Below, one piece after another: positions 1 through 64,000 of a stretch of DNA of 64,000 bases. The position numbers were made by a program, and so were the translations under genes. The first letter of the stretch is position 1. Each line of letters starts with the position of its first letter. The notes under the pieces are model-generated. The model was not told where the DNA came from, did no database searches, and saw only the letters and a list, made by a program, of their open reading frames with translations. Where the stretch lies: assembly GCA_016871335.1 (NCBI GenBank), contig VFZF01000009.1, positions 34,267-98,266 on the forward strand. The letters run 5' to 3'. The DNA is from Acidimicrobiia bacterium (GTDB taxonomy: Bacteria; Acidobacteriota; Vicinamibacteria; Vicinamibacterales; SCN-69-37).

Positions 1-2
1 CT

Positions 3-74
3 GTGCCTCCGCGCCTCTGCGCCTCCGTGCCTCGCTGTGAATTCTTCATGGTCCCTCATGGCCCCTCATGGGGA
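3..74. repeat. short-period degenerate tandem arrays (4 x 8 nt, then 3 x 10 nt)
   Basis: Read directly. Units are gtgcctcc/gcgcctct/gcgcctcc/gtgcctcg (3-34) and ttcatggtcc/ctcatggccc/ctcatgggga (45-74). The reverse complement gives RGAGGCRC and ATGAGGG units. The arrays lie 3' of the minus-strand DUF885 gene. Confidence 0.8.
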
Positions 75-84
75 ATGTCGTATT

Positions 85-110
85 GGCCCGCTCAGCCCCA
101 GCGGGCCCTA
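85..110 (-). repeat. REP-like hairpin (family GTAGGGCGCGCT-N7-AGCGCGCC), reverse orientation
   Basis: ggcccgct (85-92) and agcgggcc (100-107) form a perfect 8-bp stem with a 7-nt loop. The following cta (108-110) is the TAG stop of the DUF885 gene. Confidence 0.75.
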
Positions 111-1925
111 CTTCACGGAAGCGATCCAGCGGTCGACGCGCTTTTCGAGGATCGTCAACGGCAAGGCGCCGCCGCCGAGCACGGTGTCGTGGAACGCGCG
201 GATGTCGAAGCGCGCGCCGAGCTGGGTTTCGGCTTTGCGCCGCAGCTCCTGCATCTTGATCATCCCGATCTTGTAGCTGGTCGCCTGGCCGGGAAGCACC
301 ATGTAGCGCCGGATCTCCGACCGCGCCTGCGCATCGGTCGTCGCCGAGTTGGCAAGGAAGTACTGCACCGCCTGTTCCTCGGACCAGCCTTTCGCATGCA
401 GGCCCGTGTCCACCACGAGGCGAATGGCGCGCCAGATTTCAGAGCCAAGCCGGCCGAATCTCGAGTACGGATCCTGATAGGTGTCCGGCATTTCGCGAGC
501 GAGCCACTCGGCGTAGAGCCCCCACCCTTCCGAATACGCGGTGAAGCCCGCTTGCCGCCGGAACGTCGGCACGGTCGTCAACTCCTGCGCAATCGCGAGC
601 TGCATGTGGTGGCCCGGCAGGCCTTCGTGGTACGCGATGACTTCCAGTTCGGACTTCGGCATGGCCGTCATGTCGGAGAGGTGCGCGTAATACACGCCAG
701 GTCGCGAGCCATCCGGGGTGCCGGGGAAGTAGTGCTGGGCCGCGCCCTTCTGCTCCCGGAACGGTTCCACACGTTTCACCACAAGGTCGGCTTTGGGGAG
801 GATGCCGAAGTACTTCGGCAGCACCGCCTTGATCTTGTTGATGGCCGCGGTGGAATCATCGATGTACGCCTGCCGACCCGCGTCGGTGTCGGGATAGTAG
901 TAGACCGGGTTGTCCTTCTTGTCGCGCAGTTCCGCAAAAAAGGCCGGCAGGTCGCCCCTGAAGCCGACCTCGTCCTTGATCGCCAGCATCTCGGCGCGGA
1001 GCCGCGCCACTTCTGCCAGACCGATGGCGTGGATCTCATCAGCCGTCAGCGTGGTGGTCGTTTGATTGGCCAGCCGTTCGTTGTAGTAGGCGCGGCCGTT
1101 CGGCAATGCGCCCACACCGGATGTGGTCTCCGACGTCTTCGCGCGGTCTTCCTTCTGCCAGGCGATCAGGTCGACATAGGCCGACTTGAACGGACCGGTC
1201 AGCGCCGAGCGCGCCTGCGCCAGCAACGTGTCGGCGCGCTTCTGGTCGATCGCCCCCTTCTTCTGCAGCTCTGCGAGCTTGAGTTTCACGTCCGCCCACA
1301 AGGCACTGTCGGTCGTGCTGTCGTCAAACGGCGCACCGGTGATGAGCTTCGTGGATTCCTCGATCACGATGTCGAAGGCGAAACGTGGCGGCCGGACTCC
1401 TTCGACGGCGTTGGCTTTCGAGACCTCGATCAGCTGCCGAATCGCGCGGCCGGACTCACTGATGCGGTTGACGTACGCGTCCATGTCCGCCGCGCCTTCG
1501 ACGGCGTGAAACGCGATCAGCAACTGCGGCAGGAATGCGTGAATCGCATTCATCTGCTCGAAGATGTACGCGTTGGTCCTGAAGGGCAACGCGCTTTCGG
1601 TCTGCTCAAGCTGATACACCCAGGTGTCCCAGGAGGTCTGCGCTTCAGGCGTCAGCTTGGCGTAGTCGAACATCGTGCGCATCTCGGCCGTGGACGCCCG
1701 CTGCCACGCCACGACCTTGTCCTGCGCGGCTATGGACATGTCATCGATCGCGCCGGACTTGCGACCCAGAAACGTCTGCTGGATCGGGCTGAACGCCAGC
1801 TGCTCCTCAAACTTCTTCTCAAACCACGCATTAAGACGAGCCGTCTCGTCGTCTTGTGCCGCCGGCCCGATGGGGGAGAGGACGAGGACGCCAAGAGTGA
1901 GGGCCAGGAGATGACGTAACACCAT
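108..1925 (-). CDS. DUF885-family secreted protein (HExxPGHH motif)
   Basis: This is the 3' part of ORF 108..2687(-). I moved the start to the internal Met at 1925 (MVLRHLLALTLGVLVLSP, signal-peptide-like). The YHEGLPGHHMQ motif and overall sequence are typical of DUF885. The longer N-terminal extension is antisense to the neighbouring phosphatase gene. Confidence 0.85.
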   Translation of the reverse strand: MVLRHLLALTLGVLVLSPIGPAAQDDETARLNAWFEKKFEEQLAFSPIQQTFLGRKSGAIDDMSIAAQDKVVAWQRASTAEMRTMFDYAKLTPEAQTSWDTWVYQLEQTESALPFRTNAYIFEQMNAIHAFLPQLLIAFHAVEGAADMDAYVNRISESGRAIRQLIEVSKANAVEGVRPPRFAFDIVIEESTKLITGAPFDDSTTDSALWADVKLKLAELQKKGAIDQKRADTLLAQARSALTGPFKSAYVDLIAWQKEDRAKTSETTSGVGALPNGRAYYNERLANQTTTTLTADEIHAIGLAEVARLRAEMLAIKDEVGFRGDLPAFFAELRDKKDNPVYYYPDTDAGRQAYIDDSTAAINKIKAVLPKYFGILPKADLVVKRVEPFREQKGAAQHYFPGTPDGSRPGVYYAHLSDMTAMPKSELEVIAYHEGLPGHHMQLAIAQELTTVPTFRRQAGFTAYSEGWGLYAEWLAREMPDTYQDPYSRFGRLGSEIWRAIRLVVDTGLHAKGWSEEQAVQYFLANSATTDAQARSEIRRYMVLPGQATSYKIGMIKMQELRRKAETQLGARFDIRAFHDTVLGGGALPLTILEKRVDRWIASVK

Positions 1926-1958
1926 GGGGTCGAGTGTACCGCATACAATTCCGGCATC

Positions 1959-2771
1959 GTGACACTCCGAAAAGAGCTCGTTCTGCCCCTCGTGATGGCC
2001 TGTGGTTGTTTCGCCGGATGTGGTGCTGCCGAGCCGCAGCCCGTTGCCGCGCCACCGACAACGCAGAATCCCGCCGCGATGGCCCTGGCCTGGAAGCAGA
2101 CCGCGGCCGAATACGACGCGCTGTACATGCAGGGCTTTAATGTGGCCCGCATGCACGTGGACCGCGCCCTTCGAGATGGCCGCAAACGTCTCGCCGTGAT
2201 TTCCGATCTGGATGACACCGTCCTCGATACGCGTGACTACTGGCGAGGCATAGTGGCGGATGGAGTGCCGTTGTTTGACGACGCCCGGTGGGACACGTGG
2301 GTAGCGACGAACCGCGCGACAGCGACCCCTGGCGCGATCGAGTTCTTCACGTTCTGCCGGGATGCAGGTGTGGAGGTGTTCTACATCACCAATCGTGATC
2401 AGGGGGAGAAGACCCTTGAGTTGGCGCTCGGCAACATGGTGGCAGCGGGACTCCCGTTTGCGGACGCGGAACATCTCACAGTGTTGCGTGAGACATCCGA
2501 CAAGGAACCCCGTCAGCGACAGCTCGCGCAGTCGCGTGATGTGGTGGTGTATCTCGGCGACAACCTCAACGACTTCAGCCGTGCCTACTATGTGACGGAC
2601 CCGGCGAGCCGCCGCGCGCGGCTGGCCGTGGACCGCGAGGCCTTCGGCCGGAAGTTCATCCTCTTCCCGAACCCGACCGACGGCCACTGGGTGCGTGCCA
2701 TCTTCGGCGATTCCGAACCGCCGCCGACGCCCGAGAATCTCTCAAAGCTCCATCAGGCTGCCGGTCGATAG
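1959..2771 (+). CDS. 5'-nucleotidase / acid phosphatase, lipoprotein e(P4) family (HAD subfamily IIIB)
   Basis: ORF 1959..2771 has a GTG start and a lipoprotein-like N-terminus (LVMACGCFAGCG). It carries the HAD motifs ISDLDDTVLD and LGDNLNDF. Confidence 0.8.
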   Translation: MTLRKELVLPLVMACGCFAGCGAAEPQPVAAPPTTQNPAAMALAWKQTAAEYDALYMQGFNVARMHVDRALRDGRKRLAVISDLDDTVLDTRDYWRGIVADGVPLFDDARWDTWVATNRATATPGAIEFFTFCRDAGVEVFYITNRDQGEKTLELALGNMVAAGLPFADAEHLTVLRETSDKEPRQRQLAQSRDVVVYLGDNLNDFSRAYYVTDPASRRARLAVDREAFGRKFILFPNPTDGHWVRAIFGDSEPPPTPENLSKLHQAAGR

Positions 2772-3291
2772 AGGGCGCACGGACGTGGGCCACCGCCACG
2801 TCGACCATCGGCTCGCCCGATTCGTCGAACACACGTCCATTGATTGAGCCGCCCTGCCAGAGCTTGATGACCACGTCGTCGATGTGTTCGTCGGCAGCGA
2901 GATCGATGGACTGGAGCAATCCACCTGGCCGCCGCTGGCCATACCCGCCATTGAGATAGGGCCCGACCTGTGGGCCGGCCCATATGAATCCGGCGCCCTC
3001 AACGTTGGCACCGATCGTCGCCCGCAGTGTGAACGAGCCGGCCGGCACGTTGCGATAGAGGAAGCGGCCCTGGGCGTCGGTCAGCACCCGGATGCTGCTG
3101 CCCAGCGACGCGCCGGCCAGCGTCACAATCACGCTCGGAACGGGCACGTTCGACACCGCGTCGACGACGCGGCCGACGATGAGGCCTTTCGGGGCGGCGC
3201 CGCCGCGTGCCGCCGGCGCCGGCGCCTGGGCGCCGAGGCTGGCAACAAGCAGCGCACTCGTGAGGATCGCGAGGAGCGTCTGGTTTCGCAT
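2656..3291 (-). CDS. carboxypeptidase-regulatory-like domain protein, probably truncated
   Basis: Signal peptide MRNQTLLAILTSALLVASLGAQA, then one CarboxypepD_reg-like unit (GRVVDAVSNVPVPSVIVTL...TDAQGRFLYRNVPAGSFTL). A second unit (INGRVFDESGEPMVDVAV) breaks off. The last 116 nt overlap the convergent e(P4) gene. Confidence 0.5.
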   Translation of the reverse strand: MRNQTLLAILTSALLVASLGAQAPAPAARGGAAPKGLIVGRVVDAVSNVPVPSVIVTLAGASLGSSIRVLTDAQGRFLYRNVPAGSFTLRATIGANVEGAGFIWAGPQVGPYLNGGYGQRRPGGLLQSIDLAADEHIDDVVIKLWQGGSINGRVFDESGEPMVDVAVAHVRAPSIDRQPDGALRDSRASAAVRNRRRWHAPSGRRSGSGRG

Positions 3292-3339
3292 GGCTGACGC
3301 TGAGTGCGGATTATTTCACAGGCGCGGAGGGCCGGGAGA

Positions 3340-3640
3340 ATTGACACCATGGGGATCATGAGGATCCATGGGGATGAGGGGTTGAGTGCCGCTTAAGCGG
3401 CACGGTGAGGGGAGGGAGGAGCGCAAACGAAAACACCTGTTGGCGCGCTCAACCCCAGCGTGCCCTACATGTTTGAGAGGTACTTTCGCTTACGCTCCTC
3501 CCTCCCCTCACTGCGCCCGGCCTTGCCGGGCGCTCAACCCCGTGGCTTCGGACAGGGGCATCCTCATGGCTCTCCATGTGCTTCATGGTGAGAATTCACT
3601 GCCCCGGTGCCTCCATGGTCTCATTGTGAACCTGGCACCT
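3340..3640. repeat. BIME-like block of nested palindromes and REP copies
   Basis: Contains an 18-bp perfect palindrome gtgccgcttaagcggcac (3386-3403). A 19-nt perfect inverted repeat gtgaggggagggaggagcg (3405-3423) pairs with 3493-3511. There is a hairpin gcgcccgg-ccttg-ccgggcgc (3513-3533) and three GGGGTTGAG-type REP cores. ATGRGGA tandem units sit at both ends in inverted orientation. Confidence 0.8.
3443..3469 (-). repeat. REP-like hairpin, reverse orientation
   Basis: ggcgcgct-caacccc-agcgtgcc-ctac, with one stem mismatch. It lies inside the 3340-3640 block. Confidence 0.7.
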
Positions 3641-3673
3641 CGAAAAGGCGATCCAGCATAAAATCCCTTTGTT

Positions 3674-4897
3674 GTGGAATTGATCGAAGCGAAGTTTGCG
3701 AAACTCGGCACCGACCACGCCCCGGGGCAGGAACTACGGCAAGGCGCTGATGTGCCTGCCACGATGTTGCGTGGCGAGGTGCTGCCGGGCGCGCCCGTCG
3801 ATTTTTCGCATGGCGACGTGAACGAGACCGCGTTTGGTCCAACGCCCGGCGCATTTGACGAGTTTGTCTCGGGCGTTCATCGTGGCGGATCGCAGGCATA
3901 CACCGAATACCGCGGCGGCGCCGAACTGCGCGATCGGATGGCCGCACACCTCGGGGCCTTCACCGGTCGTCCTGTCTCTGGCGCGAATGAGCTCATCATC
4001 ACGCCGGGCACGCAGGGCGCGTTGTTTCTCGCCCTGGGTGCGACCGTGACGACGGGTGATCGGGTGGCGATTGTGCGGCCCGACTACTTCGCAAACCGGA
4101 AACTTGTCGAGTTCCTTGGTGGGGAAGTCGTGCCGGTGCGGATGGACTACCTCGGCCACACCACTGGTGCTGGACTCGACCTGCAACAGCTCGAGGACGC
4201 CTTCGAGTCCGGTGCCCGCACGTTCCTGTTTTCCAATCCCAACAATCCGGCCGGTGTCATCTATTCGGCCGACGAAATCGCGCGGATTGCCGAACTGGCG
4301 AATCGGCACGGCGTCACGGTGATTGCGGACCAGCTGTACTCGCGCCTGCTGTATTCCGGTCAGACCTACACACACCTTCGCGCATCGTCGATCGACCCCA
4401 ACCGGGTCGTGACCATTATGGGCCCCTCGAAGACCGAGTCGCTCAGCGGGTATCGTCTGGGTGTGGCGTTTGGCGCACCGCGACTCATCGACCGGATGGA
4501 GAAGCTGCAGGCGATCGTGTCGCTGCGCGCACCGGGCTACTCGCAGGCGGTCTTGCGCACGTGGTTTGAGGAGCCGGCCGGATGGATGCAGGATCGGACC
4601 GCAAAACACCAGGCGATCCGTGACGCGTTGATCGAGGTGTTCCGCACGGTGCCCGGACTGGTGGTGCGCGCGCCTGAGGCCGGCAGCTACCTGTTCCCGC
4701 GCCTGCCGGCGCTGAACATTCCGCTGGTCGCGTTTGTGCGCGCACTGCGTGTGCAGGCCGGCGTGACGGTCACGCCCGGCACCGAATTCAGTCCCGAGTC
4801 TACCGACAGCATCCGCCTGAACTTCTCGCAGAACCATGAGGCGGCGGTGCAGGCGGCGCAGCGGATCGCGCAGCTGATCGAACGCTACCGGGCCTGA
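3674..4897 (+). CDS. pyridoxal-phosphate-dependent aminotransferase, class I/II
   Basis: ORF 3674..4897 (GTG start) has NPNNPAGV and the PLP-lysine region GPSKTESLSGYRLGVAFG, both typical of the aspartate-aminotransferase fold. Confidence 0.85.
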   Translation: MELIEAKFAKLGTDHAPGQELRQGADVPATMLRGEVLPGAPVDFSHGDVNETAFGPTPGAFDEFVSGVHRGGSQAYTEYRGGAELRDRMAAHLGAFTGRPVSGANELIITPGTQGALFLALGATVTTGDRVAIVRPDYFANRKLVEFLGGEVVPVRMDYLGHTTGAGLDLQQLEDAFESGARTFLFSNPNNPAGVIYSADEIARIAELANRHGVTVIADQLYSRLLYSGQTYTHLRASSIDPNRVVTIMGPSKTESLSGYRLGVAFGAPRLIDRMEKLQAIVSLRAPGYSQAVLRTWFEEPAGWMQDRTAKHQAIRDALIEVFRTVPGLVVRAPEAGSYLFPRLPALNIPLVAFVRALRVQAGVTVTPGTEFSPESTDSIRLNFSQNHEAAVQAAQRIAQLIERYRA

Positions 4898-4901
4898 CAC
4901 G

Positions 4902-6233
4902 GTGGTCGGCAGACGCGAGTTCCTCGGCACGGCACTCGCGGCATCGGCCGCGCTGACCGTGGGTGGCTCGCTGGCCGGTTGTGGTCTGCGCAGCAACCGG
5001 CGCCCGCACATCGTGCTGATCATGTGCGACGACCTCGGCTACGGTGACGTCGGGTTCACCGGGGCGACGACGTACACCACGCCACACATCGATCGCATCG
5101 CACGTGAGGGGATGGTGCTGCGGCAGGCCTATTCCTCGGCGCCGGTCTGTTCTCCAACACGTGTGGGGCTGATGACCGGACGGTATCCAGCCCGCGAGTT
5201 GGCTGGTCTGCACGAACCACTCACCACGCATCCGCTCGGACTGTCGGCGACACCGCCGACGTTGCCGCGGGTACTCAAAGACGCCGAGTACCGCACCGCG
5301 CTCGTCGGCAAATGGCACCTCGGCGTCGCGCCTGAATTCCACCCGCTCGAACACGGCTTCGATGAGTTCTTCGGATTCCTCGGAGCTGCCGGTGATTACT
5401 TCACGAAGGAAGACTCGGAATACCGGCGTCTGATGTTCTTCGACGACCGAGACCCTGTGACGACCGATGGGTATGCGACGGAGCTGTTTACCGCTCGCGC
5501 GGAACGCATCATCGGCACGTCGTCGGACGCACCGCTGTTCCTCAGCCTGCAATACACCGCACCGCATTGGCCCTGGCAGGGCCCCACCGATCACCATCGC
5601 CCTTCCGTCGACGACTGGAAGGCCGGCGGGTCACCGGAGGTGTATGCCGCGATGATGCGGAGTCTCGATGATGGGGTGGGTCGTGTGCTGGCGGCGCTGG
5701 AAGCCGCGGACATGACTCGCGATACGGTGTTGGTGTTCACGAGTGACAACGGTGGCGAGCGGTTTTCGCACATGGGGCCGTTTAGTCACGCGAAGATGAC
5801 GGTGGGTGAGGGTGGTATTCGTGTCGCCACCGCTGTGCGATGGCCGGCGCGCATCGCGGCAGGCACCCACTCCGACCAGGTCGCGGTCACGATGGACTGG
5901 ACGGCGACGTTCGCGGGTCTTGCCGGAACCGCGATGCCGCGCCCGGTGGATGCGATTGATCTGCTCCCCGCCTTGACCGGCGCCCAGCCGGTGCCGCGGA
6001 CGCTCTACTGGCGCGTCACCCAACGCCGTCAGCAGAAGGCTGTTCGTCATGGCGACTTGAAGTACGTCGTGAACGAGGACGGGACGTATCTGTTCGACCT
6101 TGCCGCGGACCCAGGCGAGCGCACAAACCTGCTGGGCCGTCGGTCCACCGATGCCGCGGACCTCAAGGCGCGGCTCGAGTCCTGGGAATCCCAGATGTTG
6201 CCGCCCGCACCGCTCGAAGAGCGATACCGGTAG
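4902..6233 (+). CDS. sulfatase family protein (formylglycine-dependent)
   Basis: Tat/lipoprotein-like N-terminus (RREFLGTALAASAALTVGGSLAGCG). It has MCDDLGYGDVG and the CSPTR formylglycine motif. Confidence 0.85.
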   Translation: MVGRREFLGTALAASAALTVGGSLAGCGLRSNRRPHIVLIMCDDLGYGDVGFTGATTYTTPHIDRIAREGMVLRQAYSSAPVCSPTRVGLMTGRYPARELAGLHEPLTTHPLGLSATPPTLPRVLKDAEYRTALVGKWHLGVAPEFHPLEHGFDEFFGFLGAAGDYFTKEDSEYRRLMFFDDRDPVTTDGYATELFTARAERIIGTSSDAPLFLSLQYTAPHWPWQGPTDHHRPSVDDWKAGGSPEVYAAMMRSLDDGVGRVLAALEAADMTRDTVLVFTSDNGGERFSHMGPFSHAKMTVGEGGIRVATAVRWPARIAAGTHSDQVAVTMDWTATFAGLAGTAMPRPVDAIDLLPALTGAQPVPRTLYWRVTQRRQQKAVRHGDLKYVVNEDGTYLFDLAADPGERTNLLGRRSTDAADLKARLESWESQMLPPAPLEERYR

Positions 6234-6248
6234 AATCGCGCCGTACGT

Positions 6249-7066
6249 CGCCTTTTCGCTGCCCTGATTTGTATATCCCTCGCTGCCTGCCTCGGCGGCG
6301 TCGGTCACCATGATCCCAACCTCCTTCAACGTCACCGCCTTTGACGAACCAGCGCGGGTGTCCCGGCTGCAGCGGTGGACGACCGTGCCACTCCTGCGCG
6401 TGCTCACGCGCACGTTGCGGTTCATGTCGCTGGACCAGTCAACCGCCGCGGCGATTGACGATGTGATGACCACGACGGACCGCGACCGGCTGGAATCCGA
6501 TCTCGCGTCCGGAGTGACGGCGCTGACCGGGAACCAGGTCGCCGCGTTTGCCTGAGTCACGCGCGAATCGACGGCCGTGAGCGCGAGCGCCGACATCCTG
6601 AGAGATGCGGTGATCACCGTGGCGCGGTACACGGGCGTGACGGATGCCACGAGCTCTTGCCGGCGACGCGCGATGGCAAACCCGCTCGGACGGCGCCGTC
6701 GTCGCCGGCACCGTGATGCTCGATCGCGACTTCGATGCGGGCAATTCACCGCAGGTGCGCCTCGTCCGCATCCATGAACTTGGGCACGCGTTCGGCTACA
6801 CACATGCCACGACGACCGCATCGGTCATGAACGTGATTGCGGTGGAGTCGACGGACTGTGATCGACAGGCGACCCGGATCGCGTTCCAGCGTCCGCCTGG
6901 AAATCAACGGCCTGACGCTGATCCCACGTCGGTGTCGCTCAACAACCTGCGGCCAGGCGTCTGGAGTCGTGGCGAGGGTTCACTGGCGCGATCCAGCCCA
7001 GCGCACCCTACTTCTGTCCGTAGTACTTCGACGGGCCGTGTTTGCGCAGGTAGTGTTTGTCGATGA
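6249..7066 (+). pseudogene. fragmented HExxH zinc-metalloprotease-like lipoprotein gene
   Basis: A lipobox-like segment (LFAALICISLAAC, frame 3, no usable start codon) is followed by ORF 6310..6555 (frame 1, stop). A frame-1 piece starts at 6577, and the frame-2 ORF 6644..7066 carries IHELGHAFGY. At least one stop and two frame changes are needed to join the pieces. Confidence 0.4.
6985..7010 (-). repeat. REP-like hairpin, reverse orientation
   Basis: ggcgcgat-ccagccc-agcgcacc followed by cta (7008-7010), which is the TAG stop of araD. The stem is imperfect. Confidence 0.6.
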
Positions 7067-7706
7067 GGAACCGGTCGGGCCTGGGTGGCGCGCCGGCCAT
7101 GGCGAGAATCCGGCACTCCATCGCGGCGAGGAACTCCAGCACCCGCGCATTGTCAATCGCGGCCGCCGCGCTGGGTCCCCATGTGAACGGGGCATGGTTG
7201 GCCACCAGCACCGCCTGGACCTCCGACGGATCGATGCCCGACTGCCGGAACGTCTCGACAATCACGAGGCCGGTGTTCCGTTCGTAGTCGGTGACGACTT
7301 CCTCTTCGCGCATCGCCCGTGTCACGGGCACATCACCCCTGAAACAGTCCGCGTGCGTCGTGCCGAGGCAACGCACTGGCCGGCGCGCCTGGGCCAGCGT
7401 TGTCGCATGTTCCGAATGCGTGTGGACGACGGCTTCGCACGGAAACGCGCGGTACAGCTCAAGGTGCGTCGGTGTGTCGGAGGACGGTCGATACCGGTCG
7501 TCGAGGGGGAGTCCGGTCTCGAGCGACACGGCCACCATGTGGCCGGGCGTGAGTTCGTCGTAGGGCACGCCACTCGGCTTGATCGCCATCATCCCGGCGG
7601 CCCTGTCCACGATAGAGAGGTTGCCGAACGTGCCCATGACCAGCCCGGTGCCGGCCAGTTCGACATTGGCGTGATACACGCGCGCCTTCAGCGCTTCCGC
7701 ACTCAT
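7008..7706 (-). CDS. araD: L-ribulose-5-phosphate 4-epimerase
   Basis: The 232-aa ORF shows class II aldolase/epimerase features (GNLSIVDR, KPSGVPYDEL, VVHTHSEHAT). It overlaps araB by 4 nt. Confidence 0.9.
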   Translation of the reverse strand: MSAEALKARVYHANVELAGTGLVMGTFGNLSIVDRAAGMMAIKPSGVPYDELTPGHMVAVSLETGLPLDDRYRPSSDTPTHLELYRAFPCEAVVHTHSEHATTLAQARRPVRCLGTTHADCFRGDVPVTRAMREEEVVTDYERNTGLVIVETFRQSGIDPSEVQAVLVANHAPFTWGPSAAAAIDNARVLEFLAAMECRILAMAGAPPRPDRFLIDKHYLRKHGPSKYYGQK

Positions 7707-9385
7707 GACGCCATCGTCTCATGGCGAAGCGCGAGCAGGCGCTTCATCATCGTCGGGATATTTGCCGTTGTCCCAGGCACGCCGCCGAACGTATCGTGCA
7801 GTTCCCGGTACAGGGCATACAGGCGGGTGTACACGGCGACGGCATCAGGCCGTGGCTCGTAACGTTCGAGTGTGACGGAGGTCATGCGGTCCTGGGCGAC
7901 CTGCCAGTCGTCGTAGCCCCCGGCTGCTGCGCCGGCGGTGACGGCGGCGGCCACTGCGGAGCCGAGTGCGGGCGTCTGGGGAGAACCGGCGATCAGCATC
8001 GGCTGTCCAATGACGTCCGCGTAGATCTGCATGAAGAGCGCGTTCTTTTCCGCGATGCCGCCACAACACACGACGCGGTCCACGCTGACGCCGTATTCGC
8101 GGACGCGTTCGATGATGGCACGGGCGCCGAATGCCGTGGCCTCGATCAACGCCCGATAGACCTCGGCCCGTGTCGTGTGCAGCGTCTGACCGAGGAGCAG
8201 GCCGGTGAGCCGAGGGTCCACAAGGATGGTCCGGTTGCCGTTGTTCCAGTCGAGCGCCAGCAGGCCGGACTCGGCGGGCCGCAGGTGGGAGGCTTCCACT
8301 GAGAGGTGGGCATGCTCCATGTCGTCGCCCTTGCAGACCTCCTCCACCCACCAGCGAAGGATGTCGCCCACAGCGGACTGACCGGCCTCAATGCCGTAAT
8401 ACCCAGGAAGGATCGAGCCATTGACGATGCCGCAGATGCCGGGGATGTCAGCGATCGGTGTAGTGGATGGCGCCACGGCGCAGTCACACGTGGATGTGCC
8501 AATGATCTTCACCCACGTTCCCGTCGTGACTCCCGCGCCGATGGCCGCGTAGTGCGCATCGAATGCGCCCATCGCGATCGGAATGCCTTCGGGCAACCCG
8601 AGGCGGACGGCCCACTCCGCACACAAGTGGCCCGCCGGGGTACCGGTCGGCAGCGCCGAGTCGTAGAGCCGATCGCGCAGCGATGCGAGCTTCGGGTCGA
8701 GGCGGGCGAGGAATGCCTTGTCCGGCAATCCGCCCCACACGTCGGAGTACATCGCCTTGTGCCCGGCGGCGCAGATGCCACGGACGATCTTCGTGGAGTC
8801 GGTCACGCCCGCGAGCACGGCCGGCACGAAGTCGGCGAGTTCGACCCAACTCGCCGCGGCGTCGAACACGTCAGGCGCGTCCTTGAGACACCGCCAGATC
8901 TTCGACCACCACCATTCGGAGGAGTACGTGCCGCCGATCGGCGCAAGCAGGTGAGGGGCATGCGTCTGTGCCGTCGCGGTGATCGCCGCAGCCTCTTCGG
9001 CCGACGTATGGTCCTTCCACAACCACGCATGGGCCGCGAGGTTCTGTTCCCATCTGGCATCGAGTGCGAGGGGCCGCGCCTGCGCGTCCACCGGCAATGG
9101 CGTCGAGCCGGTGGTGTCGACACCGATGCCGATCACGTGCGCGGCCGAAAAGCCCTCGACGGCGCCTGCCTGGGTCAGCGCACCAGTGACGCTGGCCTCA
9201 AGCCCCGTGATGTAGTCGCCGGGATGTTGTCGCGCGAGGTGCGGGTCCTTCGGGTGCAGGAGCACGCCGTGGTCTCCACTCGGATAGTTGAAGACGGACG
9301 TGCCGACGGTCCGTCCATCCGCGCAGTCCACGACGATGGCGCGGACGGAATTGGTGCCGTAGTCAACCCCGATCGTGAACGCCAT
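7703..9385 (-). CDS. araB: ribulokinase
   Basis: The 560-aa FGGY-family kinase starts MAFTIGVDYGTNSVRAIVVD. Its length and sequence are typical of AraB, and it lies directly upstream of araD. Confidence 0.9.
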   Translation of the reverse strand: MAFTIGVDYGTNSVRAIVVDCADGRTVGTSVFNYPSGDHGVLLHPKDPHLARQHPGDYITGLEASVTGALTQAGAVEGFSAAHVIGIGVDTTGSTPLPVDAQARPLALDARWEQNLAAHAWLWKDHTSAEEAAAITATAQTHAPHLLAPIGGTYSSEWWWSKIWRCLKDAPDVFDAAASWVELADFVPAVLAGVTDSTKIVRGICAAGHKAMYSDVWGGLPDKAFLARLDPKLASLRDRLYDSALPTGTPAGHLCAEWAVRLGLPEGIPIAMGAFDAHYAAIGAGVTTGTWVKIIGTSTCDCAVAPSTTPIADIPGICGIVNGSILPGYYGIEAGQSAVGDILRWWVEEVCKGDDMEHAHLSVEASHLRPAESGLLALDWNNGNRTILVDPRLTGLLLGQTLHTTRAEVYRALIEATAFGARAIIERVREYGVSVDRVVCCGGIAEKNALFMQIYADVIGQPMLIAGSPQTPALGSAVAAAVTAGAAAGGYDDWQVAQDRMTSVTLERYEPRPDAVAVYTRLYALYRELHDTFGGVPGTTANIPTMMKRLLALRHETMAS

Positions 9386-9391
9386 TGGACG

Positions 9392-10534
9392 TCAGCCCAC
9401 GAGCACCGGCGACACGATGTCGAGGATGTCCGGGCCGGTCCCCGTCGTGCGCGCCTGTGCGATGTCAGCCTGGCGTTCGTACAGCCGGACCGCCTTGAGC
9501 GAGAGGTTTGCGAAGTTGATCATGCTGCGTTCGATCGCACGCGTCGGATCTTCGCGGTAGGTGAACTGGTCCTGGCTGTAATAGCCGCGGTAGTTGCGCA
9601 CAAAGGTCGTGTACAGGTACTCGACCGATTCGGGAATCGAGAGCGTGCCGAACATGCAGTCCTGATCGTTGCGGCCCTGGCGCGCGTCGTTGACGTCGAA
9701 CTTGTGCACGGGGACACCGACGAATTCCGCCAGGTCACACGCCGTGGAGGCGGTCGTGGCTTCCATCTTCTGATGGCCGTAGTCGATGGTCAGTCCGCAG
9801 TTGTTGCCGCCGGTGACTTTGTTCACCTGCTGCGCCACAAGAATCGCCGACGCCGCCGTCGGAATGATCATGTAGAGCTCGCGCGGTTCATAGGGCTTCG
9901 GCTCGATCGCGAGCTTGATGCCATGGCTGAGGCACGCCTTGTTGACCGTCGCCAGCGCCTCCGCAAACCACTCAATCGACTCCTTGTAGTCGATTTGGAA
10001 GTGGTAGTCGGCGCCGTCGGAGCCCGGCCACACGCTCAGCACGGGGATCTGCATCAGCGTGCAGATCTCGACGCCTTTGAGCACTTCCTCGAGTGCGGCC
10101 TTGCGAATCGCCGGATCGGGGTTGCACGGACCGCCAAGGCGGAACTTCGGGTTGGTCCACGTGTTGATGTTGCAGGCCGTCACCGACATGCCGAGTTCGG
10201 CGAGGAACCCCTCCTGCGCCTGGGTGATGGCGGCGGCGTCGAGGTCGCCATTCAGCGTCTTCTCGAACACGCTCTGGTGAATCTCGATGGCCGACACGCC
10301 GGCCGCCTTTGTGCGGCGGCACTGGCCCTCAAAATCGTTCTGGAAGGCGGGGTCATTGGAGTGGTATCCGGGGGGCGCAAACCGGTCGCAGAAGTCGCCG
10401 GCCGACCAGTGCCCGACGCTGTGTTTGATGTCCATCACGCGGAGGAACTCAATCGACTCCTCGCGTCCCATGTATGCGGTTTTGGTGCGGGCGAATGCCA
10501 GATGATCAGCGGTGAATCGTGTGTGACGTTCCAT
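9392..10534 (-). CDS. xylose-isomerase-like TIM-barrel sugar isomerase (occupies the araA position)
   Basis: The 380-aa ORF has AIEPKPYEPR, DYGHQ and NDARQGRNDQD motifs that resemble the xylose/rhamnose isomerase superfamily. It is the first gene of the isomerase-araB-araD operon. The substrate is inferred, not seen. Confidence 0.75.
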   Translation of the reverse strand: MERHTRFTADHLAFARTKTAYMGREESIEFLRVMDIKHSVGHWSAGDFCDRFAPPGYHSNDPAFQNDFEGQCRRTKAAGVSAIEIHQSVFEKTLNGDLDAAAITQAQEGFLAELGMSVTACNINTWTNPKFRLGGPCNPDPAIRKAALEEVLKGVEICTLMQIPVLSVWPGSDGADYHFQIDYKESIEWFAEALATVNKACLSHGIKLAIEPKPYEPRELYMIIPTAASAILVAQQVNKVTGGNNCGLTIDYGHQKMEATTASTACDLAEFVGVPVHKFDVNDARQGRNDQDCMFGTLSIPESVEYLYTTFVRNYRGYYSQDQFTYREDPTRAIERSMINFANLSLKAVRLYERQADIAQARTTGTGPDILDIVSPVLVG

Positions 10535-10668
10535 ACGGGCGCCAGCCTACCACGCAGTAAGATCTGCCGACACCCAGAGTGCATCACACTGAGGCATGGC
10601 GGTACTAAGGTTCGTGCCTCCCTGTCTCGCTGGGAACCTGAACGATGTGAAGTGAGGAGTGATTGGTG

Positions 10669-13530
10669 ATGAAGCGCCTGATGACCGTGACCCGACCGGG
10701 AGCCGTCGCCGTCGGACTTGTCGCTGCCCTCTGGCTTGCGCCACGGGTGGAGGGACAGCAGGGCGGGCGCGGAGCACAGACGCCGCCTCCGCCGCCGACA
10801 CTCGGCCTGGAGGACGGTACCCTCGACTTCGACACGCTGGACTTCACACTCAAGCTGGTCAAGGCGTCCCAGACGATCGCGGCGCTCGAGCCCAAGGGCG
10901 TGCCGACGTACACGCCGACACCGACGCCGCCCCGTGGTGGCCGGGGCGCGGGGGCGGCCGGTGCGGCCCCCACCCAGCCGCCACCACCGCCGCAGCCGAC
11001 CGGGCCATTGACCTTCGACTTCACACCTGCCGATCGACTCGCGCAGCGCGCTGCGAACGACTACCACCACCTCGGCGATCTGACCTTCAAGGTGCGTCAG
11101 GCCGGCACCGCCGAATGGAAGGATTACGACACGGCGCGTGATCGCAAACCCGTCGCGGCGCTGACACCCGCCGCCGGCACCCTCGCGTCATCGGATCTCG
11201 CCGCGACGCTGCCGGCGGATGTGCCGCTGCGTGTGACCCGGCATTGGGCGCTCGTGAACGGGAAGGTGGTGCTTCGCTTCGAGGTCACCAACCGGACGCC
11301 GCAGTCCGTTGAGATTGGCGCACTCGGGATTCCCGTCGTGTTCAACAACCTGATCACCGGACGCAATCTCGAACAGGCACACGAGATCACGTCGTTTTTT
11401 GATCCGGCCATCGCGCAGGATGCGGGCTTCGTGCAGGTCACGCGCCTCTCGGGCAAGGGCCCGGCGCTTGTGGTCGTGCCGCATGGCCGCACCCCACTTG
11501 AGGGATGGCGGCCCGTGGACGACCGCACGCCGCGCACACAAACCTCGGAAGCCATCTTCGAATGGATGGCCCACACGAAGGCCTACGCCGAGAACGAGTG
11601 GAAGAACGCGCAGCCGTGGCAGGTGCCGACGCACGCCACACTGGCGCCCGGGCAAACCCGCACGTACGGTCTCGAGTTTCACATCGCACCCGAGATTCGC
11701 GCGATCGAAGACACACTCGTGAAGGCCGGCCGTCCGGTGGCCGCAGGCTTCCCGGGCTACGTGGCCCCGATGGATCAGGACCTCCGACTGTTCGCGCGGT
11801 ACGGCTCACGCACCGCGAAGGTCTCGGTGTCTCCGTCCGGCGCACTCGAGGTGACCGCCGGTCGCCGTAGCACGAATGGCTGGCGCGAGTTCACGGTGCG
11901 CGGTCGCCAGTGGGGCCGGGCCCGCCTGACGCTCACCTGGGATGACGGTGCCGTGCAGGCGATCAACTATTACGTGACGAAGCCGGCGGCGCAGGCGGTC
12001 GCCGACCTCGGCAACTTCCTCCTCACCAAACAGTGGTTCGACAAGCCGGACGACCCGTTCAAGCGAAGTCCGTCAGTCATGAGTTACGACCGTTCCAAAA
12101 ACGCCATCGTCGAGCAGGACCACCGCGCGTGGATCGCAGGCTTGTCGGATGAAGGCGGCGCAGGGTCGTGGCTGGCCGCGGCGATGAAACAATTCGGACA
12201 GCCGTCGCGCGCGGAACTCGGGAAGTACGAACGCTTCGTCAACGAGGTGCTCTGGGGACGTATTCAGTACTCGGACGGGGAGCGGAAGTACGGCGTCCGC
12301 AAGAGCCTGTTCATGTACGTGCCTGAGGACTTCCCCAATTTCACCTACGACCCGTCGAAGAACTGGACGACGTGGGCGAGTTGGAACCGCGCAGGATCCG
12401 AGACTCAGAATCGCGCCTACAACTACGCGCACGTGGTGGCCGCGTACTGGTCGATGTATCGCATCGCCCGCAATACGGAAGGCCTGGTGACGACGCATCC
12501 GTGGGATTGGTACTTGAACCAGGCGCACGAAACGATGATGTACATGACGGACGCGGCGAACCGCGTCGGGTATGTCAACGTCGGCCTGATGGGCGCGACG
12601 ACGTTTGCGATGGTGCTCGAAGACATGAAGCGCGAAGGGTGGACCGAAAAGTCGTCCGCCCTAGAGGCGCGGATGAAGACGCGGGCGGACCGGTGGGCCG
12701 GCCAGAGTTATCCCTACGGCAGCGAAATGGCGTGGGACTCGACGGGGCAGGAAGAAGTCTTCGCGTGGATGCGCTACTTCGGGTACGACACGCAGGCGAC
12801 CACGGCGCTGAACTCGATCGTCGGCTACATGCCGCTGGTGCCGCACTGGGGCTACAACGGCGCTGCGCGTCGCTACTGGGACTTTATTTACGCAGGGGCG
12901 CCGGGTGCGGGCTACGAACGGCAGCTCCACCACTACGGATCAGGGCTCAACGCGATTCCGGCTCTGACGCGCTTCAGGGATGATCCGCAGGATCTGCACC
13001 TGCTCCGCATTGGGTATGCCGGCACGATGGGCGCGCTGACCAACATCGACGAGGAAGGGTTTGCGTCAGTGGCCTTCCATGCGTTCCCCGAGAAGCTCCA
13101 TTGGGATGCGTACAGCGGCGACTACGGGCCGAACTTCCTCGGACACGCGCTCAACACCGGGATGTATCTGATCAACCATCCGGAGTTCGGATGGCAGGCG
13201 TTTGGCGGCAACGCCACCGTGAACGGGTCTCGTGTCACCGTGAAGGTGGCCGACTCCTTCCGCCAGCGGATCTATCTCGCGCCGGTGGGGTTGTATCTCA
13301 CACTGGATGCCGGGCAGTTTGAGCAGGTGGAGTTTGATGCCGCCAGCGGGCGGGTGCGGGTGACGCTCGCGTCGTCATCGACCCATGTGAAGCAGGCGCG
13401 CCTGCGGGTGGAGCAGACGGGCAAGACCGTCGCCCGCCGCGAGTGGACCGTGCCTGGCGGATTCACGCTCGAACGTGGTGCCTACACCGTACCGCTTACG
13501 GCATCATCGCGCACGATCGAAGTTCGCTGA
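10669..13530 (+). CDS. large secreted protein, DUF5695-like, putative glycan-active enzyme
   Basis: ORF 10663..13530. The ATG at 10669 lies 9 nt after GAGGAG (10654-10659). There is a signal peptide and then a Pro/Gly-rich low-complexity stretch. The DUF5695 assignment is from memory of that family and is unverified. Confidence 0.7.
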   Translation: MKRLMTVTRPGAVAVGLVAALWLAPRVEGQQGGRGAQTPPPPPTLGLEDGTLDFDTLDFTLKLVKASQTIAALEPKGVPTYTPTPTPPRGGRGAGAAGAAPTQPPPPPQPTGPLTFDFTPADRLAQRAANDYHHLGDLTFKVRQAGTAEWKDYDTARDRKPVAALTPAAGTLASSDLAATLPADVPLRVTRHWALVNGKVVLRFEVTNRTPQSVEIGALGIPVVFNNLITGRNLEQAHEITSFFDPAIAQDAGFVQVTRLSGKGPALVVVPHGRTPLEGWRPVDDRTPRTQTSEAIFEWMAHTKAYAENEWKNAQPWQVPTHATLAPGQTRTYGLEFHIAPEIRAIEDTLVKAGRPVAAGFPGYVAPMDQDLRLFARYGSRTAKVSVSPSGALEVTAGRRSTNGWREFTVRGRQWGRARLTLTWDDGAVQAINYYVTKPAAQAVADLGNFLLTKQWFDKPDDPFKRSPSVMSYDRSKNAIVEQDHRAWIAGLSDEGGAGSWLAAAMKQFGQPSRAELGKYERFVNEVLWGRIQYSDGERKYGVRKSLFMYVPEDFPNFTYDPSKNWTTWASWNRAGSETQNRAYNYAHVVAAYWSMYRIARNTEGLVTTHPWDWYLNQAHETMMYMTDAANRVGYVNVGLMGATTFAMVLEDMKREGWTEKSSALEARMKTRADRWAGQSYPYGSEMAWDSTGQEEVFAWMRYFGYDTQATTALNSIVGYMPLVPHWGYNGAARRYWDFIYAGAPGAGYERQLHHYGSGLNAIPALTRFRDDPQDLHLLRIGYAGTMGALTNIDEEGFASVAFHAFPEKLHWDAYSGDYGPNFLGHALNTGMYLINHPEFGWQAFGGNATVNGSRVTVKVADSFRQRIYLAPVGLYLTLDAGQFEQVEFDAASGRVRVTLASSSTHVKQARLRVEQTGKTVARREWTVPGGFTLERGAYTVPLTASSRTIEVR

Positions 13531-13535
13531 TTGAA

Positions 13536-13562
13536 GTAGGGCGCGCTGGGTGTGAGCGCGCC
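13536..13562 (+). repeat. REP-like hairpin, forward orientation
   Basis: gtag-ggcgcgct-gggtgtg-agcgcgcc with a perfect 8-bp stem, 6 nt after the stop of the preceding gene. Confidence 0.8.
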
Positions 13563-13580
13563 AGTTTGGGAGAGAGACCT

Positions 13581-16500
13581 ATGCACCGCATCCTGATTGC
13601 CCTCTCGCTGGTCGTGTCGGCCATCGTCGTTGCCGTCGCGCAGAACCAGCAGAACGCCGCGCAGGGCGGTGACCAGTTTCTCGATGGCATCGGGGAGACC
13701 GGTCTCATCGCCCGGTATCAGTTCAACGGGAGTCCGGAAGACTCCTCCCGCAACCAGTTGCATGCGACCTTGCGAGGCACGAGTCCGGTGTTCGTCGAAG
13801 ACGGCACCCGCCGCGTGCTGTTGCTGACCGGCGACGGCAGCTACGTGCAGCTGCCGGCGGAGGCGTTTGATGGGGAGGATGCGGTTGCCGTTGTCGGGTG
13901 GCTGTATCTGCCGACACGCGCCACCGGACCGGTGTTTGACTTCGGCCAGAACGCGGCTTCGCGGTTGTATGCCGTGGTGGACGGGCAGGGCTTCCGCGCC
14001 ACGGCGGTGGTGGATGGTCAGGTGAAGGGCACCACCACGCCGAAGGTGGTTGTAGAGAACCAATGGACACACTTTGCGGTCGTGCTCGATCCCGCCAGCC
14101 GTGTGCTCACCGCGTACATCGATGGTGTCCGTGCGGGGCAGGCGACGGATGTGGCCGCGACGCCGGATCAACTAGTGCCGCCGTCGTTGTCCACCAACCG
14201 CCTGTTCCTCGGCCGGTCGCAGGATGACGCCGCGCCGACGCTGCACGGGCGATTCCGGGATGTGCGCCTGTATCGCATCGCGCTCGGGGACGAGCCCATC
14301 GCGACCATCCGCCGCAACGCGATCGCGGCGACACAGACGGCGCAGGGGCGCGGGCGCGCCGGGGCGCCGCCGGAGATCTCCACCGCCAACATCCCCCGTG
14401 AATCGCCGTTTGCCGCGCGATTGGTCTCCGTGCCCGACATCACCGTCGAGACGGTGGCGGGGTACCTGCCGCTGCTGCCGGCACAGATTCCGGCGACCTT
14501 CGCGGGTGGTGTGGCAGGCAACGCGCGTGCGATCTGGCCGTCGCCCACCGACAACGAGCAGGTGCGGCAGCCGGGCACGTACACGGTGTCGGGCATGGTG
14601 CCCGGCACACGGTTCCAGCCGAAGGCGACGGTGATCGTGAAGGCACCAGTGGGCGTGCAGACACCGCCTGAGCGGCTCGTCGAGGCGTTCTCCCTCGACC
14701 GCGTCGTCTTGAACAAGGACACTCAGGGACGCGACACCGCGTTCATCCAGAACCGTGACAAGTTCCTGCGCGGACTCGCGGCCACCAACCCCGACAGTTT
14801 CCTCTATAACTTCCGCGACACGTTCGGCGTGCCGCAGCCGGAGGGCACACGGCCGCTGCAGGGCTGGGACAACCAGACCACGCGGCTTCGTGGTCATGCA
14901 AGTGGCCACTACCTGACGGCCATCGCGCAGGCGTATGCGAGCACCGGCTACGACCCGGCGCTGCAGGCGACGTTCCTCCAGAAGATGAACTACCTGGTGG
15001 ACACGCTGCATGACCTGTCACAGCGGTCGGGCCGGCCGGCGCAGCCCGGTGGGCCGTCAGTCGCGGATCCACGCGCGGTGCCTGTGGGACCAGGCCGGCA
15101 GAGTTACGACTCGAATCTGCGCGCAGAGGCGATTCGTACGGATTATTGGAACTGGGGCACGGGGTTCATCAGTGCGTATCCGCCGGACCAGTTCATCATG
15201 CTCGAACGTGGTGCGACCTACGGCACGCAGGACAGCCAGATTTGGGCGCCGTACTACACGTTGCACAAGATCCTCGCCGGTCTGCTTGACACGTATGAGG
15301 TCGCCGGCAACAAGAAGGCGCTGGAGATTGCGCGCGGCATGGGGGCGTGGGTGCAGGCGCGGCTGAGTGCGCTGCCGCCGGAGACCCGTATCAGCATGTG
15401 GAACCGGTACATCGCCGGCGAATACGGCGGCATGAACGAAGGGATGGCGCGGCTGTACCGGTTGACGGGGGAGCGCCGGTTCCTCGACACGGCGAAGTTG
15501 TTCGACAACACGAACTTCTTCTTCGGCAACGCCGCGCACGACCACGGGCTGGCGAAGGGTGTGGACACGGTGCGGGGCAAACACGCGAACCAGCACATTC
15601 CGCAGATTACCGGTGCGCTCGAGACGTTCCGGAACACGAAGGAGATGCCCTACTACATGATCGCCTCGAACTTCTGGGAGATCGTGAACGGCGGCTACAT
15701 GTACAGCATCGGCGGCGTGGCCGGCGCGCGCAACCCGAACAACGCCGAATGTTTCACCGTGCAACCGAACACGTTGTGGGACAACGGCTTCGCGCAGGGA
15801 GGCCAGAACGAAACATGTGCGACCTACAACCTGCTGAAACTCGATCGGCAGCTGTTCATGTACGACCAGACCGCCAAGTACATGGACCACTACGAGCGCG
15901 CGATGTACAACCACATCCTCGCGTCGGTGGCGGAAGGCGACGCGGGCAACACGTATCATGTGCCGCTCAACCCCGGCGCCCAGAAACGGTTCGGCAACGC
16001 GAACATGAACGGGTTCACGTGTTGCAACGGCACCGCGCTTGAGAGCCACACCAAGCTGCAGGACACGATCTACTTCCACAGTGCGGACCACTCCGCGCTG
16101 TATGTCAACTTGTTTGTCCCGTCCACGGTGAACTGGACGGAACGGAAGGTGTCCGTGCAGCAGATCACGGACTTTCCCAGCGCCGACACGACCCGGCTGG
16201 TCGTGAAGGGCAGCGGACGGTTTGACATCAAGGTGCGCGTGCCCGGCTGGGCCACGCGCGGATTCTTCGTGACGGTCAACGGCCGCCAGGAAAACGTCAC
16301 CGCCACTCCGGGCAGCTACCTGACGCTGTCGCGCACCTGGCGCGATAACGACACCATTGAATTGCGCATGCCGTTCAAGTTTCACCTCGATCACCTCGTG
16401 GATCAGCCGAACGTCGCCAGTCTCCTGTGGGGACCGGTGCTTCTCGCCGCCGAGGAACCGGCCGCGCGCACCGACTGGCGCCAGATGACCTTTGACGTGA

Positions 16501-16628
16501 GCGACATCGGCCGCTCGGTCGCCGGCGATCCCGCGACGCTGCGGTTCTCGGTGGACGGCGTGCCCTTCAAGCCGTTCTACGAGACGTACGGACGGCACTC
16601 CGTCTACCTGCATGTGAGGTTCAAGTAG
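13581..16628 (+). CDS. beta-L-arabinofuranosidase, GH127 (DUF1680) with N-terminal LamG-like domain
   Basis: ORF 13443..16628 was trimmed to the ATG at 13581 (GGAGAG upstream; signal peptide MHRILIALSLVVSAIVVAVAQ). It has a LamG-like N-terminal region. The GH127-type core carries the Cys-rich FTCCNGTALE motif. Confidence 0.85.
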   Translation: MHRILIALSLVVSAIVVAVAQNQQNAAQGGDQFLDGIGETGLIARYQFNGSPEDSSRNQLHATLRGTSPVFVEDGTRRVLLLTGDGSYVQLPAEAFDGEDAVAVVGWLYLPTRATGPVFDFGQNAASRLYAVVDGQGFRATAVVDGQVKGTTTPKVVVENQWTHFAVVLDPASRVLTAYIDGVRAGQATDVAATPDQLVPPSLSTNRLFLGRSQDDAAPTLHGRFRDVRLYRIALGDEPIATIRRNAIAATQTAQGRGRAGAPPEISTANIPRESPFAARLVSVPDITVETVAGYLPLLPAQIPATFAGGVAGNARAIWPSPTDNEQVRQPGTYTVSGMVPGTRFQPKATVIVKAPVGVQTPPERLVEAFSLDRVVLNKDTQGRDTAFIQNRDKFLRGLAATNPDSFLYNFRDTFGVPQPEGTRPLQGWDNQTTRLRGHASGHYLTAIAQAYASTGYDPALQATFLQKMNYLVDTLHDLSQRSGRPAQPGGPSVADPRAVPVGPGRQSYDSNLRAEAIRTDYWNWGTGFISAYPPDQFIMLERGATYGTQDSQIWAPYYTLHKILAGLLDTYEVAGNKKALEIARGMGAWVQARLSALPPETRISMWNRYIAGEYGGMNEGMARLYRLTGERRFLDTAKLFDNTNFFFGNAAHDHGLAKGVDTVRGKHANQHIPQITGALETFRNTKEMPYYMIASNFWEIVNGGYMYSIGGVAGARNPNNAECFTVQPNTLWDNGFAQGGQNETCATYNLLKLDRQLFMYDQTAKYMDHYERAMYNHILASVAEGDAGNTYHVPLNPGAQKRFGNANMNGFTCCNGTALESHTKLQDTIYFHSADHSALYVNLFVPSTVNWTERKVSVQQITDFPSADTTRLVVKGSGRFDIKVRVPGWATRGFFVTVNGRQENVTATPGSYLTLSRTWRDNDTIELRMPFKFHLDHLVDQPNVASLLWGPVLLAAEEPAARTDWRQMTFDVSDIGRSVAGDPATLRFSVDGVPFKPFYETYGRHSVYLHVRFK

Positions 16629-16633
16629 GCCGT

Positions 16634-17083
16634 ATGCGCATGCATCACCTCCGCCGCACACAGGTGGTGGCACGGCCCATTGAGGATGTGTTCGCGTTTT
16701 TCGCGGATGCGGCCAACCTCGAACACATCACACCGCCGGAACTGCGGTTCCGCATCCTGACGCCCACGCCCATCAACGTGCAGCAGGGCACCCTGATTGA
16801 CTATCGGCTGTCATTGTTCGGCGTGCCGTTTGGCTGGAAGACGCGCATCAGCACCTGGCAGCCGCCGTTCATGTTTGTGGATGAACAGCTCCGGGGCCCC
16901 TATCGCGAGTGGATTCATACGCACACGTTTGAGACCGTACCCGAGGGGACCCGGTTGTCGGACCACGTGCAATTCAGGCTCCCGCTGCATCCGCTCAGCT
17001 GGCCGGTGCTGCCGCTGGTGCGTCGGCAGGTCGAACACATCTTCGACTACCGGACCCGGATCATCGCTGAGGTGTTCCGGTGA
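16634..17083 (+). CDS. SRPBCC (cyclase/dehydrase-like) family protein
   Basis: The 149-aa ORF contains VARPIEDVFAFFADAANLEHITPPEL and LRGPYREWIHTHTFE, which are typical of this family. Confidence 0.8.
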   Translation: MRMHHLRRTQVVARPIEDVFAFFADAANLEHITPPELRFRILTPTPINVQQGTLIDYRLSLFGVPFGWKTRISTWQPPFMFVDEQLRGPYREWIHTHTFETVPEGTRLSDHVQFRLPLHPLSWPVLPLVRRQVEHIFDYRTRIIAEVFR

Positions 17084-17179
17084 CCATGGAAGCGACTCCT
17101 GCACGACCACCGGAATGACCGGAGCAGCGTCGCGTACTGACGTCTTTTCGGGTGCGCTGGTAGCGGTGGTTGTGCTCCA

Positions 17180-17262
17180 TAGTTAAAGAAGATTGCTAAA
17201 TATTCTTTGAAGGCACATAAGTTTTATTTTTGGTGAAATTAATTTCTTGAAAAAGAAAAATT
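17180..17262 (+). promoter_or_regulatory. AT-rich island immediately upstream of the beta-propeller gene (putative promoter/leader)
   Basis: The sequence gttaaagaagattgctaaatattctttgaaggcacataagttttatttttggtgaaattaatttcttgaaaaagaaaaattATG is a sharp compositional break in otherwise GC-rich DNA. No clear SD or consensus -35/-10 pair could be fixed. Confidence 0.3.
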
Positions 17263-18543
17263 ATGCGACCCTCTTGGCGGGGGGTAATTGTGCGACAGGT
17301 GCTTATGGCGGGTGTGTGTGGCTGGCTGGCTGGGCTCATGATCAGCGTGACCCTGCTCGGGGCGCCGACTGAGCGAGCGACGTGGCCCCAGTGGCGCGGC
17401 CCGGCTCGCGACGGCACAGTAACGGGGCCGGCGTGGCCGGCGATCCTGAAGACGGCGGTGACTGCCCAGTGGTCTCTCGGACTGGGGCCGAGCTACTCCG
17501 GCCCCATCGTGTCGGCTGACCTTGTCTACGTCACGGAGACGAAGAACAAGTCCACGGAAGTGGTGCGCGCGCTTGACCGATCCACCGGGGCGGTTCGTTG
17601 GACGGTGGAGTGGCCTGGTGCGGTCAGTGTGCCGTTTTACGCGAAATCGCGTGGCGACTGGATTCGGGCGACCCCGGCGCTCGACAACGGCACCCTCTAC
17701 GTGGCCGGCATGCGTGATGTGCTGGTGGCGCTTGACGCCGCGACCGGGGCTGAGCGCTGGCGCGTGGACTTTGTTGAGAAGTTCAAGGCCACCGTGCCCG
17801 AGTTCGGATTCATCTCGTCGCCTCTGGTTGACCGTGGTGGTGTCTACGTACAGGCGGCCAACAGCGTCGTGAAGCTCGACGCCCGGACAGGGGCTGTGGT
17901 GTGGCGAACGCTCGAAGGTGGTGCGACGGTGTTTGAGAGTGGTGCGTTCTCGTCGCCGGTCGTGGCGACGCTGGCCGGAGTGCGACAGCTTGTCGTGCAG
18001 ACTCGGGAGACGCTCAACGGTGTGGATTTGTCGACGGGCCGGGTGCTCTGGTCCCAGCCGGTGCCGTCGTTTCGGGGCATGAACATCCTGACGCCGGTGG
18101 TGGTGGACGACGCGGTGTTCACGTCGAGCTACCAGAACGGCTCATGGCTCTATCGTGTGAGCCGCCAGGGCGCGACGTGGTCGGTGACCGAAGGCTGGGC
18201 GATGAACGCGCAGGGGTATATGTCCACGCCCGTGGTGATCGACGGGTATGCCTATCTGCATCTGGCCAACCAGCGTCTCGCGTGTATCGACCTGCGAACC
18301 GGCCAGCGGATGTGGACCACCACGCCATTCGGGAAATACTGGAGCCTCGTTGCCCAGCGGGATCGGCTGCTGGCGCTCGATGAGACCGGCCACCTGCGCC
18401 TGATTCGTGCGACACCGAAGGCCTTCGAACTTATTGACGAGACGGTCGTTGGTGAGGGGGAGGCATGGGCGCATCTCGCCGTGGCCGATGGCGACCTGTT
18501 CGTGCGCGACGGTGCCGGGATCAGCGCGTATCGCTGGCGCTGA
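17263..18543 (+). CDS. PQQ-like (BamB-like) beta-propeller repeat protein
   Basis: The 426-aa ORF has an N-terminal TM/signal segment. WPQWRGPARDG is followed by repeated ...A.D..TG...W propeller blades. Confidence 0.8.
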   Translation: MRPSWRGVIVRQVLMAGVCGWLAGLMISVTLLGAPTERATWPQWRGPARDGTVTGPAWPAILKTAVTAQWSLGLGPSYSGPIVSADLVYVTETKNKSTEVVRALDRSTGAVRWTVEWPGAVSVPFYAKSRGDWIRATPALDNGTLYVAGMRDVLVALDAATGAERWRVDFVEKFKATVPEFGFISSPLVDRGGVYVQAANSVVKLDARTGAVVWRTLEGGATVFESGAFSSPVVATLAGVRQLVVQTRETLNGVDLSTGRVLWSQPVPSFRGMNILTPVVVDDAVFTSSYQNGSWLYRVSRQGATWSVTEGWAMNAQGYMSTPVVIDGYAYLHLANQRLACIDLRTGQRMWTTTPFGKYWSLVAQRDRLLALDETGHLRLIRATPKAFELIDETVVGEGEAWAHLAVADGDLFVRDGAGISAYRWR

Positions 18544-18560
18544 CGAGTGCGGCCGGGCAC

Positions 18561-19250
18561 TCAGTCCGTGCGCTGTTTCAAGACGATGATGTGCTGCCAG
18601 GGCAGGACGTCGATGACGCGTTCAATGGTGAAACCGTCCGCATCCAGCTCCTGCCGGACCTGAGCGACGCTCATCTTGTGCAGTGGCTGGATCGGGACGG
18701 CCGGATCCTCGCCGCGGAACTCGATCAGCACCAGGCGGCCGTCAGGTTTGAGGGCTGTCCTGAGCTTCCGCACAAAGGCCTGCGGTGCGGCGAGTTCGTG
18801 GTAGACGTCGACCATCAGAATCATGTCGAACGTGCCTGCGGGCAGGTTCGGATCGTCCACCCCGCCCAGCACCAGTGAGACATTCGTCAGTTGCTCGCGC
18901 TCGAGTGTGCGGCGGATCAGGTCGAGCATGCCCGGCTGCACGTCGGTGGCGACCACGCGCCCGTCACGGCCCACCGCACGGCTCAGCCGCACGGTGTAAT
19001 ACCCGGACCCGGCGCCGACGTCGGCGACCACCATGCCTCGTCGAAGCCGCAGGGCCTCTACGGCACGCGTGGGCTGCTCTTCGGCCTCCCGTTCCGGCCG
19101 GTCCAGCCACGGCGCTCCCAGCACACTCATCGTCGGCGCAATGACGCGCCCGCTGACGGGGTGCCGCTCCTGTGCCGCCCACGCGCTCGCCACCGCCGCC
19201 ACAATGGCGACGCCCGCACCTGCCGCCCCGAGTCGCGTCATCATCTTCAT
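18561..19250 (-). CDS. class I SAM-dependent methyltransferase (secreted/anchored)
   Basis: ORF 18561..19391 was trimmed to Met at 19250 (MKMMTRLGAAGAGVAIVAAVASAWA). It has SAM motif I VVADVGAGSGYY and MILMVDVYHEL. Confidence 0.85.
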   Translation of the reverse strand: MKMMTRLGAAGAGVAIVAAVASAWAAQERHPVSGRVIAPTMSVLGAPWLDRPEREAEEQPTRAVEALRLRRGMVVADVGAGSGYYTVRLSRAVGRDGRVVATDVQPGMLDLIRRTLEREQLTNVSLVLGGVDDPNLPAGTFDMILMVDVYHELAAPQAFVRKLRTALKPDGRLVLIEFRGEDPAVPIQPLHKMSVAQVRQELDADGFTIERVIDVLPWQHIIVLKQRTD

Positions 19251-19339
19251 CGTGAAGAGCTTACGTGTCGAGCGGCGGAACGGATGCCTTCTCCCGCCTC
19301 GCCCGGGCGGCCGGCTGCAACGTCTTCCAGGTGGACGCC

Positions 19340-19775
19340 GATGGGGGATTCGGGAGGTGGTCAGGGACCAGACAGGATTCATCCACAGCATTCCGACTCA
19401 AGTGACGGCGACAAACGACTCCGGCGGCCAATCGATCTCCCTGGAGAACCTGCGTGGAGTGCGGGCACTGTGCGCCCGCGTCAAGAAGCCGGTGTCCCCG
19501 AATGCATCTCGCTTTGCTGAGGACACCTGGTTCATCAAGACGCGCGAAGCGGGGCAGAAGGACCGGCTGCCGAAAGCCATATGGATCTCGTGCGGCTCCC
19601 CATTCCACGTCGCGTCTACACGCAGTCACACATCGACTATGTGGCCGAAGTCGCCGCCGTCGCCGTCCGCCGCGACAGCCCTCGCGGCTACCGCATCGTG
19701 AGGGCGCCGGCGGCTCTGCGGCACTTTACGGCGCAGTTCGAACCACTCCCGGCCGGGGCGCCATCAACGCCATGA
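19340..19775 (+). pseudogene. remnant of a tryptophanase / tyrosine phenol-lyase (beta-eliminating lyase) gene
   Basis: A frame-1 piece (IPTQVTATNDSGGQSISLENL...ASRFAEDTWFIKTREAG) matches the conserved TnaA core. A frame-3 piece (LVRLPIPRRVYTQSHIDYVAEV...LRHFTAQFEP) matches the TnaA C-terminus. The N-terminal third and about 170 internal residues are missing. Confidence 0.6.
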
Positions 19776-20883
19776 TCTCCTGGCCGTACAGGGCCCGACG
19801 AGTGGCGCCGAAGTCTGCGATGCCGGCCAGGTCGTCGTGCGTGCGAGGGGGGCGTCTGGCGAGATCCCACAACGTGGTGCGCGGCAGGATGACGTCCGAT
19901 TCGACCCCACGCGCCTGCGCGCGTGTCTTGCGCCAGTGATGCAGCCGGTCATACCGATCCCGCACATCGTCGGGCTCGCGGTCGAGAACGGGTGGTGACG
20001 GAGGCACCGCGGCAAGACCATCCTGCACGGCGCGCAGCAGCGCGTGCCCGTGCCGATGCACCTGGCCTGGGGTCATTGCGACGATGCCCGTCAGGTCGTC
20101 GAGTGTCTGCGGCAAGCGCCGGGCGATGTCGAGCAGGGTCGGCTCGCCGATCACCTTGAAGGGCGGCTGATTGGTGCGGGCCGATTCACTGTCGCGGTAT
20201 GTGAAGACGGCGCTGAGCACTGCGGCCTGCCGGGGCGGGAGATCGCGGGCGCCTTTCACGCGCCAGAATGCCTGTGGATCCAGTGTCTGATTCACGACGG
20301 AAGGCTGCGTCCTGGCCAGGCGCTCGAAATCCTCCTGCGCTTCCGCTCGCAGGCCGCGTTCGTTCAGTGCCGTGTCCAGCCGATTCCGCAACGCCGGCAG
20401 GTAGTGCGTATCCAGTCGCGCGTAGTCGAGCATGTCGGTCTGCAGCGGGCGGCGTCCCCAGTCGGCCCGTTGATGGGTCTTGCTGAGCGTGACACCGAAT
20501 TCGGCTTTGAGCACGGCGGCCAGGCCGACCTGCGGCCAGCCCAGGCTGCGCGCGGCCGACATCGTGTCAAAGATGTTCGTGAACGTGAACCGGAAGTCCC
20601 GCCCCAATCCCAGCACGTCACCTTCGGCCGCGTGAAAGATCTTCTCGTGAGCCGGACTCGCAAAAAATGGCACGAGCGCACTGAGGTCCTGCAGGGCGAT
20701 CGGGTCGACGATGTAGTCGGTGGTGGGCGTGGAGAACTGAATCAGACACACCCGCTCGCGATACGCGTGCAGGCTGTTGGATTCGGTGTCCACGGCCACA
20801 GTCGGGCTGGACGTGAGGTCGGAGACCAGCTGCGACAAAGCGGCCGCGTCCGCGACAAGAACCGGTGCGGGGAGCGATGACAT
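19726..20883 (-). CDS. rnd: ribonuclease D
   Basis: The 385-aa ORF has the 3'-5' exonuclease motif VAVDTESNSLHAYRERVCLIQFST followed by an HRDC region. Confidence 0.85.
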   Translation of the reverse strand: MSSLPAPVLVADAAALSQLVSDLTSSPTVAVDTESNSLHAYRERVCLIQFSTPTTDYIVDPIALQDLSALVPFFASPAHEKIFHAAEGDVLGLGRDFRFTFTNIFDTMSAARSLGWPQVGLAAVLKAEFGVTLSKTHQRADWGRRPLQTDMLDYARLDTHYLPALRNRLDTALNERGLRAEAQEDFERLARTQPSVVNQTLDPQAFWRVKGARDLPPRQAAVLSAVFTYRDSESARTNQPPFKVIGEPTLLDIARRLPQTLDDLTGIVAMTPGQVHRHGHALLRAVQDGLAAVPPSPPVLDREPDDVRDRYDRLHHWRKTRAQARGVESDVILPRTTLWDLARRPPRTHDDLAGIADFGATRRALYGQEIMALMAPRPGVVRTAP

Positions 20884-20884
20884 T

Positions 20885-20914
20885 GCGGACTAGCGGACCG
20901 CGGACAGCGGACGA
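20885..20914. repeat. 4 x 7-8-nt GCGGACN tandem array
   Basis: gcggacta/gcggacc/gcggaca/gcggacga. It spans the stop of the M28 peptidase gene, encodes its last residues (RPLSAVR) and reaches the 6-nt spacer before the rnd start. Confidence 0.75.
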
Positions 20915-22377
20915 GGCACCCGTTCGTTCATCATCGCCGCCTGCCACGCAAAGGTCGCCATCACCACGGCCTGCTGTTTGAGTTCGTCCTCGCTCATGCG
21001 CTCCGGAAAATCAGCATTGGTGTGGCGGGTGCGGACGTCGTAGGCGTCAAAATCCTTGATGGCGTTGAACGCCGGCATCCCCATCTGCACAAACGGAACA
21101 TGGTCGGTTGACCCGATTCCCTCCATGACGTTCATCGTCATGCCAAGGTCTTTCAGGGGCGCCAGCCAGCGGTCGAAGAACATTTTCGCCGCCTCGTTCT
21201 GCTCCATGTAGAACCCGAGAGTGCGTCCGCTTCCTGGGTCGTCGTTCAGATACACCTGGAGCTTCGCCTGGGCCTCGGGCGTGGCGAGGTGTTGCGCAAT
21301 GTAGGCGCGTGCACCCAGCAGGCCCTGTTCTTCGCCGCTCCAGAGCGCGACCCGAATTGTCCGGCGAGGCGCTGCACCGATCGCCCGGAGGATCCGCACC
21401 GCCTCCATGACGGCGGCCACGCCATCGGCGTTGTCGGTGGCGCCGTTGGACGTGTGCCAGGAATCGAGGTGTGCGCCGATGAGCACGTATTCGTCGCGCA
21501 CGGCCGGGTCGATGCCGGGGATGTCCGCGATCACGTTGTAGCTGTTGCGGTCGGTATCGTGATGGCGTGTGCGGGATTCAATCGTCATCGAGACGGGCTG
21601 ACCGGCTGCCGCGAGGCGCGCCATCATGTTGTACTGCTCGGTGCCGACGACGATCGTGGGCACCGCATCGCGAGGGGTGTTCCGGTTGCCGAGCACACCG
21701 ATCGTGCCGTCGGTGTAGGCGCTCGGCCGAATCGCCACACCGGCACCGAATTGCCGCAGCAGCGAGGCCAGTGTGGCGGCGGGAATCGATGGGCGTGCCT
21801 GCGGCAGGGACGGGTTACCGGTGGCAATCGGTGCGTCGGTGAGCCCCGGCTGAGGCCGGTCGCGTGTGATGAAGGTGGTGACGTGCGGATGGGTGAGGAC
21901 GATGGCCCCCCTGAGCGCCTCGCCCATGGCCGTGACTTGGGCCGACGTCTTGTCGCCGAGGTAGACCACGCGGCCGCTGAGCGCGCCGGCCGTCGAGGGC
22001 GTCCAGGCTTCGGGATACGCGATGAGCGGGAAGTATCGCGGCTCGGTCATCGCCGCGGACACATGGAGTAGCTCCCATCCGGCCCCGAATTCGAAGGGTT
22101 CGAGCCGCGCATCCGCCAGGCCCCATTCCGCGAATCGTTCACGGGCCCAGTGTGCGGACCGGACATGAGAGGGCGCTCCTGTCAGACGTCCACCGAAGCC
22201 GTCGGTCAGTGAGAGAAACAGCGACTGGGCCGTCGACCGCTCCAGGCCTTCGGCGCGAATTCGCACCAACGTGGCATCAGCGCTGCTCTGCTGGGCAATG
22301 ACGGCAAGAGGTGCGAGGGCCAGGCCTGCGACAATGATCAACCGAATGCAGAGTGGAAGTGGGACTCGTTTTGCCAT
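20890..22377 (-). CDS. M28-family metallopeptidase (aminopeptidase) with PA-like insert
   Basis: ORF 20890..22434. The likely start is Met at 22377 (MAKRVPLPLCIRLIIVAGLALAPLAVIAQQ), but the start is uncertain. It has the motifs GAHLDSWHTSNGATDNADG and WSGEEQGLLGA. Confidence 0.85.
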   Translation of the reverse strand: MAKRVPLPLCIRLIIVAGLALAPLAVIAQQSSADATLVRIRAEGLERSTAQSLFLSLTDGFGGRLTGAPSHVRSAHWARERFAEWGLADARLEPFEFGAGWELLHVSAAMTEPRYFPLIAYPEAWTPSTAGALSGRVVYLGDKTSAQVTAMGEALRGAIVLTHPHVTTFITRDRPQPGLTDAPIATGNPSLPQARPSIPAATLASLLRQFGAGVAIRPSAYTDGTIGVLGNRNTPRDAVPTIVVGTEQYNMMARLAAAGQPVSMTIESRTRHHDTDRNSYNVIADIPGIDPAVRDEYVLIGAHLDSWHTSNGATDNADGVAAVMEAVRILRAIGAAPRRTIRVALWSGEEQGLLGARAYIAQHLATPEAQAKLQVYLNDDPGSGRTLGFYMEQNEAAKMFFDRWLAPLKDLGMTMNVMEGIGSTDHVPFVQMGMPAFNAIKDFDAYDVRTRHTNADFPERMSEDELKQQAVVMATFAWQAAMMNERVPRPLSAVR

Positions 22378-22506
22378 AGGGGAGATAGTAGCGGCATTCG
22401 TGGGAAATTCCCCCATCGCGCGTCTGTGTTCCACACGGACTCGAACGAGGGAACATGCGTGTATTGCCGTGTCCGTCCCTCTGGCGCCATCTGACGAGGC
22501 TCCGAA

Positions 22507-22701
22507 CTACTTTGGCTTCAGGATGCACACGGCGTACGGCCGTGTGGTGTCGTTGAGCATCGTGAGCAGTGTGGCGTGGTCGGGCGACGACGCGACTTCG
22601 ACAACGGTGGTGTCGAAGTGCCGCGCATCCCTCGCGAGGAGGGCGAAGTCGGCCCACGACTTGACGGGGGTGGATTTGCCTGGGGGCAACGGATTCTTCA
22701 T
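22507..22701 (-). CDS. hypothetical small protein (64 aa)
   Basis: The ORF has coding-like third-position GC bias. Its ATG overlaps the stop of the upstream 68-aa ORF (ATGA). I recognise no family. Confidence 0.45.
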   Translation of the reverse strand: MKNPLPPGKSTPVKSWADFALLARDARHFDTTVVEVASSPDHATLLTMLNDTTRPYAVCILKPK

Positions 22702-22904
22702 GGGGTGTGCCGCGAGCTGAGAGCCGTCACTTCGTTCAGCACCTCGGACAGGACAGGTTCGATTCTTCCGAGGCGCCCATCCATCGTGTCGAGTCGGTCG
22801 TGCAGTTTGTCGCAGCAGAACGTCGTGTAGTCGCGCCGGTCAAGTAAGGCCTTCGTGGCCTCATCGCACTGCTCGCCTATTGAACGTGTCTGCTGCTCAG
22901 CCAT
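22698..22904 (-). CDS. hypothetical small protein (68 aa, helical/coiled-coil-like)
   Basis: ORF MAEQQTRSIGEQCDEATKALLDRRDY... sits in a locally lower-GC stretch and is coupled by a 4-nt overlap to the next ORF. I recognise no family. Confidence 0.45.
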   Translation of the reverse strand: MAEQQTRSIGEQCDEATKALLDRRDYTTFCCDKLHDRLDTMDGRLGRIEPVLSEVLNEVTALSSRHTP

Positions 22905-22977
22905 CGACGATGTTCTGGAAACCGGAGTTCAGCATCGTCGACCCTGGCCCCTGGACTTCCGGACCGCCGAGCGTTGC

Positions 22978-23640
22978 CTATCTGACTCCCGCGTCGCTCA
23001 CGACCCAGCCGTCGTCTGATCGGCGGAGGCGTGCGGTGGCTTCCTGGGGCTTTGCTGGCGTGTAGCCGACCAGCTCGGCCATCTCTGTCGGCGTCCACTG
23101 CCAGGTATAGTTCACAGCCACCAAGCCGCCGCGCTCGGACCGGATGTCGGTCACGTCCACCACTTCACGCGTCGCGATGTCGATGGGCATGTCGAACTGG
23201 ATGCCCGCGGCCGTGCCCTTCGGCGTCAGCGTGGTGCGCACCATGGCCAGGCGCACCTGGCCACTCATGTAGCCGCTCTGCCTGGACTGTGCGTGCACCG
23301 CATCACACGACGGATCCGGCGATCGCCCGGCTGGATTAAACGGAAACTCCTTGAGCTCGACGCGGACGACGCCGGCAATCGCCGCGTCAAACAGCGGCGC
23401 CTTGTCTTTTACGTTCTGCAACATCTCCACGAAGTCCACCTGACCAAGGTTTGCGAAGGAAAAGTCGGGATTCGTCGTCATGCAGTACGTCGCCGCCGGC
23501 AGCGTGCTGGTGCGCGTCGACTCAATCGCCGTCGACACCGCTGTGGCCGCTTCCTGGTTCGTCGGGACGCTCGCGCCGCAGCCAGCCACAAGCAGCAACG
23601 TTGCCGTGAGCGCAAAGAAGGATGAGTGTCGTCGTGGCAT
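22978..23640 (-). CDS. lipoprotein of unknown function (220 aa)
   Basis: ORF 22978..23892 was trimmed to Met at 23640, which is preceded by AAGGGAG. It has the lipobox LLLVAGCG. I recognise no family. Confidence 0.65.
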   Translation of the reverse strand: MPRRHSSFFALTATLLLVAGCGASVPTNQEAATAVSTAIESTRTSTLPAATYCMTTNPDFSFANLGQVDFVEMLQNVKDKAPLFDAAIAGVVRVELKEFPFNPAGRSPDPSCDAVHAQSRQSGYMSGQVRLAMVRTTLTPKGTAAGIQFDMPIDIATREVVDVTDIRSERGGLVAVNYTWQWTPTEMAELVGYTPAKPQEATARLRRSDDGWVVSDAGVR

Positions 23641-23695
23641 GGGCGTCTCCCTTGGTCGGGGGCAATTGTAGTTCGCACACAAAAGAAAAGAGCCC

Positions 23696-23837
23696 TTCAT
23701 GTTCCCGCACCCGCCTTCGACTACGCTCGGGCCGCCCCGAGGGCTTCTCCGTCCACGTCTTCCTCGACGATCACGAGCGGACGACCGCTGCGCGTTCCCG
23801 GCTCGAGAAGGAGGGAGGCGGTCGTTCATCGACGAGA
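23696..23837 (-). pseudogene. groEL-derived fragment, copy 1
   Basis: 23743-23837 aligns by eye (roughly four-fifths identity) to functional groEL 28399-28492 in the same orientation. It is preceded by the 29-nt junction repeat (23713-23741) and a weak groEL-tail-like stretch. Confidence 0.6.
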
Positions 23838-24008
23838 GGTTTGCACGCACGGTGCCTTGTGCGGCCGTCAGCGCCGCGCTGCCATCTGGCATCTGGGGTT
23901 ATCGCCGAGAGCTCAGTTCCCGGGCGAAAAGGAAAATAAACGGCCAGCGGAGACGTGACATCGGGACGATCGGGACCACCGGTTCGGATAAGGTGCAGCT
24001 GCGAAGGG

Positions 24009-25499
24009 TCATCGCCCCGAGATGCCCACCAGTTGTGACCCGTTCTTGCCCGGTGTGGCGGCGCCGCCCGGTTTGAACGTCTTTCCCTTTGGCTCATCGG
24101 GGTCGCAGCCGCCTGCCAGGCGGCAGGCGATGTAGGCCGCGGCTCGCGCCAGCCTTGTGAAGTGGTTGTCGAGCCACTTGGCTTTCGCATCGGCACTCGA
24201 ACCGAGTGCGGCCTTGACGCCCTTCTGGTAGTGCCCGGTGTCGGAGAGATTGTCGACGTCCTTCTGCGAGGGCGCCTTGTATTTGTCCATCTGCCGCTTG
24301 GCATCCTTGTAGCGCGATGCGGCATCAGCGTAGCGTGACGACGAGCCGCGGGCCTGGGCGCGCGGCGCCGCCGAGGGCCCGCTGGCGCCGGTGGCCACGT
24401 CGGCGTCACGCGCAGCCATGTCCTCGACCTCCCCGTTGCCCGTCATGCGCCCCGCAAACGTCCAGCCCTCACGCTCAATCGTGAACGACTCGTCACGCCC
24501 GTCAACGCGCAGCCGTGCCGTGACGCGGCGGAAGGGGTAGCCCCGCAGGTCGGGTTCCCCGGGGATGACCAACGGTGCCACCTGATCGTCGTATTCGACC
24601 TCCGTGGCAAAGCCGTCGGCACCACGAAGGCTGGTGATGCGTCCCCGGTCGTCTCTCACCACGTCCGTGGCCTCGGGCAGCACGATGTCTACGCGGGTCC
24701 TCGCATAGCCCTCCGGGTGGAGGCGCAGCAGGTAGCTCCCGCTCATCGACCAGCGTCCGGCCGGAATGTCGCGGTCGTTCGGGGTGGGATCAGGCTCGCG
24801 GTCGGGCACCGCGGCGGCTGCCTGCTCGGCATAGCTGGCTCCCGTGGCCAACAGGTCGCGCAGGCGTGCCTCGGTCTCGAGCAGCGTCTGCAGCGGCTGA
24901 GGCAGCCGGGGCAGTACACGGTCGCGCACGGCCTGCGAGGCGCGTTCCTTCACGTTCGCCTCGATCGTGGCGATGTCTTGTGCCGTAAGAAGGACGTCAG
25001 CCGCGCGCCGCGGCCCGGGCGGCAGGCTCGAATACCGCGCGTGCGCGAGCACGGCCCAAATCAGGGACTGGATGTCCTCCTGGGGGATCTGCGGGGTGGT
25101 CGACGCCCGTTCAAGCAGGCGGGTCACGATGGCGGCATGCGTGCCGGTGAGCGCCGGCGAGTAGAGATAGCCGTCGCCGACGCGCGGTCCCGGCTTCCCG
25201 GCATACAGGCAGTAGGTTTCGAGCGTGGCCGACCAGGCACCCGGGGGGACCGCAAACCCTCCCTCCGCATCGCGCGGCAGCGAGCGCAGATCGCCGAAGC
25301 CCCACGGCTCGGGCTCATCAGCTTCGGGGTCGTCGTCCAGCGCCGGCACATCACGGGCGACTGTGGCAGTGCCATTCGTCAGGCCAGGCGTAGTCGAGAA
25401 CCATCGGCCGAGCAGATCCTGTGCGTGCGTGAGCGAGGCCAGGCTCATCACGATGGCCACGAGGAGGGGCAGCAAACCACCTGAGCGGGACGCCAGCAT
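24009..25499 (-). CDS. secreted protein of unknown function (496 aa)
   Basis: ORF 24009..25604 was trimmed to Met at 25499 (MLASRSGGLLPLLVAIVMSLASLTHAQ). It has an acidic stretch DDDPEADEPEPW and a Lys-rich C-terminal about 130 aa. I recognise no family. Confidence 0.7.
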   Translation of the reverse strand: MLASRSGGLLPLLVAIVMSLASLTHAQDLLGRWFSTTPGLTNGTATVARDVPALDDDPEADEPEPWGFGDLRSLPRDAEGGFAVPPGAWSATLETYCLYAGKPGPRVGDGYLYSPALTGTHAAIVTRLLERASTTPQIPQEDIQSLIWAVLAHARYSSLPPGPRRAADVLLTAQDIATIEANVKERASQAVRDRVLPRLPQPLQTLLETEARLRDLLATGASYAEQAAAAVPDREPDPTPNDRDIPAGRWSMSGSYLLRLHPEGYARTRVDIVLPEATDVVRDDRGRITSLRGADGFATEVEYDDQVAPLVIPGEPDLRGYPFRRVTARLRVDGRDESFTIEREGWTFAGRMTGNGEVEDMAARDADVATGASGPSAAPRAQARGSSSRYADAASRYKDAKRQMDKYKAPSQKDVDNLSDTGHYQKGVKAALGSSADAKAKWLDNHFTRLARAAAYIACRLAGGCDPDEPKGKTFKPGGAATPGKNGSQLVGISGR

Positions 25500-25610
25500 G
25501 GCTGAAATCCTACCAAACCAGAGCCCCCGGAGGTGCGGCCTGGGGGCGAGACCGGAGTGCTGCGGTCTTTTCTTGATGCGTGTCTGAAGACGGCGCTGAA
25601 TCAACAGGCG

Positions 25611-26489
25611 CTACTTCCTGATCAGTTCCACGCGACGGTTGCGGGCGCGACCCTCGTCAGTCGAGTTGTCAGCCACGGGTTGCGTGCCCCCGAATCCTGA
25701 CGTGGTCAGCCGTCCGTCGTCGATGCCGGCCTGCACGAGCGCCGCTTTCACCGCGGCGGCGCGTTCCCGGGATAGTGCCAGGTTCGCGGCGGCCGCTCCG
25801 ACGTTGTCTGTGTGTCCCTGAATCTCGATGACGAGGGCGGCATCGGCTTTCAGTGCGTCAGCAATCAGCGTCAGGGTGGCGGCTGACGCCGGCTGGATTG
25901 TGGACTTCCCGGTGTCAAACAGAATGTCGCGAATCGCCACGCTGCCGGTGCTTCGAATCGCTGCCGCCAGTGACTCCGCGGTGAAGACGACGTCCTGGGC
26001 CATGGTTGATTCCTGAACGATTTCGAGCGTATACATCTCGCCGCCGTTGCTGACGCGCACCTCGAGCCAGATGGTGCCGGCGCCCTGCACAGGCAGGCGT
26101 GCGATTGTTGTGCCGCCGCTGGGATCGAGGGCCTCGAGCAGCAACGCCCCACCCCGCTGGCGAATGAGATTGGTGTAGTTGCGTCCGATCTGCAGCGGGC
26201 CGGGCTTGCGGACGCCTTCGTTGAGCACGTATTGGATGCTCCAGTAGTGACCCTCCACCTTCCGCTCCGGGTCAAGGCTGAAATCGAAGGACGAGAATTC
26301 CTGCTCGTCGTAGTTGTTGATATAGAAACCAGGCATCCGTGAAAACACTGGATGGTCCTTGGAGCCTTCGGCATCGGCTTCCTGGGCATCAACCGGACCG
26401 GCCAGCGCTACCAAGAACCCGATGGCGATCGGGATGCTCAACCACAGGCGTGGAGTGGCACGCGGGGCAGACGATGTAAAGACAGGCAT
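25611..26489 (-). CDS. OmpA-family protein with DUF4892-like N-terminal domain
   Basis: ORF 25611..26630 was trimmed to Met at 26489 (signal peptide ...ALAGPVDAQ). The C-terminal OmpA_C motifs are FDTGKSTI, GHTDNVG, LSRERAAAV and NRRVEL. The N-terminal domain assignment is from memory. Confidence 0.85.
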   Translation of the reverse strand: MPVFTSSAPRATPRLWLSIPIAIGFLVALAGPVDAQEADAEGSKDHPVFSRMPGFYINNYDEQEFSSFDFSLDPERKVEGHYWSIQYVLNEGVRKPGPLQIGRNYTNLIRQRGGALLLEALDPSGGTTIARLPVQGAGTIWLEVRVSNGGEMYTLEIVQESTMAQDVVFTAESLAAAIRSTGSVAIRDILFDTGKSTIQPASAATLTLIADALKADAALVIEIQGHTDNVGAAAANLALSRERAAAVKAALVQAGIDDGRLTTSGFGGTQPVADNSTDEGRARNRRVELIRK

Positions 26490-26642
26490 GGCGTCATCGT
26501 CGCCCCCCACGGCGCGGCTTGTCAACGGCCCCATGTCACTTGTCGGCGGGGTGCCAGGGTGGTGCAAAGAGGAGTCAGAACTTGTCGGCCAATTCCGAGT
26601 TGGCTCGACGGTGAACAACCCCGGCAGCACTAAGCACCGCTC

Positions 26643-26842
26643 TTAGTACATCCCACCCATTCCGCCGCCAGGCCTTCGGCTGCGCTCAGGCCGCCCCGAG
26701 CGTGTCGAGGGGCGGGAACGACCTGCGTGCGAATCTGCTTCACGCGACCTTCGATGGCGCCCTGCGTGCCGTCGCCTTCAACGATCGTCGTGTTGTCCTT
26801 GTCGATCGTGACCTTCTTGGCCTTGCCAGAGGTCCTCGAGCT
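26643..26842 (-). pseudogene. groEL-derived fragment, copy 2 (3' tail fused to an internal piece)
   Basis: 26643-26674 matches the last codons plus stop of groEL (27534-27565) at 30/32 by my count. 26720-26842 matches groEL 28114-28235 with 7 substitutions and a 1-nt insertion. The two pieces are joined by the 29-nt junction repeat (26672-26700). Confidence 0.75.
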
Positions 26843-26981
26843 GAGGCCCCCTAGCCAGCATCCTGCCGCAACACAGGTTCGGGACCCCGTGGCGCCACGT
26901 TGTCCGGCTGCGTCTGGCCTGGGTGTCTGGCGCCTCTGCGGAAAGACCACCGGGCGGGTGACGACGCGCTAAGATACGGAT

Positions 26982-27173
26982 GTGCCGAAAGTCCGGGAGG
27001 CGATTGCGCTCATCGAGACAGATGGCTGGCGCGTAGTGCGGACGAAGGGGAGCCATCGTCAATTCAAGCACCCCACGAAAGCCGGGCGCGTCACGGTGGC
27101 AGGGCATCCGTCGGACGACCTGGCCCCCGGGACGTTTAATAGCATTCTCAAGCAGGCAGGACTCAAGGAGTAG
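26982..27173 (+). CDS. hicA: type II toxin HicA (mRNA interferase)
   Basis: The 63-aa ORF (GTG start) contains GWRVVRTKGSHRQFKHP, typical of the HicA/YcfA family. Confidence 0.85.
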   Translation: MPKVREAIALIETDGWRVVRTKGSHRQFKHPTKAGRVTVAGHPSDDLAPGTFNSILKQAGLKE

Positions 27174-27175
27174 CG

Positions 27176-27391
27176 ATGCGCAGGTTTCTCATTGTGATCG
27201 AGCAAGCGGCGAACAATTTTTCCGCATACTCGCCAGACCTACCCGGCTGCGTCGCGACTGGGTCGACGCGCGAGGAAACCGAGCGGCGGATGTACGAGGC
27301 GATTCAGATGCACATTGAGGGACTGATTGAGGACAATCAGCCGGTGCCGTCGTCGACGTCGTTTGCGGAATTCGTCGTCGTGCCCGCATAA
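27176..27391 (+). CDS. hicB: type II antitoxin HicB (UPF0150-like)
   Basis: The 71-aa ORF starts 2 nt after hicA. FSAYSPDLPGCVATGSTREE is typical of the HicB N-terminal domain. Confidence 0.8.
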   Translation: MRRFLIVIEQAANNFSAYSPDLPGCVATGSTREETERRMYEAIQMHIEGLIEDNQPVPSSTSFAEFVVVPA

Positions 27392-27429
27392 GGGGCCGGC
27401 GATTCCCTCACCCAGCATCAAACTCAGGC

Positions 27430-27463
27430 AAAAAAGAGGCCCAGCAGCTTTCGCCACCGGGCC
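27430..27463 (-). terminator. intrinsic terminator of groEL
   Basis: The minus strand reads GGCCCGGTGGC-GAAA-GCTGCTGGGCC-TC-TTTTTT. This is an 11-bp stem with G-U pairs followed by a U-tract, about 70 nt downstream of the groEL stop. Confidence 0.6.
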
Positions 27464-27497
27464 CTGAGTCAAACCGAGTGTGAGGGTGGGACTGAAA

Positions 27498-27533
27498 TCC
27501 TCAGTCCTCAATCCTCATTCCTCAATTCGTTCG
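27498..27533 (-). repeat. 4 x 7-nt NTGAGGA array (plus 2 x CGAA) in the groEL 3' UTR
   Basis: The plus strand is tcctcag/tcctcaa/tcctcat/tcctcaa/ttcg/ttcg, directly abutting the groEL stop (27534-27536). The mRNA sense is CGAACGAA-TTGAGGA-ATGAGGA-TTGAGGA-CTGAGGA. Confidence 0.8.
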
Positions 27534-29487
<1,954 letters not shown>

Positions 29488-29536
29488 GTGTGTATGCTCC
29501 GTGGACTGTTGTTTCGGTCCTGTTTGGGCGGTAATG

Positions 29537-29586
29537 CTGGCACTCAGGTCCCCTGAGTGTTAGCACTCCGCGTGACCGACTGCTAA
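29537..29586 (-). promoter_or_regulatory. CIRCE (HrcA operator), two overlapping copies
   Basis: The best copy is 29560-29586, TTAGCACTC-N9-GACTGCTAA, which matches the consensus TTAGCACTC-N9-GAGTGCTAA at 17/18. A weaker copy is 29537-29563, CTGGCACTC-N9-GAGTGTTAG. Both lie between the promoter and groES. Confidence 0.8.
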
Positions 29587-29614
29587 TTGTAGGCGAGCCC
29601 CTGCTGCCGGTCAA
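29586..29614 (-). promoter_or_regulatory. sigma70-type promoter of groESL
   Basis: The minus strand reads TTGACC (29614-29609), a 17-nt spacer, then TACAAT (29591-29586), immediately upstream of CIRCE. The spacer and -35 are bracketed by a 9-bp inverted repeat ggcgagccc/gggctcgcc (29592-29600 and 29615-29623). Confidence 0.6.
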
Positions 29615-29627
29615 GGGCTCGCCCTGT

Positions 29628-29808
29628 GGGTTCATCGGTTCATCGGTTCATGGCTCATGGTGCTGTTCCTGGAACCCGGGTTCTTGGGTGCAGGGTTCTG
29701 GGTTCGAGGTGCGGGGAACCCGGCACCGACCCTGCACCCGGAACCCGATACCCGGAACCCCGGTTCCAGGAACGGCACTGCTGAACCATGAACCGATGAA
29801 CCATGAAC
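29628..29808. repeat. about 180-bp composite imperfect palindrome built from GGTTCATS octamers and GGGTTC/GGAACC units
   Basis: The left arm is gggttcatcggttcatcggttcatggctcatggtgctgttcctggaacccgggttc... The right arm is ...gaaccccggttccaggaacggcactgctgaaccatgaaccgatgaaccatgaac. The arms align as reverse complements over about 85-90 nt, centred near 29718. Confidence 0.8.
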
Positions 29809-29809
29809 A

Positions 29810-29837
29810 GTCCACGGTCCGCAGTCCCCGGTCCGCT
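29810..29837. repeat. 4 x 7-nt GTCCNCN array
   Basis: gtccacg/gtccgca/gtccccg/gtccgct lies between the palindrome and the stop of the Fis-like gene. It has the same GTCCGC core as the reverse complement of 20885-20914. Confidence 0.7.
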
Positions 29838-29840
29838 GTG

Positions 29841-30053
29841 CTAACCGGCGCGTTTAATCCGGTAAGCGGTGATTTTGCGCGAGAGGGTGTTGCGGTGCAG
29901 GCCGGTGATCTTGGCCGCTTTGCAGACGTTACCCTTGGTCTTGGCCAGGGCGCGCGCGATGAAGAGGCGTTCGAACTCGCGCTGGGCGTCCTCAAAATAG
30001 ACGCCGCGGTCGAGCAGATGCTGCACGAGCGTGTCGAGATCGTCCTTGATCAT
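29841..30053 (-). CDS. Fis-family helix-turn-helix DNA-binding protein
   Basis: The 70-aa ORF contains GNVCKAAKITGLHRNTLSRKI, a Fis-type HTH. Confidence 0.7.
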   Translation of the reverse strand: MIKDDLDTLVQHLLDRGVYFEDAQREFERLFIARALAKTKGNVCKAAKITGLHRNTLSRKITAYRIKRAG

Positions 30054-30063
30054 TGACGGCCGA

Positions 30064-30969
30064 TCACGCGACGTCCAGGTCGTGCCCGGTGATGACCCGG
30101 TAGGCTTCGAGGTACTTGGCGCGCGTCTTGGCGACGACCTCGCCCGGCAGGGAGGGGACCGGGGGCTGCTTGTTCCAGCCGATCTCTTCCAGGTAGTCCC
30201 GCACGAACTGCTTGTCGAAACTGGGCTGGCTGCGGCCGGGCTGATACTGATCCTTCGGCCAGAACCGCGACGAATCGGGCGTCAGGACCTCGTCGATGAG
30301 CACGAGTTCGTTGCCCTTGGCCTCGTCGATGCCGAATTCAAACTTGGTATCCGCGATGATCACGCCGCAGGTTTCGGCGTGGGCGACGCCGCGCGAATAG
30401 ATTTCGAGCGTGAGGCGCTTCAGGCGCTGAATCAGCTCTTCGCCCACGATCGTGCCGGCCTCGGCTTCGCTGATGTTTTCGTCGTGGCCCGATTCCGCCT
30501 TGGTCGCAGGCGTGAAGATGGGCTGCGGCAGCCGATCCGAGTCGCGCAGGCCCGGAGGCAGCGGGATGCCGCACACCGCACCGGTCCTGGTGTAGTCCTT
30601 GAGGCCCGAACCCGAGAGGAATCCACGCGCCACACACTCGACCTGCAGCGGGTTGGTCTTGCGCACCAGCATGGACCGGCCGCGCAACACGTCGGCGTGC
30701 GCGCGCGCTTCGGCGGGGAAGTCGTTGACATTGACCGAGATCAGGTGGTGCGGCACCAGGTCGGCGATCTTGGAGAACCAGAACGCTGACAATTGTGTCA
30801 GTACCTTGCCTTTGTCGGGGATCCCCGATCCAAGCACGTAGTCAAACGCCGAGATGCGGTCGGTCGCGACGATCAGCAGCGTGTTGCCGAGATCGTAGAC
30901 GTCGCGGACTTTGCCGCGCCGCTGCAACGTGAGACCGGAGAGATGTGTTTCAAGTACGAGTGATGACAT
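30064..30969 (-). CDS. purC: phosphoribosylaminoimidazole-succinocarboxamide synthase
   Basis: The 301-aa ORF has [17 protein letters not shown] and DTKFEFG motifs of SAICAR synthetase. Confidence 0.92.
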
Positions 30970-31001
30970 GACGTGAAGGAAAGGGAAGCGTAGATCAAAA
31001 T

Positions 31002-32117
31002 CTACTTGCGCACAACAATTTCTCCGCGTGTATTGCGGATTGTCACGCGCGCGCCGCCCGCCTTCCCGAACGTATGCACCAATTTCTGGTTCGTGCCTGA
31101 TATTTCCGGTGTGAGATTGACGTCGCTGGCCTGAATCTTGCCGTCCGTGCTCATGGCATCCAGGTCAAAAGACGCGTCCGGCTTCACAATCACGCGCGCC
31201 GTCTGGTCCGTCGTGAGCACCGTGACGGGTGCAGGTCCTGCCACGGTCAGTTCCACTTCGGCGCGTCGCACGTCGATACGACTTTCCGCGCCAGGACTAT
31301 CCAGCGTCACGCGCCCATCGGCGCCTCGCACCACCACCGGGCCTTTCTGGCCAACCACGGAGATTTCAGCACGGGCCGTCTCGATATCCACCGGTCCCGC
31401 CGACGTCGTCACCGAACATTCACCGTCGCGCACGTCGAGCGTCAGGCCGCCCGTGATGTTCCCGAACTGGCTGCGGAGGCGCGACAGCCGCATTTTGACC
31501 GAGCCGGCGCCGGTCACCGTCACCGCACCATCCACATGAATGCCGCCCACGGCGCCCGACACATTCGAAATCGTGATGGCGCCCCGCGTCGCTTCCACAT
31601 GCGCCGCCGCGACATCGCTGATGGTCACACCGGTCGCCGTTTCAACGCGCACTTCCAGCGACATCGGCACCTTGATGACGGCGGTCGCCGTTTGCGAGGC
31701 TTCCGGGGGGAAGTCGGCACGCAGGATGATGGTGTCCGCGACGTGGTCCGGCACAAACACCGTCCGGGTCGCATACGTCTTCGCCGTTTCATCGTCCGGG
31801 CCATCAGAGCTGACCGTGAGGGTGTGCTCGATGTCGGAGCGGCGCTCGCCCACGATGGTGACGCCGCCACGGCCGACGCCGACCACGCGGACTTCGCGCA
31901 GACCGGGAGGCACGGGCATGGTGTGGGAGTGAATCACTTCGGCCCGTCCGGGGTTGACGCGCATCTCGCGCCGGGCCTCGTTGACGATGTTCGCAAACGA
32001 GAATCCTGACGTGCCGGTGGCCGGCGGGGCTGTGAACTGGTAGACCACGGCGCCGACGACCACAAAGACGGCAATGATGGCGAATTCTCGTTTCCCCATG
32101 TTCAGCGACTTCCGCAT
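31002..32117 (-). CDS. DUF4097-family beta-strand repeat protein (membrane-anchored)
   Basis: ORF 31002..32888 was trimmed to [26 protein letters not shown] at 32117. The rest is a repetitive beta-strand region. The longer N-terminal extension is antisense to the next gene. Confidence 0.75.
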
Positions 32118-32133
32118 ATAGAATACCGGGGCT

Positions 32134-33141
32134 TTGTCGTCGAAGTTCCCCTGGTCCGGCGTGGTGGTCACTATGCTGACCGCTGCGCTGTTGTGGTGGT
32201 TCGTCAAGGATCTGGACTGGGCCGAGATCGGGCGGGCCTTTTCGGCCGCGAATCCGTGGCTGCTGGCCGCGTCGGTGCTCGTGACGCTCCAGACGTATCT
32301 GCTGCGGACCTGGCGCTGGCAGGCCCTGCTCGGGCCTGTCGGGCCGGTGCGTTTTGGTCCCGCCTTCCGGGCGACCGTGATCGGCTTTACGGCCTTGTTC
32401 CTGCTGCCCGCCCGCGTGGGCGAGGTGCTGCGTCCATACCTGCTCGCCAGGGAAGAGCGGCTCAGCGTTTCTGCCACCTTCGCCACCGTGATCGTCGAGC
32501 GGATGATCGACCTGACGACCGTCCTGTTGCTGTTTGCGTGTTCACTGCCGTTCCAGCCGGTGGATGTGGGGCCGGAAACCAGGCTCGCCGGGGCCGGGGC
32601 GGCGGTTGCGGCCGCAGCCGCGCTGGGCGTACTCTTTGCCTGCGCGGGCCATCCGGAGCGCCTGGGGCGGCTGGTGGACCGGCTGACCGGTTGGTTGCCG
32701 GCCCGCGTGGCGCTGGCGATCGGCAGTTTCGCGCGGAAGTTCGCGGGGGGACTGGGGGTCATGCGGGCCCCTTCCGCGCTGGTCCGGACCTTCGGATGGT
32801 CAGTGGCCTTGTGGGCGTCGATTTGTCTCGCCATCTGGCTGGTGACACGCGCGTTCGGTTTGACGATGCCCTTCGTCGGCTCGTTCATTGTGGTGATGTA
32901 TCTGGTGTTGGGGGTGTCGGCGCCGACGCCCGGCGGCTTCGGGGCCTTCCATCTGGCCTACCAGTTCGCGGTGATGACGTATTTCGGCGCAGGGGGGGAC
33001 ACGGCGGCCGCCGCAGCCATCGTGTTGCATCTGGTGTCATTTGTGCCGGTGTCCTTCCTCGGGTTTTACTTCATGGGGCGGATGGGGCTGACGTTGGGGA
33101 GTCTCAAGCGCATGAACACACAGGAGACGAGCCAGCCGTGA
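32134..33141 (+). CDS. UPF0104 / lysylphosphatidylglycerol-synthase-TM-like membrane protein
   Basis: This multi-pass membrane ORF contains LRTWRWQALL and PARVGEVLRPYLL. The start is uncertain (TTG 32134 or ATG 32173). Its stop overlaps the nrdR GTG. Confidence 0.75.
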   Translation: MSSKFPWSGVVVTMLTAALLWWFVKDLDWAEIGRAFSAANPWLLAASVLVTLQTYLLRTWRWQALLGPVGPVRFGPAFRATVIGFTALFLLPARVGEVLRPYLLAREERLSVSATFATVIVERMIDLTTVLLLFACSLPFQPVDVGPETRLAGAGAAVAAAAALGVLFACAGHPERLGRLVDRLTGWLPARVALAIGSFARKFAGGLGVMRAPSALVRTFGWSVALWASICLAIWLVTRAFGLTMPFVGSFIVVMYLVLGVSAPTPGGFGAFHLAYQFAVMTYFGAGGDTAAAAAIVLHLVSFVPVSFLGFYFMGRMGLTLGSLKRMNTQETSQP

Positions 33142-33590
33142 AGTGTCCGTACTGCACCCATCTTGGCGACAAGGTCGTCGATTCCCGCGAAAGCAAGGAA
33201 GGCGACGTCATCCGCCGCCGCCGCGAGTGTCTGGAGTGTGGCCGGCGCTTCACGTCGTACGAACGGATCGACGAAATCCCGTACATGGTCGTGAAGAAGG
33301 ATGGCCGGCGTGAGCGCTTCGAACGGCAGAAGCTGGTGGCCGGGTTGCTCAAGGCCTGCGAGAAGCGGCCGGTGCGCGTGTCCGCGCTCGACGATGTGGC
33401 TGATGAGGTCGAAGCCGCGCTTCAGGACAAGCCCGAACGGGAGATGTCCACCGAGGAAATTGGCGCGCGCGTGATGGACGCGTTGCGGCATCTCGACAAG
33501 GTCGCGTATGTCCGGTTCGCGTCGGTGTATCGCAACTTCCGCGACATCGATGAATTCAAGAGCGAACTCAACGATCTGTTCAAATCGTGA
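33138..33590 (+). CDS. nrdR: transcriptional repressor NrdR
   Basis: This is the last 150 codons of ORF 32193..33590, with a GTG at 33138. It has the zinc ribbon KCPYCTH...CLECGRRFTSYE followed by an ATP-cone. Confidence 0.9.
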   Translation: MKCPYCTHLGDKVVDSRESKEGDVIRRRRECLECGRRFTSYERIDEIPYMVVKKDGRRERFERQKLVAGLLKACEKRPVRVSALDDVADEVEAALQDKPEREMSTEEIGARVMDALRHLDKVAYVRFASVYRNFRDIDEFKSELNDLFKS

Positions 33591-34126
33591 TGCGCCGTTC
33601 CCTGCCTGCGTGGATGCTGGTCGCCGTGGTCGCGACCTCGGCCTCCCTGGCGGCCTCTGCCGTGCGCATCACGCCGGTGCTGGCTGACGACAAGGTCATG
33701 GCGACATTCGCGGCGTCGTCGGTCTTTTCGTCCGACGTGCGTGAGGCCGTGCAGAGCGGGTTGTCCGTGACCTTCACCTTCACGGCCGAACTGCGGCGCA
33801 CGACGACGTTGTGGTTCGACAAGACGATTGCCTCGACGGAGGTTTCGTCCACGGTGAAGTTCGACATGCTGACGGGGATTTATCAGGTGTCCAAACTGCG
33901 CGGCGACACCGTGCACTGGTCCCACCAGACGCAGAAAGAAGACGAAATGCGGCTGTGGATGACCGAGTTCGAGCGCGTGACGCTCGACGACGTGAAGGTG
34001 CTTGAGAGCGGCAGCGAGTACTACATCCGGGTGCGGGCGCGCGACAACCTGCCCCGCGGGTTTTCGCTGTGGCTGTTCGGCCACGATGCGGTGTCGGGCC
34101 GCGTCGAGTTGACCGCCGGTCGCTGA
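33587..34126 (+). CDS. DUF4390 domain protein
   Basis: The 179-aa ORF has a signal peptide. Its start (GTG 33587 or ATG 33590) overlaps the nrdR stop. It occupies the typical DUF4390 position upstream of an NtrY-type kinase. Confidence 0.7.
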   Translation: MMRRSLPAWMLVAVVATSASLAASAVRITPVLADDKVMATFAASSVFSSDVREAVQSGLSVTFTFTAELRRTTTLWFDKTIASTEVSSTVKFDMLTGIYQVSKLRGDTVHWSHQTQKEDEMRLWMTEFERVTLDDVKVLESGSEYYIRVRARDNLPRGFSLWLFGHDAVSGRVELTAGR

Positions 34127-34134
34127 AGCCGCCC

Positions 34135-36441
34135 ATGCTGCTTGATGCGCCGCCCGTGCCGCCGCCCGCCCCTGTGGCGCGCCGTCGTGCGCTCGACAGT
34201 CCCCGGGTGCTCATTGGTCTCGTGCTGGCGCTCGCCGCCATCCTGGTCGGTGTGTTGTGGGTGCCCGGCCGCATCACCCGGCTCGAAGAGTCGCTCATCA
34301 GTGAAGTCGTGCTCTATGCGGTCGCGGCCGTGGACGTCGCGATGCTGCTGGCGCTGTTGTTCGTGCTCGCGCGCAACATCATCAAGGTGTTTGTGGAGCG
34401 CCAGGCGGGCACGCCGTTCGCGCGCTTCAGGACCAAACTGGTGCTGGCGATGATCGGCCTGACGATCGTGCCGGCGTCGCTCGTGTTGATCATCGGCAAC
34501 GAATTTCTCCGAAGCAGCGCCGACCGCTGGTTCAGCGTCCCGGTGGACGAAGCCCTCGACTCGGCCGCCACCATCGCCGCCCAGTATTACCGCGAGCGCC
34601 AGGAGGCCGTCACATTGCGCGCGGCGCGCTTGACGGATCTGCTGCCGCCAGGACTCATCGAGGCGGGCGACGTGGCGGCCATCACGGGGCTGGTGCGGGG
34701 CGAGTTGTCCACGATGCGTGACGGGCTCGTCGAGGTCTATCAGACGGTGCCGACGGCGTCGGGGGAACGGGATGCGGTGTTTCTGCTCGCGCAGCAGGTG
34801 GGGGCGCCGCCCCCCGACGCGGTGCGCGCGTCGGCAGACCGGCTGGCCGCACGCGTCGCCGCCACGGGAACCCCCGCCACGGCCGACGATGCCGTACCCA
34901 GTGGCGGCGTGCTGATCCGGGCAGGGGCGCCGGTGAGGAACGCTGAGGGCGTGGTCGGCGGCGTCGTGGTGGTGTCGCTGCATGTGACCGAGGCCTTGAG
35001 CGCGGAGGCCCGTCGCGCGACCAACGCCTACGCGCAATGGCGGCAACTCCGGGTGATGAGTGGCCCCCTGCGCGGCGTGTACCTCGGCGTGTTTGTCATG
35101 ATCACGCTGCTGATTCTGATCAGCGCGACATGGCTGGGGTTCTACATTGCGAAGCGCATCACACGTCCCGTCCAGATGCTGGCGGAAGGCGCGCGGGCGA
35201 TCGGCGCGGGCCGTCTGGACCTGCGGCTCGAGCCCCAAACCGGCGACGAACTGGGATCGCTGGTGGAGGCCTTCAACACGATGGCGGCCGAGCTGGGCAC
35301 CAGCCAGGAGCGGCTCGAGCAGTCGCGGCTGGCGCTGACCGAAAAAAATGTCGAAATCGAAACGCGCCGCCGGTATATCGAAACCGTGCTCGAACGTGTC
35401 GCGACTGGTGTCATTTCGGTGGATGCGGCGGGCCGGGTGTCCACGATCAACGGCGCGGCGATGCGGTTGCTGGGACTCGATGTGTCGGTGATCGGCACGC
35501 CCGTCGCGTCGGTGCTGTCGCGTGACGACCTGCAGGCGTTGCACGCGTTGCTGCGGCCTCAGGCCGGAGGGGCGCCGGCGAAGTCCGGCGCAGGCGGCAT
35601 CGAGGAGATCACGATCAGCGGACCAGAGGGGGAGCTGCATCTGGCGGCTGCAGCCACCACCCTGGTGGGAGCGGATGGCACCCCGGAGGGCGTGGTGCTG
35701 GTGCTCGACGACGTGACACCGCTGATTCGGACGCAGCGTGTGGCGGCGTGGCGCGACGTCGCCCGGCGGCTCGCGCATGAAATCAAGAACCCGCTGACGC
35801 CGATTCAGCTGAGCGCGGAACGGCTGCGCCGCAACTTTGCGAGCGCGCCGCCGAACGCCCGTGCGCTGGTGGACGAGTGCACGGGGGCCATTATCACCGA
35901 AGTGGATGCGCTCAAGGGGTTGGTGGATGAGTTCGCGCAGTTCGCCCGGTTGCGGGGACCACGCATGGCGCCGGCCGATTTGAACGCGATCGTGGCCGAA
36001 ACGCTCTCGCTCTACACGGGGGTGCTGCAGGAAAGCACGTTGCGTGTGGAGCCGCAGCTCGCGCCGGGGCTTCCGCTGGTCCGCGTGGACGTCGAGCAGA
36101 TGCGCCAGGTCATCATCAATCTGATCGACAACGCCATGGAGGCCCTGGGTGGTCCGTCTGGTCCGCCCCGGCCTGACGGGGCGTCGCCCCGCATCGTGAT
36201 TGCCAGTGCGTTTGACGCCGCAGCGCCCGGCGTCGTGCTGACGGTGACCGATAACGGTCCGGGCGTGCCGGTGGCCGATCGCGACAAACTGTTCATGCCG
36301 TACTATTCGACGAAGGGGCGCGGGAGCGGCCTGGGACTGGCCATTGTGCAGCGCATCATCGCGGAGCACGGCGGCCGGATTGAGGTGGGCGACGCCGCGC
36401 CCGCCGGGACCGTCGTGACGGTCGTGCTGCCGGCGGAGTAA
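34135..36441 (+). CDS. NtrY-like sensor histidine kinase (TM-HAMP-PAS-HisKA-HATPase)
   Basis: ORF 34069..36441. The ATG at 34135 is preferred because it removes the overlap with the DUF4390 gene. It has a HAMP region (RPVQMLAEGARAIGAGRLD), the H-box HEIKNPLTPIQLSAERL and a G-box DNGPGV...GSGLGLAIV. Confidence 0.85.
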   Translation: MLLDAPPVPPPAPVARRRALDSPRVLIGLVLALAAILVGVLWVPGRITRLEESLISEVVLYAVAAVDVAMLLALLFVLARNIIKVFVERQAGTPFARFRTKLVLAMIGLTIVPASLVLIIGNEFLRSSADRWFSVPVDEALDSAATIAAQYYRERQEAVTLRAARLTDLLPPGLIEAGDVAAITGLVRGELSTMRDGLVEVYQTVPTASGERDAVFLLAQQVGAPPPDAVRASADRLAARVAATGTPATADDAVPSGGVLIRAGAPVRNAEGVVGGVVVVSLHVTEALSAEARRATNAYAQWRQLRVMSGPLRGVYLGVFVMITLLILISATWLGFYIAKRITRPVQMLAEGARAIGAGRLDLRLEPQTGDELGSLVEAFNTMAAELGTSQERLEQSRLALTEKNVEIETRRRYIETVLERVATGVISVDAAGRVSTINGAAMRLLGLDVSVIGTPVASVLSRDDLQALHALLRPQAGGAPAKSGAGGIEEITISGPEGELHLAAAATTLVGADGTPEGVVLVLDDVTPLIRTQRVAAWRDVARRLAHEIKNPLTPIQLSAERLRRNFASAPPNARALVDECTGAIITEVDALKGLVDEFAQFARLRGPRMAPADLNAIVAETLSLYTGVLQESTLRVEPQLAPGLPLVRVDVEQMRQVIINLIDNAMEALGGPSGPPRPDGASPRIVIASAFDAAAPGVVLTVTDNGPGVPVADRDKLFMPYYSTKGRGSGLGLAIVQRIIAEHGGRIEVGDAAPAGTVVTVVLPAE

Positions 36442-36447
36442 TCAGGC

Positions 36448-37836
36448 ATGGCTGTCATTCTCATCGTTGACGACGAAGCGGGCGTGCGATCGTCGCTGGC
36501 CGGCGTCCTGCGGGACGAGGGGTACCAGGTCGACACCGTCGACAGTGGGGAGGCCTGTCTCGAGCAGGTGCGGCGCAAGGCGTACGACGTGTTGCTGCTC
36601 GACATCTGGCTGCCCGGCCTTGATGGTCTGGACACGCTGGAACAGTTGCGTGCGAGGGGGCTGGAGGCCGAGGTCATCATGATCTCCGGCCACGGCAACA
36701 TTGAAAATGCCGTGCGCGCGACCAAACTCGGCGCGTTTGATTTCATCGAGAAGCCGCTCTCGCTTGAGAAGACCGTGCTGGTAGTGCGCAATGCCATCCG
36801 CCAGCACCAGCTCGAAGTGGAGAACCGCGCGCTGCGGGCCCGCGTCGATCGCCGCTTCGTCATTGTTGGCGAGAGTTCGGCGATTGGCCGGCTCCGGGAA
36901 CAGATTGCGATGGCCGCGCCGACCAATGGCCGCGTCCTGATTTCGGGGGAGAACGGCACCGGCAAGGAACTGGTCGCGCGGCACATCCATCTGCTGAGTC
37001 AGCGGCAGGAGAAACCGTTCATCGAGGTGAACTGCGCCGCGATCCCGGAAGAACTGATCGAATCGGAGCTGTTTGGACACACCCGGGGCGCGTTTACGGG
37101 GGCCGTCGCCGACCGGCGCGGCAAGTTCGAACTGGCGCACAGCGGCACGTTGTTTCTCGACGAGATTGGGGACATGAGCCTGAAGACGCAGGCCAAGGTG
37201 TTGCGTGCGCTGCAGGAGCAGGTCATTGAACCGGTGGGGGGGCAACACAGCGTGCGCGTGGACGTGCGCATCATTGCCGCGACCAACAAGGACCTGCTCG
37301 ACGAAATTCGCGCGGGCCGGTTCCGCGAGGACCTGTTCTTCCGGTTAAACGTGATCCCGATTCACGTCCCGCCCCTGCGCGAGCGCGGGGATGATGTGGT
37401 GCTGCTGGCGCGGCATTTCATCACTGAGATTGCGCGGGAGTACGGGCGGCGGCTGAAGCAGCTGACGCCCGAGGCGGAGGCGGTCCTGCGCGCCTTCCGC
37501 TGGCCCGGCAACGTGCGCGAACTGCGCAACGTGATCGAGCGCGTGATGATCATGGTGCCCGGCGAGCAAATTTCCGCCGCCGACCTGGCGTTCCTCGGCG
37601 TGTCGTCGCCCGCTCATGTGCGGGGCGTCGGCGCAGCATCGCTGCTGCCGGCGTCGGAGGTGCTGCCGCTCTACAGCGCGCGCGACGACTGGGAACGCGA
37701 ATACATCCGCGCCGCCCTTGCCGCCTGCGACGGCAACATCTCACGCACGGCGGATGTGCTCGGCGTTGAGCGGTCCAATCTCTACAGGAAGATGAAAGGG
37801 CTGGGACTGGAGCCCTCCCGGATGGGCGGTACGTAG
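36448..37836 (+). CDS. sigma-54-dependent Fis-family response regulator (NtrX/NtrC-like)
   Basis: It has a receiver domain (ILIVDDE...DVLLLDIWLPGLDG), an AAA+ domain (GENGTGKE, GAFTGA, ESELFGH) and a C-terminal HTH. Confidence 0.9.
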   Translation: MAVILIVDDEAGVRSSLAGVLRDEGYQVDTVDSGEACLEQVRRKAYDVLLLDIWLPGLDGLDTLEQLRARGLEAEVIMISGHGNIENAVRATKLGAFDFIEKPLSLEKTVLVVRNAIRQHQLEVENRALRARVDRRFVIVGESSAIGRLREQIAMAAPTNGRVLISGENGTGKELVARHIHLLSQRQEKPFIEVNCAAIPEELIESELFGHTRGAFTGAVADRRGKFELAHSGTLFLDEIGDMSLKTQAKVLRALQEQVIEPVGGQHSVRVDVRIIAATNKDLLDEIRAGRFREDLFFRLNVIPIHVPPLRERGDDVVLLARHFITEIAREYGRRLKQLTPEAEAVLRAFRWPGNVRELRNVIERVMIMVPGEQISAADLAFLGVSSPAHVRGVGAASLLPASEVLPLYSARDDWEREYIRAALAACDGNISRTADVLGVERSNLYRKMKGLGLEPSRMGGT

Positions 37837-37859
37837 GGCGCCCTGGGGTTCAGGGCGCC
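37834..37859 (+). repeat. REP-like hairpin, forward orientation
   Basis: tag-ggcgccct-ggggttc-agggcgcc. The TAG (37834-37836) is the stop codon of the response regulator. Confidence 0.8.
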
Positions 37860-37864
37860 AATCT

Positions 37865-37890
37865 GGCGCGCTGCAGTTCAGCGCGCCCTA
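37865..37890 (-). repeat. REP-like hairpin, reverse orientation
   Basis: ggcgcgct-gcagttc-agcgcgcc-cta. The cta (37888-37890) is the TAG stop of the convergent formimidoyltransferase gene. Confidence 0.8.
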
Positions 37891-38778
37891 CGCGCGCAGC
37901 GCGTTCTCCAACACCTGGGCGTCCGTGAAGTCCGAGACCTGGAGGAACCAGGCGGCGGACTGGGTGAGCGCGGCTGAGGGCACCAGGCCGATGATTTCGC
38001 TTTCGAGCACCGCGACACCGTACCGGGCGGCTTCGCGTTTGACCGTCTCGAAGACGCGGTAGAGCGGCGTCTTTTCGTAGTTGGTCAGGTTCATCGAGAC
38101 CTGCACGATGCCGCGGTCTTCCAGCGCGAGGCCCATGGCCTTCACGTAGCGGAAGCCGCCGGAGCTGTGGCGCACGGCGTTGGCGATCTTCTTGGCGACG
38201 TCGAGACGATCGGTGGCCAGGTTGATGTTGTAGGCAATGAGCGGCATCCGCGCGCCAACCACTGCGGCACCTGCCGAGGCGTGTGCGGCCGCCGGTCCGA
38301 AGTCAGGGGCCCACTCAGGTTTGGCGATCTTGGTGGCGAGGCCCTCAAACTCTCCGCGACGGATGTCCTCCAGGTTCCTTCGGGCGGAGGAGGACGCCGC
38401 TTCTTCATACAGATAGATCGGCAAGGCGTGTTTCGAGGCGACCTGGGCGGCGACCTCCTTTGCCAGAGCCACGCAATCGGCCATCGTGGCGCCCTCGATG
38501 GGCACAAACGGCACCACGTCCACGGCGCCCAGCCGCGGATGTTCCCCCTTGTGTTCGCGAAGATCGATCGCCGCCACCGCCCGGTCGAACAGCGCCAGTG
38601 TGGCGGCCTTCACCTCGGCGGGTGAGCCGGCATAACTGAAGACCGTCCGGTGGTGCGTCCCATCAGGCTTCACGTCGAGCAACTTCGCTCCCGCTGCCTG
38701 AATCGCCGCCGCACACGCGTCCAGCACGTCCTGCCGTCGCCCTTCGCTGATGTTCGGAATGCACTCGATGATGGCCAT
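37888..38778 (-). CDS. glutamate formimidoyltransferase
   Basis: ORF 37888..38949 was trimmed to MAIIECIPNISEGRR at 38778 (alternative Met at 38787). The sequence is typical of the FtcD N-terminal formiminotransferase domain. The longer extension reads through a tandem repeat. Confidence 0.85.
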   Translation of the reverse strand: MAIIECIPNISEGRRQDVLDACAAAIQAAGAKLLDVKPDGTHHRTVFSYAGSPAEVKAATLALFDRAVAAIDLREHKGEHPRLGAVDVVPFVPIEGATMADCVALAKEVAAQVASKHALPIYLYEEAASSSARRNLEDIRRGEFEGLATKIAKPEWAPDFGPAAAHASAGAAVVGARMPLIAYNINLATDRLDVAKKIANAVRHSSGGFRYVKAMGLALEDRGIVQVSMNLTNYEKTPLYRVFETVKREAARYGVAVLESEIIGLVPSAALTQSAAWFLQVSDFTDAQVLENALRA

Positions 38779-38795
38779 CGGGATCATTCTACGGT

Positions 38796-38957
38796 AGTGC
38801 TGGGTGCTGGGTGCTCGGTGCTCGGTGCGAAGTGCTTCGTGCGCGCCGGGTGCCGCACTGAGCACCCGGCACCGGGCACCCGGCACCGGGCACCCAGCAC
38901 CGGGCACCCAGCACCGGGCACCCAGCACCGGGCACCCAGCACCGGGCACCCAGCACG
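38796..38957. repeat. composite inverted repeat of heptamers, including 6.8 copies of a 14-nt unit GCACCCRGCACCGG
   Basis: The left arm has gtgctgg x2, gtgctcg x2, then gtgcgaa/gtgcttc/gtgcgcg. The right arm has gcacccggcaccgg x2 and gcacccagcaccgg x4 plus a partial unit (38862-38956). It sits in the divergent intergenic region between the starts at 38778(-) and 39013(+). Confidence 0.85.
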
Positions 38958-39012
38958 AAAAACGCTCTTGTACTTATGATCAAGAGTTGCTACACTCCGC
39001 GCCGTACTGACC

Positions 39013-39795
39013 ATGACTGACCCCACGCGCCACGCTGACCGTACGCCGGACGCACCGTCCGGGGGGGATCCTCGCGTCGACGCGCTGCTGATTGAGGGGT
39101 TGGAGCACTACTTCGCCGGACAGTTTGAGCACGCGATTCACCTCTGGACGCGTGTGTTGTTTCTTGATCGCCACCACGTCAGTGCACGGGCCTACATCGA
39201 GCGGGCTCGTGGCGCGATTGCCGAGCGGCAGCGCCGGGCGGATGAGTCGCTGCAGGCCGTCGCCCGGCTGCTCGATGAAGGCCGTGCGGCGGAAGCGCGC
39301 GTCCGGTTGACGACCGTCATCACCACGGCCGGTGACGATGAACGCACGGCCGCCCTGCGACTGCGGCTCGAACGCCTTGAACGGGTGATTGGCGGCTCCC
39401 CGCGTATCCACGCCGCGCCGCTTGAAACGTCGGCCTGGTGGCGACACGGGATGGCCGTGGCGAACTACCGTGTCCGGTTACACCACGCGGCCGCCGCCGC
39501 CGTGCTGTTGTGCCTGTTCGTCCTGGGGGCGAGTCCGGCGGTCCAGCAGTGGCTTGGCCTGCGCTCGGTTCCGGATGTGCCCGTTCAGGTCCCCGTGGCT
39601 GCGGTGGTGCCGGTACCAACCACTGCCGAAGTGGCCCTCATCCGGGCACGGGCGTTGTACGCCCGCGGCCGTCTGGCGGAGGCCCTCGGGGCCCTGGAGC
39701 GGGTGGCTCCTGAACAGGCCCAACGCGCAGATGCCGATAAGTTGCGGGTGGAGATTCAACGGGTGTTGCTGGCGGGCGTGGAGGGACGACGATGA
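39013..39795 (+). CDS. hypothetical membrane protein with TPR-like N-terminal region
   Basis: The 260-aa ORF contains GLEHYFAGQFEHAIHLWTRVLFLD and one central TM segment. I recognise no specific family. Confidence 0.6.
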   Translation: MTDPTRHADRTPDAPSGGDPRVDALLIEGLEHYFAGQFEHAIHLWTRVLFLDRHHVSARAYIERARGAIAERQRRADESLQAVARLLDEGRAAEARVRLTTVITTAGDDERTAALRLRLERLERVIGGSPRIHAAPLETSAWWRHGMAVANYRVRLHHAAAAAVLLCLFVLGASPAVQQWLGLRSVPDVPVQVPVAAVVPVPTTAEVALIRARALYARGRLAEALGALERVAPEQAQRADADKLRVEIQRVLLAGVEGRR

Positions 39796-40823
39796 GATGC
39801 ACCAAGTGCAGCTATTTGAGTTTTGACCCGGAGCCGCGCTGCCGGAACTGCGGGCACGATCTGTCAATCGACGATCTGTCGCTCGGCGAGATTCCGTTGC
39901 GGGAGACGGCCTCCGGCGGTGACCCCCTCGACGAGTTCGACCTCCACCTCCACCTCCACATCCGCCAGGAGCCGGAACCCGCGCCGGTCTCCAGGCATCG
40001 GTCGATGCTGTCGCGGGAAGAGGCGGGTGGCGTCGCCACGATGACGCCGCCAGTGATGGCGAAGCCGGTGGTGCGTGTGGCGCCTGCGCCCGTGGCTGCG
40101 CCAACCGCCGTGATGGCCGCACCGATGACCGCGGAATTGCCGCTGTTTGTCCGCGACATGGTGCAGGCCGAGGAAGATCTGGAGCCCCTGGTGAAAGTGC
40201 CGCAGCGTCCGCGACCCCCGCTCGCGGTGCGACGGACGACGCCGGATCCCGCGAAGCTCCGGGCAAAATATGCGATTCCGCAGGAGCCGTCGTTGCTGGA
40301 TTCGATGACGGACCTGACCGAGGCACCGGTACGACCGACGCCGATGCACAACGAGCCGGCGTTGTGGCAGTACGAACCTCCCGTGGAAACAGCGCCTCCG
40401 ACGACCGCGTTGCCGACGCCAATCGCGACGACGCCGCGTGTGGCCGCCGCAGCGATCGACGCGAGTGTGCTGGGAGTGATCGCGGTCTCCACCGTCGTCT
40501 TCACCCTGCGTTTCGCCGAACTGCCGCTGGCCGGCGTCCTGGAATTGCCGCTTGTCCCGATGGTCGCGTTTTTTGCCCTGATTGGTCTCGGCTACGAACT
40601 GATGTTCACCGCCGCCAGCGGCCAGACCATCGGCAAGATGGTCATGGGCCTGCGCGTGGTGCCTGATGAGCCGCACGCGGAGACCGAACGTGTGTCGATT
40701 CGCCAGGCGTTTGTGCGGGCACTCTCGATGCTGCCGCTGGGTGTCGGACTTGTGGCGGCGTTTGTCGGCCATGGCCTCGCGGTGCACGACCGGGTGGCCC
40801 ACACGCGCGTGGTGCGGGTGTGA
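39792..40823 (+). CDS. RDD-family membrane protein with N-terminal zinc ribbon
   Basis: It starts MRCTKCSYLSFDPEPRCRNCGHDL, has a long Pro/Ala-rich linker and ends in an RDD-type TM domain. It overlaps both neighbours by 4 nt. Confidence 0.7.
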   Translation: MRCTKCSYLSFDPEPRCRNCGHDLSIDDLSLGEIPLRETASGGDPLDEFDLHLHLHIRQEPEPAPVSRHRSMLSREEAGGVATMTPPVMAKPVVRVAPAPVAAPTAVMAAPMTAELPLFVRDMVQAEEDLEPLVKVPQRPRPPLAVRRTTPDPAKLRAKYAIPQEPSLLDSMTDLTEAPVRPTPMHNEPALWQYEPPVETAPPTTALPTPIATTPRVAAAAIDASVLGVIAVSTVVFTLRFAELPLAGVLELPLVPMVAFFALIGLGYELMFTAASGQTIGKMVMGLRVVPDEPHAETERVSIRQAFVRALSMLPLGVGLVAAFVGHGLAVHDRVAHTRVVRV

Positions 40824-41275
40824 CCCGACTGGGCGTGGCCCTCGCCACGGTGGGTGGCGCGGGATTTTTTCCGATCGCGCCAGGTACCGTCGGCTCCGCG
40901 GTGGGTGTCGGCGTGTATCTGTTGACGTATCAGTGGCCCTGGGCCTGGCAGCTCGGTGTGCTCGCGGCTGTGACTGTGGTGGGCATCTGGTCGTCGGGCG
41001 TGGCCGCGACCGCTCTCGACCGCGAAGACCCGGGGCCGGTGGTCATCGACGAGGTCGCGGGCCAGCTGGTCACGCTCTTTCTGACCGGTGCGGGGCTCAC
41101 CGGCGCCATCATCGGGTTCTTCGTCTTCCGCCTCTTCGACATCATCAAACCCTGGCCGGCCCGACAGCTTGAAGACCTCCCGGGAGGCGTCGGCATCATG
41201 GCCGACGATCTCATGGCGGGGGTGTACGGATGGGTGGTCGTCACCGGTATCCTGTGGTGGTGGCCGGGCCTCTGA
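40820..41275 (+). CDS. pgpA: phosphatidylglycerophosphatase A
   Basis: The 151-aa ORF contains GAGFFPIAPGTVGSAVG, VIDEVAGQ and FRLFDIIKPWP. Confidence 0.85.
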   Translation: MTRLGVALATVGGAGFFPIAPGTVGSAVGVGVYLLTYQWPWAWQLGVLAAVTVVGIWSSGVAATALDREDPGPVVIDEVAGQLVTLFLTGAGLTGAIIGFFVFRLFDIIKPWPARQLEDLPGGVGIMADDLMAGVYGWVVVTGILWWWPGL

Positions 41276-42543
41276 CCGAAACTCCAACCGCTGAAATCCT
41301 GGCCATCGGGTCGGAACTGCTCACGCCGTTCCGCATCGACACCAACTCACTGTTCCTGACGGGACGTCTGAATGACCACGGCATCGAGCTGCTGGGCAAA
41401 TCGGTTGTCGGCGATCGACCGCAGGCGCTGGTGGAGGCGCTGCGCCTGGCGGTGGGCCGCGCGAGCGTCGTGGTCACGACGGGGGGCCTTGGCCCGACCG
41501 ATGACGACCTGACCCGCGACGCGATGGCGACGGTGGCTGGTGTCCCGTGCCACGAAGATGCGACCGTGCTGGAGGCGATCGCGGAGCGGTTTGCCCGCCG
41601 CAAGATGCCCATGCCGGCGATGAACCAGCGACAGGCGATGGTCCCGGATGGCGCGGCGGTGCTCGACAACCCGCATGGCACGGCGCCTGGCCTCTGGCTG
41701 CCGCTGGGGCACAGCGTCATCGTGGCGCTGCCGGGCCCGCCGCGCGAAATGAAACCCATGTGGGAGACCCACGTGGCCCCACGATTGGCCGTGTGGTTCG
41801 GGATGCGGCATTTGCGACGTCGCACGTTGAAGATTGCGGGTCGTGGGGAGTCGCACGTGGATGAGATCGCCGCGCCGATCTACGGTCCGCTGCGCGACGG
41901 CTCCCCGGCCATTGAGACGTCCATTCTTGCGTCACCAGGCCAGGTGGAGTTGCACCTGTCGGCGAAGGGGGCGGATGTCGATGCGCTGGACCGCGCGCTT
42001 GACGCTGCCGTGTGCGCGCTCTCACGCGCGATTGGGGCACCGGTGTTCAGTGTGGACGGCCGCGAACTCGAAGAGGTGGTCGGTGACCAGCTGCGCGCAC
42101 GGGGCGGCACCGTGGCGGTCGCCGAGTCCTGTACCGGTGGCATGGTGTTGGGACGTCTGACCAACGTGCCGGGGAGTTCGGCCTGGGTAACCGGCGGCGT
42201 GGTGGCGTACGACAACCTCGTCAAGGTGCGCGACCTCGGTGTGCCGGAGGCCGTCCTCGCGGCGCATGGCGCGGTCAGCGAGCTTGTGGCGTCGGCGATG
42301 GCTGCCGGCGTACGGGCACGGATGCAGACGGACGTTGGCGTGGGGATTACAGGGATTGCCGGACCCACGGGCGGCACTGACGCGAAGCCGGTGGGCACGG
42401 TGGTGATCGCGGTGGATGGGCCGGACACACGTCACGTGGTGCGGACGCTGCGGTTTCCGGGTGACCGGGCGATGGTGCGGCAGATGTCGGTGCAGACCGC
42501 GCTCGACCTGCTGCGTCGCGCCTGCGCGGAGGACTGTATGTAG
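41230..42543 (+). CDS. cinA: competence/damage-inducible CinA-family protein (MoCF-binding + PncC-like domains)
   Basis: It contains AEILAIGSELL, TTGGLGPTDDDLT and VAESCTGGM. The true start is probably one of the GTGs at 41254-41260, which would limit the overlap with pgpA. Confidence 0.85.
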   Translation: MGGRHRYPVVVAGPLTETPTAEILAIGSELLTPFRIDTNSLFLTGRLNDHGIELLGKSVVGDRPQALVEALRLAVGRASVVVTTGGLGPTDDDLTRDAMATVAGVPCHEDATVLEAIAERFARRKMPMPAMNQRQAMVPDGAAVLDNPHGTAPGLWLPLGHSVIVALPGPPREMKPMWETHVAPRLAVWFGMRHLRRRTLKIAGRGESHVDEIAAPIYGPLRDGSPAIETSILASPGQVELHLSAKGADVDALDRALDAAVCALSRAIGAPVFSVDGRELEEVVGDQLRARGGTVAVAESCTGGMVLGRLTNVPGSSAWVTGGVVAYDNLVKVRDLGVPEAVLAAHGAVSELVASAMAAGVRARMQTDVGVGITGIAGPTGGTDAKPVGTVVIAVDGPDTRHVVRTLRFPGDRAMVRQMSVQTALDLLRRACAEDCM

Positions 42544-42566
42544 GGCGCACTGGGTTGGAGTGCGCC
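42541..42566 (+). repeat. REP-like hairpin, forward orientation
   Basis: tag-ggcgcact-gggttgg-agtgcgcc. The TAG is the cinA stop codon. Confidence 0.8.
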
Positions 42567-42571
42567 GAGTT

Positions 42572-42598
42572 GGCGCGCTCAAACCCAGCGCGCCCTAC
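42572..42598 (-). repeat. REP-like hairpin, reverse orientation
   Basis: ggcgcgct-caaaccc-agcgcgcc-ctac. It forms a head-to-head pair with the previous copy. Confidence 0.8.
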
Positions 42599-42621
42599 GT
42601 TTGGTCATAGAATTGGAGTTC

Positions 42622-43656
42622 ATGTCGGACGGAACTTCGCAGGACACCCATCGTGCGGCCGTCCTCGGCGCGGGCAGCTGGGGCACGGCGCTCGCCATTC
42701 AACTGGGCAGTGTCGGACACCAGGTCGCGCTCTGGGGACGTGATGCGGCCCTGATGTCGGCGATGGCCGAGCGCCGCGCGAATCCCACGTATCTGCCGGA
42801 TGTCACCTTTCCCGCACCTGTCCGTCCCACGTCGTCGCTCGCCGGCGCGTTGGCGGGGGCGCGGTATGTGATTGTGGCGGTGCCATCACATGGACTGCGG
42901 GCGGTGGTGCGTCAGTCCGCACCGCTGGTGGAATCCGGCACCATCTTCGTCAGTGCGACCAAGGGTATTGAAGAGGATTCCCTGAAGCGCATGTCGGAAG
43001 TGATTGCCGAGGAGACCGGCGGGCGTGCTCCCGTGGTGGTGTTGTCCGGACCAAGTTTTGCCGCCGAGGTCGCGCAGCGCCTGCCCACGGCCCTCGTGGC
43101 GGCGTCACAGGACGATGCGGCGATGGTGGCGGTGCAGGATCAGTTTCGCGGTCCGCAGTTCCGTCTCTATGGATCAACCGATGTCGTCGGTGTCGAGATC
43201 AGCGGTGCGCTGAAGAACATCATTGCGATCGCCGCCGGTGTCGTGGAGTCGCTGGGGCTGGGACACAACGCGATGTCCGCGCTCATCACGCGAGGACTTG
43301 CGGAGATTGCCCGGCTGTCGTGTGCGATGGGCGGACAACGGGAGACGCCCGCTGGCCTGAGTGGTCTTGGCGATCTGGTGCTGACCTGTACGGGGTCGCT
43401 GAGCCGCAACCGGCATGTGGGGATCGAGCTGGGGCGTGGACGGCCACTTGGTGATGTGCTTGCAGGCATGCGGATGGTGGCTGAAGGCGTACGCACCACA
43501 TCTGCGGCGCTGGCGCTCGGCGCGAAGCATGGTGTCGAACTGCCCATCGCGAGTCAGATCTCGGACGTGCTCGAGGGACGCAAAAGTCCGCGTGCCGCGG
43601 TCGGGGACCTGATGTTACGACCGCAACGCGGCGAACGGGATCACGGGGCACGGTAA
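42622..43656 (+). CDS. gpsA: NAD(P)H-dependent glycerol-3-phosphate dehydrogenase
   Basis: ORF 42601..43656 was trimmed to the ATG at 42622. It contains VLGAGSWGTALA, the KGIE region and the typical GpsA C-terminus. Confidence 0.9.
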   Translation: MSDGTSQDTHRAAVLGAGSWGTALAIQLGSVGHQVALWGRDAALMSAMAERRANPTYLPDVTFPAPVRPTSSLAGALAGARYVIVAVPSHGLRAVVRQSAPLVESGTIFVSATKGIEEDSLKRMSEVIAEETGGRAPVVVLSGPSFAAEVAQRLPTALVAASQDDAAMVAVQDQFRGPQFRLYGSTDVVGVEISGALKNIIAIAAGVVESLGLGHNAMSALITRGLAEIARLSCAMGGQRETPAGLSGLGDLVLTCTGSLSRNRHVGIELGRGRPLGDVLAGMRMVAEGVRTTSAALALGAKHGVELPIASQISDVLEGRKSPRAAVGDLMLRPQRGERDHGAR

Positions 43657-44591
43657 TGGCGTTGTTCGATCGACTCACGGCCGGGCTGTCGAAGACGGCC
43701 CGGCAAATCCGGGAGCGGTTTGCGGACGTGGCCGCCACGGAGGCGGTGTCCACCTCCGCAGCAGGGCGCTCGCCCGGTGCCGGTCGGGCCGCGCTCGACC
43801 TCGACACGCTGGAAGCGGTGGAGGATGCGCTCATCGCCGCCGACGTCGGACTTCCGGCTACCGAACGTATTGTCGAGGCGGTGCGTCACGACCGGCAGGG
43901 CACTCTCGGGGCCCGGGTGGGACGCGAGGTGCGGCGGATTCTCGGTGAGGCAGCCCCCGTGCCGGCCGTTACGACTGTGCCACACGTGATTCTGGTGGTC
44001 GGTGTCAATGGCACCGGCAAGACAACCACGGTCGGCAAGCTCGCGAACCTCTACAAGCAGTCGGGCAAGTCGGTGCTGGTGTGTGCGGCCGATACCTTCC
44101 GCGCCGCGGCCGTCGAGCAACTGGCGGTGTGGACGGAGCGGGCCGGTGTTGACCTTGTGCGCGCGCAGTCCGGATCGGATCCGGCGGCCGTGACGTTTGA
44201 TGCGGTCACCGCGGCCAAGGCGCGCCACCGCGAGATCGTGATCGTCGACACGGCAGGCCGCCTGCATACGCGAGCCAACCTGATGGCGGAGCTCGACAAG
44301 ATTCGTCGCATTGTGGCGCGCGAAGTGCCAGGCGCTCCGCATGAAGTGCTGCTGGTGCTGGATGCCACGGTCGGTCAGAACGGACTTGTGCAGGCGCGCG
44401 AGTTCCAGCAGGCGAGTGGCGCCAACGGTATCGTGATCACCAAACTCGACGGCACGGCGAAGGGCGGCGTCGCGGTGGCCATTGCGCACGACCTGAAGTT
44501 GCCGATCCGGTTCGTGGGTGTGGGCGAGGGCATTGACGACTTCGTGTCGTTCGACGCCGATGCCTACGTCGAGGCGATCTTCACCGCGTAG
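43656..44591 (+). CDS. ftsY: signal recognition particle receptor FtsY
   Basis: The 311-aa ORF has the NG domain motifs GVNGTGKTTT, DTAGR and TKLDGTAKGG. Confidence 0.92.
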   Translation: MALFDRLTAGLSKTARQIRERFADVAATEAVSTSAAGRSPGAGRAALDLDTLEAVEDALIAADVGLPATERIVEAVRHDRQGTLGARVGREVRRILGEAAPVPAVTTVPHVILVVGVNGTGKTTTVGKLANLYKQSGKSVLVCAADTFRAAAVEQLAVWTERAGVDLVRAQSGSDPAAVTFDAVTAAKARHREIVIVDTAGRLHTRANLMAELDKIRRIVAREVPGAPHEVLLVLDATVGQNGLVQAREFQQASGANGIVITKLDGTAKGGVAVAIAHDLKLPIRFVGVGEGIDDFVSFDADAYVEAIFTA

Positions 44592-44599
44592 CCGGGCGC

Positions 44600-45655
44600 A
44601 TGATGACGACTGCCGATCACGCGGCGTGGATGGCCCGGGCACTGTTTGTGGCCGAGCGCGGCCGCGGGCGCACCAATCCCAATCCGCTTGTCGGGGCCGT
44701 CGTGGTCTCCCCCGACGGCGTGGTCGTCGGCCAGGGCGCGCACCTGGTGGCGGGTGGACCACACGCCGAAGTGCATGCCTTGCGGGTGGCCGGTGACGGT
44801 GCCCGGGGCGCCACGCTCTACTGCACCCTTGAGCCCTGTTGTCACATCGGCCGCACAGGGCCCTGCACCGAACGTATCATCGCCGCCGGCATCAGACGGG
44901 TCGTGACGGCGATCGAGGATCCCAATCCGCGCGTGTCGGGCGGCGGTCACGCCCGGCTTCGGGGCGCAGGCATCGAGGTCATCACGGGCGTCTGCGAAGA
45001 CGATGCCGCGCGACAGAACGCGCCGTTCCTGACATGGATCACGTGCGACCGGCCGTGGACCGTGGTGAAGACCGCGGTGTCGGCTGACGGGTACGTTGGC
45101 TCCTCACGACTCACATCCCCTAGGACCGACCGTTGGATGCATCGGCAGCGCGCGTGGATTGATGCGATTGCGGTGGGGGCGGACACGGTGCTGGCGGACG
45201 ACCCGCACCTGACGGCCCGCGGTGCGTGGAGGCCGAGGCCGCTGACGCGGGTGATTGTGGACTGGCGCGGACGGGTGCCGGCGACGGCGGCTGTGTATTC
45301 GACCCTGTCGGCGGGCCCCGTCATAATGGTTGGGTTGGATACGGTCCCGGCGACCCACCGTGCGGCGCTTCGCTCCAGGGGTGTGGACGTCGAGTTGTTT
45401 GAGTCGCGCCGCCTGGCCGCAGTCGGTGCGTTTCTTGCCGACAGGAACGTGCAATCGCTGCTGGTCGAAGGTGGTCCAGCGCTCCAGCAGGCCTGGAGTG
45501 GGGCGGGCCTGGTGGATGTGGTGCAGTACATCGAGACGCCGGCCGTGCTCGGTGAGGGGGTTCCCGTCGCTCCGGCGCTCGCGCATTGGGTGAACGGGCG
45601 GACGCCCACGCGGATGTTCGGTGCGGATCGGTGTGTGGAAGGAACGTGGTCCTGA
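44600..45655 (+). CDS. ribD: bifunctional riboflavin biosynthesis deaminase/reductase RibD
   Basis: It has the deaminase motifs HAEVHAL and TLEPCCH plus a C-terminal reductase domain. Confidence 0.9.
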   Translation: MMTTADHAAWMARALFVAERGRGRTNPNPLVGAVVVSPDGVVVGQGAHLVAGGPHAEVHALRVAGDGARGATLYCTLEPCCHIGRTGPCTERIIAAGIRRVVTAIEDPNPRVSGGGHARLRGAGIEVITGVCEDDAARQNAPFLTWITCDRPWTVVKTAVSADGYVGSSRLTSPRTDRWMHRQRAWIDAIAVGADTVLADDPHLTARGAWRPRPLTRVIVDWRGRVPATAAVYSTLSAGPVIMVGLDTVPATHRAALRSRGVDVELFESRRLAAVGAFLADRNVQSLLVEGGPALQQAWSGAGLVDVVQYIETPAVLGEGVPVAPALAHWVNGRTPTRMFGADRCVEGTWS

Positions 45656-45656
45656 C

Positions 45657-46253
45657 GTGTTTACCGGCTTGATTGAGACAACCGGCCAAGTGTCCACGGG
45701 GGTCAGTGGTGACACCGGCGGGCGTGTGGTCATCGAGACGACGCTCGGCGCGGAACTGGCCGTGGGCGACAGCATCGCCGTGAATGGCGTCTGCCTGACC
45801 GCGGTCGTTGTTGGTCCTTCGTCATTTGAAGCCGATGTGTCGCCACAGACCGTGCGTGTGACCACGGCCGGACGTTGGCAGACAGGCCGCCGCGTGAATC
45901 TTGAGCGTCCGCTGCGGGCGGATGCGCGGCTGGGCGGACATTTTGTGCTCGGGCATGTTGACGGCGTCTCGGCGTTGCTGGCGGTGCGCGCGGAGTCGGG
46001 CAGTTACCGGCTCGAGTGTTCCCTGCCCGCAGAGCTGGCGTCGCTGGTGATCCCGAAAGGATCAATTGCCGTGGACGGCATCAGTCTGACGGTGGCGGAT
46101 CTACAGGCCGGCCGGTTTGCCGTGCAGATCATTCCGCACACGTGGTCTGCCACCACGTTGTCGGATCTGCAGGTCGGCGATGTCGTGAATCTCGAAGTGG
46201 ACGTGCTCGGTAAACACGTGGCGCGGGTGGTCGAACTGGGGAGGATCTCGTGA
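45657..46253 (+). CDS. ribE: riboflavin synthase
   Basis: ORF 45621..46253 was trimmed to the GTG at 45657 ([12 protein letters not shown]). It has a duplicated lumazine-binding repeat ([12 protein letters not shown] / [11 protein letters not shown]). Confidence 0.88.
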
Positions 46254-47494
46254 AGAAGGCGCCGTTGCGTCTGGCGAAAGGGCGTCGTTCAACGCCATTC
46301 GCGGACATTGAAGAGGCCGTGGCTGCGTTGAAGGCCGGCAAGATGATCGTCGTGGTCGACGACGAGGACCGCGAGAACGAAGGCGATCTGACGATGGCGG
46401 CCTCAAAGGTCACGCCCGAAGCCATCAATTTCATGGTGAAACACGGGCGCGGCCTGGTGTGCCTCGCCATGACGCCCGAACGGCTGGATCACCTCGACAT
46501 TCCGCTCGAAGCCAGCGACCATTCCGCCCGCCGCGAGACCGCGTTCTGTGTGTCGATCGACGCCAAGAAAGGGACGACCACCGGCATCTCGGCTGCCGAC
46601 CGCGCCAAAACCATCAAGGTGGCGATCGGCCGCGACTCCGGACCTCGCGATCTCTCGCGGCCGGGCCACGTCTTCCCCTTGCGTGCGCGCCCGGGCGGCG
46701 TGCTTGTGCGGTCCGGCCACACGGAAGCGGCGGTGGATCTCTCCCGTATCGCCGGCCTGCCGCCGGCCGGCGTGATCTGCGAAATTCTGAATGACGACGG
46801 CACGATGGCGCGGGTGCCCGAGCTCGTGAAGTTCGCGAAGAAGCACAAGATGCCGATCATCACGATCGCTGATCTCATCCGGTACCGCATGCGGACCGAG
46901 ACCATGGTGACGCGGGTGGCCCGGGCGGCGTTGCCGACGGCGCATGGCCCATTCGAGATCTTCGCGTACCAGTCCGGCATCGACGGCGAGACGCACGTCG
47001 CGCTTGTGAAAGGCGACATCAGCTCGAGCGAGCGCATCCTCGTGCGCGTGCACTCGAAATGCCTCACCGGCGACGTGTTCCATTCGCTGCGATGTGATTG
47101 CGGTCCGCAGCTCGACACCGCGATGCAGCGCATCGCGCAGGAAGGGCAGGGCGTGCTGCTGTACCTGCATCAGGAAGGGCGCGGGATCGGCCTCGGCAAC
47201 AAGATCAAGGCGTACGAACTTCAGGATCAGGGGCTCGATACCGTCGAGGCCAATGAGCGGCTCGGGTTCAAGCCCGACCAGCGCGACTACGGCATCGGCG
47301 CGCAGATTCTGCGCGACCTGGGCATCCGGTCGATGCGCCTGCTCACCAACAACCCGCGGAAGTTCGTCGGCCTCGAAGGCTACGGGTTGTCCGTCGTCGA
47401 GTCCGTGCCGATCGAGATTGCCGCGACCAACGACACGCGCAAGTACATGAAGACCAAGAAGGACAAACTCGGGCATAAACTGTCATCGGTCTGA
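46250..47494 (+). CDS. ribBA: bifunctional 3,4-dihydroxy-2-butanone-4-phosphate synthase / GTP cyclohydrolase II
   Basis: The 414-aa ORF contains [20 protein letters not shown] and a CxxC...C zinc site (RCDCG). Confidence 0.92.
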
Positions 47495-48366
47495 TGAGCA
47501 TGGCTAAAGCTCCTGGGCTTCGAACAGCGTTTGGTGTCGCACTTCAGCTGACGGTACTCGCGTCGGGTTTGCTGCTGGCGGCGCCGCAGGATGTGCCGCT
47601 TGAGACGCTGCAGGCGCGTCTCGCGGACTACATCGAGGCGTACGAACGCGACCTCGCGGCGGTCGTCTCCGAAGAACACTACGTGCAGGAATCGACGGGC
47701 CAGTCGACCCTGTGGCCAGGGATGCGCACGCTCAAGTCGGAGTTCCTGCTGACGCGCGTGTCCACACCTGCGGAAGGCGATTCGGGGTGGGTGGCGTTCC
47801 GCGACGTGTTTGAGGTGGATGGCACGCCTGTGCAGGATCGGAGCGGCCGGCTCATCCAGCTCTTCCTGACGCCCACAGGCGACTCCCTCACCCAGGTCCA
47901 CCGCATCGTCGAAGAAAGCGCCAAACACAATCTGGGATGGGTGCGCCGCACGGTCAATGTGCCGACGATGGTGCTGCAGTTTGGGAAACGCAGTGAGCAG
48001 GCGCGGTCGCAGTTCCGCCGGGGCGCGAAGGCGAAGGTCGGAGAGCACGAGGTGCGCGAACTCCGGTTCACGGAGCGCGCCACGCCGCGGGTGATTCAGA
48101 CGATCGACAACGCTGCGGCACAGGGCACGTTCTGGATCGATGAAACAACGGGCCGGGTGCATCGCACGGAGATGCGTATTTCCACAGGTTCCACGTCTGT
48201 GGTCATCGGCGTGTCCTACGCGCTTCAGTCCGCCCTGGAGATGTGGTTGCCGGTGCTGATGAGCGAGCGGTACTCGACACCGCGGCAGCCCATCATCACG
48301 GGCCGCGCGATCTACCAGAACTTCAGGCGGTTCAACGTGACGGTGGACACGATCGTGAAGAAATGA
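47494..48366 (+). CDS. hypothetical secreted protein (290 aa)
   Basis: The ORF's ATG overlaps the ribBA stop by 1 nt. It has a signal-peptide-like N-terminus. I recognise no family. Confidence 0.65.
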   Translation: MSMAKAPGLRTAFGVALQLTVLASGLLLAAPQDVPLETLQARLADYIEAYERDLAAVVSEEHYVQESTGQSTLWPGMRTLKSEFLLTRVSTPAEGDSGWVAFRDVFEVDGTPVQDRSGRLIQLFLTPTGDSLTQVHRIVEESAKHNLGWVRRTVNVPTMVLQFGKRSEQARSQFRRGAKAKVGEHEVRELRFTERATPRVIQTIDNAAAQGTFWIDETTGRVHRTEMRISTGSTSVVIGVSYALQSALEMWLPVLMSERYSTPRQPIITGRAIYQNFRRFNVTVDTIVKK

Positions 48367-48368
48367 AC

Positions 48369-48391
48369 GGGTGGGCGGCTGGGTGGCTGGG
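48369..48391 (+). repeat. G-run array (GGG-T-GGG-CGGCT-GGG-TGGCT-GGG)
   Basis: Read directly after the stop at 48364-48366. There are four G3 runs with loops of 1, 5 and 5 nt, followed by a REP copy. Confidence 0.7.
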
Positions 48392-48394
48392 TAC

Positions 48395-48421
48395 GTAGGG
48401 CGGCCTGGGTTGCAGGCTGCC
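48395..48421 (+). repeat. REP-like hairpin, forward orientation
   Basis: gtag-ggcggcct-gggttgc-aggctgcc, with one G-T position in the stem. Confidence 0.7.
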
Positions 48422-48434
48422 ATGGGAGGCACGA

Positions 48435-51149
48435 GTGATACGTCGGATTCTTGCAGCGGCAATTGTGATTTCGGCGACCGCGTCCGTGTTCGCGCAGTCG
48501 CGCCTCGCGCCGGATATTCTCAAGAGCTTCGAGTTCCGGAACATGGGGCCGTTCAGAGCGGGCGCATGGGTCACGGACTTTGCGGTGCCGGCGGCGCCGG
48601 AACGCTCACATCGGTACACGTTCTACGTCGGCACGCGCAATGGAGGCGTGTGGAAGACGACGAACAACGGTGCGACGTTTGAGCCCATTTTCGACGCGAT
48701 GGCCCAGCAGTCGATCGGCGCCGTCGCGGTGGCCCCGTCCGATGAACGGGTCGTGTGGGTCGGCACGGGCGAGTCGTTTGTGGTGCGGTATTCGTATCCC
48801 GGCGACGGCGTCTACAAGTCCACCGATGCCGGCGCGACGTGGCAGCACATGGGGCTGCGGCCGACACAGCACATCTCGCGCATCCTCATCCACCCGAAAG
48901 ATCCCGACGTCGTGTACGTGGCGTCGATGGGGCCGCTCCATACGAAGTCGCCGGATCGCGGCGTGTATCGGACGCGTGATGGCGGGGGGACGTGGGACAA
49001 GGTGCTGTTTGTGAACGACGAGGTCGGCGTCATCGAGATGGTGATGGACCCGTCGAATCCCGACGTCCTGTACGCGGCGACCTATGACAAGGAACGTGTC
49101 GCGTGGCGCCTGCGGCAGGGTGGCCCCGGCAGCGGCATCCACAAGACGACCGACGCCGGCGCGACGTGGACGCGACTTGAGGGCGGCCTGCCGGAAGGCA
49201 ACATCGGCAGGATCGGCCTTGACGTGTTCCGGGGCAACTCGAACATCCTCTACGCGCTCGTCGAGAACATCAACCCGCGTCCCGCAGGCCTGCCGCAGCC
49301 GAACGCGGTGGGTGGTGGCATTGGCGAGGTGTATCGATCCGAGGATGCGGGACGGACGTGGCGGTTGACGCACGATCGCGCGATCAACGTCGGCGGGAAG
49401 GCGCCGTACTCGTTCAACTGGCTCAAGATCGATCCGAAGGACGACCAGCGCGTGTGGGTGACCAGTGTGTGGGTGGCGCACACGACCGACGGCGGAAAGA
49501 CCTGGCACGATCTCGAGAACAGCCGATCCCGCTTCACCAACATGTTCGGTGACATTCGCGCCATCTGGGTGGATCCCGACGACCCGGAGCGGCTCCTGGT
49601 GGGATCGGACGGTGGCGTCTACCAGACGCTGGATGCGGGCCGCACCGTCAAGCATTACGCCAACCTGCCGCTGGGCGAGATCTACGCACTGGCCGTGGAC
49701 ATGGACGATCCGTATCACGTGCACGCCGGACTGCAGGATCACGAGTCCTGGCGCGCCCCGATCAACGGTTTCGCCGGGCGTGTCAGCACCGAACAGTGGG
49801 TGACCGTAGGCATGGGCGACGGCATGTACAACGCCGTCGATCCCACTGACAGCCAGTGGGTCTACAACACGCAGCAATTCGGGCTGCACTTCCGCCAGAA
49901 CGTGCGCACAGGAGAGCGGACGAGTATCGCGCCGCCGGCGCCCTCCCCAAACTCGGCTGAGCCGCGCAACCGCTACACCTGGGTCGCGCCGCTGGTGTTG
50001 TCGCCACACGATCCGAAGACATTGCTGGCCGGCGCACAGAAGGTGTTCCGCTCGACCGATCAGGGCAACTCGTGGACCGCGATCAGCGGGGACTTGTCGA
50101 GTGCCGAGGGGGCCGCCACTGAGATTCCCGGCAGCCCGTGCACGATCACGCGTGTCGGCGATGGCAACGTCTGGTACTGCACCATCACCACACTCGCGGA
50201 GTCGGCCCACACCAAGGGCGTGATGTGGGCGGCTACCGATGACGGGCGGATCCACGTCACGCGCAATGACGGCGGCGCGTGGTCGAACGTGACGGCGGCG
50301 ATTCAGGCCGCCGGTGCGCCGCGCGACTACTGGTTCACGCGCGTGACGCCGTCGCGTCATGCGGCCGGCACCGCCTACGCCACGATCACCGGGTTCCATC
50401 GCGACGACTTCAGGCCGTTTGTCTACCGCACGGATGACTTCGGGGCGACGTGGCGAGCACTGACGGCGACGCTGCCCGCCGCCGCGTCCACCAACGTCAT
50501 CGTCGAGGACCACACCAACCGGGCGCTCCTGTTCCTGGGCACTGATCGCGGACTCTTCGCGAGTCTCGACGCGGGCGTCACCTGGGTGCCGTTCCACGCG
50601 AACATGCCCATCGTGCCGGTGCGCGACCTCGTCATTCACCCGCGCGAAAACGACCTCATCGCCGGCACCCACGGCCGCGGTGTGTGGGTGACCGACATCA
50701 CGCCGCTCCAGCAGCTCTCCGCCGACGTGCTCGCCAAGCCGATCCACCTGTTCGCGCCTGAGCCCAAGGGCCTCCGCATTGAAAGCGACTGGGGCAACTA
50801 TCGGTTGTACGGCGACGACGTGCTGGCGACGCCGAACGAGCCGAACGGCATGTCCATCGTGTTCTGGCAGCGGGAGGCCTCGGCCGGGCCGGTGACCATC
50901 CGGGTGACCAACGGGGAGGGCCAGACGGTGTTCACCCAGCAGGTCCAGTCAGGCACGGGGATTCGCCGCGTGCTCTGGAATCTGAGGGCGGGCGGCGGGG
51001 GTGGCGGCCGCGGCGGGCGGGGCGGCGGGGGAGCCATGGCCCCGGCCGGGACCTACCAGGTCACCCTGGAGGCCGGGGGCCAGACCCAGACCCAGCCGGC
51101 CACGGTCAAGCCACCTGTGTCCCTGCCCCGGATCTCCGGCGCGAGGTAG
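48435..51149 (+). CDS. secreted BNR/Asp-box repeat beta-propeller protein (sortilin/VPS10- or GH74-like)
   Basis: GTG start after GGGAGG, with a signal peptide. It has many SxDxGxTW boxes (STDAGATW, TRDGGGTW, TTDAGATW, SEDAGRTW, TTDGGKTW, STDQGNSW). There is a Gly-rich stretch near the C-terminus. Confidence 0.8.
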   Translation: MIRRILAAAIVISATASVFAQSRLAPDILKSFEFRNMGPFRAGAWVTDFAVPAAPERSHRYTFYVGTRNGGVWKTTNNGATFEPIFDAMAQQSIGAVAVAPSDERVVWVGTGESFVVRYSYPGDGVYKSTDAGATWQHMGLRPTQHISRILIHPKDPDVVYVASMGPLHTKSPDRGVYRTRDGGGTWDKVLFVNDEVGVIEMVMDPSNPDVLYAATYDKERVAWRLRQGGPGSGIHKTTDAGATWTRLEGGLPEGNIGRIGLDVFRGNSNILYALVENINPRPAGLPQPNAVGGGIGEVYRSEDAGRTWRLTHDRAINVGGKAPYSFNWLKIDPKDDQRVWVTSVWVAHTTDGGKTWHDLENSRSRFTNMFGDIRAIWVDPDDPERLLVGSDGGVYQTLDAGRTVKHYANLPLGEIYALAVDMDDPYHVHAGLQDHESWRAPINGFAGRVSTEQWVTVGMGDGMYNAVDPTDSQWVYNTQQFGLHFRQNVRTGERTSIAPPAPSPNSAEPRNRYTWVAPLVLSPHDPKTLLAGAQKVFRSTDQGNSWTAISGDLSSAEGAATEIPGSPCTITRVGDGNVWYCTITTLAESAHTKGVMWAATDDGRIHVTRNDGGAWSNVTAAIQAAGAPRDYWFTRVTPSRHAAGTAYATITGFHRDDFRPFVYRTDDFGATWRALTATLPAAASTNVIVEDHTNRALLFLGTDRGLFASLDAGVTWVPFHANMPIVPVRDLVIHPRENDLIAGTHGRGVWVTDITPLQQLSADVLAKPIHLFAPEPKGLRIESDWGNYRLYGDDVLATPNEPNGMSIVFWQREASAGPVTIRVTNGEGQTVFTQQVQSGTGIRRVLWNLRAGGGGGGRGGRGGGGAMAPAGTYQVTLEAGGQTQTQPATVKPPVSLPRISGAR

Positions 51150-51215
51150 GGGAACCTGTTGTAAGATAGCGGTTTGCGTCCGGACGAAGTGTGCCCGGAG
51201 TGCATGTGCGTTGTT

Positions 51216-52568
51216 ATGTTGGACTCGTTAAGCACCAGGCTGCAGGACGTCTTCAAGACGCTTCGAGGGCAGTCGCGCCTGACCGAAGACGCGGTCGACG
51301 CGGCCCTGCGGGAAATCCGCCTGGCGCTGCTCGAGGCCGACGTCAACTTCCGCGTCGTCAAGGCGTTCATCGACCGCGTGCGGGCGAAGGCGATTGGCGA
51401 CGAGGTGTTGCGGAGCCTGACGCCGGACCAGCAGGTTGTGCGCATCGTGCGCGACGAACTGCTCGCCCTGTTTGGCGAGGTTACCGGCGGGCTCACGGAG
51501 ACCGCACGGAAACCGCGCGTGGTGTTGATGCTGGGCCTCCAGGGCTCGGGCAAGACGACCACGACGGCGAAATTGGGACGCTGGCTGGCACAGCAGGGCA
51601 AGCATCCCCTGGTGGTGTCCACCGACGTGCGGCGGCCGGCCGCCATCCAGCAGCTCTCGGTGCTGGCGAAGCAGGTCGGCGTGCGGGTTCACGATCCCGA
51701 GGGGGAGATGGACCCGGTCGTGCGCGCGGCGGGTGCGCTCGCGATGACGACGCAGCTCGGGTTCGACACGTTGATTGTCGACACCGCGGGCCGTCTGCAC
51801 ATCGACGACGAGTTGATGGCGGAGTTGGATGCGATCGCGAACGCGGTGGATCCGACCGACCGCCTCTACGTCGCCGATGCGATGACGGGGCAGGACGCCA
51901 TCCGGAGCGCGGGCGAGTTCAACGCGCGCACCGGCGTCACCGGCGTCGTGCTGACGAAGCTCGACGGAGACCAGCGCGGTGGCGCGGCGTTGTCGGTGGT
52001 GGGGGTCGTGGGCGTGCCGATTGCCTTTGTGGGCGTCGGCGAGCGCCCGCAGGATTTGGAGCCGTTCCATGCGGACCGGCTCGTCTCGCGGATGTTGGGG
52101 ATGGGCGACGTCCTCACGCTCATCGAGCGTGCGGAAGCGGCGCTTGATGACGACACCCGCGAGAAGCTCGAGAAGAAGACGCGGCTTGATGACTTCACGC
52201 TGGAGGATTTTGCGGACCAGCTGAAGACGTTGAAGAAGATGGGGCCGCTCGAACAGGTGCTCGGGATGATCCCGGGCCTGGGGGCAATGAAGCAGGCGGC
52301 GAACGCCGGCGCCCAGGTGGACGAGAAGCAGTTGACCCGTGTGCAGGCGATCATCAGTTCAATGACGCTGGAGGAACGGGCGGATCATCAGCTGCTCAAC
52401 GGCAGTCGCCGAAAGCGCATCGCGCGCGGCAGCGGCACGACGGTGGAAGACGTGAATCGGCTGCTCAAGCAGTTCGTCGAGATGCGCAAGATGCTCAAGA
52501 CGATGAGCGCCGCAGGTGGTGGTCGCAAGGGCCAGCAACGCATGATGCAGATGATGCGCGGCAAGTAG
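51216..52568 (+). CDS. ffh: signal recognition particle protein Ffh
   Basis: ORF 51174..52568 was trimmed to MLDSLSTRLQDVFKTLRG at 51216. It contains GLQGSGKTTT, DTAGR and a Met-rich M domain. Confidence 0.93.
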   Translation: MLDSLSTRLQDVFKTLRGQSRLTEDAVDAALREIRLALLEADVNFRVVKAFIDRVRAKAIGDEVLRSLTPDQQVVRIVRDELLALFGEVTGGLTETARKPRVVLMLGLQGSGKTTTTAKLGRWLAQQGKHPLVVSTDVRRPAAIQQLSVLAKQVGVRVHDPEGEMDPVVRAAGALAMTTQLGFDTLIVDTAGRLHIDDELMAELDAIANAVDPTDRLYVADAMTGQDAIRSAGEFNARTGVTGVVLTKLDGDQRGGAALSVVGVVGVPIAFVGVGERPQDLEPFHADRLVSRMLGMGDVLTLIERAEAALDDDTREKLEKKTRLDDFTLEDFADQLKTLKKMGPLEQVLGMIPGLGAMKQAANAGAQVDEKQLTRVQAIISSMTLEERADHQLLNGSRRKRIARGSGTTVEDVNRLLKQFVEMRKMLKTMSAAGGGRKGQQRMMQMMRGK

Positions 52569-52624
52569 CTGGGCTGCTGGGCGGTTGGGCTGCTGGGCGG
52601 TTGGGCGGTTGGGCGGTTGGGCGG
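52569..52624 (+). repeat. about 7 x 8-nt GGGCKGYT tandem array (G-run rich)
   Basis: ctgggctgctgggcggttgggctgctgggcggttgggcggttgggcggttgggcgg lies directly after the ffh stop. Confidence 0.85.
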
Positions 52625-52635
52625 ATTTGATGGAG

Positions 52636-52655
52636 GCCGAAGCTTCAGCTTCGGC
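52636..52655 (+). other. perfect 8-bp stem-loop upstream of rpsP
   Basis: gccgaagc-ttca-gcttcggc has no following T-tract. It ends 5 nt before the GGAGG of rpsP. Confidence 0.6.
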
Positions 52656-52672
52656 AATTGTGGAGGTAGTAG

Positions 52673-52939
52673 ATGGTAGTGATTCGTATGCGGCGTGCGG
52701 GTTCGAAGAACCGGCCGTTTTTCCGCATTGTGGTGACGGAATCGGCGGCGGCGCGTGAAGGCCGTTTCATCGAGATCATCGGGCATTACAACCCGCGGAC
52801 CAAGCCCGAGACGCTGACGCTCGATCGTGAACGCCTGGCACACTGGGTGAGCAAGGGCGCGCAGCCGTCGGACACGTTGCGCACGTTGATTGCGCGCGCG
52901 CCGGTGGCAGCGGACGCGGCGGCGCCGGCGGCCCAGTGA
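52673..52939 (+). CDS. rpsP: 30S ribosomal protein S16
   Basis: It starts MVVIRMRRAGSKNRPFFRIVV and contains GHYNP. Confidence 0.93.
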   Translation: MVVIRMRRAGSKNRPFFRIVVTESAAAREGRFIEIIGHYNPRTKPETLTLDRERLAHWVSKGAQPSDTLRTLIARAPVAADAAAPAAQ

Positions 52940-53178
52940 GCCGCGCACGCGACGTCGTTGAAGTCGTCGCGCGGGCACTTGCGAGCCAGCCGGACGAGGT
53001 CGATGTCATTGAAGTGCCGCGCCGCGGCACCACGATCATCGAACTCACGATGGCCCCGGGCGACCTCGGACGCGTGATCGGACGCCAGGGCCGGACGGCC
53101 TCCGCGGTGCGCACACTGGCGACGGCCGCCGGGGAACTCGACGGTGAACGCGTCACGGTCGACTTTCGAGACGATTAA
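52936..53178 (+). CDS. KH-domain RNA-binding protein (UPF0109/YlqC-like)
   Basis: The 80-aa ORF contains GRVIGRQGRTASAVRTL (GxxG KH motif). It holds the conserved position between rpsP and rimM. Confidence 0.85.
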   Translation: MSRARDVVEVVARALASQPDEVDVIEVPRRGTTIIELTMAPGDLGRVIGRQGRTASAVRTLATAAGELDGERVTVDFRDD

Positions 53179-53180
53179 CG

Positions 53181-53212
53181 GCTTGGCTGATGGGCGGTTG
53201 GGCGGATGGCCA
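53181..53212 (+). repeat. 4 x 8-nt GGNTKGSC array overlapping the rimM start
   Basis: ggcttggc/tgatgggc/ggttgggc/ggatggcc. The rimM ATG (53206) lies inside the last unit. Confidence 0.7.
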
Positions 53213-53751
53213 GTTCTGAGCCGGTGACAATTGGCCGGATTGTTCGGCCGCATGGCCTGAAGGGCGATGTGGTCGTGGAGTCGGCCACGGATTTTGGCGA
53301 GACGCGTTTCCGCAAGGGGGCCCGGGTCACGATTGGTGGTGGTCGCGAGTTGACGATTGCCGCGAGCCGGCCGCAGGGGGATCGGTGGGTCGTGCGGTTC
53401 ACCGGCCTCGAGACGATCGAGGCGGTCGAAGGTCTTCGCGATCGGGAGTTGCAGATCGAGCCGGACGCACTCGGCGCGTTGCCGGCGGGGCAGTATTACC
53501 TGCACGATCTGGTGGGGTGCACGGTGGAGACGGTCGACGGTCAGGTGGTGGGGCCGGTCGCCATTGTGTATACCGGGGCCGCCCAGGCGGTGCTCGGGAT
53601 TAACGGGCCTGGGGGCGAAGTGCTCGTGCCGATGGCCGGTGAGATTTGCCGCGAGGTCGACATCGCGGCACGGCGGATTGTGATCGCGCCCCCTGAGGGG
53701 TTGCTGGACGCCAATCGGCCGACATGCGAGGGGACCCGTGCTCACGATTGA
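53206..53751 (+). CDS. rimM: 16S rRNA processing protein RimM
   Basis: It contains GRIVRPHGLKGDVVV and a PRC-barrel C-terminal domain. Confidence 0.88.
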   Translation: MASSEPVTIGRIVRPHGLKGDVVVESATDFGETRFRKGARVTIGGGRELTIAASRPQGDRWVVRFTGLETIEAVEGLRDRELQIEPDALGALPAGQYYLHDLVGCTVETVDGQVVGPVAIVYTGAAQAVLGINGPGGEVLVPMAGEICREVDIAARRIVIAPPEGLLDANRPTCEGTRAHD

Positions 53752-54502
53752 TGTCGTGACCATCTTCCCCGCCATGGTCGAAGCGGTGCTGGTCGATGGG
53801 GTGGTGGCCAGAGCGCGGACGAAGGGATTGGTCGATGTGCAGGCGCGGGATTTGCGCGACTACACAGACGACAAACATCGGGTGGTCGACGATGTGCCGT
53901 TTGGCGGTGGACCGGGCATGGTACTCAAGCCCGAGCCGCTGTTCCGGGCGGTGGAGGCGATTACGGCGGAACGGGGCACGCCATCGGCGGTGGTGCTCCT
54001 GACGCCGCAGGGCAAGCCGCTGACGCATGCGATGGCGGCGCGGTTCTCGGGGATGGAACGGTTGGTTCTGCTCTGCGGCCGGTACGAAGGGATTGACGAG
54101 CGCGTCACCGACGCGTTTGTCACCGATGAAGTGTCCATCGGGGACTACGTGCTGACGGGTGGGGAACTGCCCGCGCTGGTCCTGATGGACGCGGTGGTGC
54201 GGCTGGTGCCGGGTGTGGTCGGCGACGAGTCGTCGGTGGCGGGTGATTCGTTTGTGCGGGGATTGCTCGATCATCCGCAGTACACGCGCCCGGCGGTGTT
54301 TCGGGATCGGGCGGTGCCGGACGTGTTGGTGTCCGGGCACCACGGCGAGATTGAACGATGGCGAGCCCGCCAGCGCGTCGAACGCACACGGGATCGTCGT
54401 CCGGAGTTGTTGGACGCCGCGGACCTCACCAGTGAGGAACGTGCGGCACGTGAGTTGTTGGAAGGCGACGCGTCGGCGTCGCCAAAGAGGAGACGGTCAT
54501 GA
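53738..54502 (+). CDS. trmD: tRNA (guanine37-N1)-methyltransferase
   Basis: It contains [31 protein letters not shown] and [11 protein letters not shown]. Confidence 0.92.
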
Positions 54503-54843
54503 ACGCGTTAGAGATGATTGAACAGCCCCACCTGGTGGCCCGGCCCGCGATGCGGTCCGGCGACACTGTCAAAGTGCACGTGAAGGTGCGCGAAGGCGAC
54601 AAGGAACGTATCCAGGTGTTCGAAGGCCTGGTCATCGGTCAGCACCGCGGAGGCGTGCGCGCCACGTTCACGGTGCGGAAGGTGTCCTTCGGCCAGGGGG
54701 TTGAGCGTATCTTCCCGCTGCACTCGCCGACGATCGACAAGATCGAAGTGGTGCGCAGCGCCAAGGTGCGCCGCGCGAAGCTGTACTACCTGCGCGATCT
54801 GCGCGGCAAGGCGGCTCGCATGAAGGAAAAGAAGCGGACGTAA
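54499..54843 (+). CDS. rplS: 50S ribosomal protein L19
   Basis: It contains [23 protein letters not shown] and the conserved L19 C-terminus. Confidence 0.93.
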
Positions 54844-55479
54844 ATGCCGCGGCCCCGGGCCTCGCGTGCGTTGGAAAACGCCGTGCGCCGGCTCGGGTTT
54901 GTGTACGTGGCCGGCGTCGATGAGGTCGGGCGAGGATGTCTCGCCGGCCCCGTCGTCGCCGGTGCCGTCATTCTGCATCCCGATCGCCACATCCCGGGTC
55001 TCGCGGACTCGAAGACGCTTCGTGCCGATGAGCGCGAGGCTCTGGCCGTCGAGATTCGCGCGTCTGCGGTGGCGTGTGCCACGGCCACCCTGTCGCCGTC
55101 CGATATCGATCGCCTGAACATCCACCGCGCGTCACTGACCGCCATGCGGCAGGCGGCACTCAGCCTTGTGCCGCTGCCTGGGTTTGTGTTCGTGGACGGG
55201 TTTCCGATTCCGGGATTGCCGGTGGCGCAGCGGGCGGTGATTCGTGGGGATGCCAGAGCGGCGGCGATCGCGGCCGCCTCGATCATCGCCAAAGTTGAAC
55301 GGGACGCCCTGATGTGTCGTCTGCATGACGACGATCCGCGCTACGGCTACGATCGGCACAAGGGGTATGCCACGGCCGATCATCTCGCGGCGGTGGCCAA
55401 GTACGGGTACTCCGCGGCGCACCGCCGGACGTTCCGGCCCCCGACGTTATTCGACCTTTCTGATACCATCGCTGACTGA
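54844..55479 (+). CDS. rnhB: ribonuclease HII
   Basis: It contains AGVDEVGRGCLAGPVV, DSK and AASIIAK motifs. Confidence 0.9.
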   Translation: MPRPRASRALENAVRRLGFVYVAGVDEVGRGCLAGPVVAGAVILHPDRHIPGLADSKTLRADEREALAVEIRASAVACATATLSPSDIDRLNIHRASLTAMRQAALSLVPLPGFVFVDGFPIPGLPVAQRAVIRGDARAAAIAAASIIAKVERDALMCRLHDDDPRYGYDRHKGYATADHLAAVAKYGYSAAHRRTFRPPTLFDLSDTIAD

Positions 55480-55762
55480 CAGGCCGGAGTTTCCCATTCA
55501 CTTCTTCAGTCGACTCCTCATCGCCGCGTATCTGATCGAGGCGGGACTCCTGCTGATCATGGCGCCCTGGTCCCAGCTGTGGGACCGCAACTACTTCGGC
55601 GACTTCTGGCCGTGGCTCGACGTGGTGATGGAAAACCTCTACGCGCGTGGCGCCGTCTCCGGCGTCGGGCTCATCACGGCGTGGTGCGGTGTGCGCGACC
55701 TCTGGTCTGCCATCCGCGGACGCCGGGCCGCCATGAACGATGACGCTGACGCTCGTCACTGA
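55460..55762 (+). CDS. small hypothetical membrane protein (start uncertain)
   Basis: This is the C-terminal part of ORF 55325..55762, with two hydrophobic segments (FFSRLLIAAYLIEAGLLLIMAPW; GAVSGVGLITAWCGV). There is no canonical start after the rnhB stop until the ATG at 55559, so the 5' end is a guess. Confidence 0.35.
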   Translation: MIPSLTDRPEFPIHFFSRLLIAAYLIEAGLLLIMAPWSQLWDRNYFGDFWPWLDVVMENLYARGAVSGVGLITAWCGVRDLWSAIRGRRAAMNDDADARH

Positions 55763-56384
55763 CAGTCGTCGCGCGTGCCCGGAGGCGCGCACCGATCGCG
55801 ATCTGGTGACCGGTGTGCGGCGCTGGTTGGCCGAGGCGATCGACGCGGGTATCGACACGATTCAACTGCGCGAGCGGACCCTGTCCGCTGAGACCCTCTG
55901 CAACCTTGCGCGCGGCGTTGTCGCCGACACTCGAGGCACGAGCACCCGCGTCCTGATCAACGACCGTGCGGACGTGGCGGTCATCGCCGGGGCTGATGGC
56001 GTGCATCTGCGCGATGATGGGTGGCCGGTGGCACGGGTGCGCGCGTTGTCACGCGCCGCGTGGGTGATTGGCCGGTCGGTGCATGCGGTCGACATGCCGG
56101 GGGGCGAGGGGGCTGATTACCTTCTTGTGGGGGCCGTCTTTGTGAGCGGATCCAAACCGGTTCGCGGCCTTGAGACCCTGCGCGCCGTCGCCGCCGCGAG
56201 CGACGTGCCGGTCGTGGCGATCGGCGGCATCACGGTGGACACTGCGGCAGCGTGCCTGGCTGCCGGGGCGTCGGGCCTTGCCGCGATCAGCCTGTTTCTG
56301 CCGGCCGGGCGCGCGGACGGGGCGTTGGGGCCGGGCCGGGCCATCAGAGAGCTGCGTGCAGCCGCAGGTTTTTCGATACAGTAA
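55740..56384 (+). CDS. thiE: thiamine-phosphate synthase
   Basis: It contains IQLRER, LINDRADVA, GADGVHL and VVAIGGI motifs. Confidence 0.85.
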   Translation: MTLTLVTDSRRACPEARTDRDLVTGVRRWLAEAIDAGIDTIQLRERTLSAETLCNLARGVVADTRGTSTRVLINDRADVAVIAGADGVHLRDDGWPVARVRALSRAAWVIGRSVHAVDMPGGEGADYLLVGAVFVSGSKPVRGLETLRAVAAASDVPVVAIGGITVDTAAACLAAGASGLAAISLFLPAGRADGALGPGRAIRELRAAAGFSIQ

Positions 56385-56396
56385 CGAGACGATCCC

Positions 56397-57173
56397 ATGA
56401 GTGAATTCGGAGCCCAACTGAAACAGGCGCGCGAGAGCCGTGGCATCTCGCTGCGACAGGTCGCTACGTCCACCAAGATCTCGCCCCTGGCGCTCGAGGC
56501 GTTGGAGCGGGGGGATCTGTCGAGGCTGCCTGGCGGCATCTTCAGCCGCGCGTTTGTGAAGGCGTATGCCCTGGAAGTGGGGCTTGACCCCGACGAGGTC
56601 ATGGCGCAGTTCCTGGTGGAGCTCGACGAACACGACAGCCGGCGCAACAAGGACGAAGCGCGGCCCGAAGTGACCGCCGATGATCGCGCGTTTCTCGAGC
56701 AGCAGCGCCGCGCCGGGGTGGCCCTTCGCGTCGGCGCCGTGGTGCTGGTTTTGCTGATCATCGGCGCGGTGGTCGTGTGGAAGATGTGGTTCGGCGCCCC
56801 GGCGCCTGTTCCCGTACCGCCGGCGGCCGTGGTGCAGGAACCTGCCGCGCCAGTGACTCCCGAGTCGTCGAGTCCGCTGTGGATTGAGTTGGTGACGTCG
56901 GACAGTTGCTGGGTGCGGGTGACGACGGATGGCACGCTGATTCCCGCGCGCGTGATGGCGAGCGGCGAACGTCAGCGGTTTGAAGCGACCAGGGAAATTG
57001 TGCTGCAGGTCGGCAACGCCGGCGTGGTGTCGCTGACCGTGAACGGCAAGCCGGGGCGGTCGCTCGGCCGTGTGGGTGACGTCAGGACCGTGAAGATTTC
57101 GTCGGCGAACGTGTCGGAGTTTTTCCGGAACGAACCCCCCACTCCGAACGCATCTGGGACAGGCCGTCCATAA
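56397..57173 (+). CDS. rodZ: RodZ-like cytoskeleton protein (HTH + TM + DUF4115)
   Basis: It has an N-terminal XRE-type HTH (LKQARESRGISLRQVATSTKIS), a central TM segment and a C-terminal DUF4115-like region. Confidence 0.8.
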   Translation: MSEFGAQLKQARESRGISLRQVATSTKISPLALEALERGDLSRLPGGIFSRAFVKAYALEVGLDPDEVMAQFLVELDEHDSRRNKDEARPEVTADDRAFLEQQRRAGVALRVGAVVLVLLIIGAVVVWKMWFGAPAPVPVPPAAVVQEPAAPVTPESSSPLWIELVTSDSCWVRVTTDGTLIPARVMASGERQRFEATREIVLQVGNAGVVSLTVNGKPGRSLGRVGDVRTVKISSANVSEFFRNEPPTPNASGTGRP

Positions 57174-57309
57174 ATACCGCCGCTTTCTCGCGGTCGTCTT
57201 TCGTCTTCAGCGTCTTGAACAGATCGATCGCCTTCTCCAGGTCCTTCTGGACCGTGGACTTGGTCGTGTTGAAGTAGAGCTTCCGGATCACATCAAGCGA
57301 ATTCGCCAT
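57082..57309 (-). CDS. hypothetical small protein (75 aa)
   Basis: ORF 57082..57360 was trimmed to MANSLDVIRKLYFNTTKSTVQKDLEKAIDLFKTLK at 57309, in a locally lower-GC stretch. Its 3' 92 nt overlap the convergent rodZ end. Confidence 0.5.
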   Translation of the reverse strand: MANSLDVIRKLYFNTTKSTVQKDLEKAIDLFKTLKTKDDREKAAVFMDGLSQMRSEWGVRSGKTPTRSPTKSSRS

Positions 57310-57330
57310 AGCTGGTGCCTCAACACGAAG

Positions 57331-57353
57331 GGCGCGCTGGGTTCCAGCGCGCC
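57331..57353 (+). repeat. REP-like hairpin, forward orientation
   Basis: ggcgcgct-gggttcc-agcgcgcc with a perfect stem. It is preceded by gaag instead of gtag. It lies between the GHMP kinase stop and the small ORF start. Confidence 0.75.
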
Positions 57354-57356
57354 AAG

Positions 57357-58367
57357 TCACGCCCTCGCAATCCGCAGGCCGTCGGCCTCAATCGTACAGT
57401 CAAGCACGCGCGCGCCGCCAATACGGAGCGCCTCGGCCACGGTGGTCTTGCGGTCGGGAGGCACCAGGCAGAAGAGGCAGCCGCCACCACCGGCGCCGCA
57501 CACCTTGCCAGCCAGCGCCCCAGCGGCCTGGGCGGCTGCGAGCAGGGCGTTGATGTCGGGTGTGGTGACGCCGGGCGCCAGCGTGGTGCGGCCGGCCCAT
57601 TCAGCGGCGAGATGGTGGCCTGCGGCGTCCCAGTCCCCGGCCGTCAACGCGTCACGCATGCCCACCGCCGCGTCGCGGATACCCTCGAAGGCGCCAACCA
57701 CCGCAGGGTCGCCATCAATGTGGCGCTTCATGACATCCCAGTTGTTGATGCCGGAATTCCTGGACGCGCCCGTGTATGCCACAACGATCCGCGAGGCGAG
57801 CGCGTCAGCTCGTACGGGGAGGGCGACACGCCGGATACCGGTGGCGGTCAGTTCCACCGCCGAGACACCGCCGTAGAGTGCGGGCCGATAGTCCTGCGCG
57901 CCCGTCGGCACGCGGATGACCTGCGCTTCAACGTTCATCGCAATCGCCAGCAACTCGTCGTCGCTCAGTGTCCGCCCGGTGAAGGCCGCGAGGCCGCCGG
58001 TGAGTGCGACATTCATCGCCGACGACCCGGCGATGCCGGCGCCGACCGGGGAGTCCGAGCGTGTGGTGACGTCGAGGCCGGTGTCCGTGCCATCCAGAAA
58101 CAGGTGCACGAGGCGCGCGACCAGTGGCAGCCGGTCGAGATCAAGATCACGGACCGACGCCGCGTCCACGACATCACCGGTATCTTCCGAGCGGAGGACA
58201 ATGCGGCTGTCGGTACGCGACTGGAGGACGCCGGTGGCACGCAGGCTGAGGGCGGCGTTGATGGTCTGCGCACGGTCGTGAAAGAGGTAGAGGGGCCAGA
58301 TGTCGAAGGTGCCGCCGGCGAGGTCAATGCGCGTCGGCGCAGAAGCAGTAATACGCACAGCGGACAT
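57357..58367 (-). CDS. GHMP-family sugar kinase (heptose-7-phosphate kinase / fucokinase-like)
   Basis: It contains APTRIDLAGGTFDIWP and PVGAGIAGSSAMNVAL (GHMP motif II). The substrate is not assignable from sequence. Confidence 0.8.
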   Translation of the reverse strand: MSAVRITASAPTRIDLAGGTFDIWPLYLFHDRAQTINAALSLRATGVLQSRTDSRIVLRSEDTGDVVDAASVRDLDLDRLPLVARLVHLFLDGTDTGLDVTTRSDSPVGAGIAGSSAMNVALTGGLAAFTGRTLSDDELLAIAMNVEAQVIRVPTGAQDYRPALYGGVSAVELTATGIRRVALPVRADALASRIVVAYTGASRNSGINNWDVMKRHIDGDPAVVGAFEGIRDAAVGMRDALTAGDWDAAGHHLAAEWAGRTTLAPGVTTPDINALLAAAQAAGALAGKVCGAGGGGCLFCLVPPDRKTTVAEALRIGGARVLDCTIEADGLRIARA

Positions 58368-58393
58368 TATCCCCCCGTTTATACTGTGGCGGT

Positions 58394-59476
58394 ATGTCGC
58401 TTCGCGATCTTCGGCGTCACGTGGGACAACTGGCGATCGTCGGTTTCCCCGGGCATGCGGTTCCCGCAGACCTGAAACGTGTGGCCGCCGAGTTCGATCT
58501 CGGTGGTGTCATCTATTTTGCGCGCAACATCGTGGACCCCGCGCAGGTGGCGGACCTCTCGCGCGAGTCCGCGGACCTCGCACAGGACTGGCCCCTGTGG
58601 ATCAGCGTCGACCAGGAAGGCGGACGCGTGGCGCGGCTGCGCCGGCCGTTCACCGAGTGGCCGCCGATGATCACGCTGGGCCGCAGTGGCGATGAGCGGC
58701 TGGTGGAGGCGTTTGCGGCAGCGCTCGCGGCAGAACTGCGGGGCGTCGGGATCAACCTCGACTACACGCCGGTGCTCGACATTCACACGAACCCGAAGAA
58801 TCCGATCATCGGGGACCGCGCGTTCGGCGAGACCGCCGACGTGGTATCGCGGATCGGCGCGTCCATGGTGCGTGCCTTGCAGAAGGCCGGTATCGTCGCC
58901 TGCGGCAAACATTTCCCTGGGCATGGGGACACGAGCACGGACTCGCATCTTGAATTGCCGCTGGTCGAACATCCGCCTGATCGACTAAACGCGATCGAGT
59001 TCGCGCCCTTCAGGGCAGCGATTGCCGAGGGCCTCGGCACCATCATGACTGCGCATGTGCTGGTGCCGTCGCTTGATGAAGACCTGCCGGCAACGTTGTC
59101 GCGCACAGTGGTCACGGATGTGCTCAAGCAGCAGTTGGGCTTTGACGGACTCGTGATCAGTGATGACCTCGGGATGAACGCCGTGGCCGCCACGTGGCCG
59201 TTACCGGAGGCCATGGTGATGGCGCTGGCGGCCGGGTGTGATGCGGTGTTGCTCTGCAACTCGACCCTCGACGAGCAGGTCGAGGCGCTTGAGGCCGTCA
59301 TTCATGCGGTGGAGCAGGGGCGCCTGCCGCTCGCGCGGGTCGAAGATGCGATGATGCGCCAGTCTCGCGTGAAGACCCGCTTTGCGCATCTGTTGCAGCC
59401 GCCAACCACCAACCTGGACAGCATCGGGCATGATGCCCACCACGCCATCGCGGCACGAATGGCGGCCTTCCTGTGA
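58394..59476 (+). CDS. nagZ: beta-N-acetylhexosaminidase (GH3)
   Basis: It contains VDQEGGRV and KHFPGHGDTSTDSHLELP. Confidence 0.88.
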   Translation: MSLRDLRRHVGQLAIVGFPGHAVPADLKRVAAEFDLGGVIYFARNIVDPAQVADLSRESADLAQDWPLWISVDQEGGRVARLRRPFTEWPPMITLGRSGDERLVEAFAAALAAELRGVGINLDYTPVLDIHTNPKNPIIGDRAFGETADVVSRIGASMVRALQKAGIVACGKHFPGHGDTSTDSHLELPLVEHPPDRLNAIEFAPFRAAIAEGLGTIMTAHVLVPSLDEDLPATLSRTVVTDVLKQQLGFDGLVISDDLGMNAVAATWPLPEAMVMALAAGCDAVLLCNSTLDEQVEALEAVIHAVEQGRLPLARVEDAMMRQSRVKTRFAHLLQPPTTNLDSIGHDAHHAIAARMAAFL

Positions 59477-60450
59477 GTGATCGCACCCGGTGCGGCCTGA
59501 GGAAAGTGCGTCCGGCCTGGCCGGGAAGCCGCGTGCGTCTGCTCGCGCCGGCGAGTCCGTTTGATCGCGCGGACTTTGACGCGGGTCTTCGTGAGCTCGA
59601 TCGGTTGGGATTTGTGTCGGTGTACGACGAGCGCGTGTTTGAGCGACAGGCGTATGTCGCCGGCAGCGCAGAGTCCCGCTCAGCACAGCTGAGAGAAGCC
59701 TGGGCCGACACGTCCGTGGATGTCATCCTCGCAGTGCGTGGGGGGTATGGCAGCGTGCAGCTGTTGCCGTTCCTGTCGGCGGGGGATGTGCATGGATGTC
59801 CACCAGCCGCCTTCATTGGATACAGCGATCTGACCACACTGCACAGCTGGCTGGGCTGCCAGGTCGGCGTCGCTTCGATTCACGGGCCCATGCTTGATCG
59901 CCGCATCTCTGCAGGCCCGGATCGATACGACACCACGTCTTTTCTTGGAAGCCTCTCGGCGACGCCACTCGGAGAACTCGCGCCGGACGGCGTCGAATCC
60001 CTGCGTCACGGTGAGGCCGACGGGCCGTTGTTCGGCGGGACCATCAGCCAGTTGCTCGGCTCCCTCGGCACGCCCTGGGCGTTCGAGCCACCCCGCGGGT
60101 GCGTGTTGTTCCTTGATGAAGTGGGGGAGCGACCGTATCGGCTGGATCGCATGTGTGTGCAGCTCGCACAGTCGGGCCTCCTCGCGAAAGCCTCCGCCAT
60201 CATCGTCGGCCAATTACCGAATTGTGATGAACCCGGAGGCGCGGTGACAGGACGCGCAGTGGTCGCAGATGCGCTGGCCGCGTTTCCAGGGCCGGTGTTG
60301 ATGGACTTTCCGTCGGGGCATACAACGACGCCGCTGGTGACGCTGCCGCTCGGCGTGCACACGCGCGTGATCGCAAACGGCGCACCACGGGTCGTGATTA
60401 CCGAGTCTCCGGTGATGGGGCAATGGGGCAATGAGGCGATGAGGCAATGA
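59473..60450 (+). CDS. ldcA: LD-carboxypeptidase (peptidase S66, muramoyl-tetrapeptide carboxypeptidase)
   Basis: It contains the GYSDLTTLH nucleophile motif and C-terminal FPSGHT. Confidence 0.85.
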   Translation: MSDRTRCGLRKVRPAWPGSRVRLLAPASPFDRADFDAGLRELDRLGFVSVYDERVFERQAYVAGSAESRSAQLREAWADTSVDVILAVRGGYGSVQLLPFLSAGDVHGCPPAAFIGYSDLTTLHSWLGCQVGVASIHGPMLDRRISAGPDRYDTTSFLGSLSATPLGELAPDGVESLRHGEADGPLFGGTISQLLGSLGTPWAFEPPRGCVLFLDEVGERPYRLDRMCVQLAQSGLLAKASAIIVGQLPNCDEPGGAVTGRAVVADALAAFPGPVLMDFPSGHTTTPLVTLPLGVHTRVIANGAPRVVITESPVMGQWGNEAMRQ

Positions 60451-60454
60451 AGCG
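60415..60454 (+). repeat. 5 x 8-nt ATGRRGCR tandem array spanning the ldcA stop / mpl start
   Basis: atggggca/atggggca/atgaggcg/atgaggca/atgaagcg. The fifth ATG (60447) is the mpl start and overlaps the ldcA TGA. Confidence 0.85.
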
Positions 60455-61844
60455 CGTGCACTTTATCGGCGTGTGTGGCACGGCCATGGCGACGCTTGCA
60501 GCGATGCTCAAGGCCCGCGGCTTCGACGTGCAGGGCTCCGACCACGGCGTGTATCCGCCGATGAGCGACTTTCTGGCGCGCGAAGGCATTCGTGTGTTCG
60601 ACGGCTACCGTGCCGAACAGATCACCGGTGATATTGATACGGTGGTTGTGGGCAACGCGATCTCGCGCGGCAACGTGGAACTGGAGGCCGTGCTCGACCG
60701 CAAGGCGCGGTACTTGTCGCTGCCCGAGACCATTCGCGAGCATTTCCTGTGGGACCGGCGGTCCATTGTGATCGCCGGTACGCACGGCAAGACCACCACC
60801 ACGTCGCTGACGGCGTGGGTGCTGGCGGCCGGCGGAGAAGACCCGAGCCTGCTCGTTGGTGGCATCGCCAACAACTTTGATGGCAGCTATCGTCTCGGCA
60901 GCGGACGCGACTTCGTCATTGAAGGCGACGAATACGACAGTGCCTTCTTCGACAAGACGGCGAAGTTCCTGAAGTATCTGCCGGACATCGCGGTCGTCGG
61001 CAACATCGAATACGACCACGCGGACATCTATCCGGACATGGAATCGCTGCGGACGGCATTCCGCCGCTTTGTGAACCTGATTCCGCAGAATGGTCACCTC
61101 ATCCTCGGCGCCGATTGCCCGGAGGCCAGCCGTCTGGCCGCGCTGGTGCGTTCCCCGGTCGTGACCTTTGGCTTCGCGCCGAACGCCGACTGGCGCGCGA
61201 GCGAACTCGTGGCGAGTGGTGACCTGACGCGGTTTGAGGTCACCCATCGCGGCGAACCGATGGGGCACTTCGAGGTGCCGCTCTACGGCCAGCACAACGT
61301 GCGGAATGCGCTGGCGGCACTGGCGGTCGGACACATCGTCGGCCTCTCGCCTGAGGCGTTGCGCAAAAGCCTCCGCGACTTCCAGGGTGTCCGTCGCCGT
61401 CTTGAGAAACGTGGTGAGGTGCGTGGCGTCTCCGTGTATGACGACTTCGCGCACCACCCGACGGCGATTCTCGAGACCATTCGTGCGGTCAAGTCCACGC
61501 ATCCCGACCGTCGCGTCTGGGCGGTGTTTGAACCGCGGTCGGCGACGTCCTGCCGAAAGATCTTCCAGGACGACTTTCTGCGCGCCTTCGAGGAATCAGG
61601 CGCTGATGAGGTCATTCTCGCCGCGGTCTTCCGCGCCACGCTGCCGGACGATGAACGGCTGGATGTGGAGGCGATCGTGAACACCCTGCACCAGCGCGGC
61701 CGGAAGGCGCGACATCTTCCTGATGTGGCGACCATCGTCCAGGTCATCGCCACCGAGGCTGGCCCTGGAGATATCGTGCTGCTGATGTCCAACGGTGGCT
61801 TCGACGGCATCCACGACAAGTTGCTGACCGCACTCGCGAGCTGA
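60447..61844 (+). CDS. mpl: UDP-N-acetylmuramate:L-alanyl-gamma-D-glutamyl-meso-diaminopimelate ligase
   Basis: It starts MKRVHFIGVCGTAMATLAAMLKARGFDVQGSD and contains GTHGKTTT. The length and sequence are typical of Mpl. Confidence 0.9.
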   Translation: MKRVHFIGVCGTAMATLAAMLKARGFDVQGSDHGVYPPMSDFLAREGIRVFDGYRAEQITGDIDTVVVGNAISRGNVELEAVLDRKARYLSLPETIREHFLWDRRSIVIAGTHGKTTTTSLTAWVLAAGGEDPSLLVGGIANNFDGSYRLGSGRDFVIEGDEYDSAFFDKTAKFLKYLPDIAVVGNIEYDHADIYPDMESLRTAFRRFVNLIPQNGHLILGADCPEASRLAALVRSPVVTFGFAPNADWRASELVASGDLTRFEVTHRGEPMGHFEVPLYGQHNVRNALAALAVGHIVGLSPEALRKSLRDFQGVRRRLEKRGEVRGVSVYDDFAHHPTAILETIRAVKSTHPDRRVWAVFEPRSATSCRKIFQDDFLRAFEESGADEVILAAVFRATLPDDERLDVEAIVNTLHQRGRKARHLPDVATIVQVIATEAGPGDIVLLMSNGGFDGIHDKLLTALAS

Positions 61845-61849
61845 CACCA

Positions 61850-62776
61850 GTGCTGACCACGTTGACGTCGATCGTCGGGCAGGCGCGTGTGACGGCCAAC
61901 GCGCCGCTTGCGCCATTAACGACGTTTGGCGTGGGGGGGGCGGCGGACTGGCTCGTCGAGGTGCGGTCGGTCGAAGAACTGCGCGCCGTCGTCGAGGCCG
62001 CAGCAGCGGCCGGCCAGCCGCTCCACGTGCTTGGAGGCGGGTCGAATGTGCTCGTGTCCGATGCCGGCGTCAGAGGCGTCGTACTCCGGCTCAAGCTCGC
62101 GGGCGTCAGTCAGCCCTCGACCGATCGAGTCCGCGCGGAAGCTGGCCTGACGATGAATGGCCTGGTACGGTGGATGATTGGTCGCGGGCTCGCGGGACTC
62201 GAGACGTGGGCGGGGACGCCGGGCACGGTCGGAGGGGCCATCCACGGAAACGCGCACTATGGCGGGCACGACATCAGCGAACTCGTGTCCACGGTTGCGG
62301 TCGTCACACCGGTGGGGGAGTGGCGCGAGGAGCCCGCGTCGGCGATGGGATTCGGGTACGACACCAGCCGGTTGTTTGAGACTCGCGAGGTTGTCGTGTG
62401 GGCAGACTTCTTTGCCGCGCCCGGCGATCCTGAGGCGCTTCGCGCAGTGGCCAGGGCGTCACTGGCGCATCGGAAGCGCACGCAGCCCCTGCAGTTGCCC
62501 AGTGCCGGGTGTGTGTTTCAGAATCCGCTCCCCGGTCGTGATGTGGTGCCCGCAGGGATCCCGTGGTCATCCGGCGCGCTGGTGGATCGCGCCGGGCTGA
62601 AGGCCGCGCGGGTGGGCGGGGCGCAGATTTCGCCGGTGCACGCCAACTTCATCGTGACCAACGGCGCCGCGACGGCTGCAGATATTCGTGCACTGATCGA
62701 GCAGGCAAAGCAGGCCGTTCGTGAACAGTTCGGTGTCCAATTGAGAGAAGAGATCGTGTACCTGGGAGACGTCTGA
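61850..62776 (+). CDS. murB: UDP-N-acetylmuramate dehydrogenase
   Basis: It has an FAD-binding domain (LGGGSNVLV) and a C-terminal MurB domain (SAGCVFQNP). Confidence 0.9.
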   Translation: MLTTLTSIVGQARVTANAPLAPLTTFGVGGAADWLVEVRSVEELRAVVEAAAAAGQPLHVLGGGSNVLVSDAGVRGVVLRLKLAGVSQPSTDRVRAEAGLTMNGLVRWMIGRGLAGLETWAGTPGTVGGAIHGNAHYGGHDISELVSTVAVVTPVGEWREEPASAMGFGYDTSRLFETREVVVWADFFAAPGDPEALRAVARASLAHRKRTQPLQLPSAGCVFQNPLPGRDVVPAGIPWSSGALVDRAGLKAARVGGAQISPVHANFIVTNGAATAADIRALIEQAKQAVREQFGVQLREEIVYLGDV

Positions 62777-64000
62777 TGGCTTCATTGGTGGTGCGGGGTG
62801 GACGCCGGCTGGCTGGTCGAATTGCGGTGGACGGCAACAAGAATGCCGCGTTGCCGCTGCTGGCCGCGTGTGTGCTGACGCCGGACACGTGTGAGCTGCG
62901 CAATGTGCCGCAGATTCGTGACGTCGCGGTCATGATCGCGTTGCTGCGGTCGCTCGGTGCAACGGTCGAGGGTGAAGGCACCTCGACGCTTCGGGTGACC
63001 TGCGCGGACATCACGTCCGGCGCACCGGACCCCGCGCTGGTAGGCCGCCTGCGCGGGTCCGTCATGCTCATGGGCGCGCTGGTCGCACGTGTCGGATGGG
63101 CGAGCCTGGCCCCTCCTGGAGGCGATTTCCCGGCGCGGCGCACGATCACCACCCATCTGAAGGCGCTCGGAGCGCTGGGTGCCCAGGTCACTGAGGGCGC
63201 GATCGGCCACCGGCTCGACGCATCGTCGGGCTTGCACGGCGCGTCGATGTATCTGCTTGAAGCCAGCGTCACGGGAACCGAGACCGCGCTGATGGCGGCG
63301 GCCGCTGCGGATGGCGTCACCGAAATCCGCCATGCCGCCTGCGAGCCGCACGTCGTGGAACTGTGCGAGTTCCTTCGGGCGATGGGAGTGGAGGTCGAGG
63401 GCGCAGGCACGACGACCCTGCGTGTGACGGGAGCCAAGACCCGTCGCGGCGCCATTCATACGTTGCGCGGTGACTACATCGAGGCGGCCAGCTGGGGGGT
63501 CGTTGGCGCGGTCACCGGCAGCGAGCTCACCATCACCGGCTGCCACGCGATTGACCTTGAGCCGACGACGGCCGTGCTCGCCGAGATGGGGCTGTCGTGT
63601 GATGTGAGCGACCAGGCGTTCGTCGTGCATCGATCGCAGCTGCGAGCCGCCAAACGTGTAACCACCGGACTGTGGCCCGCGTTTCCATCCGACATCGTAT
63701 CGCTGGTGACCGTGCTCGCCACGCAGGCAGAAGGCCGCACGTTGCTGCACGACTGGATGTACGAACTCCGCCTCTTCGCACTCGAGCAGCTCAGCTCGAT
63801 GGGCGCCGACCTCTTCCTCTGCGACTCTCACCGCATCATTGTCACCGGCCCGTCCAAACTGAGGGGCCGCGTGCTCGACAGCCGTGACATTCGGTCAGGC
63901 ATGGCGCTCGTCGCTGCTGCGTTGGTCGCAGATGGCGAAAGCCGTGTGCTGGAGATCGAGACCGTCGAACGTGGCTACGCGGACCTGGTCAATCGCCTGA
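62776..64000 (+). CDS. murA: UDP-N-acetylglucosamine 1-carboxyvinyltransferase (3' end outside window)
   Basis: This gene is not in the ORF track because it has no stop in the window. I translated it by hand from the ATG at 62776, which overlaps the murB TGA by 1 nt. The product begins MASLVVRGGRRLAGRIAVDGNKNAALPLLAACVL... and stays open to the window end. Confidence 0.9.
   Translation, partial: MASLVVRGGRRLAGRIAVDGNKNAALPLLAACVLTPDTCELRNVPQIRDVAVMIALLRSLGATVEGEGTSTLRVTCADITSGAPDPALVGRLRGSVMLMGALVARVGWASLAPPGGDFPARRTITTHLKALGALGAQVTEGAIGHRLDASSGLHGASMYLLEASVTGTETALMAAAAADGVTEIRHAACEPHVVELCEFLRAMGVEVEGAGTTTLRVTGAKTRRGAIHTLRGDYIEAASWGVVGAVTGSELTITGCHAIDLEPTTAVLAEMGLSCDVSDQAFVVHRSQLRAAKRVTTGLWPAFPSDIVSLVTVLATQAEGRTLLHDWMYELRLFALEQLSSMGADLFLCDSHRIIVTGPSKLRGRVLDSRDIRSGMALVAAALVADGESRVLEIETVERGYADLVNRL

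Follow-up and report, generated by a model that had tools for sequence, protein, structure and literature searches.

Probable relics of groEL and a dispersed palindromic repeat in a gene-insertion hotspot downstream of groEL in a Vicinamibacteria-like bacterium

The two groEL-derived fragments and the 29-nt repeat found downstream of groEL in the 64-kb stretch of DNA analysed here (the window) are probably decayed partial copies of groEL, left behind by repeated insertions downstream of the gene, and part of a dispersed palindrome, respectively. We place the probability of this reading, ordinary debris throughout, at roughly 0.78, and under it the odd groEL pattern is no more than the remains of earlier insertions at a hotspot. 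The groEL relics and the palindrome, hereafter E, belong to familiar classes, relics of an insertion hotspot in one case and a REP/MITE-like repeat in the other, and represent no new functional device. The locus nevertheless documents a hotspot downstream of groEL for Vicinamibacteria-like Acidobacteriota, in which truncated copies of an essential chaperonin arise repeatedly, and it adds a previously uncatalogued palindromic repeat of ~47 nt that occurs across soil, sediment and lake metagenomes. It also carries a caution for annotation: the ORF across fragment B, E and the groEL tail, called as a gene in one assembly, is spurious.

Organization of the locus

The window reads in the order groEL, terminator, hicBA with a spacer (X), relic R2, ompA with a 496-aa gene, relic R1 and lipoprotein gene (Table 1). 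R2 is composed of fragment B, E and a duplicated groEL end (the tail), and R1 of fragment A, half of E and a possible terminator vestige. The fragments, the tail and both copies of the 29-mer are all on the minus strand, in the sense orientation relative to groEL.

Table 1. Features of the groEL-lipoprotein interval and its flanks (positions in the window).
Feature	Position	Strand	Description
groES	29191-29487		Upstream of groEL; Pfam Cpn10
Functional groEL (543 aa)	27534-29165	-	Pfam Cpn60_TCP1; protein 96-99% identical to relatives' groEL
groEL intrinsic terminator	27437-27464	-	GGGCCCGGTGGCGAAAGCTGCTGGGCCT then T-run (terminator scan); conserved left edge of the hotspot
Cargo 2: hicA / hicB toxin-antitoxin pair	26982-27173 / 27176-27391	+	Pfam HicA_toxin, HicB_lk_antitox
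Spacer X	26843-26981	-	Between hicA and R2; last ~14 nt, ggggcctcagctcgag, a vestige of groEL nt ~694-706
Fragment B, R2 core	26719-26842	-	groEL nt 932-1054, 1-nt insertion
Complete E copy	26670-26716	-	nhmmer E-value 4e-13, model positions 3-49; aligned with 11 unrelated loci
Duplicated groEL end (tail), part of R2	26643-26674	-	groEL nt 1601-1632 including the stop codon
R2 post-stop spacer	26614-26642	-	Allele type gagcggtgcttagtgctg..., unlike the spacer after functional groEL
Cargo 1a: OmpA-family gene (292 aa)	25611-26489	-	Pfam OmpA
Cargo 1b: 496-aa gene	24009-25499	-	No Pfam domain
Fragment A, relic R1	23740-23837	-	groEL nt 674-770, 1-nt insertion
Half E	23713-23741	-	Upper stem, loop and right arm; nhmmer E-value 1e-6, model positions 19-47 only
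Possible decayed R1 terminator	23680-23712	-	Leads into conserved sequence upstream of the lipoprotein gene
Lipoprotein gene (220 aa), conserved	22978-23640	-	Right edge of the hotspot; homologues in relatives

Blocks of conserved genes (purC-HTH_8-groES-groEL and lipoprotein-M28) are retained in relatives, and the cargo in between differs every time. Homologues of the lipoprotein gene (83-85% nucleotide identity) follow groEL and variable cargo in L022-L028, L022-L027 retain the terminator sequence 3' of groEL, and the interval holds distinct cargo in each of L022, L023, L024, L025 and L026-28. Yet another gene set lies upstream of the lipoprotein gene in L029, whose contig ends short of groEL, and what lies downstream of groEL in L031 and L033 is different once more. 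The relatives' cargo includes toxin-antitoxin pairs, IS elements, transporters and surface proteins; according to precomputed domains, IS3, IS21 and IS91 transposases are present in it and no tyrosine or serine integrase adjoins groEL. Gene order across these relatives shows the interval from groEL and its terminator to the lipoprotein gene to be a gene-insertion hotspot of the Vicinamibacteria-like lineage. Between genomes, divergence in the 3' half of groEL exceeds that in the 5' half by a factor of 3-4, as would be expected if the 3' half were co-transferred with the downstream cargo. This provides evidence that, in the Vicinamibacteria-like relatives, the 3' half of this common phylogenetic marker is exchanged more often than the 5' half.

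The cargo of the window has relatives of its own. The hicBA cargo (~90% nucleotide identity) also follows groEL in L031 and L033-L036. Homologues of ompA (78-89% nucleotide identity) were found in three other contexts, with homology limited to positions 26528-25602, and the 496-aa gene, encoding a secreted protein to which Pfam assigns no function, had one relative in the genome-collection scan (77%), again with homology confined to the gene. Since these homologues lie elsewhere in the relatives and the homology ends at the gene edges, ompA and the 496-aa gene are foreign to the groEL site.

Two groEL relics of different age

Blastn of positions 23600-27000 against the window located two groEL-derived sense fragments and the 29-mer where the initial annotation had placed them, to within 1-3 nt at most, and the similarities of the fragments, the tail and the 29-mer are significant, far beyond chance. 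Fragment A matches groEL at 28396-28492 with 85.7% identity (13 substitutions and a 1-nt insertion; E-value 7e-26). Fragment B matches positions 28112-28234 with 93.5% identity (E-value 4e-48), with the 7 substitutions and 1-nt insertion counted before, and the tail matches positions 27534-27565 at 30/32, stop codon included, also as described. Each fragment (97 and 123 nt) carries a 1-nt frameshift, and neither is a functional groEL paralogue. No further groEL sequence was detected in the window by tblastn, and a reading in which fragment B would reach upstream as far as 26944 was rejected, the tblastn alignment there having no real similarity.

The fragments differ in their decay. Private substitutions amount to 12 in 97 nt in fragment A versus 2 in 123 nt in fragment B (Fisher p = 0.0015); the codon changes of fragment A relative to groEL are 4 synonymous and 7 non-synonymous, and fragment B differs from the groEL of the window by 6 synonymous changes and 1 conservative one. 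Fragment A is a relic distinct from fragment B and, to judge from this decay, appears to be the older of the two. Fragment B is nearer to the groEL of relatives (119/123) than to that of the window (116/123), with five of its seven differences being states present in the relatives' functional genes. The tail shares window-specific states with the functional groEL copy and differs from it only at third codon positions; for fragment B and the tail together, 8 of 9 differences from the window's groEL are at third positions (p = 0.001). Furthermore, positions 26625-26669 match, at 95.6% identity, the sequence that ends functional groEL and follows its stop codon in L033 and L034, and the post-stop allele type of R2 is the one found 3' of functional groEL in L033; this spacer is then fused to what reads, by eye only, as a terminator end. 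The tail and the 5' part of R2 may come from different groEL copies, which would make R2 composite.

These data bear on a single groEL2 paralogue that decayed in place downstream of groEL and was split by the insertion of ompA and the 496-aa gene. Bacteria often have more than one groEL gene, and both fragments are sense-oriented groEL pieces downstream of groEL, as such a history would predict. However, the order is wrong, with the 3' pieces (fragment B and tail) upstream of the 5' piece (fragment A); groEL nt ~694-706, a stretch included in fragment A, is also present as a separate vestige in R2; the two fragments have decayed to significantly different degrees; and the relatives have only 5'-truncated groEL copies at this site, never an intact second gene. 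We regard a split paralogue as very unlikely, and the earlier argument against simple decay of one paralogue is sustained by two relics of different age that each contain groEL nt ~694-706.

The junctions themselves are identical in four independent assemblies, namely a JGI contig (L001), two sister samples (L006 and L016) and a Logan contig (L002), which share 99.6-99.99% identity. The window is a metagenome contig, and the Logan contig starts in the part of fragment B that has the longest exact match to groEL, a pattern that might result if groEL pieces of co-occurring strains had been stitched into one contig. Such a chimera is almost certainly not the explanation: the same junctions recur in the independent assemblies, and homologous relic structures exist in unrelated samples (L031, L033-L036). 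An assembly artefact was rejected for this reason.

Truncated groEL copies in relatives

Long 5'-truncated groEL copies are found at this position in L023, L025, L031 and L033. In L023, a groEL 3' copy of 872 nt (99.8% identical to its own groEL) is accompanied by a terminator copy; in L025, L031 and L033, the relic begins at groEL nt ~697-709 and comes with a ~160-nt MITE, and both this MITE and an IS3 element lie within the homologous relic of relatives. Second terminator copies are located at cargo flanks in L023, L024, L025 and L026, and the lipoprotein gene has a 691-nt duplication in L022. The repeats that flank the cargo vary accordingly, from the terminator only (27-42 nt) to 872 nt and >900 nt, relics at the site differ in extent or are absent among the relatives, and no constant att core was found at both island ends. 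Because relics start at groEL nt 674, ~695 and 761, they arose at least three times and at no fixed site.

For R2, L031 offers a direct comparison. It has groEL-hicBA-X followed by a relic spanning groEL nt ~697-1632, with X adjoining groEL nt ~697, and the homology of the window to L031 and L033 extends from hicB across X to position 26835/26836. The motif GCTCGAG occurs at groEL nt 702 and 933, the exact two ends of the segment absent from R2. The alignment shows that one deletion between these repeats in an L031-type relic yields the 5' junction of fragment B, and that the L031 relic represents a precursor of R2. The initial annotation would have counted against its own reading any relatives with an intact groEL2 at this position whose stepwise deletion yields both junctions; for fragment B this is largely borne out, by the long 5'-truncated copies in relatives and by the L031 deletion. 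The gap in R2 from groEL nt 1054 to about nt 1601 is filled exactly by E; two deletions may each have ended at the edge of E, or the whole segment may have been replaced at once.

For R1, no precursor could be identified. Fragment A occupies the place of the left arm, which is absent from half E. On the other side, backbone homology to L024 starts at position 23688, corresponding to the T-run of the second terminator copy of L024, and the similarity of positions 23689-23712 to the terminator is only suggestive and not significant (p = 0.10). A decayed groEL tail 3' of the half E was likewise not significant (p = 0.28) and was rejected.

The palindromic repeat E

E is an imperfect palindrome of ~47 nt with an 18-bp stem and a GCGG loop. 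The 29-mer at 26672-26700 is the loop and right arm of the complete copy, and the 18 nt between it and fragment B are its left arm rather than filler; the last bases of this copy overlap the start of the groEL tail homology. The identity of the 29-mers (23713-23741 and 26672-26700) is 26/29 by blastn, in agreement with the initial count. A degenerate pattern scan with up to three mismatches gave exactly two matches in 64 kb, as against at least two matches in 0/100 shuffles, so that the absence of the 29-mer from functional groEL also holds.

The E pattern matched 14 metagenome contigs, of which 11 were taken as independent loci. E (44-50 nt) is the sole sequence common to these otherwise unrelated loci, and the conservation extends to its left arm, which lay outside the search pattern. 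The loci contain no groEL sequence, contrary to the idea of a junction repeat special to groEL. Where flanks could be placed, E lies between predicted ORFs (two short contigs have a single or no predicted ORF), and each of these loci has a single copy that brackets nothing. With an nhmmer profile built from 12 E copies, two copies were found in the window and none in ~200 kb of the relatives' Vicinamibacteria-like loci; viral contigs and phage records gave no match, and Sphingomonas plasmids only two weak partial ones. There was no consistent target-site duplication at E, and at two loci the flanks simply prolong the palindrome. Its ends carry no conserved GTAG and read CCTCGAC ... GTCGAAGG rather than GTTRRRY, and integron attC core sites (RYYYAAC ... 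GTTRRRY) are lacking. E has no Rfam match, and no account of it was found in the literature searched. Its motif CTGAGC...GTCGAAGG appears to resemble widespread GC-rich palindromic repeats; LSLSKG and FDKLRANG are peptide strings from translated palindromic repeats. These loci show E to be dispersed, most plausibly a palindromic repeat of the REP/MITE kind and no product of groEL. A groEL piece or divergent paralogue C-terminus was rejected as the source of E, given that its three frames yield no GroEL-like product and the other loci have no groEL, and so was a native groEL 3' spacer or pre-terminator, for which local alignments of E or R2 against the pre-terminators of the window, L023 and L025 were not significant (p = 0.06-0.5).

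Canonical E folds at -21 kcal/mol (z = -3.6), and for the two copies in the window, shuffled sequence folds at least as well (z = +0.2 and +0.4). This affects the proposal that the fragments are maintained as regulatory elements, for instance as antisense or decoy RNAs directed at groEL mRNA, and that E serves as a structural or terminator module. In its favour, fragment B retains 93.5% identity to groEL and E can form a hairpin, but the fragments are sense-oriented, fragment A has its 12 private changes plus an indel, the window's E copies fold like shuffled sequence, and the relics of relatives are of other extent or missing. Neither a promoter-like site at the fragments (promoter scan) nor an Rfam match at E or the fragments (cmscan of 23400-27600, E-value up to 10) was found. 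We consider such a role highly improbable; the antisense or sRNA function suggested in the initial annotation is unsupported for frame-broken, decaying sense fragments, and no evidence implies a present-day function for them.

The two E copies are direct and bracket a 2.9-kb cargo, and a repeat this rare is present twice here; relatives have ompA and the 496-aa gene each in different surroundings, much like cassettes. The copies might then be the ends of a non-autonomous mobile unit (PATE/IS200-IS605-like or cassette-like) bearing both genes, with the adjacent groEL pieces picked up during imprecise mobilisation. Against this, copy 1 lacks a whole arm, a Pfam scan of ten genes in the 19.7-31 kb region revealed no transposase or integrase, the other ompA and 496-aa loci all lack E, the remaining E loci are single-copy, and the two cargo genes are unlinked in the one relative found to have both, lying on different contigs of the same MAG. 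A mobile unit bounded by E seems quite improbable. Independent random insertions of E are also unlikely, because E is rare and its copies, 3 kb from each other, both border on a groEL relic. Three groEL breakpoints adjoin E at CGAAG, the core of the E arm, and the right end of E abuts GGCCYGGYGGCG motifs; CGAAG occurs 16 times in groEL, and the clustering of breakpoints at it is a post hoc observation.

Origin of the relics

In the reading we favour, of debris from repeated insertions, each insertion would leave a 5'-truncated groEL 3' part and a terminator downstream of the new cargo. These non-functional copies would then erode by microhomology deletions and the acquisition of small repeats, and the window would hold two of them, nested by age. 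Insertion may have proceeded by one-sided or Campbell-type homologous recombination with the conserved groEL 3' end as anchor, a mechanism read from the repeat anatomy, since no circular intermediate or recombinase was identified. E lies where each relic has its internal deletion, and may have come there either through inheritance or gene conversion between homologous relics or, alternatively, through repeated joining at CGAAG and GGCCYGG microhomologies.

A bolder version, which we consider unlikely, is that the conserved groEL 3' end and terminator form an integrase-free landing pad. Cargo between direct groEL/terminator repeats would be released in circular form and re-enter other genomes by RecA-dependent single crossover, with E active in breakage and joining. 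If this were true, the junctions of relic and E would record a specific recombination process that recurs, not random decay.

Comparison with known systems

Horizontal-transfer hotspots and minimal mobile elements, as in Neisseria and at chromosomal hotspots, consist of variable cassettes between conserved core genes that are exchanged by homologous recombination. The locus resembles them in its conserved flanks (groEL with terminator, lipoprotein gene), a cargo that differs per relative and the lack of an integrase, but the cargo here is often flanked by direct target duplications of 27 nt to >900 nt. The truncated copies of an essential chaperonin left at the site imply events of the one-sided or Campbell type rather than clean double crossovers.

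In tandem island arrays at tRNA/tmRNA genes or gene 3' ends, a 3' piece of the target is displaced and left behind at every integration. The nested, same-orientation 3' relics, with the more decayed one farther away, and the intact target gene are shared with such arrays, whereas the absence of an integrase and a fixed att core, the variable relic starts and the lengths of up to hundreds of nt are not. Pseudogene erosion would be consistent with the deletion between GCTCGAG repeats, the 1-nt frameshift in each fragment, the MITE and IS3 in the relatives' relic and the microhomologies at E junctions; the one unusual point is the same rare palindrome at the deletion junction of both relics.

E itself resembles REP/REPIN sequences and small MITEs as a short imperfect palindrome, extragenic where placeable, in unrelated contexts and with full and half copies; its inverted arms are likewise a MITE feature. 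REP/REPIN sequences number tens to hundreds per genome; in the DNA covered here, E is low-copy, with two copies in the 64-kb window and none in the relatives' loci. Unlike REP/REPIN, it has no GTAG head, and no RAYT or other transposase was linked to it among the ten scanned genes. Unlike IS200/IS605 elements or PATEs, one copy is missing an arm and the bracketed genes encode OmpA and the functionally unassigned secreted protein, not tnpA/tnpB. A second palindromic family is present in the window, with full and half copies, and starts with GTAG.

Separate groEL relics downstream of groEL

Our comparison of window positions 23600-27000 with the whole window by blastn recovered all four similarities proposed in the initial annotation, namely two groEL-like fragments (A and B), a groEL tail and a pair of 29-mers, and each of them is real. 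In groEL coordinates, fragment A corresponds to nt 674-770, fragment B to nt 932-1054 and the tail to nt 1601-1632. The degenerate form of the 29-mer matched only its two sites in the 64 kb at up to three mismatches, and two or more matches occurred in 0 of 100 shuffled sequences. The window is a metagenome contig, and identical junctions recur in L001 (a JGI contig, 99.99% identical), in the sister-sample assemblies L006 and L016, and in an independent Logan assembly (L002), indicating that they are not assembly artefacts. The JGI samples of this population, Ga0194120, Ga0194127 and Ga0194129, are from Lake Tanganyika. The L016 assembly also lacks 8 nt (window 23127-23134) inside the conserved lipoprotein gene, a difference that reflects either a frameshift variant in the population or an assembly error.

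Features of the window and of the compared loci, with coordinates where available
Feature	Sequence	Position	Strand	Details
Lipoprotein gene (220 aa)	window	22978-23640	minus	
29-mer copies	window	23713-23741 and 26672-26700	minus	26/29 between copies (blastn)
Fragment A	window	23740-23837	minus	groEL 28396-28492; 85.7%, 13 substitutions + 1-nt insertion (blastn)
496-aa gene	window	24009-25499	minus	no Pfam domain
OmpA-family gene	window	25611-26489	minus	
groEL tail	window	26643-26674	minus	last 32 nt of groEL with stop codon, 30/32 (blastn)
Fragment B	window	26719-26842	minus	groEL 28112-28234; 93.5%, 7 substitutions + 1-nt insertion (blastn)
hicA + hicB	window	26982-27391	plus	
groEL	window	27534-29165	minus	
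groES	window	29191-29487	minus	
Second palindromic family, full hairpins	window	37832-37892, 42540-42600		
Second palindromic family, half copies	window	3439-3475, 13536-13563		single arms
MITE in relics	L025; L031; L033	4776-4936; 9429-9586; 283-440		three different metagenome lineages
Cargo	L022			DUF433/DUF5615 + duplicated lipoprotein gene
Cargo	L023			7.4 kb of unrelated genes
Cargo	L024			acyltransferase
Cargo	L025			IS3 element + others
Cargo	L026-28			copper ATPase
Genes upstream of lipoprotein gene	L029 (contig short of groEL)			IS21 element + other genes
Duplication	L022			lipoprotein gene, 691 nt
Duplication	L023			872-nt groEL 3' copy from nt 761, 99.8% to own groEL, + second terminator
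Duplication	L024, L026			second groEL terminator copy directly upstream of lipoprotein gene
Relic	L025			groEL nt 709 to stop codon + terminator; split by 161-nt MITE

The source names of homologous proteins place the organism in Acidobacteriota, near Vicinamibacteria/Vicinamibacterales. Relatives' loci, anchored on the lipoprotein gene, keep the backbone purC-HTH_8-groES-groEL-terminator ... lipoprotein-M28 peptidase, and the genes between the groEL terminator and the lipoprotein gene (the cargo) differ in every genome compared; duplicated target segments often border them. The window shows the same arrangement, with R1 (fragment A) and R2 (fragment B and tail) as nested relics, in the order groEL - terminator - (hicBA + X) - R2 - (ompA + 496-aa gene) - R1 - lipoprotein gene, where X is the spacer between hicA and R2. 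Homologues of ompA with 78-89% nucleotide identity occur in three other contexts, with homology ending at window 26528 and 25602, and the homologue of the 496-aa gene lies on a separate contig of the MAG whose ompA homologue sits elsewhere; both cargo genes are foreign to this site.

The N-terminus of the 496-aa protein resembles a signal peptide, and the species-representative genome collection yielded only one relative (77%). Contig L019 carries a 4.95-kb insertion (beta-propeller protein and TonB-dependent receptor) downstream of an ompA homologue, flanked by a direct duplication of the target of ~120 bp (10844-10963 and 15915-16034, versus 5977-6096 in the acidobacterial contig L020), an insertion of the same style as at groEL at a different locus. 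L019 (CAZXTM010000002) and L017 (CAZXTM010000012) belong to MAG GCA_964643765.1, deposited as 'uncultured Bifidobacteriaceae bacterium'; it carries genes with 77-84% identity to genes of this Acidobacteriota window, its ompA locus has the gene order of the acidobacterial contigs L020 and L021, and the label looks wrong.

The two relics differ in their degree of decay. Against the window's own groEL, fragment B shows differences at seven sites, six synonymous and one a Ser/Thr change, and for fragment B and the tail together 8/9 differences fall at third codon positions (p = 0.001). At 5/7 sites the state in fragment B is present in relatives' functional groEL, which it matches at 119/123 positions (116/123 for the window's own copy), and its private changes are limited to two substitutions and the indel. 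The greater part of its divergence thus accumulated in functional genes, not through decay. Fragment A carries 12 private substitutions in 97 nt, with seven non-synonymous codon changes, and is significantly more decayed (Fisher p = 0.0015). It also covers groEL nt ~694-706, of which R2 holds its own vestige. This overlap and the unequal decay identify R1 and R2 as separate relics, bearing out the earlier argument against simple decay of one paralogue. R1, the more decayed, presumably predates R2; its position closer to the lipoprotein gene is as expected for successive insertions beside an intact groEL. The relic start points vary (groEL nt 674, ~695 and 761), which argues against a site-specific integrase, and no integrase was seen among ten scanned genes of the 19.7-31 kb region.

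A precursor of R2

Loci reached through HicB homologues (L031 and L033-L036) included a close counterpart of R2. The hicB-hicA-X block of the window also follows groEL in L031, where ~90% homology to the window is unbroken from groES to window position 26835 and X is followed by a relic of groEL nt ~697-1632 with spacer and terminator, containing the MITE found in L025. This MITE (~160 nt, terminal inverted repeats of ~40 nt, CGTGTGCTGAGTCATGGATTCGC...) sits at the same groEL position, nt ~790, in the relics of L025, L031 and L033, which are thus homologous. Downstream of the groEL relic in L031, the cargo beside an IS91-family (Y2) transposase gene also contains scattered direct repeats (882-1011, 4244-4303, 8400-8472) that are 59-73 nt long and 98-100% identical.

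X adjoins ...CCCCTGCTCGAGCAGG (nt ~694-712) in L031 and ...ggcctcaGCTCGAGGACC (nt 932 onwards) in the window, and groEL carries GCTCGAG at nt 702 and again at nt 933. A deletion in an L031-type relic with these 7-nt direct repeats as its ends would produce the 5' junction of fragment B, and would take the MITE out as well. The initial annotation had considered stepwise deletion of an intact groEL2 as a competing explanation; deletion would account for this junction, but in a 5'-truncated relic rather than an intact gene. R2 is without groEL nt 1055-1600, and the gap is occupied by a palindromic element, E. The post-stop sequence of R2 (gagcggtgcttagtgctg...) is of the allele type that follows the functional groEL of L033 and L034 (95.6% over 45 nt), unlike the GAGGAATGAGG-type spacer of the window's functional groEL, so R2 may combine sequence from more than one groEL copy.

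The 29-mer is part of a dispersed palindromic element

JGI metagenome contigs were scanned with a 28-nt core of the 29-mer with three positions free. Among the 14 contigs matched, L006 and L016 represent the window's own population and L005 and L013 are identical to each other around the element, and the 11 independent loci carried into the analysis came from soils, sediments and other samples. The only sequence common to them is a 44-50 nt unit with the consensus CGCCCCTCGAC-(3-5 nt)-GCTCGGGGCGGCCTGAGCG-N-AGTCGAAGGCCG. This unit is the element E, an imperfect palindrome that has an ~18-bp stem closed by a GCGG loop; its left arm was kept in 11/11 loci although it lay outside the search pattern. 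Wherever the flanks could be placed, E lies between predicted ORFs. No groEL sequence was found in any of the 11 loci, and the junction repeat of the initial annotation is therefore not special to groEL.

The profile of E identified a complete copy at window 26670-26716, a half copy (upper stem, loop and right arm) at 23713-23741 and no others in the window; the 18 nt formerly read as filler beside the 29-mer are the left arm of the complete copy. A canonical copy of E has a folding energy of -21 kcal/mol (z = -3.6), and the two window copies showed no gain in folding over shuffled sequence (z = +0.2 and +0.4). E had no match in Rfam, was not found in viral contigs and phage records, had no description in the literature searched, and appears to be uncatalogued. 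An intergenic sequence, CTCGGTTCAGCCTGAGCGAAGTCGAAGGCCAAGGGG, on the Sphingomonas parapaucimobilis plasmid NZ_CP155751.1 (L030, 1500-1542) matches the right arm of E and the flank seen in locus L008, a sequence likeness that hints at E-like arms beyond Acidobacteriota. In L023 (1111-1150), a different GC-rich palindrome, CCCTGAGCGCGCGCCCATCGGGGCGCGCGTCGAAGGG (-17.7 kcal/mol, z = -3.5), forms an insertion relative to the window 4 nt past the functional groEL stop codon, and has CCTGAGCG / GTCGAAGG motifs in common with E.

Possible mechanism

In the common anatomy, cargo separates an intact groEL from a downstream 5'-truncated copy of the groEL 3' part with its terminator. This arrangement is expected where DNA with a 3' segment of groEL integrates by a single (Campbell-type) crossover, and equally from homology-anchored recombination with one illegitimate end. 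groEL is conserved enough to act as anchor (90-95% nucleotide identity here). We infer this insertion step; neither circles nor a recombinase were observed. Later erosion through microhomology deletions and inserted repeats is directly visible in the GCTCGAG deletion, in 1-nt frameshifts, and in the MITE and IS3 element in L025, L031 and L033.

Divergence of functional groEL between genomes is 3-4 times greater in the 3' half than in the 5' half. In the comparison of the window with L024, L025 and L022, the same 3-4-fold excess holds for the 3' 40%, from ~nt 950, over the 5' 60% (for example, 59/680 versus 20/951 differences against L025). This suggests that the 3' part is exchanged by recombination, is consistent with frequent exchange together with downstream cargo, and matters where groEL serves as a marker.

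The presence of E in both relics is unlikely to reflect two independent random insertions, because E is rare (two copies in the window, none in ~200 kb of relatives' loci). Possibilities include entry into one relic followed by gene conversion to the other, homologous relic, inheritance by both, or repeated joining at microhomology. The groEL breakpoints beside E, GGCGAAG (nt 761), GTCGAAG (nt 1051) and ACCGAAG (nt 1573), all resemble the E arm GTCGAAGG, a post hoc observation given that CGAAG occurs 16 times in groEL, and the right end of E adjoins GGCCYGGYGGCG-like motifs. Tests of E as an original part of the groEL 3' spacer, and of a groEL tail retained in R1 after E, gave no significant similarity.

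Functional significance and other repeats

Nothing points to a function for the fragments or for E. The fragments are sense-oriented with broken frames, fragment A is decaying freely and the window's E hairpins are degenerate, no promoter-like site was found in our scan and no RNA family matched, and relatives have different relics at this site, or none. In one assembly a 106-codon ORF (26630-26950) covering fragment B, E and the tail is annotated as a gene; this call is spurious. The arrangement adds a new case to known classes, namely insertion-hotspot relics and a REP/MITE-like repeat.

A second palindromic family, unrelated to E (GTAGGGCGCGCTGGGTT(T/G)GAGCGCGCC ..., stem ~26 bp), begins with GTAG like classical REP sequences, and its full and half copies indicate that palindromic repeats and their halves are normal in this genome. 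Upstream of groES, in window 29531-29569 and 29629-29802, a CIRCE-like inverted repeat, CTGGCACTC-N9-GAGTGTTAG, is surrounded by long nested inverted repeats of GGTTCAT / GGAACC units. Short simple-repeat arrays (GGTGCTC / GGCACCC; GAGGAATGAGGA; GGTCCAGGG; GGTTCCGCGG) fill intergenic spacers, including window 38797-38956, 27480-27525 and the post-groEL spacers of relatives, and vary among otherwise homologous loci.
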